Positions 1-64,000 of a DNA stretch of 64,000 bases are shown one piece after another. The DNA lies in IMG/VR virus record IMGVR_UViG_3300020470_000460, positions 10,411-74,410 of that record; one strand, 5' to 3'. A model generated the notes under the pieces. That model had not been told where the DNA came from. It ran no database searches and saw nothing but the letters and a program-made list of their open reading frames with translations. This stretch comes from a virus. The number at the start of each line of letters is the position of its first letter. Position 1 is the first letter of the stretch. The position numbers were made by a program, and so were the translations under genes.

Positions 1-31
1 AATAATGCCTGGTGCGATTACATGCTATTTG

Positions 32-146
32 TGTTAATTAGTCCCCACACAGTTGTTGTTAATTAGTGGGTATACGGTTTGTGTTAATTAGTGGGGGTAA
101 TATGCACCCCCTTATGTGTTAACAACTGTGTGTGCCTATGTGTTAA
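32..146. repeat. Phased direct repeats TGTTAATTAGT plus a 12-bp inverted repeat
   Basis: TGTTAATTAGT at 32, 57 and 82 (25-bp period); TATGTGTTAA at 113 and 137; CACACAGTTGTT (46-57) is the reverse complement of 121-132. Confidence 0.85.
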
Positions 147-527
147 GAATCGCTGCTAAATTGCGTTGCGTCGAGTAATGCTAACTTCTCGCTTTTAAAC
201 GGTCCATTCTTATTACATCCATCGTAATTATACGCCCAAAAGTATTTCCTACGTGTTTCCCAGATCTTTACATCTACTGGGGGAATTGTCTGAATGGTTG
301 TTACTTTGGTCATGGCAATTAGGGGCAAGTTTGTGTTAGGCAGTAGGGGGCAAATCGTTGCGGGATTGTTTATACTTTTCCACATAGTCTGTGGAATTGT
401 TATCACTTTCCCTGCGATACTTTGTCTTGGATTGTTTACGCTTTTCTCTCAAACTTTTCGCCCTATGTGATGAATAGGGGTCATTACGTTTGTATGTCCT
501 TCCCATTGGTAATTTGCTTACAATGTA

Positions 528-556
528 ATAATAACCGAGATCGATTGCGTTGTCAA
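528..556 (-). promoter_or_regulatory. sigma70-type promoter
   Basis: TTGACA-17-TATTAT on the minus strand. Confidence 0.55.
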
Positions 557-592
557 GGGTTATAACGAGATTGTGGCAATTCTTAGCAATTG

Positions 593-621
593 TTGACAAA
601 AATCCGTCGATAGATTACGCT
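593..621 (+). promoter_or_regulatory. sigma70-type promoter, antisense to local genes
   Basis: TTGACA-17-TACGCT on the plus strand. Confidence 0.45.
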
Positions 622-802
622 CTAAGACAACACTTTGTTACGCTATTTATGGGGGTTTAAATAACACTCTACTACATTTATTTAACCATTTAAAATATAC
701 ACTACTTTTCCACAATCTCTCCGCAAAGTGTGGAAAACTGTTGAAAATCTGTGGATTCATTGTTATCAATTAGTAGTGATGATTAGGTCGTAATTGTTGT
801 TA

Positions 803-1165
803 TTATCTTAGGTATAAGTATCCTCCTGCCCAATCACATTTAGTAAAGCAAGTTTGCGGATCAGTTAATAAATTGTATCGTGCAATATCTGCTGGTTTGT
901 TCCAACTTGCTGGTTTATATACATGCCCTAATAGTTTATCTACGAAGCAATGTACAGAATTGTCAGTAATAACTTTCCAATACTTTCTTCCTAGTTTAAT
1001 TTCAACATTGTAGGGCAAATCGTGTCCTGCTCGTTGATAAGAATTGAGGATGTAATCTTTGAGTTTGTTTACATTTTTCTCTATCACTTTTGCGTCATAA
1101 GCAAAATCTTTGCGAAAGTGATGTTCTTTAACAGCAGAGATCAAATCTTGTCTAGGTTGTGTCAT
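803..1165 (-). CDS. Conserved phage hypothetical early protein
   Basis: 120-aa ORF with GRKYWKV...VHCFVD...YKPASW...YL motifs typical of a phage family. Confidence 0.75.
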   Translation of the reverse strand: MTQPRQDLISAVKEHHFRKDFAYDAKVIEKNVNKLKDYILNSYQRAGHDLPYNVEIKLGRKYWKVITDNSVHCFVDKLLGHVYKPASWNKPADIARYNLLTDPQTCFTKCDWAGGYLYLR

Positions 1166-1332
1166 TTAAGGAAAAACAGTTGTTGTTAATTAGTGTTTAA
1201 TCTGAAAGTATATTTAACTTGCGTGATCTTGGGGGATTGTACACACTTTGTGCAATTGGTTTGTTGTTAGTAACTGATTGGTAGATTTTGAGCAATGTAT
1301 CAGAATTGAGGGAAATTGTGTTTGGATTTGTT

Positions 1333-1578
1333 TTAATTAGCATGGGTAAATGCGAAGTCGTTGAGTGATAATGAGTTGGCATGATTTACCTTATTAATGA
1401 TACACGCATGATGAATATTGAATATTTCCTTATAACTAACTCCCTCCCAATCTGTCCACTCTGTTACATAATCTTCATGATCAAAATCACCTGTATTATC
1501 AACATTTAAGGGGCATGATTTGAAATCATTGTTATCATCTATCCAGAAGATTCGACCAAAGAAATTAGATTTAAACAT
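1333..1578 (-). CDS. Hypothetical cyanophage early protein
   Basis: 81-aa ATG ORF directly downstream of an early promoter. Confidence 0.7.
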   Translation of the reverse strand: MFKSNFFGRIFWIDDNNDFKSCPLNVDNTGDFDHEDYVTEWTDWEGVSYKEIFNIHHACIINKVNHANSLSLNDFAFTHAN

Positions 1579-1607
1579 GTGAAAGATTGGGGGTTGTTGT
1601 TGTTACT

Positions 1608-1663
1608 ATTATAGGGTATTAATAGCGAGTTGGGATGTGATCGTAGGCACTAATATTAGTGTC
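1608..1663 (-). promoter_or_regulatory. Early promoter: TATAAT plus upstream palindrome
   Basis: -10 at 1608-1613; GGCA-CTAATATTAG-TGTC at 1646-1663. Confidence 0.65.
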
Positions 1664-1888
1664 ACAAAGTCTATTGACAATCTCATCTTCTGCCTTGTAT
1701 GATGATAGTTTCTCTCTAATTGTGACGTATTTGTTGTCAATTAGTGAGAAAATTGTATCCCATTCAGTGTTAGTTAATCTTGGATACTTGTTGTTATGTT
1801 TAATAACAACCTTTGCATCTAATTCACTATTAGTGGCATTAGGATTTGCAGTCTTTGTATACACTGGGCGAGGATTTAACTTAGGCAT
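1619..1888 (-). CDS. Hypothetical protein (probable start MPKLNP)
   Basis: ORF track; internal ATG preferred as start. Confidence 0.55.
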   Translation of the reverse strand: MPKLNPRPVYTKTANPNATNSELDAKVVIKHNNKYPRLTNTEWDTIFSLIDNKYVTIREKLSSYKAEDEIVNRLCDTNISAYDHIPTRY

Positions 1889-2110
1889 TGTGTTAGTTTC
1901 CTTAGAGTGATTAACGTAAAGTGGTTCTAAATCAGGAGTGATAATTACTTCCATTAAGTAACAACTCCCCATTCATACTTAGGTACTATTGAGTGACAAG
2001 ATTGGCAACCAAGGGCATAGAACGAAAAATGGTAAACTGTATGCGTTGATTTACAATCAGGGCACACAATTTGTTTGCCATTCTTTCCTGCTCTAGTGTA
2101 ACGATTAACT

Positions 2111-2326
2111 TTATTCATTATCATCTACCTCACTAAATGCTACCTCATAACATAACCCTTCGGCAATGAAATAATCACACAATTGTTGATACTGAGTCAA
2201 CTCATTGTGTAGGTCACAATCTATTAAGAACTGTGCCATCTCTACTTGTAAATCTTCGGGCAATTGTCCCGCATCATAAGCATCAAGTAGCAATGCTAAT
2301 TTCTTTGGAAGTTTAGATTTAGTCAT
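2111..2326 (-). CDS. Hypothetical acidic early protein
   Basis: 71-aa ORF overlapping the upstream ORF. Confidence 0.7.
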   Translation of the reverse strand: MTKSKLPKKLALLLDAYDAGQLPEDLQVEMAQFLIDCDLHNELTQYQQLCDYFIAEGLCYEVAFSEVDDNE

Positions 2327-2546
2327 GAAATCCTGGAATGAATGTTTCTAGTTTATTGGTAGTAATATCATGACTATTGTTCTCAACTAGATCCCAAATT
2401 GCGATATAATCTGTTAACCAGTTGCGTTGAACTTCTGTTAATTCATTATAACTGGTAACAAGCAAATCATCCGCACTAAGGTATTCTAATTCGTTGGATT
2501 TACACCAGTTGTAGAGTAAATCAGTGAGTGATTCTAGCATGGTCAT
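2319..2546 (-). CDS. Hypothetical early protein
   Basis: ORF track; start likely MTMLES, after the hairpin at 2561-2577. Confidence 0.6.
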   Translation of the reverse strand: MTMLESLTDLLYNWCKSNELEYLSADDLLVTSYNELTEVQRNWLTDYIAIWDLVENNSHDITTNKLETFIPGFHD

Positions 2547-2551
2547 AATGT

Positions 2552-2577
2552 AAAGAAAAAGGGGCAATAAATGCCCC
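2552..2577 (-). terminator. Intrinsic terminator
   Basis: GGGGCA/TGCCCC stem followed by a T-run on the minus strand. Confidence 0.55.
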
Positions 2578-2752
2578 ATAAGTGTGAACTAGCGTTGTGC
2601 TAGGTAGTTGTCAATTAGTGCGATCAATTCGTTTCCAGTTTGTGCACGTGAGAGTGATTCAACAAGAAAATTAAATGATACTGACTGAGACATGATTAGA
2701 AGAGAGTAAACAACATTTAGTTTAGAGTCATTTCGGACTATTTAACATTTAG

Positions 2753-3067
2753 TTAGACTGCTTCCATTCCTGAGAAGAATGGGACGGTACCAACCTTAGA
2801 AGAATTGTAGTACCAAGTGAAGTCCTTTTGAAATACTCCCCCATCACATGTCACCTCACTAAGTAAAGCATTTAGACGAGATTTGGTAGTCACTGACTGC
2901 CATCCTCCATCTAGTATCTGCACAAATGTGTCACCTACTCTTGCAATTAGGTTGCCATGTAGGTAAACATTGGCAGTGCGGTCATTCCAAGTCACTTGAG
3001 TATTTGCCTTAGAAAAGTTTGATCTGTTTCTGATGGCAGAATTCATTTGTGCTTCGATTTTACGCAT
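2753..3067 (-). CDS. Conserved cyanophage hypothetical protein (MRKIEAQM...)
   Basis: HGNLIA, DGGWQSxTTKSRLNALL motifs; follows an early promoter. Confidence 0.75.
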   Translation of the reverse strand: MRKIEAQMNSAIRNRSNFSKANTQVTWNDRTANVYLHGNLIARVGDTFVQILDGGWQSVTTKSRLNALLSEVTCDGGVFQKDFTWYYNSSKVGTVPFFSGMEAV

Positions 3068-3119
3068 GTTTGAAGTGTTGTAAGGGTTGAAAATCGGTGG
3101 TTTTGCCTCCGATACACTC

Positions 3120-3175
3120 ATTATAGGGCATATTGCGGAGAGTGTGCGGAAAAGTGGACACTTTGCGTACTGTCC
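3120..3175 (-). promoter_or_regulatory. Early promoter: TATAAT plus palindrome
   Basis: -10 at 3120-3125; GGACA-N10-TGTCC at 3156-3175. Confidence 0.7.
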
Positions 3176-4407
3176 TAGCAATATGCGGTTGTGTGGTGTC
3201 CTTCTGTAAAAATATCATTTACGACTCTTTGAATACGGTTAACAGTCTTCGTGCCGTAATTCTTGTGAGTAGGAATAACACAATTGCCAGAGGATTTGCG
3301 ATACAAACTAAGAACCCCAGCAGGAATAGTGCCTTGATTAATACTTTCGGCATCTTCTTTGTGTAACCTAATAACTCTACCGATAGTCTGTGCCATCTCC
3401 ACGATGTTAAGATTTCGCAGCAATAACGTATGAGATAGTCCACTAACGTTGATACCTTCTGATAAAATACTATAATGAAAGATAACAAATTTCCTCTCTG
3501 TTTGATATCCCCACTCTTTGAGAGTGTTAAAGAACGTCGTGCGATTGACTTTAGTTTTGTTAACATAAGCACCAAACTTAGAGGTAATATGTAATACATC
3601 AAACCCCTGATCTTCAAGAGATTTGAGTAATGTTGTGTGCCCTAGCATGTTATTAAGTATGCGTGAAGATGGGACACTAACTAACACTTTAGCACCATCA
3701 TAGTTGTTAATACTTTTGATGAAAGATTCAACAGTTAATGAATGATGCACATAAGCATTTTCTTTTGTAAAATGTGTATCAACTGGGAATGATTGCACGT
3801 TAGGTGGTATAATTGATCCACATTTAATAAGATCACGTGCATCAACATCAATTAAGATTCTACCCCAAATTGATACATTATTCATGCCTCTATCATGCTT
3901 ATATGATATTTTAGGTGTAGCAGTAAAGTAATAACAACGTGATGCAATTTGACTACATGCACTAACACTTTTAAAGAAAGTCCTTGCAGTGCCGTTGTGT
4001 GCTTCATCAAAATATATTGTATCAATTGTTATATTACTGTCTACAACTCTTGATAGAGAATGATAAGTTGTGAAGAGTAATTTATCACCTGGAGTGTTAT
4101 CAATCCAGTGCTTAATCTCTTCTGGTTTGGTAGAACTAAGGTGCTTAGTCCTTCCACTATGTGCATGAAATACATTTAGATTAGGTGATATTTTGTCACC
4201 TAATTGATGTATAAAATCATCACATAATTGTTGTGCTAATAGTATACGAGGTGCTACAATTACTGTGACATTGTTATCAAGATTGTCAATGCAATCTTTG
4301 ATCATAATCATAGTTTTGCCACCACCAGTAGGTACTATTATTTGCCCAACATTCTCAGACTGCATAACATTTAATGCAGCAGATTGATGAGGTCTTAAAG
4401 TAATCAA
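3175..4407 (-). CDS. SF2 DEAH-box helicase (ResIII-like)
   Basis: LRPHQ Q-motif, PTGGGKT, DEAH, TAT, SEGIN, QTIGRVIR. Confidence 0.9.
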   Translation of the reverse strand: MITLRPHQSAALNVMQSENVGQIIVPTGGGKTMIMIKDCIDNLDNNVTVIVAPRILLAQQLCDDFIHQLGDKISPNLNVFHAHSGRTKHLSSTKPEEIKHWIDNTPGDKLLFTTYHSLSRVVDSNITIDTIYFDEAHNGTARTFFKSVSACSQIASRCYYFTATPKISYKHDRGMNNVSIWGRILIDVDARDLIKCGSIIPPNVQSFPVDTHFTKENAYVHHSLTVESFIKSINNYDGAKVLVSVPSSRILNNMLGHTTLLKSLEDQGFDVLHITSKFGAYVNKTKVNRTTFFNTLKEWGYQTERKFVIFHYSILSEGINVSGLSHTLLLRNLNIVEMAQTIGRVIRLHKEDAESINQGTIPAGVLSLYRKSSGNCVIPTHKNYGTKTVNRIQRVVNDIFTEGHHTTAYC

Positions 4408-4433
4408 AGGCAGTAATTTGTAACTACTCTATT

Positions 4434-4491
4434 AATATACATGAAAAAAGCACCCTTTGGGGTGCTTTGTGGACAGTTTGTAGAGTGTCAC
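4434..4491 (-). promoter_or_regulatory. Early promoter: TATATT plus palindrome
   Basis: -10 at 4434-4439; GACA-N10-TGTC at 4472-4489. Confidence 0.6.
4444..4468 (-). terminator. Intrinsic terminator nested in an early promoter
   Basis: AAAGCACCC/GGGTGCTTT stem with a T-run. Confidence 0.7.
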
Positions 4492-4814
4492 TCAGAGACA
4501 AATGCTCGATTGTAAGATGAAACAACGTAGTCATAACCTTGCTTTACGAGTGGTTTTGTTTGCTCGTAAACCCACTTTATGTCCTTAATTAACTCTTTGA
4601 TCTCGTAATTGTGGATCTCAAGTCTAATATTGAAGTCCTTTTGATAGTCTTCAAATTTGAGGAGTGGGGTTGGTCTCACTGGTGTTTCAACTGTCATTTG
4701 CTTTACCTCTTTGATGGTTGGTACTGTCTTGACTGCTTTAGGGGCAGTTGCCTTGCGTGTCCTTCTCTTACGTGGTGTTGTAGAGGTTGACTTGCGAGGT
4801 GTTGCAGTTGGCAT
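4488..4814 (-). CDS. Hypothetical protein with a basic TPRK/RRTRK N-terminus
   Basis: ATG at 4814; Lys/Arg/Thr-rich tail. Confidence 0.7.
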   Translation of the reverse strand: MPTATPRKSTSTTPRKRRTRKATAPKAVKTVPTIKEVKQMTVETPVRPTPLLKFEDYQKDFNIRLEIHNYEIKELIKDIKWVYEQTKPLVKQGYDYVVSSYNRAFVSE

Positions 4815-4837
4815 AAATGACCAGTTGTAAGGGGTGA

Positions 4838-4904
4838 GCGAAACGAAACCCAATAACCGTCAGATGAGCAATTAAGTCAGTTACTGCGGGTGGGATCGTT
4901 TCGC
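4838..4904 (-). ncRNA. Structured RNA hairpin, abiF-motif-like
   Basis: GCGAAACGA/UCGUUUCGC outer stem, CCCA/UGGG and CCG-CAG/CUG-CGG inner stems; starts about 7 nt below TATAAT at 4911-4916; family recognised from memory. Confidence 0.6.
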
Positions 4905-4977
4905 ATGTTCATTATAACTTGACAAGTGGTCATTTTTGACTAAATCGTTACAATATGCAACAAAAAAGTCCAGTTTG

Positions 4978-5376
4978 TCAACTGTCTACTAATTCATATT
5001 GTTTATTGAAGATCTGTTTTGTTACATCTTCATTTATATAATTCTCTATGTATTCTTTACAACTAGCAACAGTAGGGAATGCTGCTATTCTTTCATAAGT
5101 CCATAAAGTATTGCCATTAAATATCATCGGGTTGAGCACTTTATCTGTTGCAGATATAAACCTTTTCATGCCTTCTGCATTGCCTAATTGACATGCAATA
5201 CGTGCATTAACCCTGTATTCATCATCAGTTTCACCACTATAATAAGTATTCTCAACTATAGTAAATGATGGTAATTGTTTACCATTAACATTAACACTAT
5301 CGTCAGTGTGATAGATGTCCTCATAGTATTTGAGTTCATCATTATCTCTTTGACTATTTGTTATTTGTAATGCCAT
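4978..5376 (-). CDS. Hypothetical protein
   Basis: 132-aa ORF. Confidence 0.7.
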   Translation of the reverse strand: MALQITNSQRDNDELKYYEDIYHTDDSVNVNGKQLPSFTIVENTYYSGETDDEYRVNARIACQLGNAEGMKRFISATDKVLNPMIFNGNTLWTYERIAAFPTVASCKEYIENYINEDVTKQIFNKQYELVDS

Positions 5377-5551
5377 TTTCGAGATCAGATAATAGGTCAG
5401 TTACGTGTATTAAATTATCAATATTATGCAGCATATCTGCAATATGTTTTGATACATAGGATGCTTCAGTTCTTGCACTAAATGATAACGCATTGCGTAA
5501 ATCTTGTTGTGCTTCTATTAAACTTTCTTCAACTTGTTTGCTTAAAGTCAT
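5354..5551 (-). CDS. Conserved cyanophage hypothetical protein
   Basis: MTLSKQVEESLIEAQ..LRNAL.F.AR.E motif. Confidence 0.7.
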   Translation of the reverse strand: MTLSKQVEESLIEAQQDLRNALSFSARTEASYVSKHIADMLHNIDNLIHVTDLLSDLENGITNNK

Positions 5552-5621
5552 AATTAATAACCATTAATATAGGATGCTAAACTATCAATCATATCATTAT
5601 ATGTAGCATACTTATGTACAT

Positions 5622-5663
5622 AAAAATGAGGGATATTATCACTAGGTAGATAATAATATCCCT
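5622..5663 (-). terminator. Hairpin / probable terminator
   Basis: AGGGATATT/AATATCCCT stem, T-run downstream on the minus strand. Confidence 0.5.
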
Positions 5664-5711
5664 TTGGATTGATTGATCTATTGATGAATAGATTCATGTT
5701 GTGAGTGTTAC

Positions 5712-5858
5712 TTACTGACATAAATCCTCAAATCGTTGATAAACAATGGATTCAATTTCACTGTCTGTATACATTGCAATGTTACCAGTTTGTGTTATTT
5801 CATCCATGAATTCATCATAGATTGTTTCAAGAATTGATTCATGATGTAGAGTTGACAT
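5712..5858 (-). CDS. Small hypothetical protein (48 aa, MSTLHHESILETIYDE...FEDLCQ)
   Basis: Manual translation; below track cutoff; coupled to the upstream ORF. Confidence 0.65.
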   Translation of the reverse strand: MSTLHHESILETIYDEFMDEITQTGNIAMYTDSEIESIVYQRFEDLCQ

Positions 5859-6010
5859 TAGTAACTAGATCTCCATAATTGTTGAATAGTGTCAATAATT
5901 TGTGGATCTTTAATGTCACTTAGGATAGAATCCCATTGATCTTCAGTGAAGAAATCCCACATCTTATTTAACTCATTGTGAGTGTAATCTTTGCCGTTGA
6001 TTGTAAACAT
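5858..6010 (-). CDS. Small hypothetical protein (50 aa, MFTINGKDY...)
   Basis: Manual translation; stop overlaps the next start. Confidence 0.6.
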   Translation of the reverse strand: MFTINGKDYTHNELNKMWDFFTEDQWDSILSDIKDPQIIDTIQQLWRSSY

Positions 6011-6013
6011 TGA

Positions 6014-6424
6014 TTAAACTCCTTGATTGATAACTTTGTCCCACACATTTGAGAATTGTTCAACAGTGAAATCACCGTCATCATCAAGTTTTGTGTCAAT
6101 GTCCAATGCTGCTGCACTTGCGAAGACTGCTTGAATCAAGTTCCAGTCGTCTTGAGTGAGTTGGTTAGATGCCATTTTTGCGTTGAGTTTGTTTGACTCT
6201 TTAATTATAGTCGAAAATGACCCAAATGGTGACCAAGGTGGACAGTTTGGAAATCGTCTTTGGATCTCTGCTTCTATTTGTATAAACAAATCCTCCATAT
6301 CATCGTTGTACAGACTACCTTTAGGGCACAAATTAGCGTCCTGTCTGTCCTCATACGGTTTATACATCCTAGCGATGGATAATACACCTCTTAAATATTT
6401 TAATTGCTTAAGATTGAGGTCCAT
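6014..6424 (-). CDS. Hypothetical protein, probably two fused units (internal start 6175)
   Basis: An early promoter lies inside the ORF at 6204-6258. Confidence 0.55.
   Translation of the reverse strand: MDLNLKQLKYLRGVLSIARMYKPYEDRQDANLCPKGSLYNDDMEDLFIQIEAEIQRRFPNCPPWSPFGSFSTIIKESNKLNAKMASNQLTQDDWNLIQAVFASAAALDIDTKLDDDGDFTVEQFSNVWDKVINQGV
6204..6258 (-). promoter_or_regulatory. Early promoter: TATAAT plus palindrome
   Basis: -10 at 6204-6209; GACA-N10-CGTC at 6241-6258. Confidence 0.65.
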
Positions 6425-6592
6425 TCATACTCACATTTCTAATAATAATGACGTTTTGTTCATAATCAGGGATAAACTCTAATTTATCTTTATGATGCCA
6501 TAATAACTCTTCATAAAGTGCATTTAACCTGTCCATATCTTCCCATAAATCATTGACATGATCGGGGTGATCTTCTTCATAATTCATGTTAG

Positions 6593-7231
6593 TTATCCAG
6601 GTACAATATTTGCACTAAGTGTTATTAACTCATTGCTTGGGTTACTATCATAACCAAACGTTAAATTGCTAGGGAAAGTTATAATATCTCCTTCTGCCAT
6701 TTTAAATGTTGCTTCAGTCATATTATACTGTGTTAATTGTTTAGAATTGAGTTGCATTATTGGATAATGATTAGACCCTACATTCTTCCTCCATTTAATA
6801 TAACTATGTGCTTCAGGATTGTAGTTAACTAAGTATATACTATGGTACAAACAGTTACTAACTTCGTGAGGTGCATAAATGGCATCCTTATTTGATAACT
6901 CTAAATATGACTCATTAACTCTTAGATCAGTATTATAGTGCATTGAGTTATCATTATGCTGTGCAATTGCAGTTTTGAAAGCATCAGCAACATCAGGCAA
7001 ATCTGTCAATAGTTTATTAGTTTCACCAATTTGTACCACGTTGTGAGTTATACTTTCACGACCTGATTTCTTCAATATATCTTCATCACCCATCCAATTT
7101 AGGATTTGAGTTTTAAGATCTGTGTGATTACTAAGTGAGAACTTACTGATAGGAGTTGGGAACAAACCATAAGTTTCATTCGTAATCTTATCCTCTAAAG
7201 TATCACTTAGTGGGTGCTTAGTTTCTGTCAT
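6593..7231 (-). CDS. 2OG-Fe(II) oxygenase-like protein (TIGR02466-like), degenerate metal ligands
   Basis: LFPTPI start and FPSNL motif; HEV in place of HxH/D and no distal His. Confidence 0.7.
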   Translation of the reverse strand: MTETKHPLSDTLEDKITNETYGLFPTPISKFSLSNHTDLKTQILNWMGDEDILKKSGRESITHNVVQIGETNKLLTDLPDVADAFKTAIAQHNDNSMHYNTDLRVNESYLELSNKDAIYAPHEVSNCLYHSIYLVNYNPEAHSYIKWRKNVGSNHYPIMQLNSKQLTQYNMTEATFKMAEGDIITFPSNLTFGYDSNPSNELITLSANIVPG

Positions 7232-7239
7232 TTTATACG

Positions 7240-7863
7240 TTAATTAATGGGTTGTTCTTTACTATTATACCATGCCCAATCTTTATTATTAGGGTCTAAC
7301 ATTGAGTTTGTTAATTTAACACCAGTTGGATCAAATGTAGGGAAAACTAATCCCCAACTACAACGATATCCCTCGGTTGGACATTCACCACGATGCAAAG
7401 TATTGGAATTAAATAATACTAACCGTCCTTCCTTAAATGATATTCTTTCAATATCATTGTTATCATCATCAACAATAACTGTGTCACCTGAGTTACCATA
7501 ACCCATGTAAATTACAGTCATATAATTATCATCATCAGAGTCACGATGATTCATTCCGTTCATACTTTCCAGAGGAAATTGTCCGTTATGTAAACATCTA
7601 TACGTGTTAGATATATTTAATTCTTTACATATATCGTGCTTAATTGCGTCTATTAAATAAAAAATAAACCAATGTGGAGATTCTTTTAATTGCCAATTGT
7701 CTTCGATGAGTAACATATTACCCATGAATCGCTTGCCTTTCTTGATAGTATAATCAGAAGTATTATCCCATCTAACTGGCATCATACACATGTAATCTCT
7801 TACCTGTTGTACCATCCAATCAGGGAAATAATCATCTATAATTTTATACTCACCTGGTTTCAT
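7240..7863 (-). CDS. 2OG-Fe(II) oxygenase
   Basis: HRD...GRLVLFNS.TLHRG...R. Confidence 0.8.
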   Translation of the reverse strand: MKPGEYKIIDDYFPDWMVQQVRDYMCMMPVRWDNTSDYTIKKGKRFMGNMLLIEDNWQLKESPHWFIFYLIDAIKHDICKELNISNTYRCLHNGQFPLESMNGMNHRDSDDDNYMTVIYMGYGNSGDTVIVDDDNNDIERISFKEGRLVLFNSNTLHRGECPTEGYRCSWGLVFPTFDPTGVKLTNSMLDPNNKDWAWYNSKEQPIN

Positions 7864-8060
7864 TTGTTATAACGTGCTTCACGATCTTTCTTCGCTTGTG
7901 TTGCTTTAGCAATGATATCTTTCAACTCTTCAGTAGCATTTATCCTCTCAGATATTGACTGTTTGAGTTCATCTCCATCCATTTCTAGGTTTGAATATTT
8001 ATTAGTTAACTCCTGTAATTTACGCAGTGCACGTGCTGCTTCATCTGCTTCTTGTGTCAT
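7860..8060 (-). CDS. Hypothetical coiled-coil protein
   Basis: ORF with coupled start/stop. Confidence 0.65.
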   Translation of the reverse strand: MTQEADEAARALRKLQELTNKYSNLEMDGDELKQSISERINATEELKDIIAKATQAKKDREARYNK

Positions 8061-8329
8061 AATTGTTTACTAACAAACTCCTTATTTGTGATGTTATTTG
8101 TTAACAATTCATGGGCATTTTTGAGCAATTCTGCCCTATTAGAATGGTAATTTATGCTATCTTGTAATGCTGTCCTGACACAACTTACAAATTCTCCAGG
8201 AGTTAGCACTTCAGACTCAACATAATCTACCACTGCATCTCTGATGTGATGTATACATGCGTTGACATCTTGTTGGTGCATCGCTGCTGGATGCTCTGTC
8301 TCTGTCACATTTATATTAGAATTAGTCAA
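8057..8329 (-). CDS. Hypothetical protein
   Basis: 90-aa ORF in operon. Confidence 0.65.
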   Translation of the reverse strand: MTNSNINVTETEHPAAMHQQDVNACIHHIRDAVVDYVESEVLTPGEFVSCVRTALQDSINYHSNRAELLKNAHELLTNNITNKEFVSKQL

Positions 8330-8525
8330 TGATCTTATACTCCCAATTGGTATCGTTTTCAGTATTGATCCAGAACCAGAAGTCTGGATTGTCTAGTGAT
8401 GACAAGAATAGTTTATCTTGTCTCTTATGCTCCAGTTTGACAATATTCTTAGAGTTAAGATACTGTACATAGGTGAGTTTAGATTGCTCACTGATGGGTG
8501 TTACCCACACTTTCTGTCTAAGCAT
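8322..8525 (-). CDS. Hypothetical protein
   Basis: 67-aa ORF in operon. Confidence 0.65.
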   Translation of the reverse strand: MLRQKVWVTPISEQSKLTYVQYLNSKNIVKLEHKRQDKLFLSSLDNPDFWFWINTENDTNWEYKIID

Positions 8526-9368
8526 TTAATCTGATTGTAGTCTGGTGAGAAGATTGTCTTGATAAGGTTTGACTCTATCAACACACATTTGATAGTATGT
8601 ATCATCGATCTCAAAACCAATAAAATTTCTGAGCATTTCTAGGCAAATTTGGGCAGATGTGCCCGACCCCATAAAGGGATCTAACACGAGGTCACCCTCG
8701 TTGCTCCACGTATGTATGTGACCACGTGCTAACTCTTCAGGCATGGTAGCAGGGTGTTTGTATGCAGTCTTACTAGACTGTCCAAACCCACCACTATTCT
8801 TTATCCTCCAGATGTTAGTGCGTACGCCCCACTCTTTGATCTCTTTACTCTTCTTACCAGGATCCTTGATTGATCCATCCTTCGCTCTAGTCTGTGCATT
8901 GCCCCATGACTGGTGACCTGCCCACTTATTCTTCTTATCACACAATAGATTGATAGTCTTAGGTTTACCCTTAGATAGTATGAAACAATACTCAAACTGT
9001 TGAGTATATCTCACACTCTTCGGACCAGATGCAAATGCAGTGCCAGTCTTCTCATATATCATTGTATCATGTAATCTTAAACCCAAGTCCATGAAATGTA
9101 ATGCTTGTCTGAATGATGACCCAGACTCACTACCATTTATGGTAGCATCATTTACATTCCACATGATAACACCACCTGGTTTTAACACCCTATTCAGTTG
9201 TGCTGCAACTGCATAGAATGTATTCTGATCCCATTTACTGCTATCATTATATGTCCTTAAGTCATCATAAGGTGGAGAGGTGACCACTAGGTCAACACTC
9301 TCCTGATCCATCTTCTCCATACCTGCTATGCAGTTGAGATGATATGTTTTATTGATTGGTAGGGACAT
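8526..9368 (-). CDS. Beta-class N4-C/N6-A DNA methyltransferase
   Basis: TSPPY (motif IV), HPA.MP, DPFMGSGT (motif I); start MSLPIN at 9368. Confidence 0.9.
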   Translation of the reverse strand: MSLPINKTYHLNCIAGMEKMDQESVDLVVTSPPYDDLRTYNDSSKWDQNTFYAVAAQLNRVLKPGGVIMWNVNDATINGSESGSSFRQALHFMDLGLRLHDTMIYEKTGTAFASGPKSVRYTQQFEYCFILSKGKPKTINLLCDKKNKWAGHQSWGNAQTRAKDGSIKDPGKKSKEIKEWGVRTNIWRIKNSGGFGQSSKTAYKHPATMPEELARGHIHTWSNEGDLVLDPFMGSGTSAQICLEMLRNFIGFEIDDTYYQMCVDRVKPYQDNLLTRLQSD

Positions 9369-9987
9369 ATGTAGGGTATAAGAATTTCTTTGCTGGTCTT
9401 GTGCTACCAAATACACATGTCACAATATGTGCATCATGCTTTGATATCTCAAGAGTAGAGAATCCATTATTATTCTTTACTTCACCAGTCTTCTTGTCTT
9501 TCTTCTGATCATCTCTCCATCTTGTGATAAGAGGTAGAGTCCTCTGTGATAAATCAACTACACTTGCATGTATTTGATCAAACCCATTGTTGTCATTATA
9601 CACTAATTTTGTGCAGAAAACAAGGTCAACCTTAGTTTTACTGTGATTGTTACCAGTTGCAAACGCATGAGGTGACTTGGTACCGAGAGATAGTTTATTC
9701 TCTACCTTCTGCTTCTCTACGATACAATCATAACCAATGCCCTCCTCTTCAATGTAATCCACACCTAGTTCTTTAGCAACTCTACCTAGTTGGACATTGA
9801 AGATAGGTGCAACATACTTAGTCCTATCAACAGTTTGTTGAAACCATTCTCCTAAGTGTGCAAACTCTCCATCACCTGCAATTTCAACACATTTAGCAAT
9901 CCTCTCTGATGTGCGAGTGAGAGCAAGTGGAATGATTTGTTTGAGATCAGCAGCGATGTCGTCGTGCGATGGGGGACGTAATTTCAT
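9349..9987 (-). CDS. Putative PD-(D/E)xK endonuclease (restriction-enzyme-like)
   Basis: GYD-x8-ENK motif; lies between two MTases. Confidence 0.5.
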   Translation of the reverse strand: MKLRPPSHDDIAADLKQIIPLALTRTSERIAKCVEIAGDGEFAHLGEWFQQTVDRTKYVAPIFNVQLGRVAKELGVDYIEEEGIGYDCIVEKQKVENKLSLGTKSPHAFATGNNHSKTKVDLVFCTKLVYNDNNGFDQIHASVVDLSQRTLPLITRWRDDQKKDKKTGEVKNNNGFSTLEISKHDAHIVTCVFGSTRPAKKFLYPTYVPTNQ

Positions 9988-10010
9988 CGTTTTTAAAATT
10001 CTATAGTACT

Positions 10011-10066
10011 ATTATACATCAATCAGAGTCATCTGTATCAGCAGTGCCACCACTTTGTAAACTGGC
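10011..10066 (-). promoter_or_regulatory. Early promoter: TATAAT plus palindrome
   Basis: -10 at 10011-10016; CCA-N10-TGG at 10050-10065. Confidence 0.6.
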
Positions 10067-10972
10067 ATACAGTCCCAATCTCTTCTCTATTAAATTAGAA
10101 TAGTCCTTGTGTAACTCACATCCTAGGTAGTATCTACCCAACTCCTTTGCTACCATTGCAGTGGTACCACTGCCCATAAAGGGATCTAATACTATATCAC
10201 CCCTCTCACTACCTGCTCTAATACATGGTACAATGAGGTCTCTAGGGAATGTAGCAAAGTGTGATCCCTTGTATGGTTTATTAGTTACCGACCATACACT
10301 TCTCTTATTCTTAGTAGGGTATGATTTACTAAGACCAGAGTGAGGTGTGAGTCCTGTCCCTTTATTGTGATACTTACCTTTTGTCCTGTCCCTCGTGCCC
10401 CAATCCCTAGCAGGTTCTTTAATAGCGTCATTGTTATAATAATATTTCTTGCTTTTACTCAATAAAAATATATACTCGTGTGACTTTGTGCACCTATCCT
10501 TCACACTCTCAGGCATTGGATTAGGTTTATGCCATATTATATCCTGTCTTAAATACCATCCATCAGCACGTAATGCAAATGCTAACATCCAAGGTATACC
10601 AATTAAATCTTTTTCTTTGAGTCCTTCGAGTCTATTTCCTCTACGAGGACACACATCTGGTAGGTCTTGTCTAGTATTTGAGACTGTCTGTTTTGCCAGT
10701 CCTTGTCCCCTTCCAGGTCTGTAATTATAGTAACTATCGCCAATATTAACCCAACAAGTTCCATCATCTGTGAGCACATTTCGCACCTCCCTGAATACCT
10801 TTACCAAGTTATCTATGTATTCTTCAGGAGTTTGCTCCTGACCTATTTGATCTTTCTCACCACCATAGTCCCTAAGACCATAATAAGGCGGTGACGTTAC
10901 ACACATCCTCGCCTTATCGATAAATGCTGATAATGTCTCACGACAATCACCATACAATATGGTATCCTTCAT
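10019..10972 (-). CDS. Beta-class DNA methyltransferase (probably N4-cytosine)
   Basis: TSPPYYGLRDY, WHKPNPMPES, HFATFP, DPFMGSGT. Confidence 0.92.
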   Translation of the reverse strand: MKDTILYGDCRETLSAFIDKARMCVTSPPYYGLRDYGGEKDQIGQEQTPEEYIDNLVKVFREVRNVLTDDGTCWVNIGDSYYNYRPGRGQGLAKQTVSNTRQDLPDVCPRRGNRLEGLKEKDLIGIPWMLAFALRADGWYLRQDIIWHKPNPMPESVKDRCTKSHEYIFLLSKSKKYYYNNDAIKEPARDWGTRDRTKGKYHNKGTGLTPHSGLSKSYPTKNKRSVWSVTNKPYKGSHFATFPRDLIVPCIRAGSERGDIVLDPFMGSGTTAMVAKELGRYYLGCELHKDYSNLIEKRLGLYASLQSGGTADTDDSD

Positions 10973-11280
10973 TTATTTTTATTAGTTATATCATATTCTA
11001 TCACAATTTTCTGTGACTGTCTACCCACACTGTTAAGAGTACTATATTCTTTCCACTCACCTTTGAGTAGTCTCTCCATCAAGTTTTTATCTAACCCACA
11101 TAGATTAGTACAATTATCAACAGATTTGCGAACAGATTCTAATCCATCAGGATATACTTGTACCTTAAATCCATGTTTATCTAATTCATTACCATCCTCA
11201 TCATATTTCTTACCATCACCACCTGCCTCTAAGTGTGCAAGATCTTGCTTCTCAGATGGATTAGTATAACTATGTGTCAT
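10969..11280 (-). CDS. Hypothetical protein
   Basis: 103-aa ORF with coupled ends. Confidence 0.65.
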   Translation of the reverse strand: MTHSYTNPSEKQDLAHLEAGGDGKKYDEDGNELDKHGFKVQVYPDGLESVRKSVDNCTNLCGLDKNLMERLLKGEWKEYSTLNSVGRQSQKIVIEYDITNKNK

Positions 11281-11444
11281 TTATCTTTACTCCTATTGAT
11301 TAAAGATATAAACTTATCATTAGCAAATGTCCCACCCAGACACACATCTATCTCATCACCATCTTTCCAATTCTCAGTACCATCCTTCTTAGTGTGTGCT
11401 AGTGCTACTGTTAGATCATCGATGATCTTTTGAGTTATCTTCAT
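11277..11444 (-). CDS. Small hypothetical protein (55 aa, MKITQKIIDDL...WKDGDEIDV)
   Basis: Manual translation; ATGA overlaps at both ends. Confidence 0.7.
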   Translation of the reverse strand: MKITQKIIDDLTVALAHTKKDGTENWKDGDEIDVCLGGTFANDKFISLINRSKDK

Positions 11445-12139
11445 GATAATAGTTCATTTAAAATATAATTATATGCCTTCACTATATCACCTTGTCCCTT
11501 CCTAAACAAATCCTTATCAAATGCCTTACCTTCTTTCCAGAGTCGCATTCCATCAGGTGATAGTTCATCAGCAACGAGTATATTCTGTCTAGAATCATAA
11601 CCAAACTCCAATTTAAAATCAACAAGTGTGAGACCTATATCTTTAAAGGTCTGTATTAGTATAGCATTAATATTACGTGCTAATGACTTGAGTACAGGTA
11701 GATTAGTACCAATATTAGTAAACTTCATTAATGCTATACGATCCTCTGTTAATAGTGGATCATCCTTAGCATCATCCTTAAGATAGAATTCAACTAATGG
11801 TGCATCAAATACTGTACCCTCTTCAATAGTAGTTTGTCTAACAATACTACCTGCTGCTATATTTCTAACTACAACTTCAATTGGTATAATATCTACTCTT
11901 CTACATGCCATTGCTGTTTTAGTTGGCATATTAACATAGTGAGTGGCAATGCCATTCAATTCAAGTAATTGAAATAAGCACTCAGATATCTTAGCACATA
12001 CCTCACCTTTACCCTCTGGAAAATCTACCAGTCTACCATTACCAGCAGTAACCTTGTCCTCATATTGTATGAGTACTGTCTCAGTATCATCAGTAGAGTA
12101 TACTGTCTTAACCTTACCTCTTAACTCTTCAATATTCAT
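11441..12139 (-). CDS. purC: SAICAR synthetase
   Basis: GKVKTVY, IPIEVVVRN.AAGS, LVDFKLEFG, ADELSPD..RLW, DKDLFR. Confidence 0.95.
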   Translation of the reverse strand: MNIEELRGKVKTVYSTDDTETVLIQYEDKVTAGNGRLVDFPEGKGEVCAKISECLFQLLELNGIATHYVNMPTKTAMACRRVDIIPIEVVVRNIAAGSIVRQTTIEEGTVFDAPLVEFYLKDDAKDDPLLTEDRIALMKFTNIGTNLPVLKSLARNINAILIQTFKDIGLTLVDFKLEFGYDSRQNILVADELSPDGMRLWKEGKAFDKDLFRKGQGDIVKAYNYILNELLS

Positions 12140-12465
12140 GATGTAATGTCCTTGGGTAGATCTTCATTGCCTGGATGTTCTTTAATAACACCCTTGTAAT
12201 TCTTTTTATTATAGAAGTGCTCATCTTCAATATACATATCATCCCACTCATCAGGATATACTAGCACATTTGTCTGTGCTACACCATGCAATGTGTCTTT
12301 CTTCTCCCATTCATGTGTGGTAACAGTAATATACTGATCACTTATGAAATTAATAACACCCTCATCTCCATCCTTTAACCTAACCTTCATACCTTTCTTC
12401 AATGATTTAAGAATGTTTCTTATCTCCAAAGGAATTGCCTCCGCTAAGAATATAGGAATGGTCAT
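12136..12465 (-). CDS. Conserved cyanophage hypothetical protein
   Basis: 109-aa ORF in operon. Confidence 0.7.
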   Translation of the reverse strand: MTIPIFLAEAIPLEIRNILKSLKKGMKVRLKDGDEGVINFISDQYITVTTHEWEKKDTLHGVAQTNVLVYPDEWDDMYIEDEHFYNKKNYKGVIKEHPGNEDLPKDITS

Positions 12466-13085
12466 AGTTTTAATTGATGGTCATATCCGAGACCATACTC
12501 ACCTCTTAATATGTAATTGAATGCCATAGAATACCTCTCGTCATTACTATTATTAATATTAATAGAATGTGTTAGATGTGATGGGAAGCATATTATCATA
12601 CCATCCTGCGGTGTGATCCTTGATACCCTCATATTATATGTGTTGTATTCCTTAACCTCTGGATATAGAGTAGTAGTACACCACGTAGGGTAAGTAGCAG
12701 GGACATAAAATGATATATCACCACTATTATATGGTATCTGAAAATACATAACACCACTGAATTGTGCGTTGTTATGTGAATGACCGTGCCCACTATCACC
12801 AGGATTATGTTTATTAATCCATGATGTTGTGTGCTCTAATTGATGTTTAGTCTCGTCTACTTGTAACACATCGTAGACATATTTTGATACATGATACTCA
12901 ACTGTTGCCCTTATTTCTGGTTGTGATACCAACCACTGAGTTTCACTCATCCAACCATTACTATATCCTCCATTGTCATGTTTACAAGGAGTATTAATAA
13001 CCTGCTGAATCATTGCATCAGTCAGATCTATTTTATTAATATATAATGGATTGGAAAATAAAGGAACTATCTGAGGATCTCTCAT
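12462..13085 (-). CDS. 2OG-Fe(II) oxygenase (TIGR02466-like)
   Basis: HSH, SGV.Y, FPSHLTH, RYSMAFN. Confidence 0.88.
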   Translation of the reverse strand: MRDPQIVPLFSNPLYINKIDLTDAMIQQVINTPCKHDNGGYSNGWMSETQWLVSQPEIRATVEYHVSKYVYDVLQVDETKHQLEHTTSWINKHNPGDSGHGHSHNNAQFSGVMYFQIPYNSGDISFYVPATYPTWCTTTLYPEVKEYNTYNMRVSRITPQDGMIICFPSHLTHSININNSNDERYSMAFNYILRGEYGLGYDHQLKL

Positions 13086-13086
13086 A

Positions 13087-13323
13087 TCAAATATGTTTCA
13101 TGTGCAAAGTATCAATAATTGATTCAATCAGTCCCCTATCATTCTCTGGAACATTTCCATAATGCTCGCAAGCATCTTTTTGATAGAAGAATAGTGCCTT
13201 CTTTAATAACTCTTTCTGATCGTGATTAAGAATGGCAGTTTTGAGTGACATGTACATTTGTGACCCCTTCCCCATTAGGTCTTGTGCAGAACTATTTATT
13301 AGTGTATCTAGTTTCTTGGTCAT
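13087..13323 (-). CDS. Hypothetical protein
   Basis: 78-aa ORF. Confidence 0.65.
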   Translation of the reverse strand: MTKKLDTLINSSAQDLMGKGSQMYMSLKTAILNHDQKELLKKALFFYQKDACEHYGNVPENDRGLIESIIDTLHMKHI

Positions 13324-14030
13324 GTCAACAGTAATTTCTCGATTGTCTTGGAATCGAAACCAACGACTCCCATATCATTAGGTGGTGCAATACCACGTTT
13401 GTTATCCATCTCAGCACTGGTGAATAAACTTTGTCTCTTTTTTGGTTCCATGTACTTAAAGGACATGATATATCTATTTATCGGATACCTATTGGTTGGT
13501 GGTCTACCTGAATGGGGTACTCTCCCATCAAATACTACTATTCTACCAGGTATAGGTGACACAATACGTTGTGCTTCTAACCTATGGTCATAGAATACAG
13601 TCTCACCACCAAAGTTAGGATTCCATTCAGGGTTAAGATATAATACTACTGTCTTATTATCCTCTACCCAATATGGTGCGTCTACATGCACACCAGGTGT
13701 ATCACCTGCCTTAAGCACATTAATATATGCACTGTATAACCAGTCACGAGGGGGCATTTTTGGGCAAATTGCTTCCAAATATTCCAGACATTCTAGGTAT
13801 AGTGGATCCTCACTCGCATCTAGTCCTGAATTTTGAAAGTAAGTAGGATCACTAACTGGTGTGAAATTATATAATTGATGTGTCCAATATGTATTCTCTA
13901 ATTGTACCTCTGGTCTTGCTGGAGTTGGTGGATCATCTGTCCGTGTGAACATATAAGGTAAGAACATTACCTTATCAAATAATTCTTGTGATGCTAGTTT
14001 AGTATCAAATACTTCAATTGGAAAGTTCAT
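13320..14030 (-). CDS. 2OG-Fe(II) oxygenase, prolyl-hydroxylase-like
   Basis: HVD, YLNPEW...GGET.F, HSGR, R.....FK. Confidence 0.88.
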   Translation of the reverse strand: MNFPIEVFDTKLASQELFDKVMFLPYMFTRTDDPPTPARPEVQLENTYWTHQLYNFTPVSDPTYFQNSGLDASEDPLYLECLEYLEAICPKMPPRDWLYSAYINVLKAGDTPGVHVDAPYWVEDNKTVVLYLNPEWNPNFGGETVFYDHRLEAQRIVSPIPGRIVVFDGRVPHSGRPPTNRYPINRYIMSFKYMEPKKRQSLFTSAEMDNKRGIAPPNDMGVVGFDSKTIEKLLLT

Positions 14031-14784
14031 GAGTGTTTAGTTTATACCATTTTCTATTAATAGGTCTCAAGTGTGGTAACATATGCTGCATAGGTACACT
14101 AACAGACAATCTCTTACCAGTTGGCATCGCTTGATGATAACAACGTGCTGGAATGTATAATATATCACCTGGTTTTAATACGTGATCTATTACACAATTC
14201 ATCTCTCCTACATTCTCATCATGCTCAAGAGAATCAACTGCAACACTACTTACTTCAAAATCAAACTCATCCTTCAATTGCTTAGGTATCTTCAATAGAT
14301 TACTACATCTATTACTATATACTTTCCAATGTGTCTCTCCTTCTACTTGTATTATAAAATTATTTGCTGTGTCTTCATGCACTCTGAATGAATGACATGG
14401 ACCTAAACCTGCATAGATATGAAATGCTGTCTTACCATCAAAATATTTCTCAAACTCTTGTATTAATTCTTGCTTCTTACGGAACCCTTGATCGAAATTA
14501 TTAATAATTAAATTATGTCCTTCCTCCCATGCTTGCATTATATCTTTTACTTCAGCACATGGATTTGACCAACAACGTTCATACTGTTTAAGATCAAAGA
14601 ACTGTATGATCTGCTTATCAATAAATGTAATAGAATAGAATTGTGGATTGTTGAGACAATACTCTACATCATCCCATGTTGCAAATACATGAGGATCCTC
14701 AACAATACCTTCCCATAGTTCAGGTGCATCATCAATTGCCCAGTTTTTTGCTGTCGATATTTTAGTTAGAAGCGAAGATATCAT
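14014..14784 (-). CDS. JmjC/cupin hydroxylase (RoxA/YcfD-like)
   Basis: F..HED, IQVEG.T.W, L.PGD.LYIP...YH. Confidence 0.85.
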   Translation of the reverse strand: MISSLLTKISTAKNWAIDDAPELWEGIVEDPHVFATWDDVEYCLNNPQFYSITFIDKQIIQFFDLKQYERCWSNPCAEVKDIMQAWEEGHNLIINNFDQGFRKKQELIQEFEKYFDGKTAFHIYAGLGPCHSFRVHEDTANNFIIQVEGETHWKVYSNRCSNLLKIPKQLKDEFDFEVSSVAVDSLEHDENVGEMNCVIDHVLKPGDILYIPARCYHQAMPTGKRLSVSVPMQHMLPHLRPINRKWYKLNTHELSN

Positions 14785-15421
14785 GATCGCATTTAAAATT
14801 AATGTTTAATGTTACACGGTACGCATGGTTACCGTATGGATTAGTTGAAGCATGGAACTGATGTCCATCGAATACAAATAAACTATTTGCTTCAGGTGTT
14901 ACTCTCTTATGTATAGTATATTCTTGGTTCCTTCCTTTATACCATCTCTCATCTACAGTCCCATAGTTAGGGTCATCATATTGATCAAAGAATACTGTAT
15001 CACCATTTGAATCATGTAGATAAAATAGTGCTGCATAATGATCTTCTTCATTATCAGTGTGTGGACAGTTATGGTGTCCCTCCTTACCTATGTCTGTTAT
15101 TAATGCTAATCTTAATCTAAAAAACTCTACCTCATGTGGTAGAGAATCTTGTATAGCATCTATCAATGGTAAGAAATGGGGTAACCAAGGACTCTCTACA
15201 CCATCCTGATCTAATAACATATGGACAAACCCGATGGATCTCTCCTTCTCAGGCACTTCATTCCTTATCTCTTCACCACCAAATTTCATATCAGTAGCGA
15301 AATCATATGATATATCCTCTGATATAAAATACCAAGGAAATCCATTTTGTCCCGATACTATTTTATTTAAGCGAGAGAGGTACGTTGGACCTATTATATC
15401 TTTTTTGTGGATATACTTCAT
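14762..15421 (-). CDS. 2OG-Fe(II) oxygenase
   Basis: PHTD, GDT.FF, FDG...HAS, R...NIN; start MKYIHK at 15421. Confidence 0.85.
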   Translation of the reverse strand: MKYIHKKDIIGPTYLSRLNKIVSGQNGFPWYFISEDISYDFATDMKFGGEEIRNEVPEKERSIGFVHMLLDQDGVESPWLPHFLPLIDAIQDSLPHEVEFFRLRLALITDIGKEGHHNCPHTDNEEDHYAALFYLHDSNGDTVFFDQYDDPNYGTVDERWYKGRNQEYTIHKRVTPEANSLFVFDGHQFHASTNPYGNHAYRVTLNINFKCDHDIFASN

Positions 15422-16049
15422 CTTCACGATAATAATCAGAGAATACGTGCATATTAAATGATAGAGATATTCTATCATCCTCACTAGCACTTCTATCAAC
15501 GCTGTGCATTAACCATGATGGAAATATTACCATAGTACCAGGTTTTGGTTGCACATACCAATTGACGTAATTATGCTGATGCTCATGCCTATCAAAATTC
15601 TCATCGCATCCCCATGATTCTTTGAGACATTGATCTGCATATGGTCTGTGGAATTGTAATTCACCACAACAGCAGTTAGGTATCTTTGCATAGTATACAC
15701 CAGCAAACATTGATCCTGAATGCGTGTGGACTGCATTACTATCACCATACTTATTAATGTTTGCCCAGAGATTACTTAATCTAACAGTATAATCATTAAA
15801 TCCAAACTCATCAGCAGCAGCATATGTATTTAATTGTATCTGCTTATGTAAGTCTTTAAATGGTGTGTTATCAATATATGGTACTACAAAATTATTTGAT
15901 TGCCATCCACCGATATTAGATTTACTCATACCTTTAGGATCTTCCTTCTGCACCTCATAGATAAAATCTACTATTAGATCATTATCTAGATCACAGTCCT
16001 CAAATATCCACAGTGGTGTGGGAAATAATAACTCAGTCCTTAGTTGCAT
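15363..16049 (-). CDS. 2OG-Fe(II) oxygenase (TIGR02466-like)
   Basis: LFPTP, SN.GGWQS, HTH, FPSWLMH, RISLSFN. Confidence 0.9.
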   Translation of the reverse strand: MQLRTELLFPTPLWIFEDCDLDNDLIVDFIYEVQKEDPKGMSKSNIGGWQSNNFVVPYIDNTPFKDLHKQIQLNTYAAADEFGFNDYTVRLSNLWANINKYGDSNAVHTHSGSMFAGVYYAKIPNCCCGELQFHRPYADQCLKESWGCDENFDRHEHQHNYVNWYVQPKPGTMVIFPSWLMHSVDRSASEDDRISLSFNMHVFSDYYREDEVYPQKRYNRSNVPLSLK

Positions 16050-16425
16050 CCTCGGTTACCTCTTCACTAGCAGGGAGTGCACCCTGTGGTTCTTCATCAT
16101 TATTAAATACAAAATCTCTTTCAGTTATATTAGGATCAACATGCTTTTTAAATAATGCTAGTGCTTCAACTGCACCACTTAACTTATTAAGTGTATCCTT
16201 CTTAGTCTGCAAATCTTCTAGTGATATCTTAGTAATAGTACTAGTATAGTGCATATTATCTAACGCTTCTTGGAGTTTATAATACTCACTCTTAGTATCT
16301 TCATACTGTTGTAGAAAGTTCATTACCAATTCGTCAAAGGATATAAGACCTTCAATTTCGTTTGGCAGTTCAGTTGATAATCCTGCTTTCTCAGCAAGAT
16401 TCACTTCTCTTACGTCTTCTGGCAT
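16033..16425 (-). CDS. Hypothetical coiled-coil protein
   Basis: 130-aa ORF, coupled. Confidence 0.7.
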   Translation of the reverse strand: MPEDVREVNLAEKAGLSTELPNEIEGLISFDELVMNFLQQYEDTKSEYYKLQEALDNMHYTSTITKISLEDLQTKKDTLNKLSGAVEALALFKKHVDPNITERDFVFNNDEEPQGALPASEEVTEDATKD

Positions 16426-17309
16426 TACTCAAACCTCTCTTTGTTTTTATTTAGGGAAAGAATTTTCTTTTGATTGTCGATGCGTCCTTTAAGTGTGGTC
16501 ATCTCAGGGAAACTCATGTACCTGTGATAGTCCATGATTTCATTATTCTTAATGTCCTCCTCATTAGCATCTTCAACTATAACATCAAACTCATCATTAT
16601 TCAACCATTGTCTTGGAATAGGAATCCATTGAGCGAGTGGTGTACCTGCCTTAACAAGATACTCACCCTCTTCAATGGCATGCCAGAATAATTGTAGATT
16701 GACTTCATATGAATAGGATGGATCTACTATACCTGTTGGTATACTAAACCTATCTTCATCATAATATGGCACTGGTATCTGTAAGAATACCACATCTTTA
16801 TGTGCTTGCACCCTCCAAGGTAGTTCTAATTTAACTACCATAGAGTTAGTTGGTCTCTGTTGATCAACTAAGTGTGACATACCCTCTGTCTGCTCAGGTG
16901 CATGTGCTTTAACAAATGATTTACCACCTGCATCAAATAATACTTGTGATATCCAAGAGAAATTCTTTGCTTCACCATCTTGTGATATAACAAAATCTGC
17001 TGGACATTGTAGTACCCATCCACTCTCAAATAATTGATGTAATGCTGGACATGTTGCTGCGTGTTGGAATAAACCATCATAATCTGCATCACCTACACCA
17101 TAATTAAGTAATGCAGTGTGATGATTAAATAGTTTCTTGACCTTCATTACAGGACAAGCACTATCCTTACCATAATATTTCTTTAGTGCATCATTTACCC
17201 ACTTTCTTTTTATCTTCTTAGCAGGTATCCAAGGTTGTAATGCTGCCACACCTCGTTGTACTGAGTAGAATCTTACCCACTTCTTGTTCTTTTTAAACGG
17301 ATTCCACAT
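16425..17309 (-). CDS. Conserved phage protein (DUF6065/dUTPase-fold-like)
   Basis: CP...GW...P.D, PW, GIVD, KAGTPLAQ.IP motifs. Confidence 0.55.
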   Translation of the reverse strand: MWNPFKKNKKWVRFYSVQRGVAALQPWIPAKKIKRKWVNDALKKYYGKDSACPVMKVKKLFNHHTALLNYGVGDADYDGLFQHAATCPALHQLFESGWVLQCPADFVISQDGEAKNFSWISQVLFDAGGKSFVKAHAPEQTEGMSHLVDQQRPTNSMVVKLELPWRVQAHKDVVFLQIPVPYYDEDRFSIPTGIVDPSYSYEVNLQLFWHAIEEGEYLVKAGTPLAQWIPIPRQWLNNDEFDVIVEDANEEDIKNNEIMDYHRYMSFPEMTTLKGRIDNQKKILSLNKNKERFE

Positions 17310-18864
17310 AGATATTATCCTTTAGATATTGATAATGAGATGGTAATGTATCAACCCACTCTAACATATGCTCTTTATTTTTGCAATAGTCTTTATGATA
17401 TTGTTCAATCTCTTTGAATCTTTCTTCATCTGCTCTCTCATTTAATATAGATCTAGTAAATGGTTTGTATCCCATTCCTGCTGAAATATATATTGTCCCT
17501 TCACCTAACATACTAGGATCATATACCTTAGTCTCTAATGTATCTAATAATCGTCTATAATCACTAATAGCATGTAATGATGACTCATCAGGATTATCAG
17601 TAAATTTATAGAATCTTTCAACATTATTAGTGGCATCCCTCCAGTATGGAGTATCTTCTCTCATACTGAAAGTATAATGATTTACCACGAAATTCTTATA
17701 TGATTCTAATAGTTTATTAGTAGCATAATTATATGCTATACGATCTTGATTAACTACATGTCCATCACGAGTAGATAATATATCATCTAAGAAAATAATA
17801 TTATCATGTGTAGTGACCAGTCCAGTTGATTCTAATGGTTCTATGAATCCATATGCTAGACCAATACCTACAACATTATTAACCCATCCCACCTTGTGCT
17901 TACCATGCTTTATTTTTATAGGCATTAATGGGCATTCTTGGTCATCTAGATACTCTCTAAACTCCTCCTCTGCCTCAGCATCAGAGATATATTTACTAGA
18001 GTAAACATATCCTGTACCTATATTATTCCACATGGGAATATTATATACCCATCCATTCTTCATTGCAACACAGTCAGTGAAAGTATCCATCTGTGTCTCT
18101 TTATCCTTATATTCAATATGTGTTGCTAATGCTCTATCATTGAATAATTGATCTGTGAATGGAATAAATGGTACACCCATGTGCTGCTCTAATAGCAGTG
18201 ATCTAAATCCTGTGCAATCTATGAATAGATCAGCACTAATTGCTTGACCATCTGTTGTAGTGATAGCAGATATATTTCCATCAGGTGTCTTAACTACATT
18301 ATGTACTTCACCTACTAAATGATGACAACCATTTGGTACTGCTATATTATCTCTTAAATACTCACCAAACTTATCAGCATTGAGATGATAAGCAAGATCA
18401 GTATCAGGATTATAATATGAATCAGGTATCTCTTTGGTTATCTTACCATGCTCTGTTGGATATGTTAATGGATTAACAAACCTAGCAAACTCATCTGAAT
18501 CATAATCATATACCCATGATGCCTCAAAGTATTTCTGAATATGAAATGGTGTCTCATCACGTGGTGGACCAAATGCTCCAAAAGGATATTGAAATGACTC
18601 ACCCTTTCCTTCTTTAAAATTCTTAAATCTAATTGATGACTTATATGTAGCATTACAATGTGTCATCCAGTCTTCATCCTTAAGACCTAATCTTAATAGA
18701 AATCTATTAAAATCTGCCAGAGTTGATTCACCTACACCTATAGGTTTAATATCAGGAGATTCTATTAGACATATCTCAATGTCTGGATGTGACTTAGATA
18801 GCAATGCTGCTGTCATCCATCCTGATGTACCACCACCTACAATACAAATAGATTCAACTCGCAT
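17293..18864 (-). CDS. prnA: Flavin-dependent (tryptophan) halogenase-like
   Basis: GGGTSG, GVGEST, ATYK catalytic Lys, FIDCTGF, GWVYNIP, FIEPLESTG. Confidence 0.9.
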   Translation of the reverse strand: MRVESICIVGGGTSGWMTAALLSKSHPDIEICLIESPDIKPIGVGESTLADFNRFLLRLGLKDEDWMTHCNATYKSSIRFKNFKEGKGESFQYPFGAFGPPRDETPFHIQKYFEASWVYDYDSDEFARFVNPLTYPTEHGKITKEIPDSYYNPDTDLAYHLNADKFGEYLRDNIAVPNGCHHLVGEVHNVVKTPDGNISAITTTDGQAISADLFIDCTGFRSLLLEQHMGVPFIPFTDQLFNDRALATHIEYKDKETQMDTFTDCVAMKNGWVYNIPMWNNIGTGYVYSSKYISDAEAEEEFREYLDDQECPLMPIKIKHGKHKVGWVNNVVGIGLAYGFIEPLESTGLVTTHDNIIFLDDILSTRDGHVVNQDRIAYNYATNKLLESYKNFVVNHYTFSMREDTPYWRDATNNVERFYKFTDNPDESSLHAISDYRRLLDTLETKVYDPSMLGEGTIYISAGMGYKPFTRSILNERADEERFKEIEQYHKDYCKNKEHMLEWVDTLPSHYQYLKDNIYVESV

Positions 18865-20311
18865 ATAGATTCTCCTTATAGTAATCGTATGGGCACTGTA
18901 ATTTATCTATACCCTTCCAAGGATCAGGTACATGCTCTGGTACCGTGCCACCTGCATAGTAGTCAAGTTCTTTATAAACTAGATCACTAAATGGATTCCA
19001 TCCTTGACCTGCTTGGACATAGAATGATCCTTCACTTGATAGATCACCCCAGTTATATGCGTCACCAAATGTTGAAGATGGTAATCCTAGATTCCTCTGG
19101 AATCTAAAGAAGCAATGATCATCAGGATAATGCTTATCACATATATGCTGCCAATATGGTGTGTCATTACGTTGAGTATATGCAAAGTGTGATGCTACAA
19201 ACATAGCAAACTCATCGAAACTACCATTACAATTATTATTAAATGTATCTCTCATTAGTTGTGTAACAGTATCTCTACCATCCATCACACGTAAGAACAT
19301 CAATAAGAAATTATGTATGGATAGTATACCATTAGATTCTAATGGTTCAAGGAAACCAGCAGACAATCCAATTGATATTACATTACCATTCCACATCTCC
19401 TTTCTTCTACCTGTTGTCCATTTAATAACACGGAACATCTTGTCAGTATATGCTCCTACATCTGACTCTATATTATCTGCAAGATAATCTCTAAACTCAT
19501 CTATTGCTTCTTGATCTGAGCAGAACTTATCACAATATACATATCCACTACCTATTCTAGTCCACGTGGGTACATTCCAACACCAACCATTATCAAGAGC
19601 AACACAATCTGTGACTGGTTTCATTTGCTCTTCTTTATTATTATAGGCAAACCTGGTCACAACTGCACTATTATTTGGCAGTATGTCACTCATATCCACC
19701 CAAGGTGAATCATTTAATAGTGATTTGAATCCTGTGCAATCAAAATATAGATCTGCTTTAGGTAATCTCTTAGGGTTTATCTTCCTCTTAACATGTCTAA
19801 CACCACGAGGTAGTGCAAAATTATCTCTTAACCACTCACCAAACTTAACTGCATCAAAATGGAATCCAGTATATTTGTGTAGATCCCAGTAATCATTTGT
19901 TAATGGTAGTTTATTCTGTGTTACACATGCTGCTGCATAACTATAGTCTTCAGCAAACTTAGAATTATTCCATCCATACTTCTTCTGATAATACCACCAC
20001 TGTGCAGGTTCAAATAAATCACCCCTTGGCGGACCAAATGGGTACTGCCAAGGGGTATCCCCTTTCTTATGAAAATTATGAAATCTTACACTTGCTTTAT
20101 ATGTTGCATCACATGCCTCCATCCAATCCTCATCCTTCAGATCAAGGAAGTGACACCATAGTCTAAAAAATTGTGTGGTTGACTCACCTACACCAACAGA
20201 GGGAGTCTTAGCATCTTCGTACAAAACAATATCCCAATCGGGATATGCTTTGACCAGCGTAGATGCAGTCATCCAACCAGCGGTACCACCGCCAACAATA
20301 ACAATTTTCAT
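18854..20311 (-). CDS. prnA: Flavin-dependent (tryptophan) halogenase-like
   Basis: GGGTAG, GVGEST, ATYK, GWCWNVP, FLEPLESNG. Confidence 0.9.
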   Translation of the reverse strand: MKIVIVGGGTAGWMTASTLVKAYPDWDIVLYEDAKTPSVGVGESTTQFFRLWCHFLDLKDEDWMEACDATYKASVRFHNFHKKGDTPWQYPFGPPRGDLFEPAQWWYYQKKYGWNNSKFAEDYSYAAACVTQNKLPLTNDYWDLHKYTGFHFDAVKFGEWLRDNFALPRGVRHVKRKINPKRLPKADLYFDCTGFKSLLNDSPWVDMSDILPNNSAVVTRFAYNNKEEQMKPVTDCVALDNGWCWNVPTWTRIGSGYVYCDKFCSDQEAIDEFRDYLADNIESDVGAYTDKMFRVIKWTTGRRKEMWNGNVISIGLSAGFLEPLESNGILSIHNFLLMFLRVMDGRDTVTQLMRDTFNNNCNGSFDEFAMFVASHFAYTQRNDTPYWQHICDKHYPDDHCFFRFQRNLGLPSSTFGDAYNWGDLSSEGSFYVQAGQGWNPFSDLVYKELDYYAGGTVPEHVPDPWKGIDKLQCPYDYYKENLYAS

Positions 20312-20335
20312 AACGAATCTGTTCTGTTTTGTATT

Positions 20336-20764
20336 CTACCCTGGAGGTACCCAGTTGTCAACCCAAGGATCCCAAGGATCTCTTCCTTCTAGTTGGATCT
20401 TCTTAGGATCTTGTACAAATGGGGGAATAGATGCTGGTGCAGCAACAGTTGCTTTCACGTTTGCTACGTGATCTTTCCAACGTGTACCACCATCTAATGA
20501 GTCTTTGTACTGCATATCCAACTGTTCACCTACGTCACCGTAAGCAATAATTCTGTCAACGACTGCTTCTTCACGTAAATCTTCATTGTCATGATGATCT
20601 ACTAGCACACCATTGACCATTTGCTTATCAAAGTTAGCGTCATCAGGCACTTCACACCACTTCATAGTTGCATCAGCACCTTCATAAATTTCAAATTTGT
20701 CTGCTTCATCACAGATATCAGATAATGCACCTGTGTCTTTAGAAACGATTGCCCATTTAGCCAT
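20336..20764 (-). CDS. Putative tail-fibre assembly/chaperone protein
   Basis: R..AY.DVGEQLDM.Y...WKDHV..VK motif; follows fibre genes. Confidence 0.55.
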   Translation of the reverse strand: MAKWAIVSKDTGALSDICDEADKFEIYEGADATMKWCEVPDDANFDKQMVNGVLVDHHDNEDLREEAVVDRIIAYGDVGEQLDMQYKDSLDGGTRWKDHVANVKATVAAPASIPPFVQDPKKIQLEGRDPWDPWVDNWVPPG

Positions 20765-20795
20765 GATTGATTAAATCTCCTTGTAAATCTATTTA

Positions 20796-21620
20796 TTAAC
20801 CGTAGTATTCGTAAACTACTACTACACCTTCTCGACCTCTAGCACCTCGGTTACCCTCACGAGCACCATTACCACCTGATCCCCAAGCAGCATGTGATTG
20901 ATGCCTATGGGAATAATTTTCTTGCTGGTGACTAGCAGGTTGTGATCCACCCATATAGGATGCACCAGACGTATAGTTACCGTATTTAGACCAGTTACCG
21001 TAACCATTTCCACCGCCACCATAGGCGTTCATGTTACCACCTGATCCATTACCACCATACCCACCAGCGTGTTGCTGTGAGCAGTTGGCACCAATACCTG
21101 CCGAAGCACTACAGTATCCACCAAAAGATGATCCGTTACCGTTACCACCACAACCAGCGTAACTAGTACCACCACCTGGGTTACCAACTGAAACACTTAC
21201 AGATGATACATTACTTACATCAATAACTCTTTCAGAGAATCCACCAGCACCACCTGATTCACATTTACCTGATCCTCCACCACCTGCACCAACTACTTGG
21301 ACTCTAATACTTTTTACATCAGATGGTCTATACCATGTACCGTTACCAGTCCATACTTGCATGGATCTAAATCCAGCACCACCACTACCTCCACCTGATA
21401 TATCTGTTGACCAGACGAGGTTTGTACCATTGGTGCTTAAGAATTGTCCTGACTGACCTGAGAAATCAGGTATATTGAAGTTAGAACTACCAGTAATAGT
21501 ACCATTTATGTTTATGTCATTGACCTTGAGCGTCCCGTTGCAGGTGATAGATCCACTCGATAGAGTGAAACCACCTAGACCAGCGAGGTCAGTAACTCCT
21601 GTAACTTTAAGAACACTCAT
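20796..21620 (-). CDS. Glycine-rich tail-fibre/adhesin-like protein, paralog 3
   Basis: Start MSVLKV at 21620; GTW..P..V....V.VVGAGGGG...G.VVV.E.YG. Confidence 0.8.
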   Translation of the reverse strand: MSVLKVTGVTDLAGLGGFTLSSGSITCNGTLKVNDININGTITGSSNFNIPDFSGQSGQFLSTNGTNLVWSTDISGGGSGGAGFRSMQVWTGNGTWYRPSDVKSIRVQVVGAGGGGSGKCESGGAGGFSERVIDVSNVSSVSVSVGNPGGGTSYAGCGGNGNGSSFGGYCSASAGIGANCSQQHAGGYGGNGSGGNMNAYGGGGNGYGNWSKYGNYTSGASYMGGSQPASHQQENYSHRHQSHAAWGSGGNGAREGNRGARGREGVVVVYEYYG

Positions 21621-22426
21621 CCGTAGAACTCCTGAACGATAACGATACCTTCTCTTCCTCTGGCACCACGACCTCCGTGTTTTGCTCCATTTCCACCAGC
21701 ACCCCATGCACAGTGTGATTGGTGTCTATGAGAGTAATTACCTTGGTTATGAGAGGAAGGTTGTGTGCCTCCTATGTATGACATACCAGCAGTGACGCAA
21801 CCGAATGACCAGTGAGATCCATGTCCGTTACCTCCACCACCATATACATTCAGGTTACCACCTGAACCATTTCCACCAATTCCTCCAGCATGCTGTTGTC
21901 TACAGTTTGCACCGTATCCTCCAGACGCAGAGCAATAACCACCGAATGATGAAGTATTACCTCCACCACCACATCCAGAATAGTTAGATCCTCCACCTGG
22001 ATTACCTACCGAAACTGATATAGATGATACGTTTGATACATCTATTACCCTTTCTGCCATTCCACCAGCACCACCAGATTCAGTATAACCTGATCCACCG
22101 CCACCAGCACCTACAACAGTAACAATAATAGTACCTACATCAGATGGTTTATACCATGTGCCATTACCAGTCCATACTTGCATGGATCTGATACCAGTAC
22201 CAGCACTAACTCCTGACCAAACATACTCAGAACCAGTGGATCTCAATGCTTTACCTTCGTTACCACCCATAGGAGGTACAACGAAAGTTGATCCACCACG
22301 AATCGCACCGTTAATGACCACATTAGAGCATGTCAGGGTAGTTGTGGCAGTGATACCACCACCAGCAAGCATGAATCCTTGTGCTCCAGTTAAGTCTTTT
22401 AGTGCTGATACTTTAAGTTTTGACAT
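21617..22426 (-). CDS. Glycine-rich tail-fibre/adhesin-like protein, paralog 2
   Basis: Same architecture. Confidence 0.8.
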   Translation of the reverse strand: MSKLKVSALKDLTGAQGFMLAGGGITATTTLTCSNVVINGAIRGGSTFVVPPMGGNEGKALRSTGSEYVWSGVSAGTGIRSMQVWTGNGTWYKPSDVGTIIVTVVGAGGGGSGYTESGGAGGMAERVIDVSNVSSISVSVGNPGGGSNYSGCGGGGNTSSFGGYCSASGGYGANCRQQHAGGIGGNGSGGNLNVYGGGGNGHGSHWSFGCVTAGMSYIGGTQPSSHNQGNYSHRHQSHCAWGAGGNGAKHGGRGARGREGIVIVQEFYG

Positions 22427-22429
22427 GTC

Positions 22430-23239
22430 TTAACCGTAAAATTCATGTACAACTACGACACCTTCACGACCTCTTGCACCACGTCCACCTTCTCTACATC
22501 CATTACCACCTGATCCCCAGGCAGCATGTGATTGGTGTCTATGTGCATAGTTTTGCTGTTGGTGAGATGCAGGTTGTCCTCCACCCCAATATGATTTACC
22601 ACATGTGTGGTTACCATAAGTGTAATGAGATCCGTGTCCTGATCCCCCTCCACCGTAAATATTTAGTGATCCACCTGATCCGTTACCACCATATCCTCCT
22701 GCATGTTGCTGAGAACAGTTAGCACCGATTCCTCTTGAAGCACTACAGTATCCACCGAATGACGATGAGTTTCCGTTACCACCACATCCAGCGTAATTAG
22801 TACCACCACCAGGATTACCTACTGTAACAGATACAGATGATACGTTAGTTACATCTATCTGTCTTTGTGCTGTACCTCCAGCACCACCTGATTCCATGAA
22901 TCCAGATCCACCTCCACCAGCACCAGTTACAGTCACCATAATGGTTTTAACATCAGATGGTTTATACCATGTACCGTTACCAGTCCAGACCTGCATAGAT
23001 CTAACACCAGAAGCAGATGATAAAGTACCCCAAGTGAGTGCTGACCCATTAGTTGAGATATATTCATCAGTGTGACCTGATGGATTGGGGAGAATATATG
23101 CAGACGAACCTGCTAATGTACCACTAATTTCTATGTCTTGTACATTAAGAGTACCATTGGCAGTGATACCCCCACTCGTGAAAGTAAACCCTCCAATACC
23201 ACCTACGTCTTTTATAGCTCCCAGGTTTAACTGTGCCAT
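22430..23239 (-). CDS. Glycine-rich tail-fibre/adhesin-like protein, paralog 1
   Basis: Same architecture. Confidence 0.8.
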   Translation of the reverse strand: MAQLNLGAIKDVGGIGGFTFTSGGITANGTLNVQDIEISGTLAGSSAYILPNPSGHTDEYISTNGSALTWGTLSSASGVRSMQVWTGNGTWYKPSDVKTIMVTVTGAGGGGSGFMESGGAGGTAQRQIDVTNVSSVSVTVGNPGGGTNYAGCGGNGNSSSFGGYCSASRGIGANCSQQHAGGYGGNGSGGSLNIYGGGGSGHGSHYTYGNHTCGKSYWGGGQPASHQQQNYAHRHQSHAAWGSGGNGCREGGRGARGREGVVVVHEFYG

Positions 23240-23276
23240 ACTAAACTACTACCTGTATGTTTCTATTTATCATTAT

Positions 23277-23894
23277 TTATATCAGATATTTACCACCGTG
23301 TCCTTGATTCTGAGCAAAGGGATTATGTTCACTTATGTCTAAGCAACTACTCATACCCTCAAAATCAGCAGACAAATTGAATGCGATAGATATCCTATCA
23401 TCATCACTCTCATTCTCAGTCACGTCATGCTCCAACCATGATGGGAAATATATTAATGTCCCTGGTTGTGGTTCGATTTCGTGATAATCTAAACCATCAT
23501 TAAAATACTCATGATCTCTTTGCACTTGGACTAATGGACCTCTAGGATCCCAAAATCTTATGCTACCTGAGTATTTAGGCACCTTCACATAGTATACTCC
23601 TGATAATAATATATTAGTATCAGCATGTAAATGCCTCTTATTACTAGCACCTTTAGGGTTTATATTACACCAAGAGTATACACACAAATCCTTTAATGGT
23701 TTGTCCTCTCTAAATGGACAATTAGCAGCAATAAGATCTACCCAATCCCTATTATAAAACAAATCACCCTGATAACCTCCATTACTGGAGTAAGGGTGAT
23801 TAGGTTCAGTCTTAGAGAAATTATATATCTCTTCTGCTAACTTATCATTGTCAAAATCAATTCTCTTAATCCAGAGAGGGGTGCCAAATATCAT
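23277..23894 (-). CDS. 2OG-Fe(II) oxygenase (TIGR02466-like)
   Basis: HLH, SGVYY, FPSWLEH, RISIAFN. Confidence 0.9.
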   Translation of the reverse strand: MIFGTPLWIKRIDFDNDKLAEEIYNFSKTEPNHPYSSNGGYQGDLFYNRDWVDLIAANCPFREDKPLKDLCVYSWCNINPKGASNKRHLHADTNILLSGVYYVKVPKYSGSIRFWDPRGPLVQVQRDHEYFNDGLDYHEIEPQPGTLIYFPSWLEHDVTENESDDDRISIAFNLSADFEGMSSCLDISEHNPFAQNQGHGGKYLI

Positions 23895-23908
23895 AATAAA
23901 AAAATTAA

Positions 23909-24784
23909 TTAACTAAAGTTTCGATAATGTCCTAGGACTACAAATTCTTCGTTATCATCTTGGTTTTTAGGTACCTTATCTATAATAAGGAAGTCACACA
24001 TAGCATAGTCATTACCCATACTTGGACCTCCTCTGGTTGTGCACCATTCAATAGGACAGTTTACACCAAGAATACTTATAGAGGATGGTAATCCGTTAGC
24101 ACCTGCATTCTCACAAATAACTCTAAAGTGATATAAACTACCATCACCATTGTGCTCATCCATATCAGTGAGATTTAATCTCCAGTTACCACCACCATTT
24201 CTTGTAACATATATTGTGTTACCATTGTTAATACTATGAGTTACATCACCACTATACTCAGCATAAAACTTACAATGCTCTTTACGACCACCTGAGAAGT
24301 GCATTCCAGTTGATCTAAAATCTTCAGTTATTATATCTACAACCTCAAGGTTTAACATGTCATCACCACCGAGGATATTCCACGTGGCATTATTTTCAAT
24401 CGTGACAGTATAACCGTTTGCAATAGTAATAGGACCTGCTGAGAAACCGTTGGTGAATTCCACACCACCGTTAGCAACTGGACCTATAGTTAAATTCTCT
24501 TCAATAGTAGTGCCGTTAGTCCTAATTATACTATTCTCACCAACACTTGGACCTCCTCCACCTACGTCCGTCCAACCTGGAACACCCTGAGCAGCATCTT
24601 GCTTATAGATCTGTGCCATGTCCTCGGTACTATTATACACAATGGTACCATAGGCAGGTGTGCCCAATGCTGTTACTGCTGATTGGTTAAGAGCAGGTAG
24701 ATTGAGTTGCTCTGTCAACTGTAGTGCCTCCATTATGGCACGAGTTGAAGCATCAATCTGATTTCCAATTATCTTGGTGGACAT
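23909..24784 (-). CDS. Tail-fibre-associated structural protein
   Basis: IIRTN..TI.EN.TI...NG.SAGPITI..G.TVT motif; late promoter CTAAATA at 24801-24807. Confidence 0.65.
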   Translation of the reverse strand: MSTKIIGNQIDASTRAIMEALQLTEQLNLPALNQSAVTALGTPAYGTIVYNSTEDMAQIYKQDAAQGVPGWTDVGGGGPSVGENSIIRTNGTTIEENLTIGPVANGGVEFTNGFSAGPITIANGYTVTIENNATWNILGGDDMLNLEVVDIITEDFRSTGMHFSGGRKEHCKFYAEYSGDVTHSINNGNTIYVTRNGGGNWRLNLTDMDEHNGDGSLYHFRVICENAGANGLPSSISILGVNCPIEWCTTRGGPSMGNDYAMCDFLIIDKVPKNQDDNEEFVVLGHYRNFS

Positions 24785-24809
24785 GATTACCCTTTTATAC
24801 TATTTAGTT

Positions 24810-27800
24810 TTATATAACGAGTTCACGTATCTGTATGTTATCTCCTGTCTGTGGTGTAGTGCCAACAGAGAAGTCTACAGAGTTTGCAGTAACAGTATAA
24901 TCAACACCAGGAACTTGAGCAACACCATTTAGGAATACTAAGAGTGAATATGCTGTATGTCCAGGAGATATGGCAAATGATGTAGCAACACCATTACCTG
25001 TATACATGACACCGTTGTTACTATTAGTAACACCAGTTGCAAGGGTATACTTATCTGCACATCCATACTTACCAGTCACATCTATATCACCTGTAATTGC
25101 TACATTACCTGTGATCCTCATTCTATTAAGTGCGTCTGGTGCTTCACCAATACCATAATGAGTCACACCTGAGAACCTATTAGATGTAATAGGTGCAGTA
25201 TCACTTAGACCAAACTTATACCAAGTACCTGAGTCATATATCCAACCTAGGTATGTTCCTGGAGTCCAGTCTACATTATAACAAATATCACCAGTGTTGA
25301 ATGCTGATCCTGCGGTTACTGTTGGATTACCAGTACCATCATCCTCAGCAAGGAATGTATTCTTCAAAACAGTACCATCATCGTTAGATAAGGTAAAGTT
25401 TAGTGTCTGCAATGTATCCTGAGAAGTTATCTTCTTCTGGAATGTAGCAGGACCAGAGAATACTGATTCCAACTGGTTAGATGCACCACCGATAACAGTC
25501 AATTTATCAGTAAGCACAATCTCACTGAAGGTCTCAATAGTTGTACCTTCTTCACCCAACACGTTAAGTTGAGCAATATCTTCGTTAGTGATCTGACCTG
25601 TAACTGGGTTAATAACCTGGTTACCAACAAACAACTCACCATCACTGTTAACACCAGAGTAGTATGCAACACCCGCAGATTCTTTAAGTGACTGTGATAG
25701 TCTGACCTGTGCTGGTGTTAATACTTCTACCTGTGTAGATGGGAATGCAGTTGAGTAGTTACCTGGACCAAATCCAAGATACTCAAACGTGTGACCTGAT
25801 GCTCTGAGAATTGAGTATCTTCGTAACTCACAGAGTAGAGGTTGTACTGAGTTATCAGCATTCAACTTCAGTGCAATCTTTCTTTCTTCAGCATCACCTA
25901 GTCTTGCAGTAACACTAATACCATTCAATACGTTAGATGTAGTGTTATATCCTAGGTTATTCTCTGTCTCCAGTAAGAAGAACTGTGATGTCTCTTTAGT
26001 AAGAGATCTTTGTGTGTCCTCATTAGGAGTAGGAGATGCACCGTCAGTAGTAGTAACAACACCAAGTGTTTCATTACTTGCTATAGATACTGCTGCTGAT
26101 GGGTCTGCTACTGGGTTGTCTCTGTCAAATGCAGGATATAAGTCTACAACTGCCTGAGAGAATGCGAAGTCATTAAAGTTAGACGTTGATGGTGCTACAC
26201 TAGCATTAAGTAACGTCAAATAATATATACCGTCAGTCACACCCTTAACAAACGTTTGATGTGTCTCTACAGCATATATGTAATATGCTTTGGTATATGC
26301 TGGGCTATTGGTTTCACTACTTCGTGGTTGGACAACAAAACCTGTGATAGGTGCTCTAGGTACGGGAAATGCGTCCTTGTCCAATACATAGCGGTACCTG
26401 TAAATCCTGTCAACAAGGTTTCTAGCATCGGGTACCCTCCTTATAAAGGTAGTAGGTGTGAATCCAAGGTTTTGATATATGCTATTTGCTTGTAGTGTTG
26501 TGTATATGGTATTAGCAGATCCATCTACTTGTAAATACCACTGACTATTAACACTATCCCATTTAACTGGGTTGTCATCGTCACCTGCTTTAGTACCTGT
26601 TACCAATGGTCCTGAAGGACTTATATCAGCATAGTGCGTAGTAGGTTCACTTGCTCCACTGGCAATTAAGAGCACATACAGGCGATCTGGGGTATTAACG
26701 TCATCACGTCTAGCACCCACAGTATAGCCTTGTACTTTCGCTGGTGGTTTGCCAGTTTCTACAGTATATCCATATAAAAATAGTTTTGTCGGGTCTGCAA
26801 CACTCTTAGTCTTATTGATATCAATAGTAACCCAGTTGATTGATATCTCTGATACATCACTTAAAGACTTAGGTGGTATTACATGTGTAACTTGCCCTGC
26901 TTTATCTTTCGTAAATGCTGCACTCTTAAAGCCTTTAGATCGGAGAGAAGTGTTACCAAAGTTTGAGTTCGAGTTGGTAATCGAGAGATCTCCTCCGCTG
27001 TCAGCGAAGAAATGGTCTCCAAATCCGACAGCGAATACTGAGACGACTTGGATGAATGCGTCGTTAGATGCGTAGATGTGTCTGTGTCGCCAACCTTTTC
27101 TGTATTTGGCGAGTCCATTAATATGAGCACCAGATCCCGCAGCTTGGGGTTCATATGCTCCAGTAGTTTGGTTGTATATGACGAATGCTCTGTCATCTTT
27201 CTGTAGGGAGATTCCAGTAAACTGGGCAACAACCATTGACTTGAAACCTGTTGCTTGACTACCATCAGCATGCATACCATTGATACCCCATACTGATCTT
27301 AGAGAGCAGTTGAAGACATATGGTGAGGCAGAGTCAACCGTATCAATCTCGACCTTGACTAGTACATTATTACCCAGTGCGTTACCTGATGGCTCGGAAG
27401 ACATCTGGTATGTAAATTGGTTACCTTGTGCACTGGTTACCAGGAAACTACCATTATAGAGGAGAGCATCTTGGTCAGTAGGACCAGTAACACCAGATAT
27501 ATTAACAGCGACACCCACGGAGAACCCATGATTCTTCGGGTTACCGAGTTCATCAACTGTAAATGCTGTTGCAGTTTGTCCATTTCTTATGATCTGTGAT
27601 ACTGCAAATTCATCAGAGATCGGACCTACAATTCTGTTTTCCTCGACCCTTGCTTGCATCTGGTCTTGAGAAACAATACCAGAGGTGTCAGGAATTACAG
27701 CGTATCCTTTTGATATCTTTTGGTAATATAATTCTAGATCTTCTACGTTAGCAAACTCAAAACACGTGAGTTTATGGTGTGAGAAGTTTGGTGCAATCTG

Positions 27801-28382
27801 TGCTAAGTCATCACGATAGTATACTCCAGTATTATCACCATCAAAGAATGACTGTTGCCAGAAATAGCAACCACCAGTTAGTTTGAATATACCAGCAGGG
27901 ACTGGTTCGTTAGCAGCAGTTATGCCCAGTGATCCTTGTACTGTAGGATAAGGTACATACTTAGGTACAATTTTCGTTCTTCTAAGGTCAGATCCGACGA
28001 CGGAACAACCTCTGGGGACGACAATGCCACCACGAGTCGAATTGAATTTATAAAGTTCGTTAGAAGCACTGGTCAGATCAAAGTTGGTATTCTCATTAAA
28101 TGGTTGGATCTGGTTATAGTCTGATATACCAGGTCTGTTATCTACCACATATTCTGATGGATAGAGATAGATACTGAATGCGTCGAATTCGTCGTTTGAA
28201 AGACCAACTCTATATGAAAATCGTGCTACCTCAAGGAAAGCACGTTGTAACGTCTTAAAAGGACGCAAAGCAGAGTTACCTCGGTTATCGTATGCATCCG
28301 ATGCATCAAAATCGTCGGGGTTAACGTAGATAATACGTCCTGTCCTCGACGTAATGATATTTTTAAGACGAGTAAGTGCCAT
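24810..28382 (-). CDS. Large virion tail-fibre/spike protein
   Basis: MAL.RL.N...G...YVNP.D.DA.D...NRGNS..RPFKT N-terminus, beta-helix-like core; late promoter at 28404-28410. Confidence 0.8.
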   Translation of the reverse strand: MALTRLKNIITSRTGRIIYVNPDDFDASDAYDNRGNSALRPFKTLQRAFLEVARFSYRVGLSNDEFDAFSIYLYPSEYVVDNRPGISDYNQIQPFNENTNFDLTSASNELYKFNSTRGGIVVPRGCSVVGSDLRRTKIVPKYVPYPTVQGSLGITAANEPVPAGIFKLTGGCYFWQQSFFDGDNTGVYYRDDLAQIAPNFSHHKLTCFEFANVEDLELYYQKISKGYAVIPDTSGIVSQDQMQARVEENRIVGPISDEFAVSQIIRNGQTATAFTVDELGNPKNHGFSVGVAVNISGVTGPTDQDALLYNGSFLVTSAQGNQFTYQMSSEPSGNALGNNVLVKVEIDTVDSASPYVFNCSLRSVWGINGMHADGSQATGFKSMVVAQFTGISLQKDDRAFVIYNQTTGAYEPQAAGSGAHINGLAKYRKGWRHRHIYASNDAFIQVVSVFAVGFGDHFFADSGGDLSITNSNSNFGNTSLRSKGFKSAAFTKDKAGQVTHVIPPKSLSDVSEISINWVTIDINKTKSVADPTKLFLYGYTVETGKPPAKVQGYTVGARRDDVNTPDRLYVLLIASGASEPTTHYADISPSGPLVTGTKAGDDDNPVKWDSVNSQWYLQVDGSANTIYTTLQANSIYQNLGFTPTTFIRRVPDARNLVDRIYRYRYVLDKDAFPVPRAPITGFVVQPRSSETNSPAYTKAYYIYAVETHQTFVKGVTDGIYYLTLLNASVAPSTSNFNDFAFSQAVVDLYPAFDRDNPVADPSAAVSIASNETLGVVTTTDGASPTPNEDTQRSLTKETSQFFLLETENNLGYNTTSNVLNGISVTARLGDAEERKIALKLNADNSVQPLLCELRRYSILRASGHTFEYLGFGPGNYSTAFPSTQVEVLTPAQVRLSQSLKESAGVAYYSGVNSDGELFVGNQVINPVTGQITNEDIAQLNVLGEEGTTIETFSEIVLTDKLTVIGGASNQLESVFSGPATFQKKITSQDTLQTLNFTLSNDDGTVLKNTFLAEDDGTGNPTVTAGSAFNTGDICYNVDWTPGTYLGWIYDSGTWYKFGLSDTAPITSNRFSGVTHYGIGEAPDALNRMRITGNVAITGDIDVTGKYGCADKYTLATGVTNSNNGVMYTGNGVATSFAISPGHTAYSLLVFLNGVAQVPGVDYTVTANSVDFSVGTTPQTGDNIQIRELVI

Positions 28383-28417
28383 TTATTTGTAAACCTTACC
28401 TAGTATTTAGTAGGTGT

Positions 28418-30604
28418 TTAACCACCTGATTGTATCTTGGTCATGTTGATAACTTCATAGTCATCAGATGTTGTCTCAAATCCATTAAGGACGTAACTAA
28501 TATCACCCGCTGAAGAATAAACAAGTAGATTCTGACCAGGACCCACTATAATAGAGGTATTCTTATCGGTAGTATTTGCTGCTAAAGCATTATCATATAA
28601 GAAATAATCTTCTGCTGAATACAGACCAGTTTGATCTGTATGAATGCCAGTACTGATAGTTGCCACATCAAATGTTAGTGCAGCACCACCTCCACCTCCT
28701 AACTGGGAGTCATTAATAGTAAGGGTATCAGATACAGCATGACCATATCCACCATCTATGACAGTGATAGTCGCTGCTCCAGATCCATCAACTACAACTG
28801 TAAACTTAGAAGTAGTTAGATTTCCAGATCCACCTGTTGCATTAGGTGAAATACTTGCATAGGTACCTGCTGTCCTTGATGCATCAGCAGCACCAATACT
28901 ATTGACGGACAATGCTTTACCAGTCCTGACAGTAGTTAAAATACGAGTACCATTGTTTAATGTAGGAGTATCATAGAATGAATCATCAGCAGCAAATGCC
29001 TGTGATCCTTCTCCTATACTTACCTTCAAATGACATGATGCTGGGTACCAATCTTGGACATATCCAAAAGGTCCAGCAGTAACACCACTTGCTTGAATAG
29101 TTTGAGTAGTAGCAGATATAGTGAATGTGTCAGCAGCAGCGAGTGCTTCACCCTTCACGTCATAGATATACAACTCATTATATGAAGGGTCATCGTTAAT
29201 ACTTGCAACGAAACCAACACCAGTTGTAGATCCAGCAGGGGATCCATCTGCATATATGTTTAAGTTTGCAGTCGTATCAACAGTGATATCAATAGCAGTA
29301 TATGCTCCACTTGAACCAGCAGTACCTACCTTGCTGACTCCAGCAGTATATTCAGTACCTGATCCGTTTGTACCTTCTACATCGTCTGCTGAGAATTTCA
29401 GTGGGTAGTTAGTACAAGTAGAATCTTCTAAGTTATACTTGTATGTCCTATTAATATCATACTGGTTAATAGTTTGTATGATATGATCTGTTGCTCCAAC
29501 ACTAGTCTGTGATATCACATACTTGTTATCAATTGTTGCACCCTGTGATGTAACAAAGTTTAGAGGAACAGTAGCGTTAGATGAAGATCCAGTTACAGTC
29601 TCACCTTCACTGAAATAGTTTAGAAGATAAATTCCGTTGTCTGTTAATAGAGTTACGTTAACACCATCGTTGTGGTCAACGTCAGTTGTACCATAACGTC
29701 CTCTTACAAGACTAAGGTCATTACCATTAACTTCAGATATTTGACACAACTCGTTGTCAATTATGACAATACCACCAGATGTAAATCCAGTAGAGTTAGC
29801 AACTGTTAAAACTGTATCACCAGCAACATAAGTCGCACCTTCAGCAATAGTTGAAACAGTAGCAGAAGCAGACCAAGCATTAATCTGACTACCAGCAGGA
29901 ATGGCAGCAGCAGTTGTACCCAGTTGTCCTCTTGTTATCTGTAACACATTGGTAGTAGTGTTAATACCAGAGTTGTTAATAGTTGAAACTTCACCACCTT
30001 GTAATGTACTAGGATCTGTGCCAATGGTTAGATACATACCATCTGCTAGACCTGTTGTCCTTGAGATGTTTACAGTTGTACCACCAGCAGCAATGTCTGC
30101 ATACTCAGTCCAAACACCAATAGTAGCATTCATTCCCCTGAATGTTGCTGTGAAACCTGAAGTTGCTCCAGTTAATGTCTCACCACCAGTGAATGTACCT
30201 GCTTGGTTATCTCCATCAATTGCTGTGTTACTAATAGGTAATACTTTTACAAAGTAATCTACGTCATTAGTAGGTTTAAATACATCTAATATGGTAGCAG
30301 TAGCACCATTAGTAGTTGTAAATGTAGTACCTGGGATTGCTGCTGAATCTTGGAATCCAGGTTCCACGTTAATCTTGTATGCTGAAATAGGGTTACCCTT
30401 AGCAAATTTATATGTAGAGGTATTCGCTCCATCTAAATGCAACACTTGCTCATAATCACGAAGTGCTGCTCTGTATGCTAAGGCACCTGCTGTTTGGTTG
30501 CAAACATTCAAGACTGAACTTGCACTCCTAGTGATCGGTGTCCTATACAGAACTGTATTTGTAGTTGCACCAGGCTTGCTGGCGGCTAATCTTCCTGCTG
30601 TCAT
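28418..30604 (-). CDS. Virion structural/tail-fibre protein
   Basis: T/G/A/S-rich with repeated RG..GT modules; late operon. Confidence 0.7.
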   Translation of the reverse strand: MTAGRLAASKPGATTNTVLYRTPITRSASSVLNVCNQTAGALAYRAALRDYEQVLHLDGANTSTYKFAKGNPISAYKINVEPGFQDSAAIPGTTFTTTNGATATILDVFKPTNDVDYFVKVLPISNTAIDGDNQAGTFTGGETLTGATSGFTATFRGMNATIGVWTEYADIAAGGTTVNISRTTGLADGMYLTIGTDPSTLQGGEVSTINNSGINTTTNVLQITRGQLGTTAAAIPAGSQINAWSASATVSTIAEGATYVAGDTVLTVANSTGFTSGGIVIIDNELCQISEVNGNDLSLVRGRYGTTDVDHNDGVNVTLLTDNGIYLLNYFSEGETVTGSSSNATVPLNFVTSQGATIDNKYVISQTSVGATDHIIQTINQYDINRTYKYNLEDSTCTNYPLKFSADDVEGTNGSGTEYTAGVSKVGTAGSSGAYTAIDITVDTTANLNIYADGSPAGSTTGVGFVASINDDPSYNELYIYDVKGEALAAADTFTISATTQTIQASGVTAGPFGYVQDWYPASCHLKVSIGEGSQAFAADDSFYDTPTLNNGTRILTTVRTGKALSVNSIGAADASRTAGTYASISPNATGGSGNLTTSKFTVVVDGSGAATITVIDGGYGHAVSDTLTINDSQLGGGGGAALTFDVATISTGIHTDQTGLYSAEDYFLYDNALAANTTDKNTSIIVGPGQNLLVYSSAGDISYVLNGFETTSDDYEVINMTKIQSGG

Positions 30605-30605
30605 T

Positions 30606-31949
30606 TTACCATCCAGACATAAAGTGTTGTTGTATTCTTAGTTGTCCTCCTAGGACAGGGGCTGCGAGTGCTCCACCGAATGTAATAGCAACTTCACTAA
30701 TGTTGTTAGTTGAAAGTAATGTTGCATCGGCATTTGGGAATTGAATTGTAACACTTTCGTTAATGTTACTAGTATCAATCGTGACGATTCCGTTAAGGTC
30801 GTCAGGATTATTTATCTTCATCAATTCCATCGTCTTGTTAGTCAGAGTCTGGGTCTTCTTCTCTGAAACAAGTATATTAGGATCAGAACCATTATTCAAT
30901 GGTGCTGTAACCTCATTATCTGGGAAACTAAAGACGTATGTCTGGTTATCCTCTATATTTGATAGATCGAATTGAATCTTTCTACCTTCTCCATCTGCGA
31001 CATCAGTATCACAGAATACTGCACCTTTATAGACCTTATTAGATACAGTTTGAGCTGATGCTTCACCAACCACCTTAATGTTAAGGTCTGGCCATATCAC
31101 AGTACGATCCTGCGTTAATTGTGAAGAATCAAATATTACATACCTGGTAGGGTTATTCTCATCATTTGAAGGGGTATTTGAGAATGTGGGGTTAACCAAG
31201 TTTTTATTAAAGACATTCTGCTCAGTAATGTCATCAAGTAGCGTAGATTGTGTATTAGCAGCACCAAAGTCAGGTAGTTTGTATGTGTGAGCACCTGGTG
31301 ATTCCCATGCGTCAGTCTCAAACTTAGCAATCTTTGATGTATCTGTAGATCCAGTAATCTGTAACTCACTGTCCTTAATAAGGATAGTCTTGTTAGTTAA
31401 GGTCTGGAATGCGTCATTAGAAACTAGAGTAGTACTTGTGTTAGTACCTACATTAGGTAAGTCAAAACGACGTGTGCCTGACTGTGTAGAAATAGTATCT
31501 ACGTTGAAATGTGCTCTCTTAGCAGGGTTTTGGTCACCTGCAAGATAGAATTGTGCGTCAGTTTGAATTAAATCACCATTAACAGTTAAATAACCACTAC
31601 CCTGTGGAGTAAATTCTATACTAGAAATTGCCGATGCAGTATCAATTGCTCTAATAATTAGAGTGCTTGATCCATCGGTATTCGCTCTTCTACTGTTATA
31701 GAGTGATGCACTACCAAAAGTAATACCTATTTCATCTACTGCTGACTGGTAGATTCCCGAATCTCGGTCAAGGTCAAAAGCTAATCCTGGTTGGGTCGCT
31801 GTTCCTGCACTAAGTCCTCTAAACAGTTGGTTAATCTTGGCCTTTCTGTTTGGTATTAGTGGATCAGAAATAACGATGGGAAGGATAGCTTCACCAGTTA
31901 CGAGTCCATCTGCAATAGTTTCTAACTGGGATATCCGTTTAGTTGCCAC
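30606..31949 (-). CDS. Virion structural protein (fibre-like QTLTNKT repeats)
   Basis: Repeated QTLTNKT / T...P motifs; TATAAATA at 31978-31985. Confidence 0.7.
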   Translation of the reverse strand: MATKRISQLETIADGLVTGEAILPIVISDPLIPNRKAKINQLFRGLSAGTATQPGLAFDLDRDSGIYQSAVDEIGITFGSASLYNSRRANTDGSSTLIIRAIDTASAISSIEFTPQGSGYLTVNGDLIQTDAQFYLAGDQNPAKRAHFNVDTISTQSGTRRFDLPNVGTNTSTTLVSNDAFQTLTNKTILIKDSELQITGSTDTSKIAKFETDAWESPGAHTYKLPDFGAANTQSTLLDDITEQNVFNKNLVNPTFSNTPSNDENNPTRYVIFDSSQLTQDRTVIWPDLNIKVVGEASAQTVSNKVYKGAVFCDTDVADGEGRKIQFDLSNIEDNQTYVFSFPDNEVTAPLNNGSDPNILVSEKKTQTLTNKTMELMKINNPDDLNGIVTIDTSNINESVTIQFPNADATLLSTNNISEVAITFGGALAAPVLGGQLRIQQHFMSGW

Positions 31950-31977
31950 GAAATTTCAACACAATTTGCTACAGTTT

Positions 31978-31985
31978 TATTTATA
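31978..31985 (-). promoter_or_regulatory. T4-type late promoter
   Basis: TATAAATA on the minus strand. Confidence 0.75.
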
Positions 31986-32070
31986 CTACTTACGACCTAC
32001 CTTTTTCATTAGGTAAAAACTCGTAGGCAATAATTTTTGTATCATCTGTCCTGGTTCTAGGACCAAATCT

Positions 32071-32078
32071 TATAAATA
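32071..32078 (+). promoter_or_regulatory. T4-type late promoter
   Basis: TATAAATA on the plus strand. Confidence 0.75.
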
Positions 32079-32147
32079 GTGGTAGAATTAGGAACAACAA
32101 GATGAATTGAAAACTCATTTGTTATTGTTAACCAATTCGAGAAACCT

Positions 32148-32309
32148 ATGCATAACCTTAGACCGCAAAATCAATTAGCTGAGTGGAAGCACTCTTCAGA
32201 TCGTTGCTTAAACACACCACAGGATGAATTAATAGACGATTACTTCTCCTGTCTTATTGAGAGTGACAGCTATGAGCAAGAAAGACTCTGTAGACATTTG
32301 CTCTGCTAA
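32148..32309 (+). CDS. Small Cys-containing protein (53 aa), absent from the ORF track
   Basis: MHNLRPQNQLAEW...DDYFSCLIE...LCRHLLC; own late promoter and terminator. Confidence 0.7.
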   Translation: MHNLRPQNQLAEWKHSSDRCLNTPQDELIDDYFSCLIESDSYEQERLCRHLLC

Positions 32310-32370
32310 CTCTGGAGTGTTTTTATCTTTTTCCCCTATGCAACAGCGGCTATCGTTATGTGTAGTTTCT

Positions 32371-32393
32371 TACCCCCGAAAGGGGGTATTTTT
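32371..32393 (+). terminator. Intrinsic terminator
   Basis: TACCCCC-GAAA-GGGGGTA-TTTTT. Confidence 0.85.
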
Positions 32394-32397
32394 ATGT

Positions 32398-32592
32398 TCA
32401 ATAATATTTAATTGGGTCTTGTATTTGTACCTCAATTGTATCAAATAATCTGTTTAATGAATCACTAAACTGTCTGTACCCTGATCCAACATATAATTGT
32501 CCAGCAAATACAGACACAGTAGCAGCACCCCAGAAGATATAGTAAAATCTACTCTTCACTTGGTTTCTTTTCTTTTCTTTCTTCAGACTCAT
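32398..32592 (-). CDS. Small membrane protein
   Basis: Basic N-terminus and hydrophobic segment; TTGACA-16-TAGAAT at 32613-32640. Confidence 0.65.
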   Translation of the reverse strand: MSLKKEKKRNQVKSRFYYIFWGAATVSVFAGQLYVGSGYRQFSDSLNRLFDTIEVQIQDPIKYY

Positions 32593-32675
32593 TTTCCTTC
32601 ATACTTTTGACTATTCTATCATAGTCCTCTGCACTGTCAACTATAGATCTTCTTAACTCTTCTAGTGACCAGTTT

Positions 32676-33371
32676 TCAGAATGCATCTAAATCTTTTCCG
32701 TGCTTACCCATATTTATCGGTGGCACCTTCTTAGATCTTGATATAGTTGCTTGATAGTCCTTATCAAATATCTCTAGTCCTTTATCAGTAAGGATATGAT
32801 TATACATTCCTTCAAAGATCTTAGGTGGCATGGTAACTATGTGTGCACCATTCCAGAATGATCTTGATACTTTATATACGTCACGAATAGATGCTGCAAG
32901 TATCTGTGTCTTAACTCCTTGCACTCTATAGACTTCGCTTATCGACCTAACAATCTCCAGTCCAGCAACAGAATTATCGTCCAACCTCCCAATAAAAGGA
33001 GACACGTACGTAGCACCTGCCTTTGATGCAAGTATAGCCTGAGCTGCGTTAAAAATAAGGGTGACATTTACTCTAACTCCATCATCTGATAGTATTTTAC
33101 ATGCTTTTAATCCTTCTGGTGTGCATGGCACCTTGATAGTACACACTTCTTTAAATTCAGCAGAGAGTCTTCTACCCTCTCCTATCATATCCTCTACCAC
33201 TTCCATACTAATGTCAGGTACCCCTGCCAGTACTAATTCACGATAGACATCCTCTGGATCTCTACCACTCTTACGAATAAGAGATGGATTGGTAGTAACA
33301 CCATCGATTAACCCTGTCTCAAAATGTTTGAGAATAGTTGGGACATCAGCAGTATCTAAAAAAATCTTCAC
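32676..33371 (-). CDS. talC: Transaldolase
   Basis: FLDTAD, GVTTNPSL, IKVP, NVTLIF, YVSPFIGRLDD, AASIR. Confidence 0.95.
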   Translation of the reverse strand: MKIFLDTADVPTILKHFETGLIDGVTTNPSLIRKSGRDPEDVYRELVLAGVPDISMEVVEDMIGEGRRLSAEFKEVCTIKVPCTPEGLKACKILSDDGVRVNVTLIFNAAQAILASKAGATYVSPFIGRLDDNSVAGLEIVRSISEVYRVQGVKTQILAASIRDVYKVSRSFWNGAHIVTMPPKIFEGMYNHILTDKGLEIFDKDYQATISRSKKVPPINMGKHGKDLDAF

Positions 33372-33631
33372 TCAGGAACCTCCTCCATGTTTTCAACAAA
33401 TTGTTCAATTGGAAATAGCAAAGGATGACATGCTTCTGCAATTAGATACTGAGAGTATCTATACATGTCATCCATAGTATAACTCTGATTACTAGCAGCT
33501 TCCTGCTGTATCTCTTCTATTGCCATTGGTTCTGGCAATTCATCAAAGGTAAAGGGAATACCCTGTATGTACCACATGTCTACTACCTTCTCGTTTAGGT
33601 AACAGTAGTTTCTTGTGATACGACCTTTCAT
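33368..33631 (-). CDS. Conserved cyanophage hypothetical protein
   Basis: 87-aa ORF, coupled. Confidence 0.7.
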   Translation of the reverse strand: MKGRITRNYCYLNEKVVDMWYIQGIPFTFDELPEPMAIEEIQQEAASNQSYTMDDMYRYSQYLIAEACHPLLFPIEQFVENMEEVPE

Positions 33632-33888
33632 TACAACCCTTGTGTCATCTCCCGCAGAGCAGCATCCACATATGTTCGTGTTCCCACTGGATCAGGGACG
33701 AACTCATCGGGGTTTGGAATATTTAGGTCTGGTGCTTCAGGGTCTTGAGCAACAGATGCTACTGGTGAGATAATACAGACAATACCATTGTCGGTAGTAA
33801 CCTTCAAGGTATTACCCTTCTCTACCAGTCTAAGAGAAAAGGGGACGTTCTCTTGGAACTCCCCCTGTGATAGATTGATGATGTTCAT
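33631..33888 (-). CDS. Hypothetical protein, Phd/YefM-like N-terminus
   Basis: I.L...EF..N....L..VE.G....VT...G pattern. Confidence 0.5.
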   Translation of the reverse strand: MNIINLSQGEFQENVPFSLRLVEKGNTLKVTTDNGIVCIISPVASVAQDPEAPDLNIPNPDEFVPDPVGTRTYVDAALREMTQGL

Positions 33889-34088
33889 AGGTATGTGATC
33901 ATTTCATCTGGGACTGTCTCACGAAAATGCTTTAGAGTTTCAGTAAACCCATCCACTCCATCTTCACTAAACTCCCACGTCACAATCTCATCATATCCTT
34001 CATCATCCATAATCTTCACCTCTCTCTTGGCAACATTAACCCAGATATGCTCTAGGTATGTGTCCGTGTCTCCTGTTATCTTTGCCAT
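33885..34088 (-). CDS. Conserved cyanophage hypothetical protein
   Basis: Acidic 67-aa ORF; TTGCCA-17-TACAGT promoter at 34112-34140. Confidence 0.7.
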   Translation of the reverse strand: MAKITGDTDTYLEHIWVNVAKREVKIMDDEGYDEIVTWEFSEDGVDGFTETLKHFRETVPDEMITYL

Positions 34089-34126
34089 GTGGATGGGTAT
34101 ACACTGAATCTACTGTAGCACGGTTC

Positions 34127-35029
34127 CTAGATTTTGGCAAGGAACCTGTTGTACACTCCTCTTTTCTTAAGAAAAGTGTGGTTTAGGTGAGCAGTGCTCA
34201 CACTCAATTGGACTTGACCGTCTTCCTTGTCCAAGAGTCGGTCAGTAGTCAAACAAAGTAACTGATACATCATCGTTAGACGACCTTCATTACTCATGTA
34301 TGCTGCTTTACCTTCTCCTTCCCAAAAATCTACAAGATCTTTTAGAAGTGGGACACTACCATTACCTAGTACTGTATCCTCAAAGTGTTCCATGAGGATT
34401 TCGGCAGCATCACGTAAACCATTGTTAACACATAGGGTTGACCATGCTCCAATAGTCTTTCTGCTGCCAGACCAGTCAGTACAAGAAGCGAAGAAACTCG
34501 ATACAATCTTATCTGACTCGATAATGTAGCTTTTCCAATATTCCCATTGATGTATCGCATTGTTAATGGTGAGTTCTTCACCTCTGCGACGCTTTAACAG
34601 GTCTTTCATCACTGCTACATTTTCAGGTGTAGCAGACTCATCTACCCTATGGATCTCATCAATTGGTTTACGAGGTTTTGCTAGTGCACACTTGGAGAAG
34701 CAATTTGCTTCTACCCCAGTGACAACTATAACTGTAAACAGTTCTCTTGGATCTCGTTTTGAGATTGCATTTAACCTATGCTGTGCCTCAGTGAGGTTAC
34801 CTTCTTTGTTGAAGGTTATAGGTTGACCATCCAAGAGCCACCCTTGCTGATTAATATTATTACTAATCTTTTTAGCATGGGTCTTTGACATCTTTCTGTT
34901 GTCAAAGTTGTGATACTTTAGCAGGTATTCTGCTATCTCACTGTTGATTCGACAAGTCAAGGCTTCATACACCTGTGACTTAGGGTTAAAAGGAAGAGCG
35001 ATTTTGTCTTCCAGTATACTTAAGGCCAT
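34127..35029 (-). CDS. ParB/DGQHR-like domain protein
   Basis: N..NR......W...G.PI.F...G.L.EAQHRL.AI. Confidence 0.6.
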   Translation of the reverse strand: MALSILEDKIALPFNPKSQVYEALTCRINSEIAEYLLKYHNFDNRKMSKTHAKKISNNINQQGWLLDGQPITFNKEGNLTEAQHRLNAISKRDPRELFTVIVVTGVEANCFSKCALAKPRKPIDEIHRVDESATPENVAVMKDLLKRRRGEELTINNAIHQWEYWKSYIIESDKIVSSFFASCTDWSGSRKTIGAWSTLCVNNGLRDAAEILMEHFEDTVLGNGSVPLLKDLVDFWEGEGKAAYMSNEGRLTMMYQLLCLTTDRLLDKEDGQVQLSVSTAHLNHTFLKKRGVYNRFLAKI

Positions 35030-35066
35030 TTCTTACGCCATTTGTATAGGACAAATTTATTCTACA

Positions 35067-37796
35067 CTAGTTCAGCAAAACTGGCAAGCCGAAGACCTGA
35101 CAAGGACCAGCAGCACAACCCACTGCCATGTAACCGTTGTTGACCACATATGCTCCTAAACCATTGTTACATTGGTTAATAATAGCACCCTGTGGCACGA
35201 ACTCAGCGATAACACCAGTAGGTGCTGAAATAAAGGTAGCATGGAATGCATTGGTAGACCCTGCAAGGATATCTGCCATGCTACTAGGCATTTGCTGACC
35301 TACTGATATTCTAACCTGTGTAGGTGGTGCAACTCCTGGGAATGGTAGGTCTGTAGTTATATCAACAATACATCCCTTAACCATAGCAAACTGTCCAGTC
35401 AAGGACGTTGCTGTCATATTGAATAGTGCAATAAACTCAAATCTACCTGAGTTTAAGAATGATGATATCCAGTTGGCCTGGTTGATTATCTCACCATCAG
35501 CAACATTTTCAATGGTATTACCTTCTATCTTGACGTTTTGAGAGTTGATCATCAACGACTCAATAGCAGCATAACTTGTCTTCGCTGCTTGTACCTTTAA
35601 CTCACCACTGACTGCAATATCTCTATCACCCTCAAATCTTTCGGAAGACTTCTGCTCTGTAGAGTCATTAAGAGTACCTGATAACTGAGGTCCAGTCCTA
35701 GTACGTCCCATATAGTCAGCACCAGGATCGAAAGGTATCTCCTCTGTTGGATAGAAACCACCTATATTTTCCTTATTTAATTTCTTAGTCCTTGCTGAAG
35801 GACCATATAATGCTAAGTCTTGTGACTGAGATATCACATCATCTGATACTGTACCCTGAGTAACATTAGTATCTACCTGTGCCATAGCACCACCAACAGT
35901 ATTGGTAGCAGGTGCTTCTGAGGATCCAGAAGATTCTGACTGTGGACCTTGAGAGTAGTGACCATTCCATGATCCTTCTACCTCTTGGTGCATATTACCC
36001 ATGACCTTAATATAAAAGTCACCCTCTACTGTTAGACAGTAGTTACCTTTAATATTCTCACACTTGTCCTTAGCAATAATCTTAGTTTCATTGTTAGGTA
36101 CATTGGTATGTCTGTTACCCCAACTATCTTCAAACGTGCTGACACCACCAGGTCCACTAACTACTCTCTTAACTTTACCTTCAGTAGCATCATCTATAAT
36201 TCTTGTACCATTAAGATGACTTGATACCTGCATCAGATATGGATTGGTATCCTTAAACATCTGATCGATATAAGAACCAGTAACTTCTGGTGCACTAGTC
36301 GGTGTCGCTGCCATATTCAGTGACGTTAGGTCTTCTCCTGATAGACCTGCCCCTTGATAATCTACATTGATTAAACTATTAACACTTTCATAAGGAGTAC
36401 CTCTAACAGCATCTTCTATGTTGTCACACTCAGTGGATCCTATCAGTGGGAACCACCCCTTAGACTTCGGCCTCTTTATCTTCCTGTTACAACTCTTTTT
36501 AAATAGTGCTCCTAGAATTGCCATAAGGATTTGAAGGAGACTACCCCAGTCTAATGAGGTGAAATCAAATTCAAATATAGATTGCACTGTCTCACCCAGT
36601 GCCATTGCCTTACCTAGCATACCTTTGGCAGTGCTGATAGCAGAGATAACATCACCAGCAACATCCTTAACACGATTCATTGCAGATGTGATACCACCCA
36701 AGACACGATTGCTTATTCCTTTAACAGCAGAATCAATAGTCTTACCTAATTTAGACGTAGCTATCTTATCTACAGCAAGGCTCGCCATTTGGTTAGCAAA
36801 GTTTGCCGTATCACTCAGTGCTCCCTTCACCAGTCCTAACCACATTGGTGTCTTAGCACAGAATAGTGCGAAGATCTGATCCAAGAATGACATCAATAGG
36901 TTAACAACTATCAGTGGTACGAATGAAGATATAATCTTCACTAGCATTCCTACAACCTCAGCAATTAACTTTGCCATCACCTCTTTCAAGGGTGCAAGAA
37001 TACCTGCTATACCACCAGAAAGGAAGTTCATTGTCTTCCCTAGGTGCTCTCTAACTTTATCTCCTGCTATATTCTTACCAGTAATTAAGGATACAAATCC
37101 TTTCTCAGCTTTACCTAATGCTGCTGACATGTTACCTAACTCAGTCAGCATCCTCTTTAAATCTTTCTCAAATCCACCACCAGCAGGACCAGCAACACCA
37201 TCTCCAATTGATTGCATCTCAACAGGTGGTTTTATGGGGTGTGTTACTACATTACCAGGCGTTGTTGCCTCTGCCATGTTAATACCACCACCTCTTGCCT
37301 CCTCCTGTTTTCCTGTTGCAGATGCAGGTGTGTTTTCATTCTTAGGGAATGGGTTTCCACTCCTTGCATTATTATTAGCAAGGTCAGTCTGTTGTGGAGT
37401 GCTAGTCTTTAATTCATTTGCAGGTCCAGCATCTGCAATAGTCGTGGCACCATCTGACTGTTCTTGTGAAAATCCTCTGAAAGCACCCAATACACATGGT
37501 AACTGTGCTTCTTCACCATCAAGGAAGAAACCTAATACCCATGCTCCTGGTTGTAATTCTGTTGTAGTACCTGCTGACTTAGTTTGTGGTTGGTCAGTTG
37601 GTAGTAATACTGTTGCCCAAGGAAGTACCTCTTTAGGTACCTCTTCTAAGTATGCCTTTCCTTCTGAGTTACCTGTATACCAACCAAGGATACGCACCTT
37701 GATACGACCTAGCTCGGAAGGATCTCGAATCTCTTCGACTTCTCCTACCCACCAAGTAAATGTATCTCTTCCAAGATAATCGGTACGTACGCCCAT
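35067..37796 (-). CDS. gp5: Baseplate hub needle gp5
   Basis: WW.G.VE...DP..LGR.KVRI.G OB-fold; C-terminal V.G beta-repeats. Confidence 0.88.
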   Translation of the reverse strand: MGVRTDYLGRDTFTWWVGEVEEIRDPSELGRIKVRILGWYTGNSEGKAYLEEVPKEVLPWATVLLPTDQPQTKSAGTTTELQPGAWVLGFFLDGEEAQLPCVLGAFRGFSQEQSDGATTIADAGPANELKTSTPQQTDLANNNARSGNPFPKNENTPASATGKQEEARGGGINMAEATTPGNVVTHPIKPPVEMQSIGDGVAGPAGGGFEKDLKRMLTELGNMSAALGKAEKGFVSLITGKNIAGDKVREHLGKTMNFLSGGIAGILAPLKEVMAKLIAEVVGMLVKIISSFVPLIVVNLLMSFLDQIFALFCAKTPMWLGLVKGALSDTANFANQMASLAVDKIATSKLGKTIDSAVKGISNRVLGGITSAMNRVKDVAGDVISAISTAKGMLGKAMALGETVQSIFEFDFTSLDWGSLLQILMAILGALFKKSCNRKIKRPKSKGWFPLIGSTECDNIEDAVRGTPYESVNSLINVDYQGAGLSGEDLTSLNMAATPTSAPEVTGSYIDQMFKDTNPYLMQVSSHLNGTRIIDDATEGKVKRVVSGPGGVSTFEDSWGNRHTNVPNNETKIIAKDKCENIKGNYCLTVEGDFYIKVMGNMHQEVEGSWNGHYSQGPQSESSGSSEAPATNTVGGAMAQVDTNVTQGTVSDDVISQSQDLALYGPSARTKKLNKENIGGFYPTEEIPFDPGADYMGRTRTGPQLSGTLNDSTEQKSSERFEGDRDIAVSGELKVQAAKTSYAAIESLMINSQNVKIEGNTIENVADGEIINQANWISSFLNSGRFEFIALFNMTATSLTGQFAMVKGCIVDITTDLPFPGVAPPTQVRISVGQQMPSSMADILAGSTNAFHATFISAPTGVIAEFVPQGAIINQCNNGLGAYVVNNGYMAVGCAAGPCQVFGLPVLLN

Positions 37797-37815
37797 AGTA
37801 TATTAATTGTTTCTT

Positions 37816-38271
37816 TTATTTATCAAGTCTCTCAAAGAGAAATTCACCTTCCTCTTCAGGTTTGCCCCATCGAAACTTACCAGTCTTTAAATCATACCCA
37901 GTATCTATAGCACGATAATGATCACCATTGAATCTTATTTTTGAGACCATCCTCGTGTCACCCTGGATGCATTCTCCATCAGTATTCCCATTCCACCAAA
38001 CTCCATCCCAGTGCCAAATGAAAGGACAGGTAGGAGTACCAGTAATAATATTAGTAGTTTTAGTATAGACGATGTTTTCATCCATCCTCTGCCAATCGTA
38101 CTGTATGTAATTATATGGATCGTCTTCTCCCTTATACTTATACCAAGACTTAGCTAATAGTATACCATAACTAGGTTCAACTATTCGTATATCAATCTGA
38201 GGCCATTGTGAAGGATTAGAGAATGCTTGATTTCTATTCCTATAGTGACCTACTACTTCATTAAACAGCAT
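37816..38271 (-). CDS. cpeT: T-type phycobiliprotein lyase
   Basis: G.Y.N..QA.SNP..WP; D.GYD..TG...WG....F.F. Confidence 0.85.
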   Translation of the reverse strand: MLFNEVVGHYRNRNQAFSNPSQWPQIDIRIVEPSYGILLAKSWYKYKGEDDPYNYIQYDWQRMDENIVYTKTTNIITGTPTCPFIWHWDGVWWNGNTDGECIQGDTRMVSKIRFNGDHYRAIDTGYDLKTGKFRWGKPEEEGEFLFERLDK

Positions 38272-38917
38272 TAATCTCTTTCCAATTTATAGGATCTATA
38301 ATAGCAAACTCATTATTATTTTTAGCAGTGACTATTATATCATATGATAAAGAATAACGTGGAGTGCTACCATTATATACTTCTACCTCATGCTCTATAT
38401 GAGATGGGAATATGAATAGTCTATCCTCTTCAGGTACATACTGTGTATCACCATAGGTAAGATCATTCAATTCTTCTACATGTATAGGCATCCTATGAGT
38501 ATTAGGTGAATGGAATTTAAGTTTACCACCAGTCAACGCACTACCTGTCTTAGGATAATATACTACTGATATTACTGAGTTTGGATGTGTGTGTTTATAT
38601 ATCTGACCTCCTCTCTCTATAATCACAGGCCATGCCTTTGATGCAAATATTTTAACCTTATCTATATCAACGTTGAAAGCACTAAGATATTTCTGACAAT
38701 GAAAAGAGACCTCACGGTTTAACCAGTGAAATCTCTTATCGTTAAACATCTTATAATCTTGGTCGTTATCCCCTGAATAACTACCCTTTTCTACCCTATC
38801 TGACTTACGATAGGTATCATAAATCTCCTCAAAATACTCAAGCATTTGTTGCTTGGTATCTTGAGATGGTTTTAAGTCTTCATGATATATTGCGGTTGGA
38901 AACCAAAGATCAATCAT
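38261..38917 (-). CDS. 2OG-Fe(II) oxygenase (TIGR02466-like)
   Basis: FPT, HTHPNS, FPSHIEH, RYSLSY. Confidence 0.88.
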   Translation of the reverse strand: MIDLWFPTAIYHEDLKPSQDTKQQMLEYFEEIYDTYRKSDRVEKGSYSGDNDQDYKMFNDKRFHWLNREVSFHCQKYLSAFNVDIDKVKIFASKAWPVIIERGGQIYKHTHPNSVISVVYYPKTGSALTGGKLKFHSPNTHRMPIHVEELNDLTYGDTQYVPEEDRLFIFPSHIEHEVEVYNGSTPRYSLSYDIIVTAKNNNEFAIIDPINWKEINAV

Positions 38918-39145
38918 TTAATCATCATATACTAAACATTCTGGTTCGTCTGGATGCTGGTCGCAGAATAACTCTAGACAAGTTGGATCGTGGTGATCTC
39001 CTGCAACAATCTCATCATGGTGATGCTCTTCGTACTCAATTAAATCGTGCAACTCTTCCTTGTAGTGTCTGCGAGCAGCAGGATTCAATGTAGGATCATC
39101 AAGGAGCTCTTTATCGTGCTCAATATGTTGCTCTATAGTTGTCAT
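38918..39145 (-). CDS. cp12: CP12 Calvin-cycle inhibitor
   Basis: C-terminal LELFCDQHPDEPECLVYDD. Confidence 0.92.
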   Translation of the reverse strand: MTTIEQHIEHDKELLDDPTLNPAARRHYKEELHDLIEYEEHHHDEIVAGDHHDPTCLELFCDQHPDEPECLVYDD

Positions 39146-39172
39146 AATGGTCTCTGTAGAGTGTATAGTTAT

Positions 39173-40723
39173 TTATGCTTCTTGCTTAGGAACTGAGTCC
39201 CTAACCAGGTATAGTTTAGTCGTTAATCCAGTTTTTTGGTAGATATGTGTGAGTCCCGCAATAATATACTTACCACTGAACCTATAATCTAACAAAACTT
39301 CCTCATCTTCCTCTGTAGAAGAAGGTATCTTTACATCGATTACATTACCTGCTGTTAATGCAGTATTACCAGCAACGGTGAGATTTAACTTAATTGCCTT
39401 GAATAAATTATACCTTGCTGCTGCATATTGTGCAACTGCAATAGAGTCAATGTTGGGGCTTGATCCGTTATCAACATTCGCATTACTACTCTGATTCTTC
39501 ATACCAGGCAATGCCCTGATCTTCATCCTAGTAGGTTGTGATGCTTCAATATCAAAGAATTCTGGTATAAGGAATGGTGGTTGTGCTTGGTTACCCCTTG
39601 TTTCATCATTACCATCTACTACTTTATTTGCCTTTGCAAATACCTGTTGGAAATTAAGTACCTTAAGAGCACTGATTGTACCACTAGGTGCTGATGATAA
39701 ACCAGTACCAGAGAATTGTCCAGTCTCTTGATCAAAACCAACAGCATCTACAGACTCATTTGGTGCTGCCTCTTTCTTCTTACCAGATGTAGGAGTATAA
39801 CTATCCTTCTGTGATGCTAATGATATACCAATAGCAGCAGTCTTATAGGTACCCATCCTCATGTTAGATAGATGATTTGCCTTATCAGGATATGTTAGTG
39901 TCTCGATAGCATACCTCTTATCTGCTCCTTCTTGAGCACCTTGCACGTAAGTATATGTGTAGACACCATTCCTAGTTGCTTCACCCTTAGCAATACTATC
40001 AATAGATCTAAAGTTAAATCCATTCCTATTTGACCAGAATAAGAATCCAGACTGTTTAGCACCACCCTTACTATTGGTCAATCTAGTTACCTTATCTGAT
40101 AGGTAATGAATAGCATCACTAGGTTTCCAACTACATGCTATGAAAGTATATTTGGAATGATTCTCAAAATTATATTTGTTTGCCTTATTAGTACCCTTAG
40201 TCTTAAGGAATTCATCACAGATATACTTTGGTATATTCTCTACATCCTTAGACTTTTCTCCTGGTCCTAATGACTTAAAGATCTTATTACTCTCATCATG
40301 ATACATCTCTGGAGATACACAGTGTAAGATATACAACTGTCCTCTCTCAGTCTTTGAGATACTACCAATCTTATAGACAGTCAGTTCACAATCTAAATGA
40401 TCACCCCTGATAGCAGTACCAGTTACCATCTTAATCTTAACTTTCTCACCACCCTGTAGATTTTTATTCCAGTCAATAGCATCTAAGATACTGATGTCAC
40501 ATCTTAAGAAAGAAGACTCAATAGATTCATGGTACTGAAATTCCAATACCATTTCAGTTATATCATACAGTTTCTTACCGTTTGCTGTCTCTAACTGTAA
40601 CTTCTGAATCTCAAAGTCTCTAGCATTATCAGCATTAAAAGATCCTCCAAATGGACTAGCACCATAACTGATCCTCTGCCATGCAGTCTTTACATCATTA
40701 ATATATTCTATTACTTGTGACAT
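39173..40723 (-). CDS. Baseplate hub protein (gp27-like)
   Basis: F.Y.ESI, F.F..N..GFNFRSID, GN..L.AG, SGKYII..L.H; synteny with gp5. Confidence 0.7.
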   Translation of the reverse strand: MSQVIEYINDVKTAWQRISYGASPFGGSFNADNARDFEIQKLQLETANGKKLYDITEMVLEFQYHESIESSFLRCDISILDAIDWNKNLQGGEKVKIKMVTGTAIRGDHLDCELTVYKIGSISKTERGQLYILHCVSPEMYHDESNKIFKSLGPGEKSKDVENIPKYICDEFLKTKGTNKANKYNFENHSKYTFIACSWKPSDAIHYLSDKVTRLTNSKGGAKQSGFLFWSNRNGFNFRSIDSIAKGEATRNGVYTYTYVQGAQEGADKRYAIETLTYPDKANHLSNMRMGTYKTAAIGISLASQKDSYTPTSGKKKEAAPNESVDAVGFDQETGQFSGTGLSSAPSGTISALKVLNFQQVFAKANKVVDGNDETRGNQAQPPFLIPEFFDIEASQPTRMKIRALPGMKNQSSNANVDNGSSPNIDSIAVAQYAAARYNLFKAIKLNLTVAGNTALTAGNVIDVKIPSSTEEDEEVLLDYRFSGKYIIAGLTHIYQKTGLTTKLYLVRDSVPKQEA

Positions 40724-43108
40724 TTACATAAACTCCACAGGATCGGTCATAAACTCATTGATAATCCCAAACTTAGGATGTATATATGGATCAGCATCAT
40801 GATGATGATCACCAGGAACTATAATAGGATTATCTTGACTCATATCAGCACTCATAATTTGTTGTGGTGATTCACCATCAACTACCACAGTAGATGAACC
40901 ATCTTGAAGAGCATTCTGTAACTTCTCAAATTTCTGTTGTTGGAATCTCTGTTTTGCATCATCAATTACCTGACCTGCTTTCTGCAACACACCAGAAGCT
41001 TGGTACATTGAATGACCTCGCTTATCAAAGTCAAAGAATCCTCCTGTCATCTGGTCAGCAGCACCAGCTAACCATCTCATTACACCACGTGGTTTATCAT
41101 CCTTCTTCTTCTTAGCAGCTTTGACTTTCTCTTTTAATCCCTTAGGTACAGGTGGTTGTGGTGGTTTGTCAGCTTTAATAACTCTACCACCTCTAGCAAA
41201 TCCTGGTGGTAAAGCATACCCACCTCTCTTTGCCTGTTTTAATCTTCTACTTGTTAAACCTCTATCAGATCTGGTAGCAGGAGTATCAAATGGTACTACA
41301 AATGCTCCACCTGATGCCATCTTAGATCCAACCCACTCAGTGCCATGACCAATAAATGATGTTGACTTACCATCTAATGATACAGGATATCCTGACTGTG
41401 GACCATGAATCCATCCACCTTTAGCAAACAATCCACCTTTCTTGAATTGTCCCATCCCACCTTCTTTAATATCCTTAGATGTCATACCTGCTTCTTTTGC
41501 TTCTTCAGCAGATACATTTCCACCTGATTTATTAAAGTCTTCCATTACACCAGCAGGATACTTATTACCCATCTGGATTCCAAGTTGAATTGCTACCCTC
41601 TGTTTGGGTGACATCTTCTCACCAGGACTATACCTTTCACCACCATATTTTGTATACTTTTCTGTTTTAGTATCTCCTCCTCCACCTTTCTCCATCTCTT
41701 TAGCATCTGCACCACCTGTGAAGAGTTTCAACACAGCAGTCAATGCTTTCATTCCAAGGAATAGGGGCCAGAATAGTACCTTAAATCCTATACCAATAAT
41801 CTTACTGATGATCGGCATATGAGGTTCTACTGCTTCAAGAATTCCACCTAGGAATGCTCCCAAGGTAGTAAAGAATTCTTCCATTGGTGCTTTTATCTCA
41901 GCTATAACATTACCAAAAGTATCACCAATCATCTTAAAGAATTTACTGACTGGTTCTACTATAGGTTGTATCAATCCACCTACTGCATCACCAATCTTAC
42001 CACCTGCCATACCACCGATAGCACCACCTATGGCACCCATACCTGGTATACCAAGTGCTTTACCTGCCATGTCACCTAGTTTGGCACCCACTGCCTGACC
42101 ACCAGCAGCACCAGCACCAGTAGCTGCTGCCTCGACATTAGTAGCACCATCACCTTTTGCTGCCATAAATCCAGCAGCACCAGCACCTAATCCAGCAGTA
42201 ATTCTACCTGCTTTAGAACTAAAGAAGTTACCCTTACCACCTCTTGCCTTCTTAAGTTTATAATCTCTAAACTTCTGATCCTTACTCTGTAATCCAAATA
42301 GTCTCTGAAGACCTCCTATTATACCTCCTAATACCTTCTTAGCACCCTCAAGCATCAACTTAGGATTCTTGAGTAATGTATATCCAGCAAATATAGGTAC
42401 CGCACCAGTAAGGAACTTGATTATACCAAAGAATCCCTTCAAACTAATAGGATTCTCTAAGAATTGTACAAGTCCACCCAGTGACATTCCACCGATGAAT
42501 GAAATTATATTAAATACAAACTTACCTATAGCAGCTAGAGTTAGTCCTAACTTAGTAACTGCTTTAGGATTCTTTGATATCCATTCAAATATCTTAAACT
42601 TAATTGCATCAGTTAACAGACCAAACAGTCCAAAGAGAGCAGCAAATATACCACCACCTGTCTTCTTAGCTGCTTCTATAGCACCAGAACGTAGACCTTC
42701 CTTCTTAGACTTAGCTTTCTCTGCCTTATCTTCTTTCTGATTTCTTAACTGAAACTTCCTTCTCTTCTCTGTCTGCTTATCTTTAAATAATTTTCTCTTT
42801 CTATCTTTCTTATCAGTAAGAGCCTCTTGTTTGTTAATCTTATCAGCACTCTTAATCTGAGTCCTAATATTATCTCTCCAACTCTCTACTGTATTCTGTG
42901 TATTAGCAGCAATACTATTAAGAGTGGATCCTAATGAGTTGATACCAGATACAATTGACTTAAGTCCAGCACCAACACTCCTCTCAACCTTTGGCAATCT
43001 CTCAGCAGCAGTTAACGGTGTATATTTCGACTGAACACCAGTGACCCCTTTATAAGAGATCATCTTATACATGGATGCCTTTGCTACTTTTGCAGAAACT
43101 TTTGCCAT
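40724..43108 (-). CDS. Tape-measure/gp29-like protein, paralog B
   Basis: Basic coiled coil, Gly/Ala-rich and hydrophobic helices; baseplate synteny. Confidence 0.6.
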   Translation of the reverse strand: MAKVSAKVAKASMYKMISYKGVTGVQSKYTPLTAAERLPKVERSVGAGLKSIVSGINSLGSTLNSIAANTQNTVESWRDNIRTQIKSADKINKQEALTDKKDRKRKLFKDKQTEKRRKFQLRNQKEDKAEKAKSKKEGLRSGAIEAAKKTGGGIFAALFGLFGLLTDAIKFKIFEWISKNPKAVTKLGLTLAAIGKFVFNIISFIGGMSLGGLVQFLENPISLKGFFGIIKFLTGAVPIFAGYTLLKNPKLMLEGAKKVLGGIIGGLQRLFGLQSKDQKFRDYKLKKARGGKGNFFSSKAGRITAGLGAGAAGFMAAKGDGATNVEAAATGAGAAGGQAVGAKLGDMAGKALGIPGMGAIGGAIGGMAGGKIGDAVGGLIQPIVEPVSKFFKMIGDTFGNVIAEIKAPMEEFFTTLGAFLGGILEAVEPHMPIISKIIGIGFKVLFWPLFLGMKALTAVLKLFTGGADAKEMEKGGGGDTKTEKYTKYGGERYSPGEKMSPKQRVAIQLGIQMGNKYPAGVMEDFNKSGGNVSAEEAKEAGMTSKDIKEGGMGQFKKGGLFAKGGWIHGPQSGYPVSLDGKSTSFIGHGTEWVGSKMASGGAFVVPFDTPATRSDRGLTSRRLKQAKRGGYALPPGFARGGRVIKADKPPQPPVPKGLKEKVKAAKKKKDDKPRGVMRWLAGAADQMTGGFFDFDKRGHSMYQASGVLQKAGQVIDDAKQRFQQQKFEKLQNALQDGSSTVVVDGESPQQIMSADMSQDNPIIVPGDHHHDADPYIHPKFGIINEFMTDPVEFM

Positions 43109-43111
43109 CTA

Positions 43112-45433
43112 TTAACAGGTAAACATTGGACTTGGAACAGTTGTCACTTTCCTTGATTTAGTACCAACACCAACATTATTTATTACTGGTACTGTGGTCT
43201 TTAACACCATTGTCCTAGGTGGTAATATAATATCTTCAACAGTTGCATCCTTTTCTTGCTTCCAAGCAAACTTTGCATGCATTTCCTGTTGTTTAGCTAC
43301 CATTGCATCTATATCAGGTGCTTCACCACCAGCAGATAACTGTGGTAACTGAATATTAGACATATCAATAGCACCACCCTTAGCAAAATCAGATATCCAA
43401 GACTCACCAGGCTTAAGATTGTGCCTCTTATTAAACGCTAGTATCCTTTCTGTCTGATGAATGTCACTAAGTCTTCGTGCTTTACTATCTTCATATATCT
43501 GATATAAAATCTTTGGATCAATATGATCACCTGCAGTACCCTCAACAAGATCCTCAATCTTAGTCTCAGGTTTAATCATCTTCATTTGCTTCAATGGCTT
43601 CAAGATATCATCATGATATTTAAGTAGAATATGATAATATATGAATCCTAATATCTCCTCCATAGAATCTTCTTCATGGAAGTGAACTAACTCACCATTT
43701 TTTATTCTCTGCTCAGTCTTAGTTGTAAACTTAGTCCAAGAATATACAAATGTAGGTGGCTCTATATCTTCAGGACCAGTCTTAATCTTCCTTATTTTTC
43801 CTCCACCAGCAAATGACGATAATGGTCTCTTCTTAGCAGGTTTACCACTAACTAAGATCATTTCACCACCATCACCAAAGGATTCGACCTTATCCATCTT
43901 CACATCCTTACCAGGATCCTTACCTCTTATAATCTTCCATGCAAATCCTATAGGATTCTTCATGAAGGCAAATATATTCTTAGCAGCTTTAATAATAAAA
44001 CCTATAATACCTCCAATTATTTTAATTACACCACTTAATAACCATGTGATAGGTTTCATTATCCAACCTAACACCTCAAACATCACCTTACCAATCTGAC
44101 CTAAGAATTTGAATAAGGTACCAAGAAATTCTGTTACACCTGTCTCTCCAGCAACATCCTTTACTAATTTGAATGCCATACCAAAGAATTTCTGGATAGG
44201 TTCAAATATAGGTTTAATAACTGGTAAGAATGTCTTACCTACCCACTCACCTAAGAATCCACCTATAGCATTACCAACTATAGGTCCAAATGGTCCTAAG
44301 AATGGTGTCAATAAAGCAGATCCTATCATTCCACCTGCTGCCTGACCAAGACCTGCACCAACTGCTTCAGTCTTATCCTCACCCATAGCAAAACCTGATG
44401 CTATACGAGTAAGACCACCAGCTACTGCCAGTCCCTTCTGCATACCACCAGGTCGCATTGCCTTCTTACCAAGATTCTTACCAGTTTGTAGTCTGGTAGG
44501 ATTATTATTTCTGGTATTAAACTGTTTACCAACCTTCCTTGCTTGATCGTCTCTACCCTGTGCTCTTAACTTCTTCTGCTGTCTCTCTACTGACTTCTTC
44601 TGTGCCTTATATTCTTGCTCAGTGTATATCTTACCTGTCTCTGTATCCTTATAACCAAACTTACGCCATTGCTCGTTTCTTTCCCATGTCAATTCTTTCA
44701 TGGAAGTATCTCTAAAGAGATTCTTTACCTTTGTACCATCACTGAATAGTTTTAATGGGTTTAATAGATACCGCAGGGTCATAAACCCTGTGAATAATTG
44801 TAGTAATCCTGTTATAGGTGAGAATGCCTTAGCAATACCTGTCTGACTACCAGCACCAAAGATATTAGTAATACCTTTGGCGTACATATTGACACCAAAT
44901 CCTAGGATCTTAAAGGCAAACTTACCTATAGCAGCAACTAACTTAAAGACCCTAGCTGCATCCTTTGCTTTCTGTGGATTAGACAGCCATTTAAAGACTG
45001 CCATTGTAACGAATATATCAAATATGGGAGTTAAGAAGTTAGCGATCATCTCAAAGAATCCCAAGGCTTTTTCTTTTGCCTTCTCCTTCATGGGATTTGC
45101 TTCTTTCTTCTTCGCTGGTCCCTTCTCTGCCTTATCCTCTTTCTTATTCCTCTGTTCAAACTTGAACATGTTTTTAAAACCTTTTGCCCATTTCTGGAAC
45201 ACATTAAGGTCTTGCTTCTCTTCTGCTGTATCCTCTTTTATCTCTTTAGCAGTATCTGTCCTTAACCAATCTCTCTCAAACTTAATAAGTTTCTCAGTCT
45301 CTACTTGGTTATGACTAATACTGGTTACCGTCATCCCAGTACGATTGATGCCCTTCCGAATCTGATTGAAAGTTCCAGAATAGGCACCATCTTCTTTGAT
45401 GGGTTTAATTTTGACGAAACTCTTAATTGCCAT
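43112..45433 (-). CDS. Tape-measure/gp29-like protein, paralog A
   Basis: Same architecture; follows gp51. Confidence 0.6.
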   Translation of the reverse strand: MAIKSFVKIKPIKEDGAYSGTFNQIRKGINRTGMTVTSISHNQVETEKLIKFERDWLRTDTAKEIKEDTAEEKQDLNVFQKWAKGFKNMFKFEQRNKKEDKAEKGPAKKKEANPMKEKAKEKALGFFEMIANFLTPIFDIFVTMAVFKWLSNPQKAKDAARVFKLVAAIGKFAFKILGFGVNMYAKGITNIFGAGSQTGIAKAFSPITGLLQLFTGFMTLRYLLNPLKLFSDGTKVKNLFRDTSMKELTWERNEQWRKFGYKDTETGKIYTEQEYKAQKKSVERQQKKLRAQGRDDQARKVGKQFNTRNNNPTRLQTGKNLGKKAMRPGGMQKGLAVAGGLTRIASGFAMGEDKTEAVGAGLGQAAGGMIGSALLTPFLGPFGPIVGNAIGGFLGEWVGKTFLPVIKPIFEPIQKFFGMAFKLVKDVAGETGVTEFLGTLFKFLGQIGKVMFEVLGWIMKPITWLLSGVIKIIGGIIGFIIKAAKNIFAFMKNPIGFAWKIIRGKDPGKDVKMDKVESFGDGGEMILVSGKPAKKRPLSSFAGGGKIRKIKTGPEDIEPPTFVYSWTKFTTKTEQRIKNGELVHFHEEDSMEEILGFIYYHILLKYHDDILKPLKQMKMIKPETKIEDLVEGTAGDHIDPKILYQIYEDSKARRLSDIHQTERILAFNKRHNLKPGESWISDFAKGGAIDMSNIQLPQLSAGGEAPDIDAMVAKQQEMHAKFAWKQEKDATVEDIILPPRTMVLKTTVPVINNVGVGTKSRKVTTVPSPMFTC

Positions 45434-45618
45434 TAGAGAGCCATTTTATTCTCTTCTGCTTTTTGCCTTCTCTCTTCCTCTTGAATATGAGCAATAAGAA
45501 GGTTCACGTATACATCACGTTCCCACGGTATCATGTCTTCCAACTCAGTCAGAGAGTATTTGTGATGTTGCATTAATGCGAAGTTAGTCTTGTAGTAATT
45601 CTCAAGACTGTCATGCAT
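45433..45618 (-). CDS. gp51: Baseplate hub assembly catalyst gp51
   Basis: YYKTNFALMQHHKYSLTELE.M.PWER.VY. Confidence 0.9.
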   Translation of the reverse strand: MHDSLENYYKTNFALMQHHKYSLTELEDMIPWERDVYVNLLIAHIQEEERRQKAEENKMAL

Positions 45619-45623
45619 TAACG

Positions 45624-46328
45624 CTACTCGAAAAAACTTGCTAGTCCCTCCAGTACCAACTCACTCTCAACTTTTGTCTTAGGATTAGTTACCTTTAATG
45701 TGTATGATAACTTAGGCATAGTCTCAAAGAATGCTTGAATCTTTGCAAATTGCTCTGCATTTAGATCTTCAAGGAAATCTAATGCTTCCTTCTTAGTGAA
45801 AGAGTCATAGACTTCTTCTTTGTCGTATACTTGCTCAATACATCCTGCAGCTAATTCAAATACATCCTCTATATTAGGGTTATCAGAAAGATTCTGTTGA
45901 ATGAATACATCCAATGAAGGATATTTCATTTTTACCCCAACATTACCATCTAGATCGATTTTAGAATCGTGACCTTCTGGCATTTGCACAGTAACCTCAC
46001 CAAGAGGTACCTGCACATCAACTTGTGTCTCATCATCATCTGGACAAGTGACTTTAAATTCACTTACCTCACCAACAGCAACAGATCTGATCTTAAGGAA
46101 GATATATTCAATCTCGAACGTAGCAAGATTCTCAACCTTAGACTTTAGATTAGTGCAGTTTTTAATTATAGTCTTCACTGCTTTGACCATCTGCTTGTTG
46201 TCTTGCGACTCCATAGCGAGATAGAGTAGTTTCTCTTCCTTAACTAGGAATGGTCTATATGATATTTGTGTGCCTGTAACAGGCAGGGTCGCTTCATACT
46301 CAGGTATGGCTAACTTAGGTAATGGCAT
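45624..46328 (-). CDS. gp26: Baseplate hub subunit gp26
   Basis: MPLPK...P.Y, YRPFLVKEEK.L, FFETMPKL. Confidence 0.92.
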   Translation of the reverse strand: MPLPKLAIPEYEATLPVTGTQISYRPFLVKEEKLLYLAMESQDNKQMVKAVKTIIKNCTNLKSKVENLATFEIEYIFLKIRSVAVGEVSEFKVTCPDDDETQVDVQVPLGEVTVQMPEGHDSKIDLDGNVGVKMKYPSLDVFIQQNLSDNPNIEDVFELAAGCIEQVYDKEEVYDSFTKKEALDFLEDLNAEQFAKIQAFFETMPKLSYTLKVTNPKTKVESELVLEGLASFFE

Positions 46329-46353
46329 AACGATTGCATTATTATAATTCTAT

Positions 46354-47106
46354 TTAGACACCAAATCCAGCTGCATTTGTCTGTGATCGGTCAATTCCAA
46401 CAGAAGATAATCCATCTGATGCAGCATTGATGAATCTATCTGGAGAATTAACTCCATTAACATCACTACCAACACCATCAAATCTATATCTCTCGTGCTT
46501 AAACTTAACGCTAAACTTAACTAAATTGGTAGGACCATTACTATATGATGCTCCACCCATGTCATAAGGCCATGCTCCAAAGAACTGCCAAACTGCCATT
46601 GATGAATTAAGTCTCTGTCTATAGACTGCATTTGACTCTGTAAGACCTTCCCAACTAATATTAGATCCAACTTCCCACTTTGTTATTATAAGGTTAGTAG
46701 TATACTCTTCATATATTCCAGATCTATTCTCCATGTCTGGTGCTGCCCAGTTCATCCAATGCTCAAAGAATCTGCGATGATACTGATATTTGTCTGTTAC
46801 AAATGTAATATCTACATCGTTATTCTGTTGTATCCTCGCATGTGAATATCCTGCACCTTGCCATGCTTGTGCTACTGGAGTATCTAATATTCTCTTACCA
46901 GGTATAGACACTTGATCTGCCATATAATTCATAGCATCGAATGCCCATCTTCTATCTGCATTAACAAATTGGGTATTTGCTTGCATACATGTAGGGAGCC
47001 ACAGTTTAACTCCATAGAGATTAGACCTTGAAGGTTCTAGTCTTCCAGACGAGACCCTTTCTCTAAAGTCCTTAAAACTATTTGGATTTGATGAGGTTGA
47101 AGGCAT
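46354..47106 (-). CDS. Baseplate tail-tube initiator (gp54/gp19-like)
   Basis: Tube-fold motifs (SR.N.Y.V, FF..W); synteny between gp2 and gp26. Confidence 0.65.
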   Translation of the reverse strand: MPSTSSNPNSFKDFRERVSSGRLEPSRSNLYGVKLWLPTCMQANTQFVNADRRWAFDAMNYMADQVSIPGKRILDTPVAQAWQGAGYSHARIQQNNDVDITFVTDKYQYHRRFFEHWMNWAAPDMENRSGIYEEYTTNLIITKWEVGSNISWEGLTESNAVYRQRLNSSMAVWQFFGAWPYDMGGASYSNGPTNLVKFSVKFKHERYRFDGVGSDVNGVNSPDRFINAASDGLSSVGIDRSQTNAAGFGV

Positions 47107-47110
47107 AATC

Positions 47111-47590
47111 TTACTTTAATCTACTCCATATAATGCTGCTTGGTACTTCCATAGTCCTACCAAGACCTTTAGGTCTAATAACGAATTGCTCTATTGGAAG
47201 TGGTGTCATATCTTGCAGCTCATTTGAAGGTACATTATATGCTCTTGTGACACTATTCATAAAGTATTTATGGTGGCAACGCATAGGATATGAAATACTA
47301 CCAGCAGCCCATGTATTTGCCATACTTTTCCTACTATTAGGTCTCAGGTAGTGCATATTCCCGCCAGAGAATTGCTTCTTCTGGTAGTCTACGTCTGTGA
47401 TTAGTACCATAGGGAAAGTATCCCAAAATTTAAGATCTGGTGTCTGAGCTGCGTAATTGAAAAATATAATATCACCCACAATGAATCCACCTTGGTATGC
47501 TTCCAGTCCATACTGAAGTTGCTCTCTATACCATTGTTTAGACTGTTTGACTCCCATTGCTAAGTCTTTTACGTCTGTGAAGATACTCAT
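47111..47590 (-). CDS. gp2: DNA end protector gp2-like
   Basis: F.Y.A.T....WD.FP.V, G.N.HYL.P, HKY. Confidence 0.75.
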   Translation of the reverse strand: MSIFTDVKDLAMGVKQSKQWYREQLQYGLEAYQGGFIVGDIIFFNYAAQTPDLKFWDTFPMVLITDVDYQKKQFSGGNMHYLRPNSRKSMANTWAAGSISYPMRCHHKYFMNSVTRAYNVPSNELQDMTPLPIEQFVIRPKGLGRTMEVPSSIIWSRLK

Positions 47591-48021
47591 ACATTTAAGT
47601 GTTTTTCGGTCAGTATAATAAATTGAAACCCTTTATGTGCACAGAATTGCCTTGCTGCTCTCCATTTAGCACTATTTACATTCCAAGTCTTAACTTCACT
47701 CAAAAAGGTGCGAGCCTTCTGCGATTTACGCTTAGGGGGTTTAGTTTGATAAGCTGGTTTGATCTCGATGATCGATTTGGCAACTCCTCCGTTCTTGGTT
47801 CTTGCTCTAACATAGAAATCAGGATAATAACGGTGAATCCTGTTATCCAAAGGAGACTTATAAGGTATAATAATTTCTTCACTTCCCCACTCTAATACGT
47901 TGTTATTCATGTCACACCAATGCATGAACTTCTTTTCCCACAAACTCCTATAAATAACATTAGTGTGATCACCTTTGTACTTATGTTTATTTGATGGTCG
48001 GAATTTTCCTTTGTAAGACAT
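47587..48021 (-). CDS. gp4: Head completion nuclease gp4
   Basis: MSYKGKF.P.N..KY.GD...YRSLWE, YYPDF, IEIKP; ATG at 48021. Confidence 0.92.
   Translation of the reverse strand: MSYKGKFRPSNKHKYKGDHTNVIYRSLWEKKFMHWCDMNNNVLEWGSEEIIIPYKSPLDNRIHRYYPDFYVRARTKNGGVAKSIIEIKPAYQTKPPKRKSQKARTFLSEVKTWNVNSAKWRAARQFCAHKGFQFIILTEKHLNV
47949..47956 (+). promoter_or_regulatory. T4-type late promoter for gp48, inside gp4
   Basis: TATAAATA. Confidence 0.7.
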
Positions 48022-49042
48022 GGCAGTAACTGTATTTCCAAGAGCGAAACCTTTAGGAGTCAATTCAGCAAGTAGTAGAGAAACAATCACGGATGGTGCT
48101 GCATTCCCAACTGAGGTAATCGATTACCTAAAATTTGAGGTATTCGATCAAAAATCGGATCAGTTAAGAGATACGATATATCTCTATTTACCCAAGTCAC
48201 TAAGTGAAAAACATAGTCAAGGGTGGGGACAAGTAAATTTGGGTCCAGCAGGAGCCGCAGCGATAGATATTGCTGCTGAAGCTGCTAATGCTAAAGGTGG
48301 AATTGATACTGATACTGTTGCTTCTAGTATTGAAGATGCAGCAAAAGCAGCAATGCCACAAATAGGATATAAAGCTGCTTCCAAAGTCATAAATGCTGCT
48401 ATATCTGCAACTGGTGGTAGTGGGTCTGTAACTAGAGAGCAATTAACCTCTATAATCGGTAAAAAGATCTTCAACCCATACGCAGAAGCAACATACGAAG
48501 GTCAAGGATCATTTAGAGACCATTCCTGGAATTGGGAAATGGCACCTAAGAGCACAGCTGATGCTAAGACCATATACAATATTATTAAGAAATTTAGAGG
48601 ATATTCACTACCTGGTAAAAGTGGAAATAACTGGTTAACAATACCAGAATACTTCCGTCTTAGCACTGTCAGATATATTGATAAAGGTGGTGGTAATGAA
48701 GAAATTTCAGATCCTTCAAAATCAGCAGACAAAGGTGGTATCTTAAGTCAGGTACTACAATTCCCAACAAAAATGGTCTGCACTAATGTTACTGTTGGAA
48801 TGCCTGATTATACCTCTCTGAGATCTTCATACGCTGGTACCAGATTCATGGATTTTGGTGCTGTGAAATACAATATATCGCTAACATTCAAAGAGACTGA
48901 ATTCCTTACAAAGGAAACTTACGGTTTCGATGCAAAAGACCAGATTATGTCTGATTTTGATGATGCTATTAGAAGTCTGAATTGGAGAGACGAATCTATA
49001 GGTGGTAATGACTTATCTGGTACCTCATCTAATATCGCATAA
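48020..49042 (+). CDS. gp48: Baseplate tail-tube cap gp48
   Basis: I.LY.P, NP..E..Y.G...R.H...W...PKS, L.FKE. Confidence 0.82.
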   Translation: MAVTVFPRAKPLGVNSASSRETITDGAAFPTEVIDYLKFEVFDQKSDQLRDTIYLYLPKSLSEKHSQGWGQVNLGPAGAAAIDIAAEAANAKGGIDTDTVASSIEDAAKAAMPQIGYKAASKVINAAISATGGSGSVTREQLTSIIGKKIFNPYAEATYEGQGSFRDHSWNWEMAPKSTADAKTIYNIIKKFRGYSLPGKSGNNWLTIPEYFRLSTVRYIDKGGGNEEISDPSKSADKGGILSQVLQFPTKMVCTNVTVGMPDYTSLRSSYAGTRFMDFGAVKYNISLTFKETEFLTKETYGFDAKDQIMSDFDDAIRSLNWRDESIGGNDLSGTSSNIA

Positions 49043-49881
49043 TGGCATATTTCACTCATTTACCACTCGTTGATGTAAGGACATCTAGTTACCGTCAAAG
49101 TAACGTAGATCCATATACTCTTGCAAGAAATATCTTCAGGAGAATTAAAATACGTGAAAGTCTAGAAGATGTCATATTGGGATTTGACCAATATACAATT
49201 CAGACAAATGAAAGACCAGATCAGGTTGCTTTTAAGCAATATGGCAGTATGCAGTATGATTGGGTTGTTTTGCTATGTAACAATATAATCAATGTATATG
49301 AAGAATGGCCCATGGCAGAAGATGAGTTAGAAAGGTATATTGACAGCACATATGAAGAAGATGCCGATTCTGTCCATCATTGGGTAACTCAAAGAATTAC
49401 AGATCAAAAGGGACGCATCCTAGTAAAGGCAGATCGCATAGTACCTGAAGATTACACATATACTAGACCTGATGGAACCTTCGTACCTAAAGAAGAGACC
49501 GTTAGACCTATTTCAGTCTATGACCACGAAGCTGGCAAAAATGACTATAAACGCAATATTTACCTTTTAAGGAAAGAGTATGTAACTGGGTTTATTGAAG
49601 AATTCACCAGTTTGGTCGGATATCTTCCAAATAGCGAAACTGACGCAACAACAGGAGCTAAGAGATCAGTCAATACTACTCAAGAGCAGTTCCAGACCGT
49701 TAAACCGACTTATAGCACAAATATCGGTGAAACGAGTTCTATCGAATTTGCTTCAGAAGCGGATTACTCATCTAAGGAGTTTGACACCTCTGGACCAACT
49801 ATTAGCGAAGGTGACGTATTGGCAGATGGCAGCACAGTCGCAGTTTCGTCTGCTGGCACTGGATCCACTAGTGGGTATTAA
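49042..49881 (+). CDS. gp53: Baseplate wedge subunit gp53
   Basis: MAYF...P, ERPDQVA...YG....WVVLL.NNI.....WP. Confidence 0.9.
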   Translation: MAYFTHLPLVDVRTSSYRQSNVDPYTLARNIFRRIKIRESLEDVILGFDQYTIQTNERPDQVAFKQYGSMQYDWVVLLCNNIINVYEEWPMAEDELERYIDSTYEEDADSVHHWVTQRITDQKGRILVKADRIVPEDYTYTRPDGTFVPKEETVRPISVYDHEAGKNDYKRNIYLLRKEYVTGFIEEFTSLVGYLPNSETDATTGAKRSVNTTQEQFQTVKPTYSTNIGETSSIEFASEADYSSKEFDTSGPTISEGDVLADGSTVAVSSAGTGSTSGY

Positions 49882-49902
49882 TACTTAGCGACCCTACAGG
49901 AC

Positions 49903-49934
49903 AAAAAAATACCCCCGATTTTTTCGGGGGTTTT
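49903..49934. terminator. Bidirectional terminator between convergent operons
   Basis: A-run, ACCCCCGA/TCGGGGGT stem, T-run. Confidence 0.85.
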
Positions 49935-49964
49935 GCTTGTTCTAAAAGTCGAATAATATGCAGA

Positions 49965-50276
49965 TTAGCGTCTGCATCTTTCCCATGCAATCACATCACG
50001 ATGCTCATAATATCCTGGGATCCATGTGTTACCATGACCAAGGTAATGCCCTGGTACCCAGTATTTCTTTGTGATTACAACCTCACACCTTCTCCGTCTT
50101 GGACGGTGGTAGTGACCGTGGTCATATCTCCAGTCCCTCCAAGAAGGATCGTGGACGTGAGCATGACCATGATGATAGGACTCCTGAAATGGTTCCCAGA
50201 ATTCCTTCCATGTTAGTGCTTCTGCTCTCACAGGTGCTGCGAAGAGTAGAAGTGGGAGAAACAGGAGTCTTTTCAT
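49965..50276 (-). CDS. Small secreted His/Arg-rich protein
   Basis: Signal peptide ending AEA; W(V/I)PG repeats. Confidence 0.7.
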   Translation of the reverse strand: MKRLLFLPLLLFAAPVRAEALTWKEFWEPFQESYHHGHAHVHDPSWRDWRYDHGHYHRPRRRRCEVVITKKYWVPGHYLGHGNTWIPGYYEHRDVIAWERCRR

Positions 50277-50277
50277 T

Positions 50278-51195
50278 TTAGTCCTCGTTAGCTAGGGCAG
50301 CGAAGTAGGATAAATCAGGTGAATCACCTGCCTCTTCAACTTCCTTTATCTTAGCACCGAAACCTGACTTTGTGGGTGCAGGTGGGTCCGCTTTGACAAC
50401 TGGACTAGTAAGAGGTGCTAGTTCCTCGTCTTCTTCGTTAGTTTGTACCACAGGTCTTGTTGACTTGTTAAGCACAATATTCAAACGTGCTGATAACTCC
50501 TCATAACTCTTGAAGTTCTTAAGATCAGTAAACTCTTTAAGAGAATGCTGAGACTTCCAGATCTTCTCAAGTGCGTCATCTTCCAATCCACCTAACACAG
50601 AGGGTGAGTCAAACTCACTCTTATCATAGTTCCAGTATCCACCAATGGTCTGGATCTTGATCTTAAAGTTAGCACCCTTCCAAAGATCGAAAGGATTGAT
50701 TGGAGTTTCGTCTTCAAACTGTGGCTGCATCGCTGATGCAATCTTGTCATGAATTTTCTTACCATACTTATATAAGAATACTTTACCTTCATTTTCTGGA
50801 TGAAGTTGATCCTTAACGACATAGATGTTACTGTAGTAAGAAAGCTTACGCTTCTGCTTACGTGCAGTATCTTTGTCTGCGTCTAGTCCACTATTCCATA
50901 GTGTCCTGTTTAATTCACCGACAGGATCCTTTTGGTTAAGTGTGGTAAGAGAATTCTCTATGTACCAACCACCTGGTCCTTGAAATGCATGACTCCATAC
51001 CTGTGCCCAAGGGAGATCTTCTCCGTCTGGCTCTGGTAGGAAACGAATAACGGCATAACCGTTACCACTCTTATCTACCTCTGGTTTCCAGAGTCTTTCA
51101 TCTGGACCCCTTCCTTGAGGCTTGGAAAGGTTTTCTATCTGTTGTGTAAGCTTAGCAAACTTACCAGACTTGCTCTTTAGTGATGCAAATGACAT
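50278..51195 (-). CDS. gp32: ssDNA-binding protein gp32
   Basis: DKSGNGYAVIRFLP, YKYGKKI, NYDKSEF, LSYF..LA. Confidence 0.96.
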   Translation of the reverse strand: MSFASLKSKSGKFAKLTQQIENLSKPQGRGPDERLWKPEVDKSGNGYAVIRFLPEPDGEDLPWAQVWSHAFQGPGGWYIENSLTTLNQKDPVGELNRTLWNSGLDADKDTARKQKRKLSYYSNIYVVKDQLHPENEGKVFLYKYGKKIHDKIASAMQPQFEDETPINPFDLWKGANFKIKIQTIGGYWNYDKSEFDSPSVLGGLEDDALEKIWKSQHSLKEFTDLKNFKSYEELSARLNIVLNKSTRPVVQTNEEDEELAPLTSPVVKADPPAPTKSGFGAKIKEVEEAGDSPDLSYFAALANED

Positions 51196-51239
51196 TCGTA
51201 TTTGTCTCCGAAGTTGTATTGTGATATTGCTACTGGATT

Positions 51240-51268
51240 ATAGTAGCATGACTATTTAGGCTTGTCAA
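51240..51268 (-). promoter_or_regulatory. sigma70 promoter (plus CTAAATA late element) for gp32
   Basis: TTGACA-17-TACTAT; CTAAATA at 51253-51259. Confidence 0.65.
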
Positions 51269-51617
51269 CCCCTTTTTCCTGCAATTCTCTCCGCCACGTG
51301 CGTAGTTTGGATTCCATCTGATCTAGTACCATAGTGAGGTTCATACCACCTGAATACTCTGTGGTCATGAGCTCCATCCTCTTCTTAATTTCTTTTGCTG
51401 AGTCATCATCCTTCAACTCATTCGCTGCTAGCTGTAATCGTGCATAGAATACTTTCTGCTTCGCTACCAACTCCAGAGTCTTTTCGATGTGCTCTAGTCT
51501 CTCATGTGGATTAAATTCCTTTAGACCAGCAGACATCTTCAAGAGCTCAGTATAACACTCTTGTATTGCCTCTAACTCTTCTTGTACTACTTCTGATTGA
51601 AAGAATTGCTCAGTCAT
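51252..51617 (-). CDS. DUF1825-family protein
   Basis: FF.SE.VQ.E, KQK.FY.RL.L. Confidence 0.75.
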   Translation of the reverse strand: MTEQFFQSEVVQEELEAIQECYTELLKMSAGLKEFNPHERLEHIEKTLELVAKQKVFYARLQLAANELKDDDSAKEIKKRMELMTTEYSGGMNLTMVLDQMESKLRTWRRELQEKGVDKPK

Positions 51618-51859
51618 AAGTTTAAAATACCTTTACTTGTCCGTTTAATGTAGTTTAATTGTTGTGCATCCCATTTGATCTTGTCTTTTAATGGTTTAGA
51701 TATCAGTTTACCAACTGTCTCCACCTCAATCTCAAACTCTTCACACACTGAGGCTACACCCTCAATATAATTTATAAGACCTTGACTTTCCTTTACCCTA
51801 TCTTCAACAAGAGAGGTAAACTTACCTTGTGTCATAAATTTTTCTTCAATTTCCTTCAT
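51614..51859 (-). CDS. gp33: Late transcription coactivator gp33
   Basis: KLISKPLK.K...DA..LNY.K. Confidence 0.9.
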   Translation of the reverse strand: MKEIEEKFMTQGKFTSLVEDRVKESQGLINYIEGVASVCEEFEIEVETVGKLISKPLKDKIKWDAQQLNYIKRTSKGILNL

Positions 51860-52527
51860 GCTACAGTTTTCTCATTGTGATAGTCTCTTATCCAATCGAT
51901 AAGAGTGTCTATGTATGGTATCTTATCATACTTTTGGACAACTTGCATACCCCCATCTTCTGCTACTGATATTGTAACTAACTTGTCAACCTCAACACCA
52001 GTCTGCTCATAATACATGTAAGCATACGCTGCCTCTTGCACAAAGAACTTATCAAGGTGCTCTTCCTTCTTAAGATTCTTAGTGGTCTTGAAGTCTATTA
52101 TAGCAAGCTCAGAATCAAACTCAGCAATAGCATCAACACGCCCAGCCAGAAATAGATTGCGAGAAAAAAGAGGGGCTTCAATAGCGTGAATATTATTAAT
52201 CCTATTAAGAGTCTCACGAGCAGACCTAAAAAGGTACGTGGGAAGACCCTCGCTCTTCTTATCTTCTTCCAATTCATTTTTAAGATACTTCTCCACTAGG
52301 TTATGGTATTGAGTGCCTCGCCATGCAGATGACCGTCTGATCTTCTCTGCTTCAGCAAATCCAACTCGCTTCTGCCAAGCTAGTATACCATGCTTGGATG
52401 CGTTGCCACATACTGTGGTGACACTTGGACACCATCTGTCATCGATCTTATAGAAACGACCAGAGTCAACAGTCCTACTCTCAACCTCCTGTAGAGGTTT
52501 AGCAGGACCAACATAATTAAACATCAA
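51856..52527 (-). CDS. PD-(D/E)xK exonuclease (Cas4/lambda-exo-like)
   Basis: PSVTT, RGT..H, AGRVD, IIDFKT, Q..AY. Confidence 0.88.
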   Translation of the reverse strand: MMFNYVGPAKPLQEVESRTVDSGRFYKIDDRWCPSVTTVCGNASKHGILAWQKRVGFAEAEKIRRSSAWRGTQYHNLVEKYLKNELEEDKKSEGLPTYLFRSARETLNRINNIHAIEAPLFSRNLFLAGRVDAIAEFDSELAIIDFKTTKNLKKEEHLDKFFVQEAAYAYMYYEQTGVEVDKLVTISVAEDGGMQVVQKYDKIPYIDTLIDWIRDYHNEKTVA

Positions 52528-53282
52528 TCAAATCCCATTTCATGTTTGCAGATGAGGTAGTCTCGAATGAATCCAGACCTCACGATATCATTGATACCGA
52601 ACTCAACACAGGAGAATGAAGTCATTGCCTGTGTGATCTTCATAAAGTCTAGCACACCAGTCCTCTCATTAGCTTTAACTAAGTCAGACTGTGTGTAATC
52701 ACCAGAGAATATGATCCTACTATCCTGACCGACACGAGTAGTAATACTATCTAACTCGTGGAAGTTTAGGTTAGAGAACTCATCTACTATTATAATGGCT
52801 CTGTCAAGTGTTATGCCACGCAAGAAAGAAGTGGACCAGAAATCTATTGATCCTTGGTTTCTTAGGTTGTCATATAATATTTTAAATGCTCCTTCATCAG
52901 GCATATTAAACATGTATCGTACCATATTCCTGTATGGTGTCTGATACAAGTCTGATTTATCTTCTGCATCGCCTGGAAGGAATCCGATCTCTCTCGTAGG
53001 GACTAGAGACCTGACCATGTATACCTTAGTATAAGGTGAAGAAGGTTCCAATACTGCCTGTAATGCTAGGTAGAGACTGATAAATGTCTTACCAGTACCA
53101 GCAGCACCATGCAATACTAAATTCTGGCCACTCTTGAACGCATCAAAAACATCTTCTTGACTAGGTGTCAAAGGTTCGATGACCCTGAGATGCTCAAGGT
53201 TAATGGGTGGCTTCTTCTTCATTGCTCTTGATACGGTACCGTTCCCGTTACCATTACCGTTTTTCTTTTTCCTTGCTGGCAT
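52524..53282 (-). CDS. phoH: PhoH-family ATPase
   Basis: GAAGTGKT, GFLPG, SFLRG.T, IVDE, IVRSG. Confidence 0.95.
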   Translation of the reverse strand: MPARKKKNGNGNGNGTVSRAMKKKPPINLEHLRVIEPLTPSQEDVFDAFKSGQNLVLHGAAGTGKTFISLYLALQAVLEPSSPYTKVYMVRSLVPTREIGFLPGDAEDKSDLYQTPYRNMVRYMFNMPDEGAFKILYDNLRNQGSIDFWSTSFLRGITLDRAIIIVDEFSNLNFHELDSITTRVGQDSRIIFSGDYTQSDLVKANERTGVLDFMKITQAMTSFSCVEFGINDIVRSGFIRDYLICKHEMGFD

Positions 53283-53284
53283 AA

Positions 53285-53515
53285 TTAAGTAAACCTCGAA
53301 AGGTTAGCACGTGGGTGTTTCTCTTGGATCTTACTCATTACTTCTTTGAATCCATCCGATTGTTTCGGGTCTCCATATGTTACTCCACCAGTCCCTGCGG
53401 ACCAGTCTTTATCCCAGTCGGGATTGTCCTTCCTCCACTCATCATAAGCAGTCATGGACATTGAGAGTTCTTTCTTCTCTCCAGTAGATTTATTTATAAC
53501 AGGGTATGTTGGCAT
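53285..53515 (-). CDS. FmdB-like small regulator
   Basis: MPTY...N..TGE motif. Confidence 0.65.
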   Translation of the reverse strand: MPTYPVINKSTGEKKELSMSMTAYDEWRKDNPDWDKDWSAGTGGVTYGDPKQSDGFKEVMSKIQEKHPRANLSRFT

Positions 53516-54222
53516 TAGTCTATCCTTAAGCATGGTTGTGTGTCACCCCAGTCACTATCATAACGACAGTCACAGTCATCAACATCAGGACACCAGTCAA
53601 GTGCCTTAGAGATGGTTGGGAAGTTACAGATGAAATGGTCACGACATAGGTTTGCTATGTCCATGTGCTCCTTCTGTGTCCCATGACCTGTGCGTAGTTG
53701 GATGTAATGCATCCATGATCTAGCACTACCAGTCATATAGATCCTAGTTGGTGTTGCTAGGGGGAGAACAAACCTCGCACACTCCTTCGCAATGCCCTTA
53801 GATAGTAGGTCATTGTATAAGTCCATCCCTTCTTGGAAATATTGTGAAATTCGGCCTTGTAAGAACGCCTTCTCGGTTTCATCGATGTCATCTATACTAT
53901 TCTGTCTATTCTTGGTGTCCTGTCTCCTTAGCTCGGGCACCTCTGGTTTATCTAGAAGATTTGTGTCAGCATATCTCTGACTAAACTCTTGGAATGTAAA
54001 TGATCTATGTCTTAGTATCTGTGCTGCAATACCACGTGTAGTATTAATCTCTAACGTCATGTGTGCTTGCTCAAAGATAGACCAGTGTCCATGATTGATA
54101 CAATACTTTAACAGACCAGCAACCTTCGGGTTGTCTTGGTTGTTTGGGTTGGATACTCTTGCAACATATCCTATAGTTTTTTCTGCGTCAGGGGTGACAC
54201 TCACTAAACATACTTTAGTCAT
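53515..54222 (-). CDS. thyX: Flavin-dependent thymidylate synthase
   Basis: H.S.FE, RHRSFTFQEFSQRY, E.AR.VLP. Confidence 0.95.
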   Translation of the reverse strand: MTKVCLVSVTPDAEKTIGYVARVSNPNNQDNPKVAGLLKYCINHGHWSIFEQAHMTLEINTTRGIAAQILRHRSFTFQEFSQRYADTNLLDKPEVPELRRQDTKNRQNSIDDIDETEKAFLQGRISQYFQEGMDLYNDLLSKGIAKECARFVLPLATPTRIYMTGSARSWMHYIQLRTGHGTQKEHMDIANLCRDHFICNFPTISKALDWCPDVDDCDCRYDSDWGDTQPCLRID

Positions 54223-54460
54223 TCTTTCTTAATAATATTCTTGATACTACATATAAACCCATAGCAGACCAGTATCCTAGGGTTGCTAACCCAAATATAC
54301 CTGGCATACATGCATTCCATACTAGCATAAGGACTAAGGGTGAGAGAGTTAAGTTACCGATTGCAGTTACAACTTGCTTACCTAACTCCAGATTCTTTTC
54401 TTCCTCAGTCATCTCCTCTACAGGTTTACTTGCCTTCCGAGGGTCAAAATAGACGGTCAT
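54215..54460 (-). CDS. Small membrane protein
   Basis: Two hydrophobic segments. Confidence 0.65.
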   Translation of the reverse strand: MTVYFDPRKASKPVEEMTEEEKNLELGKQVVTAIGNLTLSPLVLMLVWNACMPGIFGLATLGYWSAMGLYVVSRILLRKND

Positions 54461-55032
54461 ATTATATCCTCCAACTTAAATATTGATACAAATTCAAGAT
54501 CATTATCCTTCCATGTCTGATGGTCTTCCATCCTATCAACTATAGCAACAACACGATTAACAATGTAACCTGCTTCACGTAACACTCTGACTGCTTGCAT
54601 TGCACTGCTACCTGTCGTTGTGACATCCTCTAAGACTGTTACGATTGATCCTTTAGGTGGTTTATTACCTTCGATGACTTCCTTTGTACCATACCCTTTA
54701 ACATTCTTCCTAATAATAAGAGCATCGATATGTTTATTACCTTTATAGTATGCCTTCTGTGCAATACCACAGACTAATGGATCAGCACCTAGTGTTAGAC
54801 CACCTACTGCTACTGCTCCAGGTTCTATCAACTTAATCATTAAGTGTGATAGGAGTGCGTTACCCTCACATGATAGAGTTACAGGCTTACAGTTAATATA
54901 ATGCTCTGACTTCTTGCCAGAGGATAGCATATAATCTCCACGTTTGTAAGCTCTTTCTTTGAGTAGCATGAGTAGGGTATCTCTATGCTTGACATCATCT
55001 TGATGAACAGCAAACTGTGAATCTAATTTCAT
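54457..55032 (-). CDS. pyrE: Orotate phosphoribosyltransferase
   Basis: LSSGKKS..Y, GGLTLGADP, RK..K.YG, LEDVTTTG.S. Confidence 0.95.
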   Translation of the reverse strand: MKLDSQFAVHQDDVKHRDTLLMLLKERAYKRGDYMLSSGKKSEHYINCKPVTLSCEGNALLSHLMIKLIEPGAVAVGGLTLGADPLVCGIAQKAYYKGNKHIDALIIRKNVKGYGTKEVIEGNKPPKGSIVTVLEDVTTTGSSAMQAVRVLREAGYIVNRVVAIVDRMEDHQTWKDNDLEFVSIFKLEDII

Positions 55033-55340
55033 TTCTTTTTCTTCTTAGGTTTAATAGGCATTAAAGGATTATTATACTGACCAGGTGCTCTGGTGCCCTT
55101 AGTATAAGACATCTTCTGCATACAATGACCAAACATATCAAAGTATGTGTCAAATATACCAACAGATTCACCCATCACTAGGTCAAACCATGTCTCACCA
55201 TCCTTCTTCAACTCTAGCAGATATGCGTTGGTTGGCAACGTCTTATCATCTGCTGCGTCAGGTGTACAACCAGTCTTTATGATACAGCAACCCAATCCCC
55301 GACCATTAATGTCAGCGATCTGCTCATCAGTTAACTTCAT
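55029..55340 (-). CDS. Conserved cyanophage hypothetical protein
   Basis: DKTLP.NAYL, IFD.Y.D motifs. Confidence 0.7.
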   Translation of the reverse strand: MKLTDEQIADINGRGLGCCIIKTGCTPDAADDKTLPTNAYLLELKKDGETWFDLVMGESVGIFDTYFDMFGHCMQKMSYTKGTRAPGQYNNPLMPIKPKKKKK

Positions 55341-55777
55341 CTACCTCTGCCACCCCATTCAATAGAAGGGAATGCTTCTTGCACTGCTGCCTTAGTGATA
55401 CGATATCTCTTGTGCAGTGTCTTGTTAATTGCTTTTACTAGCACCTCTGCCTCACTCTCATGAAGACCTTCAAGTAGTTGGATAAACATACTCTCTACCT
55501 TTAAGGTTTTCAAGTTATCATCACCACCTACAAAGAATCTATAGAGTTTCTTTGCCTCCTTCTCTAGGAGTGTGTGCTCTGTGCCTTTAGGTGCCTCATT
55601 CTTACGATAAGGTACATCCTCACCCAAAGGGACACGAGGTTTAAGACTCTCGTCAAAGTTTATAATAAAGATAGACCTTAATCCAGGAGTATTATTATCC
55701 TGTAGGATCTTGATCTTTTGTGCTTTAGTCTTGGCATTGTGAGCCTTTTGAAGCACTTCAGAAATCATTAATCTCAT
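55337..55777 (-). CDS. Conserved T4-like hypothetical protein
   Basis: E..FIQLLEGLH..EAE, V.EAFP.I.WG. Confidence 0.8.
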   Translation of the reverse strand: MRLMISEVLQKAHNAKTKAQKIKILQDNNTPGLRSIFIINFDESLKPRVPLGEDVPYRKNEAPKGTEHTLLEKEAKKLYRFFVGGDDNLKTLKVESMFIQLLEGLHESEAEVLVKAINKTLHKRYRITKAAVQEAFPSIEWGGRGR

Positions 55778-55780
55778 AAC

Positions 55781-56020
55781 TTACTCATCGTCATCATACA
55801 TTGTATCATCTTCGTCATGAATACGCAAGTAGATCAACTCGCTAGGATCAACAGGACCATTCTCGGTCTGCATCTCAGGATGCATAACGATTGCTGCATA
55901 CTCTGCTGACTCTCTCCATGTATCAAAGATATCTTTCAGGTTCCATGATACCACAAAACCTAATAGGAAACTACCTATTGTAAGGAAGAATGCAATGTAC
56001 ATGAATGACATGTCGGACAT
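55781..56020 (-). CDS. Small membrane protein
   Basis: TM segment, HPEM, acidic tail. Confidence 0.7.
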   Translation of the reverse strand: MSDMSFMYIAFFLTIGSFLLGFVVSWNLKDIFDTWRESAEYAAIVMHPEMQTENGPVDPSELIYLRIHDEDDTMYDDDE

Positions 56021-56045
56021 AAGAACTCTCCCTTACTATTTGATT

Positions 56046-56402
56046 TTATTTAGTAGTCTTCCGTGGTCTTCCTGGTCTACGGTTTTCATAATAAACTTTA
56101 GCATCATCTATCACAGTCTCAAAATACTTTCGTATCTTACGTGCCTGTGGTTTAGGTATATTACTATAGGCTTCAGACATATACTTGTCACGTGCAATAT
56201 ACTGTGACAATTCATCTACTATCTGTGTGATCTCACCCATAGAGGATGAGTCTATTAATTCTTTTGTTTGTTTGCGTGTCCACTTGTTACCAGTTAGATA
56301 CGACTTCATATTAAAGAGGAATCTCCCATTGATCATAGCTTCATCGATTGCTCGATCAATAATAGTATAAAGCTCTTCAGGATTGGGGTCCATGTACGTC
56401 AT
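56046..56402 (-). CDS. Conserved cyanophage hypothetical protein
   Basis: EAY....KP.ARKI motif. Confidence 0.75.
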   Translation of the reverse strand: MTYMDPNPEELYTIIDRAIDEAMINGRFLFNMKSYLTGNKWTRKQTKELIDSSSMGEITQIVDELSQYIARDKYMSEAYSNIPKPQARKIRKYFETVIDDAKVYYENRRPGRPRKTTK

Positions 56403-56650
56403 AGATATGCGTTTTCTCGAAGGTATTTAACAGTTTCAGAGCATCCACCCATTTTATATCCAGCAATGATAACTTGTGGAAAGGTAGCTGACTGTCCGAA
56501 CTCTGTCTTAAACTGCTCTCTAGTAAAGTTAACATCTAATTTGTATTCTGCAAAGCCCCATCCCTTAGACTTGTAAACTTCCTTAATCTTTGTGCAGAAT
56601 CCACACCCTTCTCTGGTGTAGATGGCGGTGTTACCTGGTTGTTTGGCCAT
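56399..56650 (-). CDS. nrdC: Glutaredoxin
   Basis: CGFC, TFPQV, GG. Confidence 0.9.
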   Translation of the reverse strand: MAKQPGNTAIYTREGCGFCTKIKEVYKSKGWGFAEYKLDVNFTREQFKTEFGQSATFPQVIIAGYKMGGCSETVKYLRENAYL

Positions 56651-56668
56651 ATTATTATAGTAGGAAAG

Positions 56669-56695
56669 AAAAAAGGGTCACGTTAGTGACCCTTT
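56669..56695 (-). terminator. Intrinsic terminator
   Basis: AAAGGGTCAC/GTGACCCTTT stem with a T-run. Confidence 0.8.
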
Positions 56696-56719
56696 ATTTA
56701 GTTAGATATTTACCTTCAA

Positions 56720-57106
56720 TTAGAAAGTGAATTTAACACCAACTTTAGCACCCCAGTTGACTTCACTGTTACCAGAGGAGTCTTCGTCAGTGATGCCAGC
56801 AAGCTCACCGTAAAGATCAGTAGCATCAGCGATTGCATAAGATGCACCAACTTTACCAGAGAAGTCTACGTCTGTGCTGTCAGCAGACTCACTGTGTGAG
56901 ATTGCAGGACCACCCTGTACGTAGTAGGCAAGTTTGCCACCATTGGTTCCTTCGTAACCGACGTGTAGATCAGTAACGGCAGAAGAATACTCTCCATCAG
57001 GATAAGAGAGGTTAGATTCAACATTCACGTATGGACCAGCAAAAGCGGCTCCAGCGAGAAGGAATGGTGATGCAGCTACAGCTGCGATTGTTGATTTGAT
57101 AGACAT
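56720..57106 (-). CDS. Outer-membrane beta-barrel-like protein of cyanobacterial type
   Basis: Signal peptide, AGPYVNVE, YVQGGP, terminal F. Confidence 0.8.
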   Translation of the reverse strand: MSIKSTIAAVAASPFLLAGAAFAGPYVNVESNLSYPDGEYSSAVTDLHVGYEGTNGGKLAYYVQGGPAISHSESADSTDVDFSGKVGASYAIADATDLYGELAGITDEDSSGNSEVNWGAKVGVKFTF

Positions 57107-57119
57107 GTTTTTGTTTTAA

Positions 57120-57222
57120 GTATCTCGCAAGAAAAAATCCTGCGGATGATAGGTCCCCTCGACATGGGGATCTTATTCTAACATCGACGCAGGGTTACGA
57201 TCTTTCGAGTCCTGTGTTGTTA
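57120..57222 (-). ncRNA. manA-like cis-regulatory RNA
   Basis: GGACUCGAAAGAUCGUAACCCUGCG...CCCCAUGUCGAGGGG...CGCAGGA...UUGCGAGA; family recognised from memory; TATAAATA at 57231-57238. Confidence 0.65.
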
Positions 57223-57285
57223 TGTTAAGTTATTTATACTATCAGTAATTGCGGGTAACCGTCAAGGGGGGTTGTGACAGTTTGA

Positions 57286-57879
57286 TTACTGGTACACATA
57301 GGATGAGTCTCCTACATCGATCACACCTTTAGGCATGACGTTGAATGCCAGTGAATACCTTTCATACTGAGAATAATTCTTTAATACTCGGTGTCTTACA
57401 TTGCTAGGGAACAATAGTATGGTGCCCTTCTGAGGCACTTCAACATGATCGGTAGCATTGTAATCGTTTTCCATTGAAGGACTCACGTAGACACCGCTAG
57501 GAGGGTTTACAAATTGAATAGGAGCAGAGTCTGCATCATACTCATCGAAGTATACTACAGCACTAAACCAAGAATTGCAATGTGCATGCTCATCTGCTGA
57601 CCCACCACTAAGTGTGGCAGTAAACCAAGAGGTAGTGATCTGTACATCACAATAGTATCCTATCTCACAGATAGCTTGCCTTACCTTGCGAGTAAAGTAG
57701 TCCAGGACTGAGGTCTTATTGTTTAACACATGCTTGTTAACAGTCACAGCACTCAGTCCATCCTCATCTTCCGAGAAGTCATACTCCTGTAGCATATCTG
57801 TGAGAATATCACAGATCTCAGGATTAATTCTCGATTTTGCTAGGGGATGAGGGAATAGGGGGTGAAGATTCCACGTCAT
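57286..57879 (-). CDS. 2OG-Fe(II) oxygenase (TIGR02466-like)
   Basis: LFP.P, HAH.NS, FPS.VRH, RYSLAFN. Confidence 0.88.
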   Translation of the reverse strand: MTWNLHPLFPHPLAKSRINPEICDILTDMLQEYDFSEDEDGLSAVTVNKHVLNNKTSVLDYFTRKVRQAICEIGYYCDVQITTSWFTATLSGGSADEHAHCNSWFSAVVYFDEYDADSAPIQFVNPPSGVYVSPSMENDYNATDHVEVPQKGTILLFPSNVRHRVLKNYSQYERYSLAFNVMPKGVIDVGDSSYVYQ

Positions 57880-58075
57880 TTAATGGTTCCATTCTCAAGA
57901 ATTGTTCATTCAAATTATAAAAGAGTTTAAAGTGGGTAGTGTTAACCCAATAACCTTTTATGTCTGACCCATCGCAGTGGTATCCATACCCTGTTACTGG
58001 TTCGTTTACTCCATCTATTCTAAAGGTCTTATTGCTTCCAATGTAAGACCCATACTTTTCCTCCAGATTAATCAT
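57824..58075 (-). CDS. Conserved cyanophage hypothetical protein
   Basis: 83-aa ORF in operon. Confidence 0.7.
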   Translation of the reverse strand: MINLEEKYGSYIGSNKTFRIDGVNEPVTGYGYHCDGSDIKGYWVNTTHFKLFYNLNEQFLRMEPLNDVESSPPIPSSPSKIEN

Positions 58076-58439
58076 CAGCTTTGTCGGTTTTGGCTAGTTT
58101 AGCACGTAACTCCTGCTCTTGGTCAGGTGTTAACGAACTGTTATTTATGTCGGAATCAACACACTCTTCACGTGGATCAACATATTCGGCCATTGCTTCT
58201 AAATTCTGCTGCAAATCTTCAGGGGGTGTCCAGTTAGGCCCCTTCGGTTTGTAATCGAGACCTTTAATCTCTGCGATAGGACTCCTCCAGTACTTCTGCA
58301 TCTGTTTGAGCATCTTCTTCTTGCCCTTCGGATCATCCTTATACTTTTCTATGACCTTCTTAAGAGTCCTTAACTCTCTTGAAGATTTCTCTAGAGATCT
58401 TTCGGCATTGATCTCTCTACCACTGAATCCTTGTGCCAT
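58068..58439 (-). CDS. Hypothetical protein
   Basis: 123-aa ORF. Confidence 0.7.
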   Translation of the reverse strand: MAQGFSGREINAERSLEKSSRELRTLKKVIEKYKDDPKGKKKMLKQMQKYWRSPIAEIKGLDYKPKGPNWTPPEDLQQNLEAMAEYVDPREECVDSDINNSSLTPDQEQELRAKLAKTDKADD

Positions 58440-58443
58440 AATC

Positions 58444-61400
58444 TTAAGGTGGATCTGTACATTGTGTAAGAGTTATCTTAAATCTAACTCTGAATTTTGC
58501 TTTGTCGGTACCACTATACCATACAACTGAGTCTTTATTGTGTGACTCCATGTAGAAGGCTTCCTTAAGACTCCTCCTTACTAGGTCTTCATTCTCCCAC
58601 CAAGCAAGTTGTTTACCTATTGGGAATGAAAAACCTGCTTCCTGATCAGGATAGTATGGTGTCTGTGAGGGATTCTCACTCGACCTATCTCTCATCGGAG
58701 GCCATGTTAACACAAACTCTGACCCTTTGGTGTATCCTTTACCCTGATCAATGACATCAATGACATGCACCATTGCTTGCCAGTAATGCACCTGCTTAGA
58801 TGAGGTGGTCTGATCAAAGATAACTGGATAGAATGTGATACCTACACGTATCTTAGCAGCATCAGCATAGTTTCCACCACCTGTACCATGATAGTTATCA
58901 AGGATAAAGTCATGTATGAATGTGATAGGAGAGAAGTATGTGTCTCTCTGTGGTGCTTGTGCTGCTCCATCCCATATGTTTGCAACAACAGTCTGGTAAT
59001 GGTTGCCAACAGAGTTAGCACCAACAGTATACCACGGTTTACTACCTCGTGCAAACGTAGTAGGTGCTGACTCACTAAGGATGTCTCTGTATCCTTGTGA
59101 GATATTAGTACCACTCAAGGTTTCAAACCTAGTGAAGAGATAGTCCTCAACAAGGTGATTGTATACTCCTGATAGATTCCTGTAGTTGTAGGACTCTAGA
59201 AGGGTCGCAGAGAAATAGTTTGCTTCTACATCATAGAGATACCCTGTGTCTATGTAACCGCCAGGTAATGTAGGCATCAAACTGTTACCTATAACCCTAC
59301 TCTGTCCTGGTATGTCTGGATTCACTTGAAGTGATCCATGCATAGCGACTGGTATATTATTTGCCCAGACATATGTGTAAGGATCTCCTGGGTCAGGCAC
59401 GTTGTCCTCACTCCATGTCTCAGCAAGTTTACTACCTGCCTCCCACTCAAAGTCTTGTCTGTTAGTAGGATTAAATGAGAATGCAAATCCTTCTATCTCT
59501 CCACCCTCTTTAGTAATTGGGTTAAGTGTTGGGTTACCTGTTTGTTTTGCTATCACACTGTCATGTGACTGGGTGCCTAGCATCATCTTAAATGCACCCT
59601 CAAACATAGTAGTATCAGTTGCATAGAGAGCAGCTTCTAATGCTATGTCACCTGTGACTGCACCTGTATCAATACTTACTACCTCAAAGTTTAATTCATC
59701 TCCTGGTTCTAAAGTAATGTCCTGATTATATAAGTCTCTACCTATTGCAGGCCAATACTGTGCTTCAAACTGCTTCTCCCATATTAATACTGTATTCTTC
59801 TTCATGCGAAGAGTAAACTTCATACATGATCCATAGATACCACCACTGATACCACCCATAGATACAAACCTAAAGGTACCACCTACTGCTGCTTCAATAG
59901 TCTGATTGGTATTTAATTTGACTGAGTATTCACCATTACATGTGCCACACTCCCACTCAACGTCATTACCTACGATGTTAGGGACTTTATTACCGCAGTC
60001 CATACGTCTGATAACTATGTCCTTAAAGCTGGCCTTTAATATTCTAGCATCGCATTTTGTTGAAGGGTCTATCTTTCTCATCACCTTCTCTGGTGCAGCT
60101 CCAGCATACACATAGCATTGGACACCCTCGTACTTGTATCCACCATATGTCCACCCAAGTCTATGCCAGAATCTTAGATCGTCATAGTCATCGTCACCAT
60201 TGATAAGGTCTTCCCAGAATTGATTGTTTTTACCCTGCCACTTGGTCTGATCCTTCTGCATAGGATTCCATGTCCTATCACTGAAGAGACAGTAGTTATT
60301 CTGTGCTGTAGTGATACCTACTGCACTGAAACCACCAGTGTAAGGAGAATTAAGTGGGGTGAATGTTAACTCTTGCATAATGCTGAGTGAATTCTGGCCA
60401 CCACCATTAGGGATCAAGAAAAATCCCATCGTCCCTCCAGCATACTCATTCAGTTTGAGGCTGGTCATCCATGCGTTGTATAGATTGGTACCATTCCTAG
60501 CACTCGTTACAATGACACGTCCATACTTAGGACCAGTATCATCTGCTAGGTAGAAACCAATTGCGTTATCATATCCTGCTGATCCTTTCTCAACATCCAT
60601 TGAGATGTTAAGGTCTGCCTTAGATTCTATAGGTATACGATAGCACCACCTCTTAGGTATCTTCTGAGGGTTACCACCTACTATCTCACCATCAATAGTA
60701 TACTTGTGGTCAAATGGACTCATACTATGGAATCTATGCAGTGCCTCTGCTTGCTCATCAGTATGTAAATAACTATTCATTGCAGCAGCAGTTGGGAATA
60801 CATGTCCTAAGACTTCACCACCTGCCATGCCTGAAGCATTCATGGTTGCTCTCTCACCTGCACCTTTAGTATCAGGCTCACCAGGATTAGTAGTTAAGAA
60901 TGTATCTTGCTTGACTGTTGAATAGAATCTAAACAGTGGGACAGTTACATTTGATATAGGTTGTGCAAGAATATAGAATGCTGGTTTAGCATTAGTTAAA
61001 GTGTATCCTTGCTTGGCACCATTAGGATCGTATGCATGGTCAGCACCTATGTTAGTAGATACAATACTAAAGTTAGCATTACAATCACTACCATGAGTAT
61101 CCTTCATGCATATTCTGGTGTTGTTATCAACAATAGTAAACCCACCAGAGTTACCATTCATAGTAATAGATATGGTACCAGGACCACTGATAGCAAGTGT
61201 CTGAATCTCTTCACCAGATCTACCAGTCCTTGTCCACTGCTTACCTCCCATCTGGATGTTATCAATAGCAACACCATGTGTGTTGGGGTTATCATTCCAC
61301 TGTAGTTTAAGGACTGCAACACCAGTGCCACTACCAGTAGCAATTAGATTACCTGATCCATCAAACGATGTCTGTATAGTGCCACTAGATAATGCTGACT

Positions 61401-62211
61401 CATAGATTGGTATCCTATCTGGGAAACAATTCTCTACACATACCTCAGTTTGGTTACCACTCCACCCATTAGGCCAGTAAGCATCACAGTTTGCCTTGGG
61501 TGGTTGCCATGCACCACCAAGGTAAGGTCTAAACAGACAGTCTAATGCATTCCTAACACAAGTTTTGAATGGGTCACCTGCTAATCCTTTATCAAGATCA
61601 CAATAATATTTCTCACCAGTTTCTATGTGCTCCCACCATCCAGGTGAAGGGAATCCAGGTAAACTATAATCTTTTAATGGTCTGAGTAAATTAAGTTGTA
61701 ATAATTTTCTAACCTGATCGCACTGATCGTCAGGACCAAGAGATACTATCAGAGTAGGTGGTGGTTGAAGTGTCAGTTTCATTGGTGGGAGCCAACCAAA
61801 CTCCTTATACATCCACGGTCCCCAATCAGGTAACTCCCAGTCAATACCAAAGTCAGGTAACTCAGGTGGAGGTGTTAGGTCTGGGATTCCTGGTGGAGTC
61901 TTGTAACATCTGTCAACTATCCTCCTTATAACATCACCAGGTTTAGGATCAGGTGGTACTACAGGTGGTGGTGCTACTGGTATTGGATTCTGCTCATCCA
62001 ATATGTTAGGTAGGTTATATACTGGGACACTATAACATCTACCAACTATATTTCTTATTGCTTCGCCAGGATTGATAGTAGGTACAACATTACCTGACGA
62101 TCCAGCAGTAGGTACATTAGGATTTAACTGGTCTAAAGGATTAGCTGCCAGTATCCCACTGGGTGTTGAGTAACACCTCTCTACTATATCTCTGATGGTC
62201 TCGCCAGCCAT
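58444..62211 (-). CDS. Large multidomain virion-associated protein (DUF4114-like)
   Basis: WED...GD.DYDD motif, Pro-rich repeated N-terminus; CTAAATA late promoter near 62233. Confidence 0.65.
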   Translation of the reverse strand: MAGETIRDIVERCYSTPSGILAANPLDQLNPNVPTAGSSGNVVPTINPGEAIRNIVGRCYSVPVYNLPNILDEQNPIPVAPPPVVPPDPKPGDVIRRIVDRCYKTPPGIPDLTPPPELPDFGIDWELPDWGPWMYKEFGWLPPMKLTLQPPPTLIVSLGPDDQCDQVRKLLQLNLLRPLKDYSLPGFPSPGWWEHIETGEKYYCDLDKGLAGDPFKTCVRNALDCLFRPYLGGAWQPPKANCDAYWPNGWSGNQTEVCVENCFPDRIPIYESALSSGTIQTSFDGSGNLIATGSGTGVAVLKLQWNDNPNTHGVAIDNIQMGGKQWTRTGRSGEEIQTLAISGPGTISITMNGNSGGFTIVDNNTRICMKDTHGSDCNANFSIVSTNIGADHAYDPNGAKQGYTLTNAKPAFYILAQPISNVTVPLFRFYSTVKQDTFLTTNPGEPDTKGAGERATMNASGMAGGEVLGHVFPTAAAMNSYLHTDEQAEALHRFHSMSPFDHKYTIDGEIVGGNPQKIPKRWCYRIPIESKADLNISMDVEKGSAGYDNAIGFYLADDTGPKYGRVIVTSARNGTNLYNAWMTSLKLNEYAGGTMGFFLIPNGGGQNSLSIMQELTFTPLNSPYTGGFSAVGITTAQNNYCLFSDRTWNPMQKDQTKWQGKNNQFWEDLINGDDDYDDLRFWHRLGWTYGGYKYEGVQCYVYAGAAPEKVMRKIDPSTKCDARILKASFKDIVIRRMDCGNKVPNIVGNDVEWECGTCNGEYSVKLNTNQTIEAAVGGTFRFVSMGGISGGIYGSCMKFTLRMKKNTVLIWEKQFEAQYWPAIGRDLYNQDITLEPGDELNFEVVSIDTGAVTGDIALEAALYATDTTMFEGAFKMMLGTQSHDSVIAKQTGNPTLNPITKEGGEIEGFAFSFNPTNRQDFEWEAGSKLAETWSEDNVPDPGDPYTYVWANNIPVAMHGSLQVNPDIPGQSRVIGNSLMPTLPGGYIDTGYLYDVEANYFSATLLESYNYRNLSGVYNHLVEDYLFTRFETLSGTNISQGYRDILSESAPTTFARGSKPWYTVGANSVGNHYQTVVANIWDGAAQAPQRDTYFSPITFIHDFILDNYHGTGGGNYADAAKIRVGITFYPVIFDQTTSSKQVHYWQAMVHVIDVIDQGKGYTKGSEFVLTWPPMRDRSSENPSQTPYYPDQEAGFSFPIGKQLAWWENEDLVRRSLKEAFYMESHNKDSVVWYSGTDKAKFRVRFKITLTQCTDPP

Positions 62212-62324
62212 GTATTACATACACCTACACATTATTTAGTGAGGGTCATAGTGTTTAACTATTGAATATCCTAACGCTAAAGCGATCAATCCAATACAGA
62301 TCAGAGTTAAAAGTAAATGCATAA

Positions 62325-63497
62325 TTACCAATTGTTTCGTAGTAGTGCTTTGAAATCTTGCTGTGTTTCCATGTTGCAATATGTAGCGATGACAGATAGG
62401 AAACTAAAGTAACTGTAATTGTATGCAGTCCCTTGTACCCTGTGTCTCCACCCACCTTTCCTTGCATCCTCTAGTATATTATTCCATGTGTCAGTGGGTT
62501 TCCAAAGACTCTTAGCATAGTCCCAGAAGGGAGTATCATACTTAGATCCATGTGCATAATGATAGAGAAGGAAGTTTGCATTCTCTTTGATGTCTCGTTG
62601 ATTGTCATCAACCATCTCTTGTAGGTTAGCACCTTGCATGATGTAACGCAAGGTTCTTTCTATCCACACCATGTATCCTGTTATACTTGTTGCCTCTAGT
62701 GGTTCAATAAAGAAGTATTTGTTTCCATTCATAAAGATCCTACCATCTAAGACAGGATTCTTTGCCATGTAATTATGGAATGATCTCCAACCAGTTACCT
62801 TTGCTTCACCAAACTGCTCTTGGAAATTCTCTAGTGCCTCATCATCTGATGTGATGTCACTGTTGAAAAGATATCCCATTGATGTCCTACTCTGTAGTGG
62901 GATAACAAAACACCAACCATCTTTAGTGGCAACATTATCAGTGGTGCAATAGACTCTACTATATGGTTCAGTTTCGGCCAATAGTACTCTGTTGAGGGGA
63001 TTTTCCAACTGATCATAGCGTTCAAAGGTCTCACTTGAGCACGTCCTTCCACTGAAGGGTGACCCTCCACAATCATAGATGTAATCAGCATCAATATTAT
63101 ATCCTACCTTCTTAGGGATGCACTTAAAGTATTGTGACATGTCATCACAAAACTTCTTAGGATCAAAGTGCATTGCCACTCTGTTAATACCAAAGTCATG
63201 GAACCAATCCTTACCACCCCATCCACTGTAACTTATACCTGTCTTAACTGTTTGATCCCAGTTAGCATCTCTCCAGTTACAATGTAACAGTGGACCCACT
63301 GAAGACCATGCCTCTGGAGAACTAGTTTCAAACTGTGTAATAAGATCTAATAGATTAGGCCACGACCCTGATCCCACTGGTTCAATGGGTGCATCTGGAT
63401 CATAATAGATTTCGATCTCGGTGTTAGGATAGTGTGCCTTCCATGCCATTGCAGTAAGGATACCTGCCAACCCTTTACCTATAATTGCTACTTTCAT
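62325..63497 (-). CDS. Divergent flavin-dependent halogenase-like protein
   Basis: GKGLAG, PVGSG, TVK.GI, GWCFVIP, FIEPLEATS. Confidence 0.8.
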   Translation of the reverse strand: MKVAIIGKGLAGILTAMAWKAHYPNTEIEIYYDPDAPIEPVGSGSWPNLLDLITQFETSSPEAWSSVGPLLHCNWRDANWDQTVKTGISYSGWGGKDWFHDFGINRVAMHFDPKKFCDDMSQYFKCIPKKVGYNIDADYIYDCGGSPFSGRTCSSETFERYDQLENPLNRVLLAETEPYSRVYCTTDNVATKDGWCFVIPLQSRTSMGYLFNSDITSDDEALENFQEQFGEAKVTGWRSFHNYMAKNPVLDGRIFMNGNKYFFIEPLEATSITGYMVWIERTLRYIMQGANLQEMVDDNQRDIKENANFLLYHYAHGSKYDTPFWDYAKSLWKPTDTWNNILEDARKGGWRHRVQGTAYNYSYFSFLSVIATYCNMETQQDFKALLRNNW

Positions 63498-63499
63498 AT

Positions 63500-63526
63500 A
63501 AAAAAAGAGGGTCGTTAGACCCTCTT
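63500..63526 (-). terminator. psbA terminator
   Basis: AAGAGGGTC/GACCCTCTT stem with a T-run. Confidence 0.85.
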
Positions 63527-63547
63527 ACTATAACATATGTATTTGAT

Positions 63548-64000
63548 TTAGCCAATAGCAGGTGCCAGTAAAGCAACTGTGCTACTCTCAGCAGCAGCAA
63601 GATCAAGTGGGAAGTTGTGAGCATTACGCTCGTGCATTACTTCCATACCTAAGTTTGCTCTGTTAAGAACGTCTGCCCATGTTGGGACAACTTTACCAGA
63701 TGAATCTAAGATTGATTGGTTGAAGTTGAATCCGTTGAGGTTGAATGCCATCGTGGATATACCCATAGAGGTTAACCAGATACACACCACAGGGAAGACT
63801 GCAAGGAAGAAGTGAAGTGATCTACTGTTGTTGAATGATGCATACTGGAAGATTAATCTACCAAAGTATCCATGAGCAGCAACGATGTTGTAGGTCTCTT
63901 CTTCTTGACCAAACTTGTAACCGTAGTTTTGAGACTCATTCTCTGTAGTCTCTCGGATAAGTGAAGATGTAACCAATGAGCCGTGCATAGCACTAAACAG
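63548..64000 (-). CDS. psbA: Photosystem II D1 protein (3' part; runs off the window)
   Basis: [43 protein letters not shown]. Confidence 0.99.

Follow-up and report, generated by a model that had tools for sequence, protein, structure and literature searches.

Origins of coliphage T4 such as oriF (uvsY) and oriG (gene 34) combine a promoter with a downstream unwinding element and use an R-loop as primer; they rely on MotA-dependent middle promoters and do not use DnaA. To our knowledge, cyanomyoviruses are reported to lack MotA and AsiA, and we know of no mapped replication origin in T4-like cyanophages. T4-like cyanophages are among the most abundant viruses of the ocean. The origins of P1 (oriR), pSC101, F and RK2 are DnaA-assisted, with boxes beside an AT-rich region, and depend on an element-encoded Rep and its iterons.

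The general DnaA-box consensus is TTWTNCACA, in which positions 3 and 5 are free (PMC5835720). The 9-mer TTTTCCACA is the "species-specific" cyanobacterial DnaA box, to which DnaA binding was shown in vitro (PMC4674748), and the sequence-only reading of the present DNA, which had given it that identity, agrees with this source. In E. coli, datA, DARS1 and DARS2 are non-origin clusters of few DnaA boxes in which arrangement matters, and datA needs an IHF site (PMC5835720). The sole statement on cyanophage origins found in the literature was the prediction of a single theta origin for Syn9 (PMC2984593), and full-text searches yielded no publication that connects DnaA boxes with cyanophages.

Composition of the box cluster and its surroundings

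The 64-kb stretch of DNA analysed (64,000 nucleotides; the window) was the larger part of a single viral contig of 74,410 bp, with nearly all ORFs on the minus strand. Neighbourhood genes were those expected of a T4-like cyanomyovirus (Kyanoviridae gp96 family, DUF7717, a DEAD/ResIII helicase, and dam-like methylases with their nearest counterparts in Prochlorococcus phage P-SSM7), with protein identities to cultured phages of only about 35-50%. Near-identical DNA occurred in marine and seawater metagenomes from 11 studies. No dnaA gene was found on the contig, which was only about 40% complete, and no Rep gene was seen; no tRNAs were found, and the sole Rfam match was a chance miRNA at 47-141. 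A 489-bp gap separating two small minus-strand genes (143-313 and 803-1165) contained the boxes. Judged by sequence comparison, positions 336-760 are very probably this clade's version of a conserved cyanomyovirus cis-module organised around predicted host DnaA sites. The features of the gap and its flanks, in the direction of the genes, were:

803-1165, minus strand: flanking gene, DUF7717 / phrog_818 (T4-like gene cluster 68)
761-774, minus strand: private repeat ACTAATTRAYAACA, one copy just upstream of the box array
750-758, minus strand: weak box-like site GAATCCACA, three mismatches, TCCACA core kept, 11 bp beyond the 739 site
739-747, minus strand: one-mismatch box TTTTCAACA, 10 bp from the 729 box
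729-737, minus strand: perfect DnaA box TTTTCCACA, left arm of a convergent pair in gene orientation
717-725, plus strand: degenerate box-like 9-mer CTCTCCGCA within the pair spacer, 6/9 match
706-714, plus strand: perfect DnaA box, right arm of the convergent pair, 14-bp spacer
655-705, no strand: AT-rich tract of low stability directly beside the box pair, candidate unwinding element
588-634, plus strand: near-invariant block with a plus promoter-like element pointing into the AT tract
528-556, minus strand: sigma70-type early promoter TTGACA-17-TATTAT of the small ORF, 11/12 match
388-396, minus strand: box AATTCCACA with two mismatches, part of a 7-bp inverted repeat together with the 376 box
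376-384, plus strand: perfect DnaA box within the small ORF (codons ..T GTG GAA AA.)
336-506, minus strand: conserved ORF for a very basic protein of 56 aa (P0001)
143-313, minus strand: flanking gene, phrog_24597, 56 aa

Perfect copies of TTTTCCACA occurred in the window only at 376, 706 and 729 (the last reversed), exactly where the sequence-only reading had placed them and all within a 362-bp span. The chance expectation was 0.98 per window (shuffles) and 1.02 per contig (first-order Markov model); the full 74.4-kb contig had one further perfect copy, 1.16 kb upstream of the window and, by eye, apparently in coding DNA. Three boxes within 400 bp were obtained in 0 of 400 Markov-simulated contigs (analytic expectation 1.5e-5), and the 9-mer was thus both enriched and clustered relative to expectation. 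The near matches described earlier at 739 and 750 were also present, with one and three mismatches, and the starts 729, 739 and 750 were spaced 10 and 11 bp apart, in keeping with the helical phasing that had been claimed.

The tract at 655-705 was AT-rich as described (78% A+T vs. 61% for the window) and held a 45-mer among the 0.07% least stable of the contig. The equivalent 45-mer ranked in the top 0.17% in the complete relative G001, in the top 0.5% in S-RIM8 and in only the top 10% in P-SSM7. Conservation extended to the sequence of the tract itself (e.g., GTGTATATTTTAAATGG). The proximal box faced the tract with its TTTT end; E. coli R1 presumably faces its unwinding element the opposite way.

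Both promoters of the earlier description were located. The minus sigma70 promoter at 528-556 matched the consensus at 11 of 12 positions and was conserved in all relatives, where it read CCTTGACA-17-TATAAT and was followed by the conserved ORF; it is predicted from sequence to drive the 56-aa ORF. The plus promoter at 593-621 was borne out in part: its -35 was perfect (TTGACA, 593-598), it was aimed into the AT tract and its block was conserved, but after a 17-nt spacer its -10 (TACGCT, 616-621) matched at only 3 of 6 positions. It fell below the threshold of the promoter scan and was hence unlisted by that tool. The surrounding block (588-634) was almost invariant in 22 unique relatives, and related motifs (TCTTAGCACG ... 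GTCAAC) were present in the Syn9/S-RIM8/P-SSM7 family; the -35 of the plus promoter was not retained in Syn9.

Bacterial clusters at dnaA promoters and oriC were like the present locus in the 9-mer, the convergent pair at 14-15 bp, the third site in the spacer, the 10-11 bp phasing and the AT-rich tract beside the boxes. Unlike them, the present locus belonged to a lytic T4-like phage with its own replisome and no dnaA gene found on its contig, had no DnaA-trios (runs of three or more TAR trinucleotides or of NAN repeats were found on neither strand of the present DNA or of G001) and had one box embedded in a protein-coding gene. No GATC enrichment was found. With T4 oriF and oriG the locus shared the phage lineage, the replisome type and a promoter-like element directed into an AT-rich tract without a sense gene; it differed from them in its weak -10 and in the host DnaA boxes abutting the tract. 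The resemblance to datA and the DARS loci lay in the few clustered boxes, one of them opposed, and the order of box, degenerate box and opposed box may be DARS-like, with a middle site matching at only 6-7 of 9 positions. In contrast to datA, no IHF site was present (WATCARNNNNTTR on neither strand of 313-802), and the promoter and AT-tract context was foreign to both datA and DARS.

P1 oriR, pSC101, F and RK2 resembled the locus in having boxes beside an AT-rich region, and this phage had private 14-bp repeats nearby; it differed from them in that no Rep gene was seen and the repeats were not conserved in relatives. The 14-bp repeat ACTAATTRAYAACA occurred in 8 copies, all on the minus (gene) strand and all between window positions -62 and 2606 (29-92, 761-774, 1181-1194, 1732-1745, 2606-2619, and 62 bp upstream of the window). 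Three copies were in tandem at 25-bp spacing, and some lay 0-45 nt 5' of start codons. The repeat may serve as a motif of early promoters or operators, or the copies may be iterons. It was absent from the complete relative G001 and therefore lies outside the conserved core of the module; iterons as a core part of the module were rejected, the ACTAATTAACAACA repeats being private to this phage.

Conservation of the module and of the small ORF in uncultured relatives

Used as query against IMG/VR, the flanking DUF7717 protein recovered 28 loci, and in the 16 closest, at flanking-protein identities down to 49%, the boxes recurred in the same places. Scanning for the 28-mer of the gap with the highest conservation retrieved 27 contigs of related uncultured cyanomyoviruses. 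All complete copies on these contigs had boxes at fixed offsets from the near-invariant block, with direct boxes at -130 and/or -119, one opposed box at -95 and another at +235, and the alignment showed a constant order of box array, AT-rich tract, near-invariant block (588-634), consensus promoter and ORF. Three of the four perfect boxes lay inside the module in G001 (199 kb, 100% complete), as did three of three in G004 and three of four in G003. This clade's element had no BLAST match among isolate phages.

The 376 slot was perfect in all 23 unique relatives, the 729 slot in 18 of 23 (variants TTTTACACA, TTATACACA and TTTTCAACA) and the 706 slot in 15 of 23, with TTATCCACA, the E. coli-type high-affinity box, in 5 and other variants in 3. 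Relatives with an imperfect box at -119 (the 729 slot) always had a perfect box 11 bp upstream, and the slot equivalent to 739 held a perfect box in 8 of 23. The 750 site was weakly conserved; in one relative (L008), TTATCCACA preceded the main box by about 21 bp. The site at 388-396 was retained in most relatives and lost in three (L011, L014 and L015), with the 376 box still perfect there. Within the pair spacer, GCGGA was retained in the relatives and in the Syn9/S-RIM8 family.

Substitutions in the three constant slots numbered 14 across the 23 unique relatives, and 10 of them affected positions 3 and 5; counted as independent events, about 7 of 10 fell at these free positions of TTWTNCACA. 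No substitution in an arm of the convergent pair was compensated in the other arm. Substitution mainly at free positions and never in compensation indicates protein sites rather than a hairpin. The conservation in related phages on which the origin proposal depended was accordingly found, with boxes at fixed positions across divergent relatives and variation mainly where the consensus is free.

The same substitutions bear on an RNA-level element, either a terminator or hairpin or a structured non-coding RNA, which is scarcely credible as the function of the module. The stretch 378-396 was flagged as terminator-like by a scan tool, the 9-bp arms at 706-737 could pair, and the module lay directly 3' of the stop codon of a gene. 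Against these, arm substitutions were never compensatory, RNAalifold gave no conserved fold on either strand (-7 and -4 kcal/mol), the 706-737 hairpin had no U-tail and Rfam had no match for the module. Conserved RNA structure or a terminator was thus largely refuted by the lack of covariation and the weak energies.

The region was not wholly non-coding, a point missing from the sequence-only reading: the 376 box sat inside the ORF at 336-506. This ORF was intact in 23 of 23 relatives (50-64 aa), and its codon-position entropies (19.9 / 14.9 / 28.7) followed a coding-type substitution pattern. The encoded family was lysine/arginine-rich (MGR[ST]YKRNDPYSS...VEKY). Its 47 homologous clusters came exclusively from marine metagenomes, none of them was annotated, and neither Pfam nor PHROG gave a match. 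None of the nine bases of the 376 box varied, three third-codon positions among them, and codon 41 kept its third base even as the amino acid varied among Y, S, P, N and T; the invariance of these third-codon bases suggests a constraint on the DNA beyond coding need.

RNA-library contigs from two studies covered the ORF. Coverage by such contigs, which cannot show strand, starts or absence, extended over 235-506, with none over 522-789. One RNA-library contig (run X17) joined 396 to 480, omitting 83 bases inside the small ORF; it probably came from a divergent relative rather than from processing.

Sister modules in cultured cyanophages and the same pair in bacteria

A scan of IMG/VR for TTTTCCACA-N8-24-TGTGGAAAA returned at least 120 contigs. 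Among the matches listed, the spacer was far from uniform in distribution, at 14 nt in 54 of 123 instances and 15 nt in 25 of 123. Prochlorococcus phage P-SSM7 was among the convergent-pair matches, and its pair with about 140 nt of downstream non-coding DNA was detectable by BLAST in 196 isolate (cultured-cyanophage) records, including S-RIM8, S-IOM18, S-RIM12, S-M1 and ACG-2014a. In P-SSM7, S-RIM8 and Syn9 the box pair itself was observed.

The sister module was positioned as here, at the end of a small-gene cluster and with the baseplate-wedge gene about 1.3 kb downstream, and continued into a CCTTGACA-17-TATAAT promoter. Motifs common to both forms (TTAAAT..., GTGTT..TTAT, AAATG, TCTTAGNNCG and GTCAAC) occurred in the same order, so the two forms look homologous. 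The gene under the promoter was the small basic ORF in this clade and a gp88-like gene in Syn9, S-RIM8 and P-SSM7, where boxes were present and the small protein gene was absent. Such a difference in the downstream gene between families suggests that the DNA functions in cis and does not serve to control one particular gene.

P-SSM7, S-RIM8 and three complete IMG/VR records had 5-7 perfect boxes each, vs. 0-1 for the reversed control, and 4 of these boxes lay within 2 kb or less. S-RIM8 had a box in the leader right after TATAAT, and P-SSM7 had two boxes directly upstream of a start codon. Further phages were chosen without regard to boxes and then checked for clusters: Syn9 had an N15 pair and one further box, S-PM2 three boxes in 34 bp and S-SM2 two in 30 bp; no clustered boxes were found in P-HM2, P-SSM2, S-SSM7, S-SKS1, coliphage T4 or pelagiphage HTVC008M. 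The S-RIM8-type cassette was undetectable in P-HM2, S-SSM7, P-SSM2, S-SKS1 and S-SM2. Boxes and cassette go together in the lineages without clustered boxes.

The possibility that boxes are an optional add-on to the cassette was rejected, five cyanophages without clustered boxes being also without a detectable S-RIM8-type cassette. In S-PM2 (NC_006820), one forward and two reverse boxes at 19231-19264 lay about 1.8 kb downstream of a DUF7717 homologue, an arrangement different from that of the present module at a similar genomic position. In P-SSM7, the annotated 39-aa ORF PSSM7_078 (L175:2745-2864) lay wholly inside the conserved non-coding cassette after the pair, and the corresponding stretch was unannotated in S-RIM8; PSSM7_078 is probably not a real gene.

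In bacteria, the convergent N14-15 pair was found in many phyla (120 loci listed, no cyanobacterium among them). In five bacterial genomes checked, the pair was unique genome-wide, and in four of the five it was within 10 kb of dnaA. Among the bacterial loci listed, a dnaA homologue was in the same locus (8 kb or less) for 51 of 120, and in 39 of 52 cases the pair preceded the dnaA start, mostly at a distance of 15-400 bp; the bacterial spacer often held a third box. Occurrence beside dnaA across phyla marks the pair as a generic DnaA-binding unit. The bacterial counterpart is mostly a dnaA-promoter feature, and regulatory as much as origin context. A pair 15-400 bp upstream of dnaA recurred in Acidobacteriota, Clostridia, Bacteroidota, Saccharibacteria and others (L187-L306).

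That bacterial context, a classic autoregulated promoter with the pair mostly just upstream of dnaA, raises the alternative of a DnaA-responsive transcription switch, in which host DnaA bound at the pair and at the ORF-internal box would repress or tune early promoters, perhaps through looping or roadblock action, and would tie early phage expression to host DnaA-ATP or replication state. The distance from the pair down to the minus promoter was about 165-200 bp, and a box was about 140 bp downstream of the promoter's start. Boxes flanked a consensus early promoter at a spacing fixed at 330-332 bp, the ORF-internal box was conserved beyond coding needs, and the leader box of S-RIM8 and the two boxes 5' of the P-SSM7 start codon would also fit a switch. 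This function is nevertheless rather unlikely: the pair was far from the -35 for direct control, an operator needs no conserved tract of extreme meltability, and the gene under the promoter differed between families.

Manipulation of host DnaA is a second alternative that the box numbers bring in, and is quite improbable. The 3-7 boxes per genome, as high-affinity sites, would titrate DnaA in the manner of datA or alter its nucleotide state in the manner of DARS or DDAH, and host replication initiation would be shut down or redirected as phage genomes multiply. Several perfect boxes per genome, vs. 0-1 for the control pattern, would fit this, as would the dense box arrays on other viral contigs (e.g., L109 and L075), and three sites with one opposed recall DARS cores (PMC5835720). 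A sink, however, requires no fixed geometry, conserved AT tract or promoter block; only 3-4 boxes were clustered, and 313-802 had no datA-type IHF site. Cyanomyoviruses degrade host DNA, which makes the benefit smaller. Some of the extra boxes lay in 5' leaders or coding DNA, and for these regulation or titration also fits.

Dense arrays of 4-8 or more TTTTCCACA boxes were observed on the IMG/VR contigs L109, L060/L077, L075, L085, L147 and L174, some of them GC-rich and clearly not cyanophage. Borrowing of host DnaA boxes looks widespread among uncultured phages.

It is very improbable that the 9-mers are sites for a phage protein, possibly the small basic protein, or for another host protein, with their DnaA-box identity coincidental. 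A conserved basic 56-aa protein was encoded inside the module, which would fit such a reading. It is opposed by the exact match to the 9-mer of the host, by substitutions that followed DnaA-box degeneracy, by the same arrangement adjoining dnaA in many bacterial phyla and by the sister module of Syn9, S-RIM8 and P-SSM7, which had boxes without the small protein gene.

Candidate role in replication and its significance

Action of the module as a DnaA-assisted replication origin is a plausible reading of the arrangement, held at somewhat less than even likelihood. In gene orientation, two to four direct boxes on the same face end in the pair TTTTCCACA-N14-TGTGGAAAA, followed by the AT tract, the block with the promoter-like element aimed back at the tract, the early promoter and the small ORF with its box. 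Host DnaA would occupy the boxes soon after infection and open the AT tract, perhaps aided by transcription from the plus-strand promoter into the tract. Cyanomyoviruses encode a gp59-type helicase loader, and a T4-type loader and helicase (gp59/gp41) could then enter the opened tract. The origin would be of theta type and DnaA-assisted, and in use until recombination-dependent replication takes over.

The sequence-only reading had proposed a hybrid origin recruiting host DnaA, or else a datA-like sink. The boxes, the meltable tract and the outward-facing promoter-like block stood in favour of the hybrid origin, but the -10 was weak, DnaA-trios were lacking and distribution was patchy. Absence of the module from P-HM2, P-SSM2, S-SSM7 and S-SKS1 means that it cannot be the only replication start of the family. 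A start of the first replication round at a hybrid origin needing host DnaA in many T4-like cyanophages is possible and, on present evidence, doubtful.

The GC-skew inflection looked for at the proposed origin was present neither in the contig nor in G001, P-SSM7, S-RIM8 or Syn9; this result was uninformative, GC skew keeping one sign because nearly all genes are co-oriented on one strand. In P-SSM7 (50-90 kb), S-RIM8 (50-90 kb) and Syn9 (60-100 kb), AT skew switched sign across the block of structural genes that closely follows the module, and GC skew was without sign change over the same blocks. The change in AT skew is probably an effect of codon or amino-acid composition.

As a conserved predicted DnaA-binding module, the element offers a concrete testable locus in the culturable phages Syn9, S-RIM8, P-SSM7 and S-PM2. 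If it is a regulator or sink instead of an origin, it would still give this family a phage-host interface of a new kind. Should DnaA be used, a lytic phage that has its full T4-type replisome would still depend on, or listen to, the host initiator, which could couple phage replication to host physiology and provide a handle for studies of host range and resistance. If the hybrid origin is true, the T4 lineage would have its first DnaA-dependent origin; host DnaA-ATP, and hence light and the state of the cell cycle, would gate phage DNA synthesis, and the light dependence of cyanophage replication would gain a mechanistic link.

Follow-up and report, generated by a model that had tools for sequence, protein, structure and literature searches.

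The window analysed here, a 64-kb stretch of marine cyanophage DNA, carries on its minus strand, at positions 12462-28382, a run of fibre genes followed by halogenases and oxygenases (ORF calls, Pfam, PHROGs and NCBIfam). Two halogenases and six iron/2-oxoglutarate (2OG) oxygenases lie directly behind the tail-fibre tip genes. The block reads, in order, tail fibre, virion protein, TIGR02466-type oxygenase, three Gly_rich_2 (PF21722) fibre-tip paralogs (hereafter GLY), s142, two halogenases, p294, an acidic protein and five oxygenases:

24810-28382, minus: FIB, 1190-aa distal tail-fibre protein (phrog_529 tail fiber, E 0)
23909-24784, minus: p291, 291-aa fibre-associated virion protein (phrog_29506/7459; weak tail-fibre PHROGs)
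23277-23894, minus: ogA, TIGR02466/PF13759 oxygenase between fibre genes (PF13759 E 1e-24; TIGR02466 E 8e-27)
23240-23276, minus: gap before gly1 with two late-promoter motifs, TATAAATA and GATAAATA
22430-23239, minus: gly1, 269 aa (PF21722 E 9e-8; phrog_863/21412 tail fibre)
21617-22426, minus: gly2, 269 aa (PF21722; paralog alignment)
20796-21620, minus: gly3, 274 aa from the homologous start (PF21722, phrog_863)
20790-20797, minus: late-promoter motif AATAAATA, in the 31-nt gap before s142
20336-20764, minus: s142, 142-aa small fibre-side protein (phrog_1787)
20333-20361, minus: sigma-70-type promoter-like site, TTGACA-17-TAGAAT, 11/12
18854-20311, minus: HalA, flavin-dependent halogenase, 485 aa (PF04820 E 3e-86)
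17293-18864, minus: HalB, VirX1-type flavin-dependent halogenase, 523 aa (PF04820 E 2e-108)
16425-17309, minus: p294, 294-aa cyanophage-specific partner protein (phrog_7084)
16033-16425, minus: cc130, 130-aa small acidic protein, no family match
15363-16049, minus: ogB, TIGR02466-type oxygenase (TIGR02466 E 2.5e-30)
14762-15499, minus: ogC, divergent 2OG oxygenase (weak PF13640 (2OG_Oxy_3)/DUF6445)
14014-14784, minus: JmjC-type oxygenase of the MINA/NO66 kind (PF08007 (JmjC_2) E 2e-18)
13320-14030, minus: P4H-type 2OG oxygenase (PF13640 (2OG_Oxy_3) E 2e-10; FlmC-like)
13087-13323, minus: s78, small protein (weak phrog_712; syntenic in relatives)
12462-13085, minus: ogD, PF13759/TIGR02466-type oxygenase (PF13759 E 4e-19)

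A preliminary description of this DNA had listed these genes in the same order on one strand, mostly with overlapping or abutting ends, and had placed a late-promoter variant at about 20790. The inventory, the order and the motif were all recovered at the coordinates above. Neighbouring genes are spaced by -23 to +37 nt; the sole larger apparent overlap, -137 nt, is due to ogC, whose TTG start is uncertain and whose probable start is the ATG at ~15421. By sequence inspection, the catalytic motifs of all the enzymes in the block are intact.

The fibre-side genes include members of virion-protein families. FIB shares 85% identity with P-TIM40_39, and its family (T4-GC346) has virion proteomic support; the p291 family, represented by Syn9 gp35 (T4-GC347), was likewise flagged as found in virions, and the Syn9 GLY homologs gp38 and gp39 carry no such flag (Sullivan 2010). 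Atlas clusters for gly1 are 100% Gly_rich_2, and the paralog alignment showed that the listed gly3 start at 21707 is over-extended, the homologous start being 21620. The GLY alignment contains no invariant Trp; conservation is limited to Tyr149, Tyr164 and several His. Two contigs from an RNA library match the gly2 region 21874-22170 at 100% identity.

The adjoining s142 protein ends in a Trp-rich C-terminal tail (AWDPWVDNWVPPG). Its AF2 model (pLDDT 92) gave no significant fold match, the best Foldseek match being the Mu tail-fibre chaperone at E 0.9; fibre chaperone, the earlier label, is a plausible candidate role. Phage MEP301 likewise carries the s142 core motif next to tail-fibre genes. 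In phage S-B64, s142 lacks the Trp tail, and no halogenase adjoins it there.

Both predicted flavin-dependent halogenases stood up to analysis. HalB aligned to VirX1 (6qgm) with E 2e-148 over residues 2-519 at ~47% identity and, judged by sequence, is an ortholog of this iodinase; it retains the FAD motif, the catalytic Lys and Glu and FxxPxxSxG, with WxWxIP reading GWVYNIP. HalA matched VirX1 with E 4e-90 and keeps GGGxxGW, the ATYK Lys, GWCWNVP and FLEPLESNG. Halogenases of any kind occur in ~14% of ~480 T4-like cyanophage records. The 294-aa gene behind them had been called DUF6065-like; the gene is present, but the window's copy has no Pfam match, and DUF6065 matches are weak and limited to 2 of 35 members of the p294 family (best E 0.004). 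Instead, p294 has a dUTPase-like beta core with an invariant Cys87 (AF2 model pLDDT 83; Foldseek dUTPase matches at E ~1e-3, TMt 0.5-0.6). Only four homologs were found in genome_contigs, all on contigs resembling phage DNA, and p294 directly follows a VirX1-type halogenase in all 14 isolate records with a homolog. In the window/P-TIM40 clade, cc130 is kept after p294.

The five downstream oxygenases comprise, as first described, two TIGR02466/PF13759-type enzymes, one HxD enzyme, one JmjC protein and one P4H-type protein. Upstream of them, ogA has an intact H88-x-H90-A-D92 ... H156 motif plus Arg. In ogB, HxH...H...R is invariant, and its close homologs, sought by a word-index search of limited sensitivity, came only from marine phage-like contigs, none host-named; ogD has HxH...H...R. 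H147-T-D149 with distal His candidates is present in ogC, whose PHROG matches, phrog_274 and phrog_1644, are mis-named 2OG families. The JmjC protein (H136-E-D138 ... H217) has MINA53 (E 4e-8), JMJD5 and NO66 as its nearest solved structures. The P4H-type protein (H115-V-D117 ... H173) matched the FlmC-family model at E 1e-19, under that model's cut-off, and weakly matched HIF prolyl hydroxylase and PPHD.

Two kinds of promoter signal accompany the block. The two T4-type late motifs upstream of gly1 share its 37-nt gap, and the late motif before s142 is conserved, being kept in 44 of 74 distinct related loci (ATAAATA ≤60 nt upstream). A host-type sigma-70 promoter-like site overlaps the end of s142 directly upstream of HalA; the 64-kb window has only six matches that score 11/12 or better, this site among them, and 22 of 81 related loci keep it at ≥10/12, some of them in lineages whose s142 tail differs. 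Because it directly precedes the first halogenase, earlier expression uncoupled from the fibres is possible.

Comparison across IMG/VR strongly upheld the proposed synteny between the Gly-rich fibre genes and the halogenase and 2OG genes. Where 5 kb or more precedes a VirX1-type halogenase (58 loci), GLY lies upstream on the same strand in 49 cases and s142 in 45; where 7 kb or more follows it (46 loci), p294 is present downstream in 31 and the JmjC gene in 30. After dereplication at 70% identity, GLY remained upstream in 24 of 30 clusters, and GLY-linked loci occur in all major subclades of the halogenase tree. Conversely, all s142-centred loci with enough flank have GLY upstream and a halogenase downstream. 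In 80 s142-centred loci, s142 is always followed by a halogenase, sometimes with one 2OG gene between and never with another accessory gene. Among isolates, a halogenase adjoins s142 in 20/20 cyanophage records and GLY in 12/12 records; the module spans several genera and in S-RIM44 sits between fibre and neck genes. Gene order holds down to 30-45% protein identity and at different genome positions. Its recurrence in dozens of diverged loci puts this layout far beyond chance.

Module content varies: halogenases number from one to five, p294 may be missing and the oxygenase set differs. In two GLY-less lineages (L047, L070), the halogenase follows a tail-fibre-like or baseplate-like protein. 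In S-B64 no halogenase adjoins the fibre-GLY-s142 unit; the sole halogenase of that phage lies 86 kb off, after gp46/47. S-PM2 and S-MbCM6, whose genomes lack GLY and s142, encode more divergent halogenases in tRNA/hli/psbA islands. These results show the block to be one instance of a conserved module of accessory genes in T4-like cyanophages (Kyanoviridae). The module consists of a fibre-tip unit (FIB, the virion protein, two to four GLY of receptor-binding type and s142) and an enzyme set (one to several VirX1-type halogenases, usually p294, and several unrelated Fe/2OG oxygenases of the TIGR02466, MINA/NO66 JmjC and P4H types). The cluster of halogenases, dioxygenases and a dUTPase-fold protein was already known (Iyer et al. 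2010, PMC2938197); new here are the GLY-s142-halogenase order, the conserved late motif before s142 and the sigma-70 promoter before the first halogenase.

Our leading reading, which we put forward tentatively and with considerable doubt, is that the enzymes modify late or fibre proteins encoded by the phage itself. They would build no molecule from scratch and would act on a substrate already in the infected cell late in infection, most likely phage late proteins: the Gly/His/Tyr-rich GLY proteins, the Trp-bearing s142 tail, or both. The halogenases would use host-reduced flavin, O2 and halide, with iodide and bromide being the preference of VirX1, to halogenate exposed aromatic side chains, and the oxygenases may add hydroxyl groups to His, Arg, Pro or further residues; the combined changes would tune receptor binding or fibre stability. 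Own-protein tailoring is favoured by the conserved GLY/s142 linkage, the late motif, the fibre or baseplate neighbours in GLY-less lineages and the lack of a scaffold enzyme. It is further favoured by the nearest characterised JmjC and P4H relatives, which are protein hydroxylases, by the marine phage-like homologs of ogB and by the missing Trp tail in S-B64. The active site of VirX1 is large and accessible, and no biosynthetic cluster accompanies the enzyme (PMC8407142); a 2OG oxygenase was detected in an S-SCSM2R virion preparation (PMC12801897). Fibre or virion-protein modification, as the preliminary description had suggested, is weakened by the sigma-70 promoter, by S-B64, by GLY proteins without an invariant Trp and by the unflagged Syn9 GLY homologs. 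Also against own-protein tailoring are the S-PM2/S-MbCM6 halogenases in metabolic islands, the possible persistence of phage late-region gene order by descent alone, and the in vitro action of VirX1 on many free small aromatic compounds (PMC8407142). The tight, widely kept fibre link offers a testable lead to the natural substrate of these enzymes.

It is possible, if rather doubtful, that a host metabolite or a compound derived from an amino acid is processed by the halogenases and dioxygenases one after the other, yielding a halogenated, hydroxylated secondary metabolite during infection, with the fibre-side position being historical. Iyer et al. proposed secondary-metabolite synthesis for the Syn9 cluster from bacterial neighbourhoods combining Trp halogenases and JmjC/2OG enzymes with SapC and TonB receptors or peptide synthetases; the fibre-tip link and late promoter go unmentioned there (PMC2938197). 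The VirX1 activity on free aromatics and the island-borne halogenases agree with this, and the host-type promoter fits a metabolic-gene expression pattern. However, a scan of the genes at 10-28.4 kb revealed no scaffold-building enzyme, transporter or flavin reductase, and the module contains no carrier protein or SapC/TonB partner. A small-molecule product also leaves unexplained why halogenases stay beside GLY-s142 or fibre/baseplate genes across deep divergence, and p294 occurs only in phage sequence.

We consider it unlikely that the enzymes share no pathway and that the slot behind the fibre genes merely gathers unrelated accessory genes, inherited or exchanged as a block, with separate targets such as DNA/RNA repair or 2OG/nitrogen signalling, as earlier proposed for cyanophage 2OG oxygenases. 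Such oxygenases are numerous, scattered in cyanophage genomes and assigned other roles (PMC3037559), module content varies, and the S-B64 fibre unit works without an adjacent enzyme block; yet the invariable halogenase after s142, the 14/14 placement of p294 and the order kept through deep divergence at different genome positions argue otherwise. Most improbable is action on host ribosomal or translation proteins or cell-surface receptor precursors, for host reprogramming or to keep progeny from being trapped on cell debris: the closest JmjC and P4H relatives of characterised function act as hydroxylases on ribosomal proteins or EF-Tu, the MINA/NO66/YcfD and PPHD families are known to target ribosomal or translation proteins and the promoter is host-type, but the matches to those relatives are weak (E values from 4e-8 to 6e-3), halogenases have no link to such targets and the fibre linkage goes unexplained unless the target is the receptor itself.

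The closest known system is the Syn9 gp40-gp54 cluster (Iyer, Abhiman, de Souza & Aravind 2010, PMC2938197), with counterparts in Syn10 and P-TIM40, whose gene families and order match the window: a small protein, two Trp-halogenase-family enzymes (43-47% identity for HalA and HalB in comparison with these clusters), a dUTPase-fold protein with a conserved Cys, and dioxygenases in tandem, which belong to several families and include a JmjC of the MINA/NO66 type. Relative to Syn9, the window has one more GLY paralog (three against two), an additional oxygenase amid the fibre genes and fewer oxygenases downstream (five against ten); the strong sigma-70-type site before HalA is missing from Syn9. 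HalB is alignable over its full length to VirX1, the cyanophage Syn10 halogenase (PDB 6QGM), and HalA is a shorter, more distant paralog.

More remote parallels concern the proposed substrates. MibH and SrpI are peptide-acting flavin-dependent halogenases of RiPP pathways, in which Trp on a ribosomally made polypeptide is halogenated, in some pathways on a C-terminal tail. They belong to the same superfamily, and that Trp position recalls s142; unlike those pathways, the window lacks a leader-peptide precursor, a protease and any further RiPP enzyme, and the candidate substrates are folded structural proteins. The 2OG hydroxylases of fibre or collagen-like proteins, such as the virus-encoded collagen lysyl hydroxylase of mimivirus, are co-encoded with fibrous Gly-rich surface proteins that are their proposed or shown substrates. 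Oxygenase action on fibrous proteins was predicted for bacterial operons with tail-collar or collagen-like proteins (Iyer et al. 2010, PMC2938197). In contrast to those systems, GLY proteins are not G-X-Y repeats, the window has no glycosyl- or sulfotransferase, and halogenases have no known precedent there. Finally, GLY differs from the T2/S16-type gp38 polyglycine adhesins in forming tandem arrays of two to four paralogs and in having no sequence match to a solved adhesin. Both are nonetheless small and Gly-rich, are encoded immediately behind the distal fibre gene and are assigned to tail fiber assembly (phrog_863), and in both a small chaperone-like gene comes next.

The region belongs to a T4-like cyanophage: the window is a 64-kb part of an IMG/VR virus contig 74 kb in length, the genes for the baseplate hub, tail, fibre and gp32 lie further along it on the same strand as the module described here, and the closest isolate relatives are P-TIM40, S-WAM1 and P-RSM6. 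A near-identity DNA search of the phage collection with the region returned no match; marine metagenomes from approximately ten studies contain near-identical DNA. From 28382 to about 10000 on the minus strand, the genes form a single tightly packed array with gaps of -23 to +37 nt, and their identities were assigned by Pfam, PHROGs and NCBIfam. Within it, the module comprises a fibre-tip unit (FIB, p291, the GLY paralogs and s142) and an enzyme set (halogenases, p294 and oxygenases).

Gene order in the minus-strand array
1, minus strand, FIB, 1190-aa tail fibre
2, minus strand, p291, fibre-associated virion protein, after FIB
3, minus strand, ogA, TIGR02466/PF13759 oxygenase
4-6, minus strand, gly1, gly2 and gly3 (GLY), fibre-tip paralogs, PF21722 Gly_rich_2, phrog_863 'tail fiber assembly'
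7, minus strand, s142, 142-aa protein, phrog_1787
8-9, minus strand, HalA and HalB, flavin-dependent halogenases, PF04820
10, minus strand, p294, 294-aa cyanophage-specific protein, phrog_7084, without Pfam match
11, minus strand, cc130, small acidic protein, after p294
12, minus strand, ogB, TIGR02466 oxygenase
13, minus strand, ogC, weak 2OG match
14, minus strand, JmjC_2 protein
15, minus strand, P4H-type protein, PF13640
16, minus strand, s78, small protein
17, minus strand, ogD, PF13759 oxygenase
18, minus strand, s109, after ogD
19, 11441-12139, minus strand, purC (SAICAR synthetase), after the oxygenase block, within the same array of overlapping genes

Downstream of purC are small ORFs and then a DNA methylase gene. 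The listed start of the gly3 ORF is over-extended, the homologous start being 21620. The gene content given in the preliminary description agreed with the Pfam, PHROGs and NCBIfam assignments, except that its 'DUF6065-like' label for p294 is weakly supported: the window protein does not match DUF6065 (PF19541), and 2 of 35 homologs do so weakly (best E 0.0037). Its labels 'chaperone' for s142 and 'coiled-coil' for cc130 are putative.

The same description had proposed a check on whether Gly-rich fibre genes are linked to halogenases and 2OG genes across cyanophages. We ran this check by mapping all window proteins onto the best 80 IMG/VR loci with VirX1-type halogenases (VirX1 being the Syn10 enzyme, PDB 6QGM), and the arrangement proved to be kept in most of them. 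Where at least 5 kb of upstream sequence was present, GLY lay upstream on the same strand in 49/58 loci, with s142 also present in 45/58. Downstream of the halogenase, 46 loci extended for at least 7 kb, of which 31 carried p294 and 30 a JmjC gene, and the full set was found in 25 of the 36 loci having both flanks. After clustering the halogenases of these 80 loci at 70% identity, GLY was upstream in 24/30 clusters, s142 in 23/34, and p294 was downstream in 20/36. The reverse test, based on the best 80 loci chosen by s142 alone, showed GLY upstream and a halogenase downstream in all, where the flank allowed. Isolates behaved similarly: p294 occurs in 14 records, always directly after a halogenase; s142 in 20 cyanophage records, always directly before one; and GLY in 12 records, always just upstream of s142. 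Isolates with module genes span Libanvirus, Ormenosvirus and Vellamovirus together with S-CREM1, S-WAM1, S-SZBM1 and P-RSM6, and S-RIM44 has its module flanked by a giant fibre gene on one side and by neck genes gp13-gp16 on the other. Approximately 66 of about 480 T4-like cyanophage records encode any halogenase, and all isolates found with GLY have one.

The linkage has limits. In the halogenase tree of the best 80 loci, GLY-linked loci appear in every major subclade, and at least six small lineages are unlinked; among the latter, two have the halogenase directly behind a tail-fibre-like (L047) or a baseplate-like (L070) protein, p294 lies upstream in one, and 2OG genes form the flanks in two. 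S-PM2 and S-MbCM6 encode more divergent halogenases in tRNA/hli/psbA islands, and their genomes lack GLY and s142; linkage to the fibre genes thus characterises the VirX1 clade rather than cyanophage halogenases in general. In S-B64 (Shandvirus), fibre, gp149, GLY and s142 lie at 144-149.5 kb with no halogenase beside them, and the single halogenase follows gp46/47, 86 kb away, so an enzyme block need not adjoin the fibre unit. Separately, in a group of loci (L121-L130, L042 and L050), GLY-s142-2OG is followed by a tandem run of four or five halogenase paralogs, with p294 absent.

Both halogenases scored far above the PF04820 cut-off of 21 bits (HalA 290, HalB 364) and matched VirX1 over its full length (E 4e-90 and 2e-148, respectively). 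HalB is an ortholog of VirX1, the Syn10 iodinase, and HalA a paralog. Alignments to 6qgm revealed the GxGxxG motif for FAD (GGGTSGW/GGGTAGW), the catalytic Lys corresponding to VirX1 K79 (ATYKSS/ATYKAS), the active-site Glu and the FxxPxxSxG motif (GFIEPLESTG/GFLEPLESNG). The WxWxIP motif reads GWCWNVP in HalA (I to V) and GWVYNIP in HalB (second W to Y). Both enzymes look active. No flavin reductase was detected by Pfam among the genes scanned at 10-28.4 kb, and reduced flavin is presumed to be supplied by a host enzyme. Elsewhere in the window, a third, shorter Trp_halogenase-family ORF of 390 aa (62325-63497, minus strand; PF04820 E 2e-30) carries the FAD motif and the EPLE Glu; directly downstream of it comes a 1255-aa virion-structural-like protein (58444-62211, minus strand; phrog_26996), a second case in this phage of a halogenase beside a large structural gene.

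Five of the six oxygenases scored above cut-off with DSBH-family profiles (PF13759, PF13640, PF08007), and ogC fell below (22 versus 27 bits). The HxD...H metal triad is present in ogA, ogC and the JmjC and P4H proteins, and the family alignment A5 of TIGR02466/PF13759-type proteins, which includes ogA, ogB, ogD and homologs, displays an invariant HxH...H...R in place of the canonical 2OG HxD/E...H triad. An HxG/HxA motif in ogB and ogD, as in Fe/2OG halogenases, was considered and rejected on the basis of that invariant HxH. As judged from sequence, the oxygenases look active. Among solved structures, the JmjC protein is closest to the protein hydroxylases MINA53, JMJD5 and NO66, and the P4H-type protein weakly matches HIF prolyl hydroxylase and PPHD. 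In these cyanophage loci, 2OG-oxygenase-like proteins bear the names 'DNA endonuclease V' (phrog_274), 'minor coat protein' (phrog_1644) and 'ferrochelatase' (phrog_3531), as they also do in the RefSeq annotations of Syn9 and S-RIM44; these are probably propagated mis-annotations.

The p294 model is confident (pLDDT 83), with a beta core that is dUTPase-like in fold alone (Foldseek E about 1e-3, 10-18% identity); at E up to 10 Pfam gave no hit at all, and neither the dUTPase sequence family nor its catalytic motifs are recognised. Cys87 is invariant. Across 185,579 prokaryote genomes, p294 was found in four contigs, all resembling cyanophage DNA: L161 (NZ_RMVE01000006.1, a 188-kb contig of Nonlabens xiamenensis), L160 (Euryarchaeota MAG TMED129), L162 and L163 (Prochlorococcus SAG). 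Contamination is the probable source, or an infected cell in the case of the single-cell genome. We also considered p294 as a phage equivalent of bacterial SapC, which found no support: SapC is absent from the contig, and the prokaryote homologs are these four phage-DNA-like contigs.

The protein preceding the halogenases, s142, was modelled confidently (pLDDT 92), with no Foldseek match at E ≤0.001. Its best match is the Mu Tfa tail-fibre chaperone (5yvq_B), at a non-significant E of 0.9; VIA-align Z scores reached at most 4.3 (Pam3 fibre, 4.0), and the Atlas lead is an XkdW-containing cluster (0.86). Both in the window and in every related locus, a fibre or adhesin gene lies immediately upstream of s142. 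Small ORFs beside tail-fibre genes in Methylophilales phage MEP301, a phage lacking a halogenase, share the helical core motif of s142, AYG..GEQLDM.Y.D...W..H...VK; we therefore assign s142 to the fibre side of the module. Halogenase-linked versions end in a variable Pro/Glu-rich linker and a short conserved aromatic (Trp) tail (20336-20400, minus strand; s142 alignment A3) of the type AWDPWVDNW.PP, MAWEPYP or P(A/C)W(K/V)RY.GW. The 117-aa s142 of S-B64, with no adjacent halogenase, lacks this tail. Tail-motif class correlated with p294 presence but was confounded by phylogeny, and we set it aside as evidence.

By family matches to Pfam Gly_rich_2 and phrog_863, the GLY proteins are candidate gp38-type polyglycine adhesins. 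The Atlas neighbours of GLY are viral Gly_rich_2 clusters, some with DUF5907 or Mtd_N, and one bacterial cluster has phage tail repeat (PTR) domains. The GLY alignment has invariant Gly positions, nearly invariant His179, His202, His226, His235 and His238, an invariant Tyr149 and a nearly invariant Tyr164. An invariant Trp as halogenation target was rejected, since the alignment contains none. In published virion proteomics, the FIB and p291 families are supported, and Syn9 gp38/39, gp40, gp43 and prnA are not (table in Sullivan et al. 2010). Within the array (20796-23239), contigs of two metagenome studies connect 20854 directly with 21683/21686, removing one GLY unit, and other inter-paralog joints were also found. 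The tandem GLY array therefore varies in copy number, which indicates that copy-number variants and recombinants exist in natural populations.

We then considered expression signals, counting as a T4-type late promoter any TATAAATA-like -10 element that closely precedes a late gene, whether or not a -35 element is present. The module has only two gaps longer than 30 nt, and both contain such motifs:

Gap before gly1, TATAAATA and GATAAATA, T4-type late-promoter motifs
Gap before s142, AATAAATA, T4-type late-promoter motif

The late-promoter-like motif that had been reported ahead of the s142-halogenase block is thus present, and it is conserved: in 44/74 distinct loci, ATAAATA occurs in the 60 nt ahead of s142, against a chance expectation of about 2% estimated from base composition. 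Unexpectedly, a sigma-70-type promoter-like site (TTGACA-17-TAGAAT, 11/12; 20333-20361, minus strand), a possible host-type promoter, occupies the last s142 codons and stop codon, just before HalA. It is the top match in the 19-kb region; across the window only six sites, this one included, reach 11/12 or better. It scores at least 10/12 throughout the window's subclade, and recurs with different s142 C-termini (12/12 in L137; 11/12 in L142, L071 and L082). At this site, P-TIM40-like phages keep the -10 element alone, in perfect form. In the 2016 work of Doron et al., middle genes of Syn9 and P-TIM40 are reportedly under host-like promoters; transcription of the enzyme block may therefore start both separately and by read-through from the late promoter. 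One marine metatranscriptome yielded a few short contigs of the window phage, from which transcript starts, strand and timing are not readable, and the supplements of PMC7238727 contain orthologs only, with no temporal class for module genes.

What do these enzymes modify? Among the genes at 10-28.4 kb, Pfam, NCBIfam and PHROGs identified no scaffold-forming enzyme (NRPS, PKS, ATP-grasp or cyclase), carrier protein or transporter, and the enzymes would use a substrate that the cell already contains. Tentatively, the single most likely target is the set of late proteins made by the phage itself, a view favoured by the enzymes' persistent location behind receptor-binding-type genes, by the relationship of two oxygenases to protein hydroxylases and by the active site of VirX1, which is large and accessible (PMC8407142). 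VirX1 is not associated with a biosynthetic cluster. Our confidence is low because of the promoter before HalA, the S-B64 arrangement, the absence of a conserved GLY Trp and the missing proteomic flags. More specifically, it is possible, if doubtful, that VirX1-type halogenases and co-encoded Fe/2OG hydroxylases post-translationally halogenate and hydroxylate the phage's receptor-binding fibre-tip proteins or the s142 Trp tail. Our literature search found no paper on phage-fibre hydroxylation or halogenation; if true, it would be the first case of a viral structural protein being halogenated by an enzyme, and cyanophage halogenases would gain a natural function.

Three other readings were weighed. 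The Syn9 neighbourhood has been described previously, with synthesis of organohalogen secondary metabolites proposed (Iyer et al. 2010, PMC2938197); we regard this small-molecule reading as conceivable yet uncertain. That unrelated accessory genes merely travel together as a block seems unlikely; the detached halogenase of S-B64 lies on one side of this question and the recurrent gene order across diverged phages on the other. Host proteins or the receptor as targets are improbable.

The window cluster belongs to a known cyanophage cluster, and the earlier interpretation, a late pathway tailoring receptor-binding fibres or making a small halogenated molecule, is partly supported. To our knowledge, cyanophage 'prnA' halogenases and many 2OG oxygenases have been catalogued for some 20 years as auxiliary metabolic genes with no known substrate, and we know of no natural role for VirX1, itself a well-studied biocatalyst. 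In many diverged phages the VirX1 clade keeps its place next to fibre-tip genes and a fibre-side protein, which offers a testable lead to that role, and cultured phages (Syn9, Syn10, P-TIM40 and S-RIM44) allow a direct test. If these enzymes do modify receptor-binding proteins, viruses would have a new means of tuning host recognition, and protein halogenation a new class. In previous work, roles in 2OG/nitrogen stress or DNA repair were proposed for the oxygenases (Sullivan et al. 2010, PMC3037559), and reviews treat prnA as a gene of unknown role not found in hosts. Given the account of Iyer et al. 2010, the cluster itself was already known; the fibre linkage of VirX1-type halogenases, of which we found no discussion in the literature as far as it was available to us, is a solid new lead.
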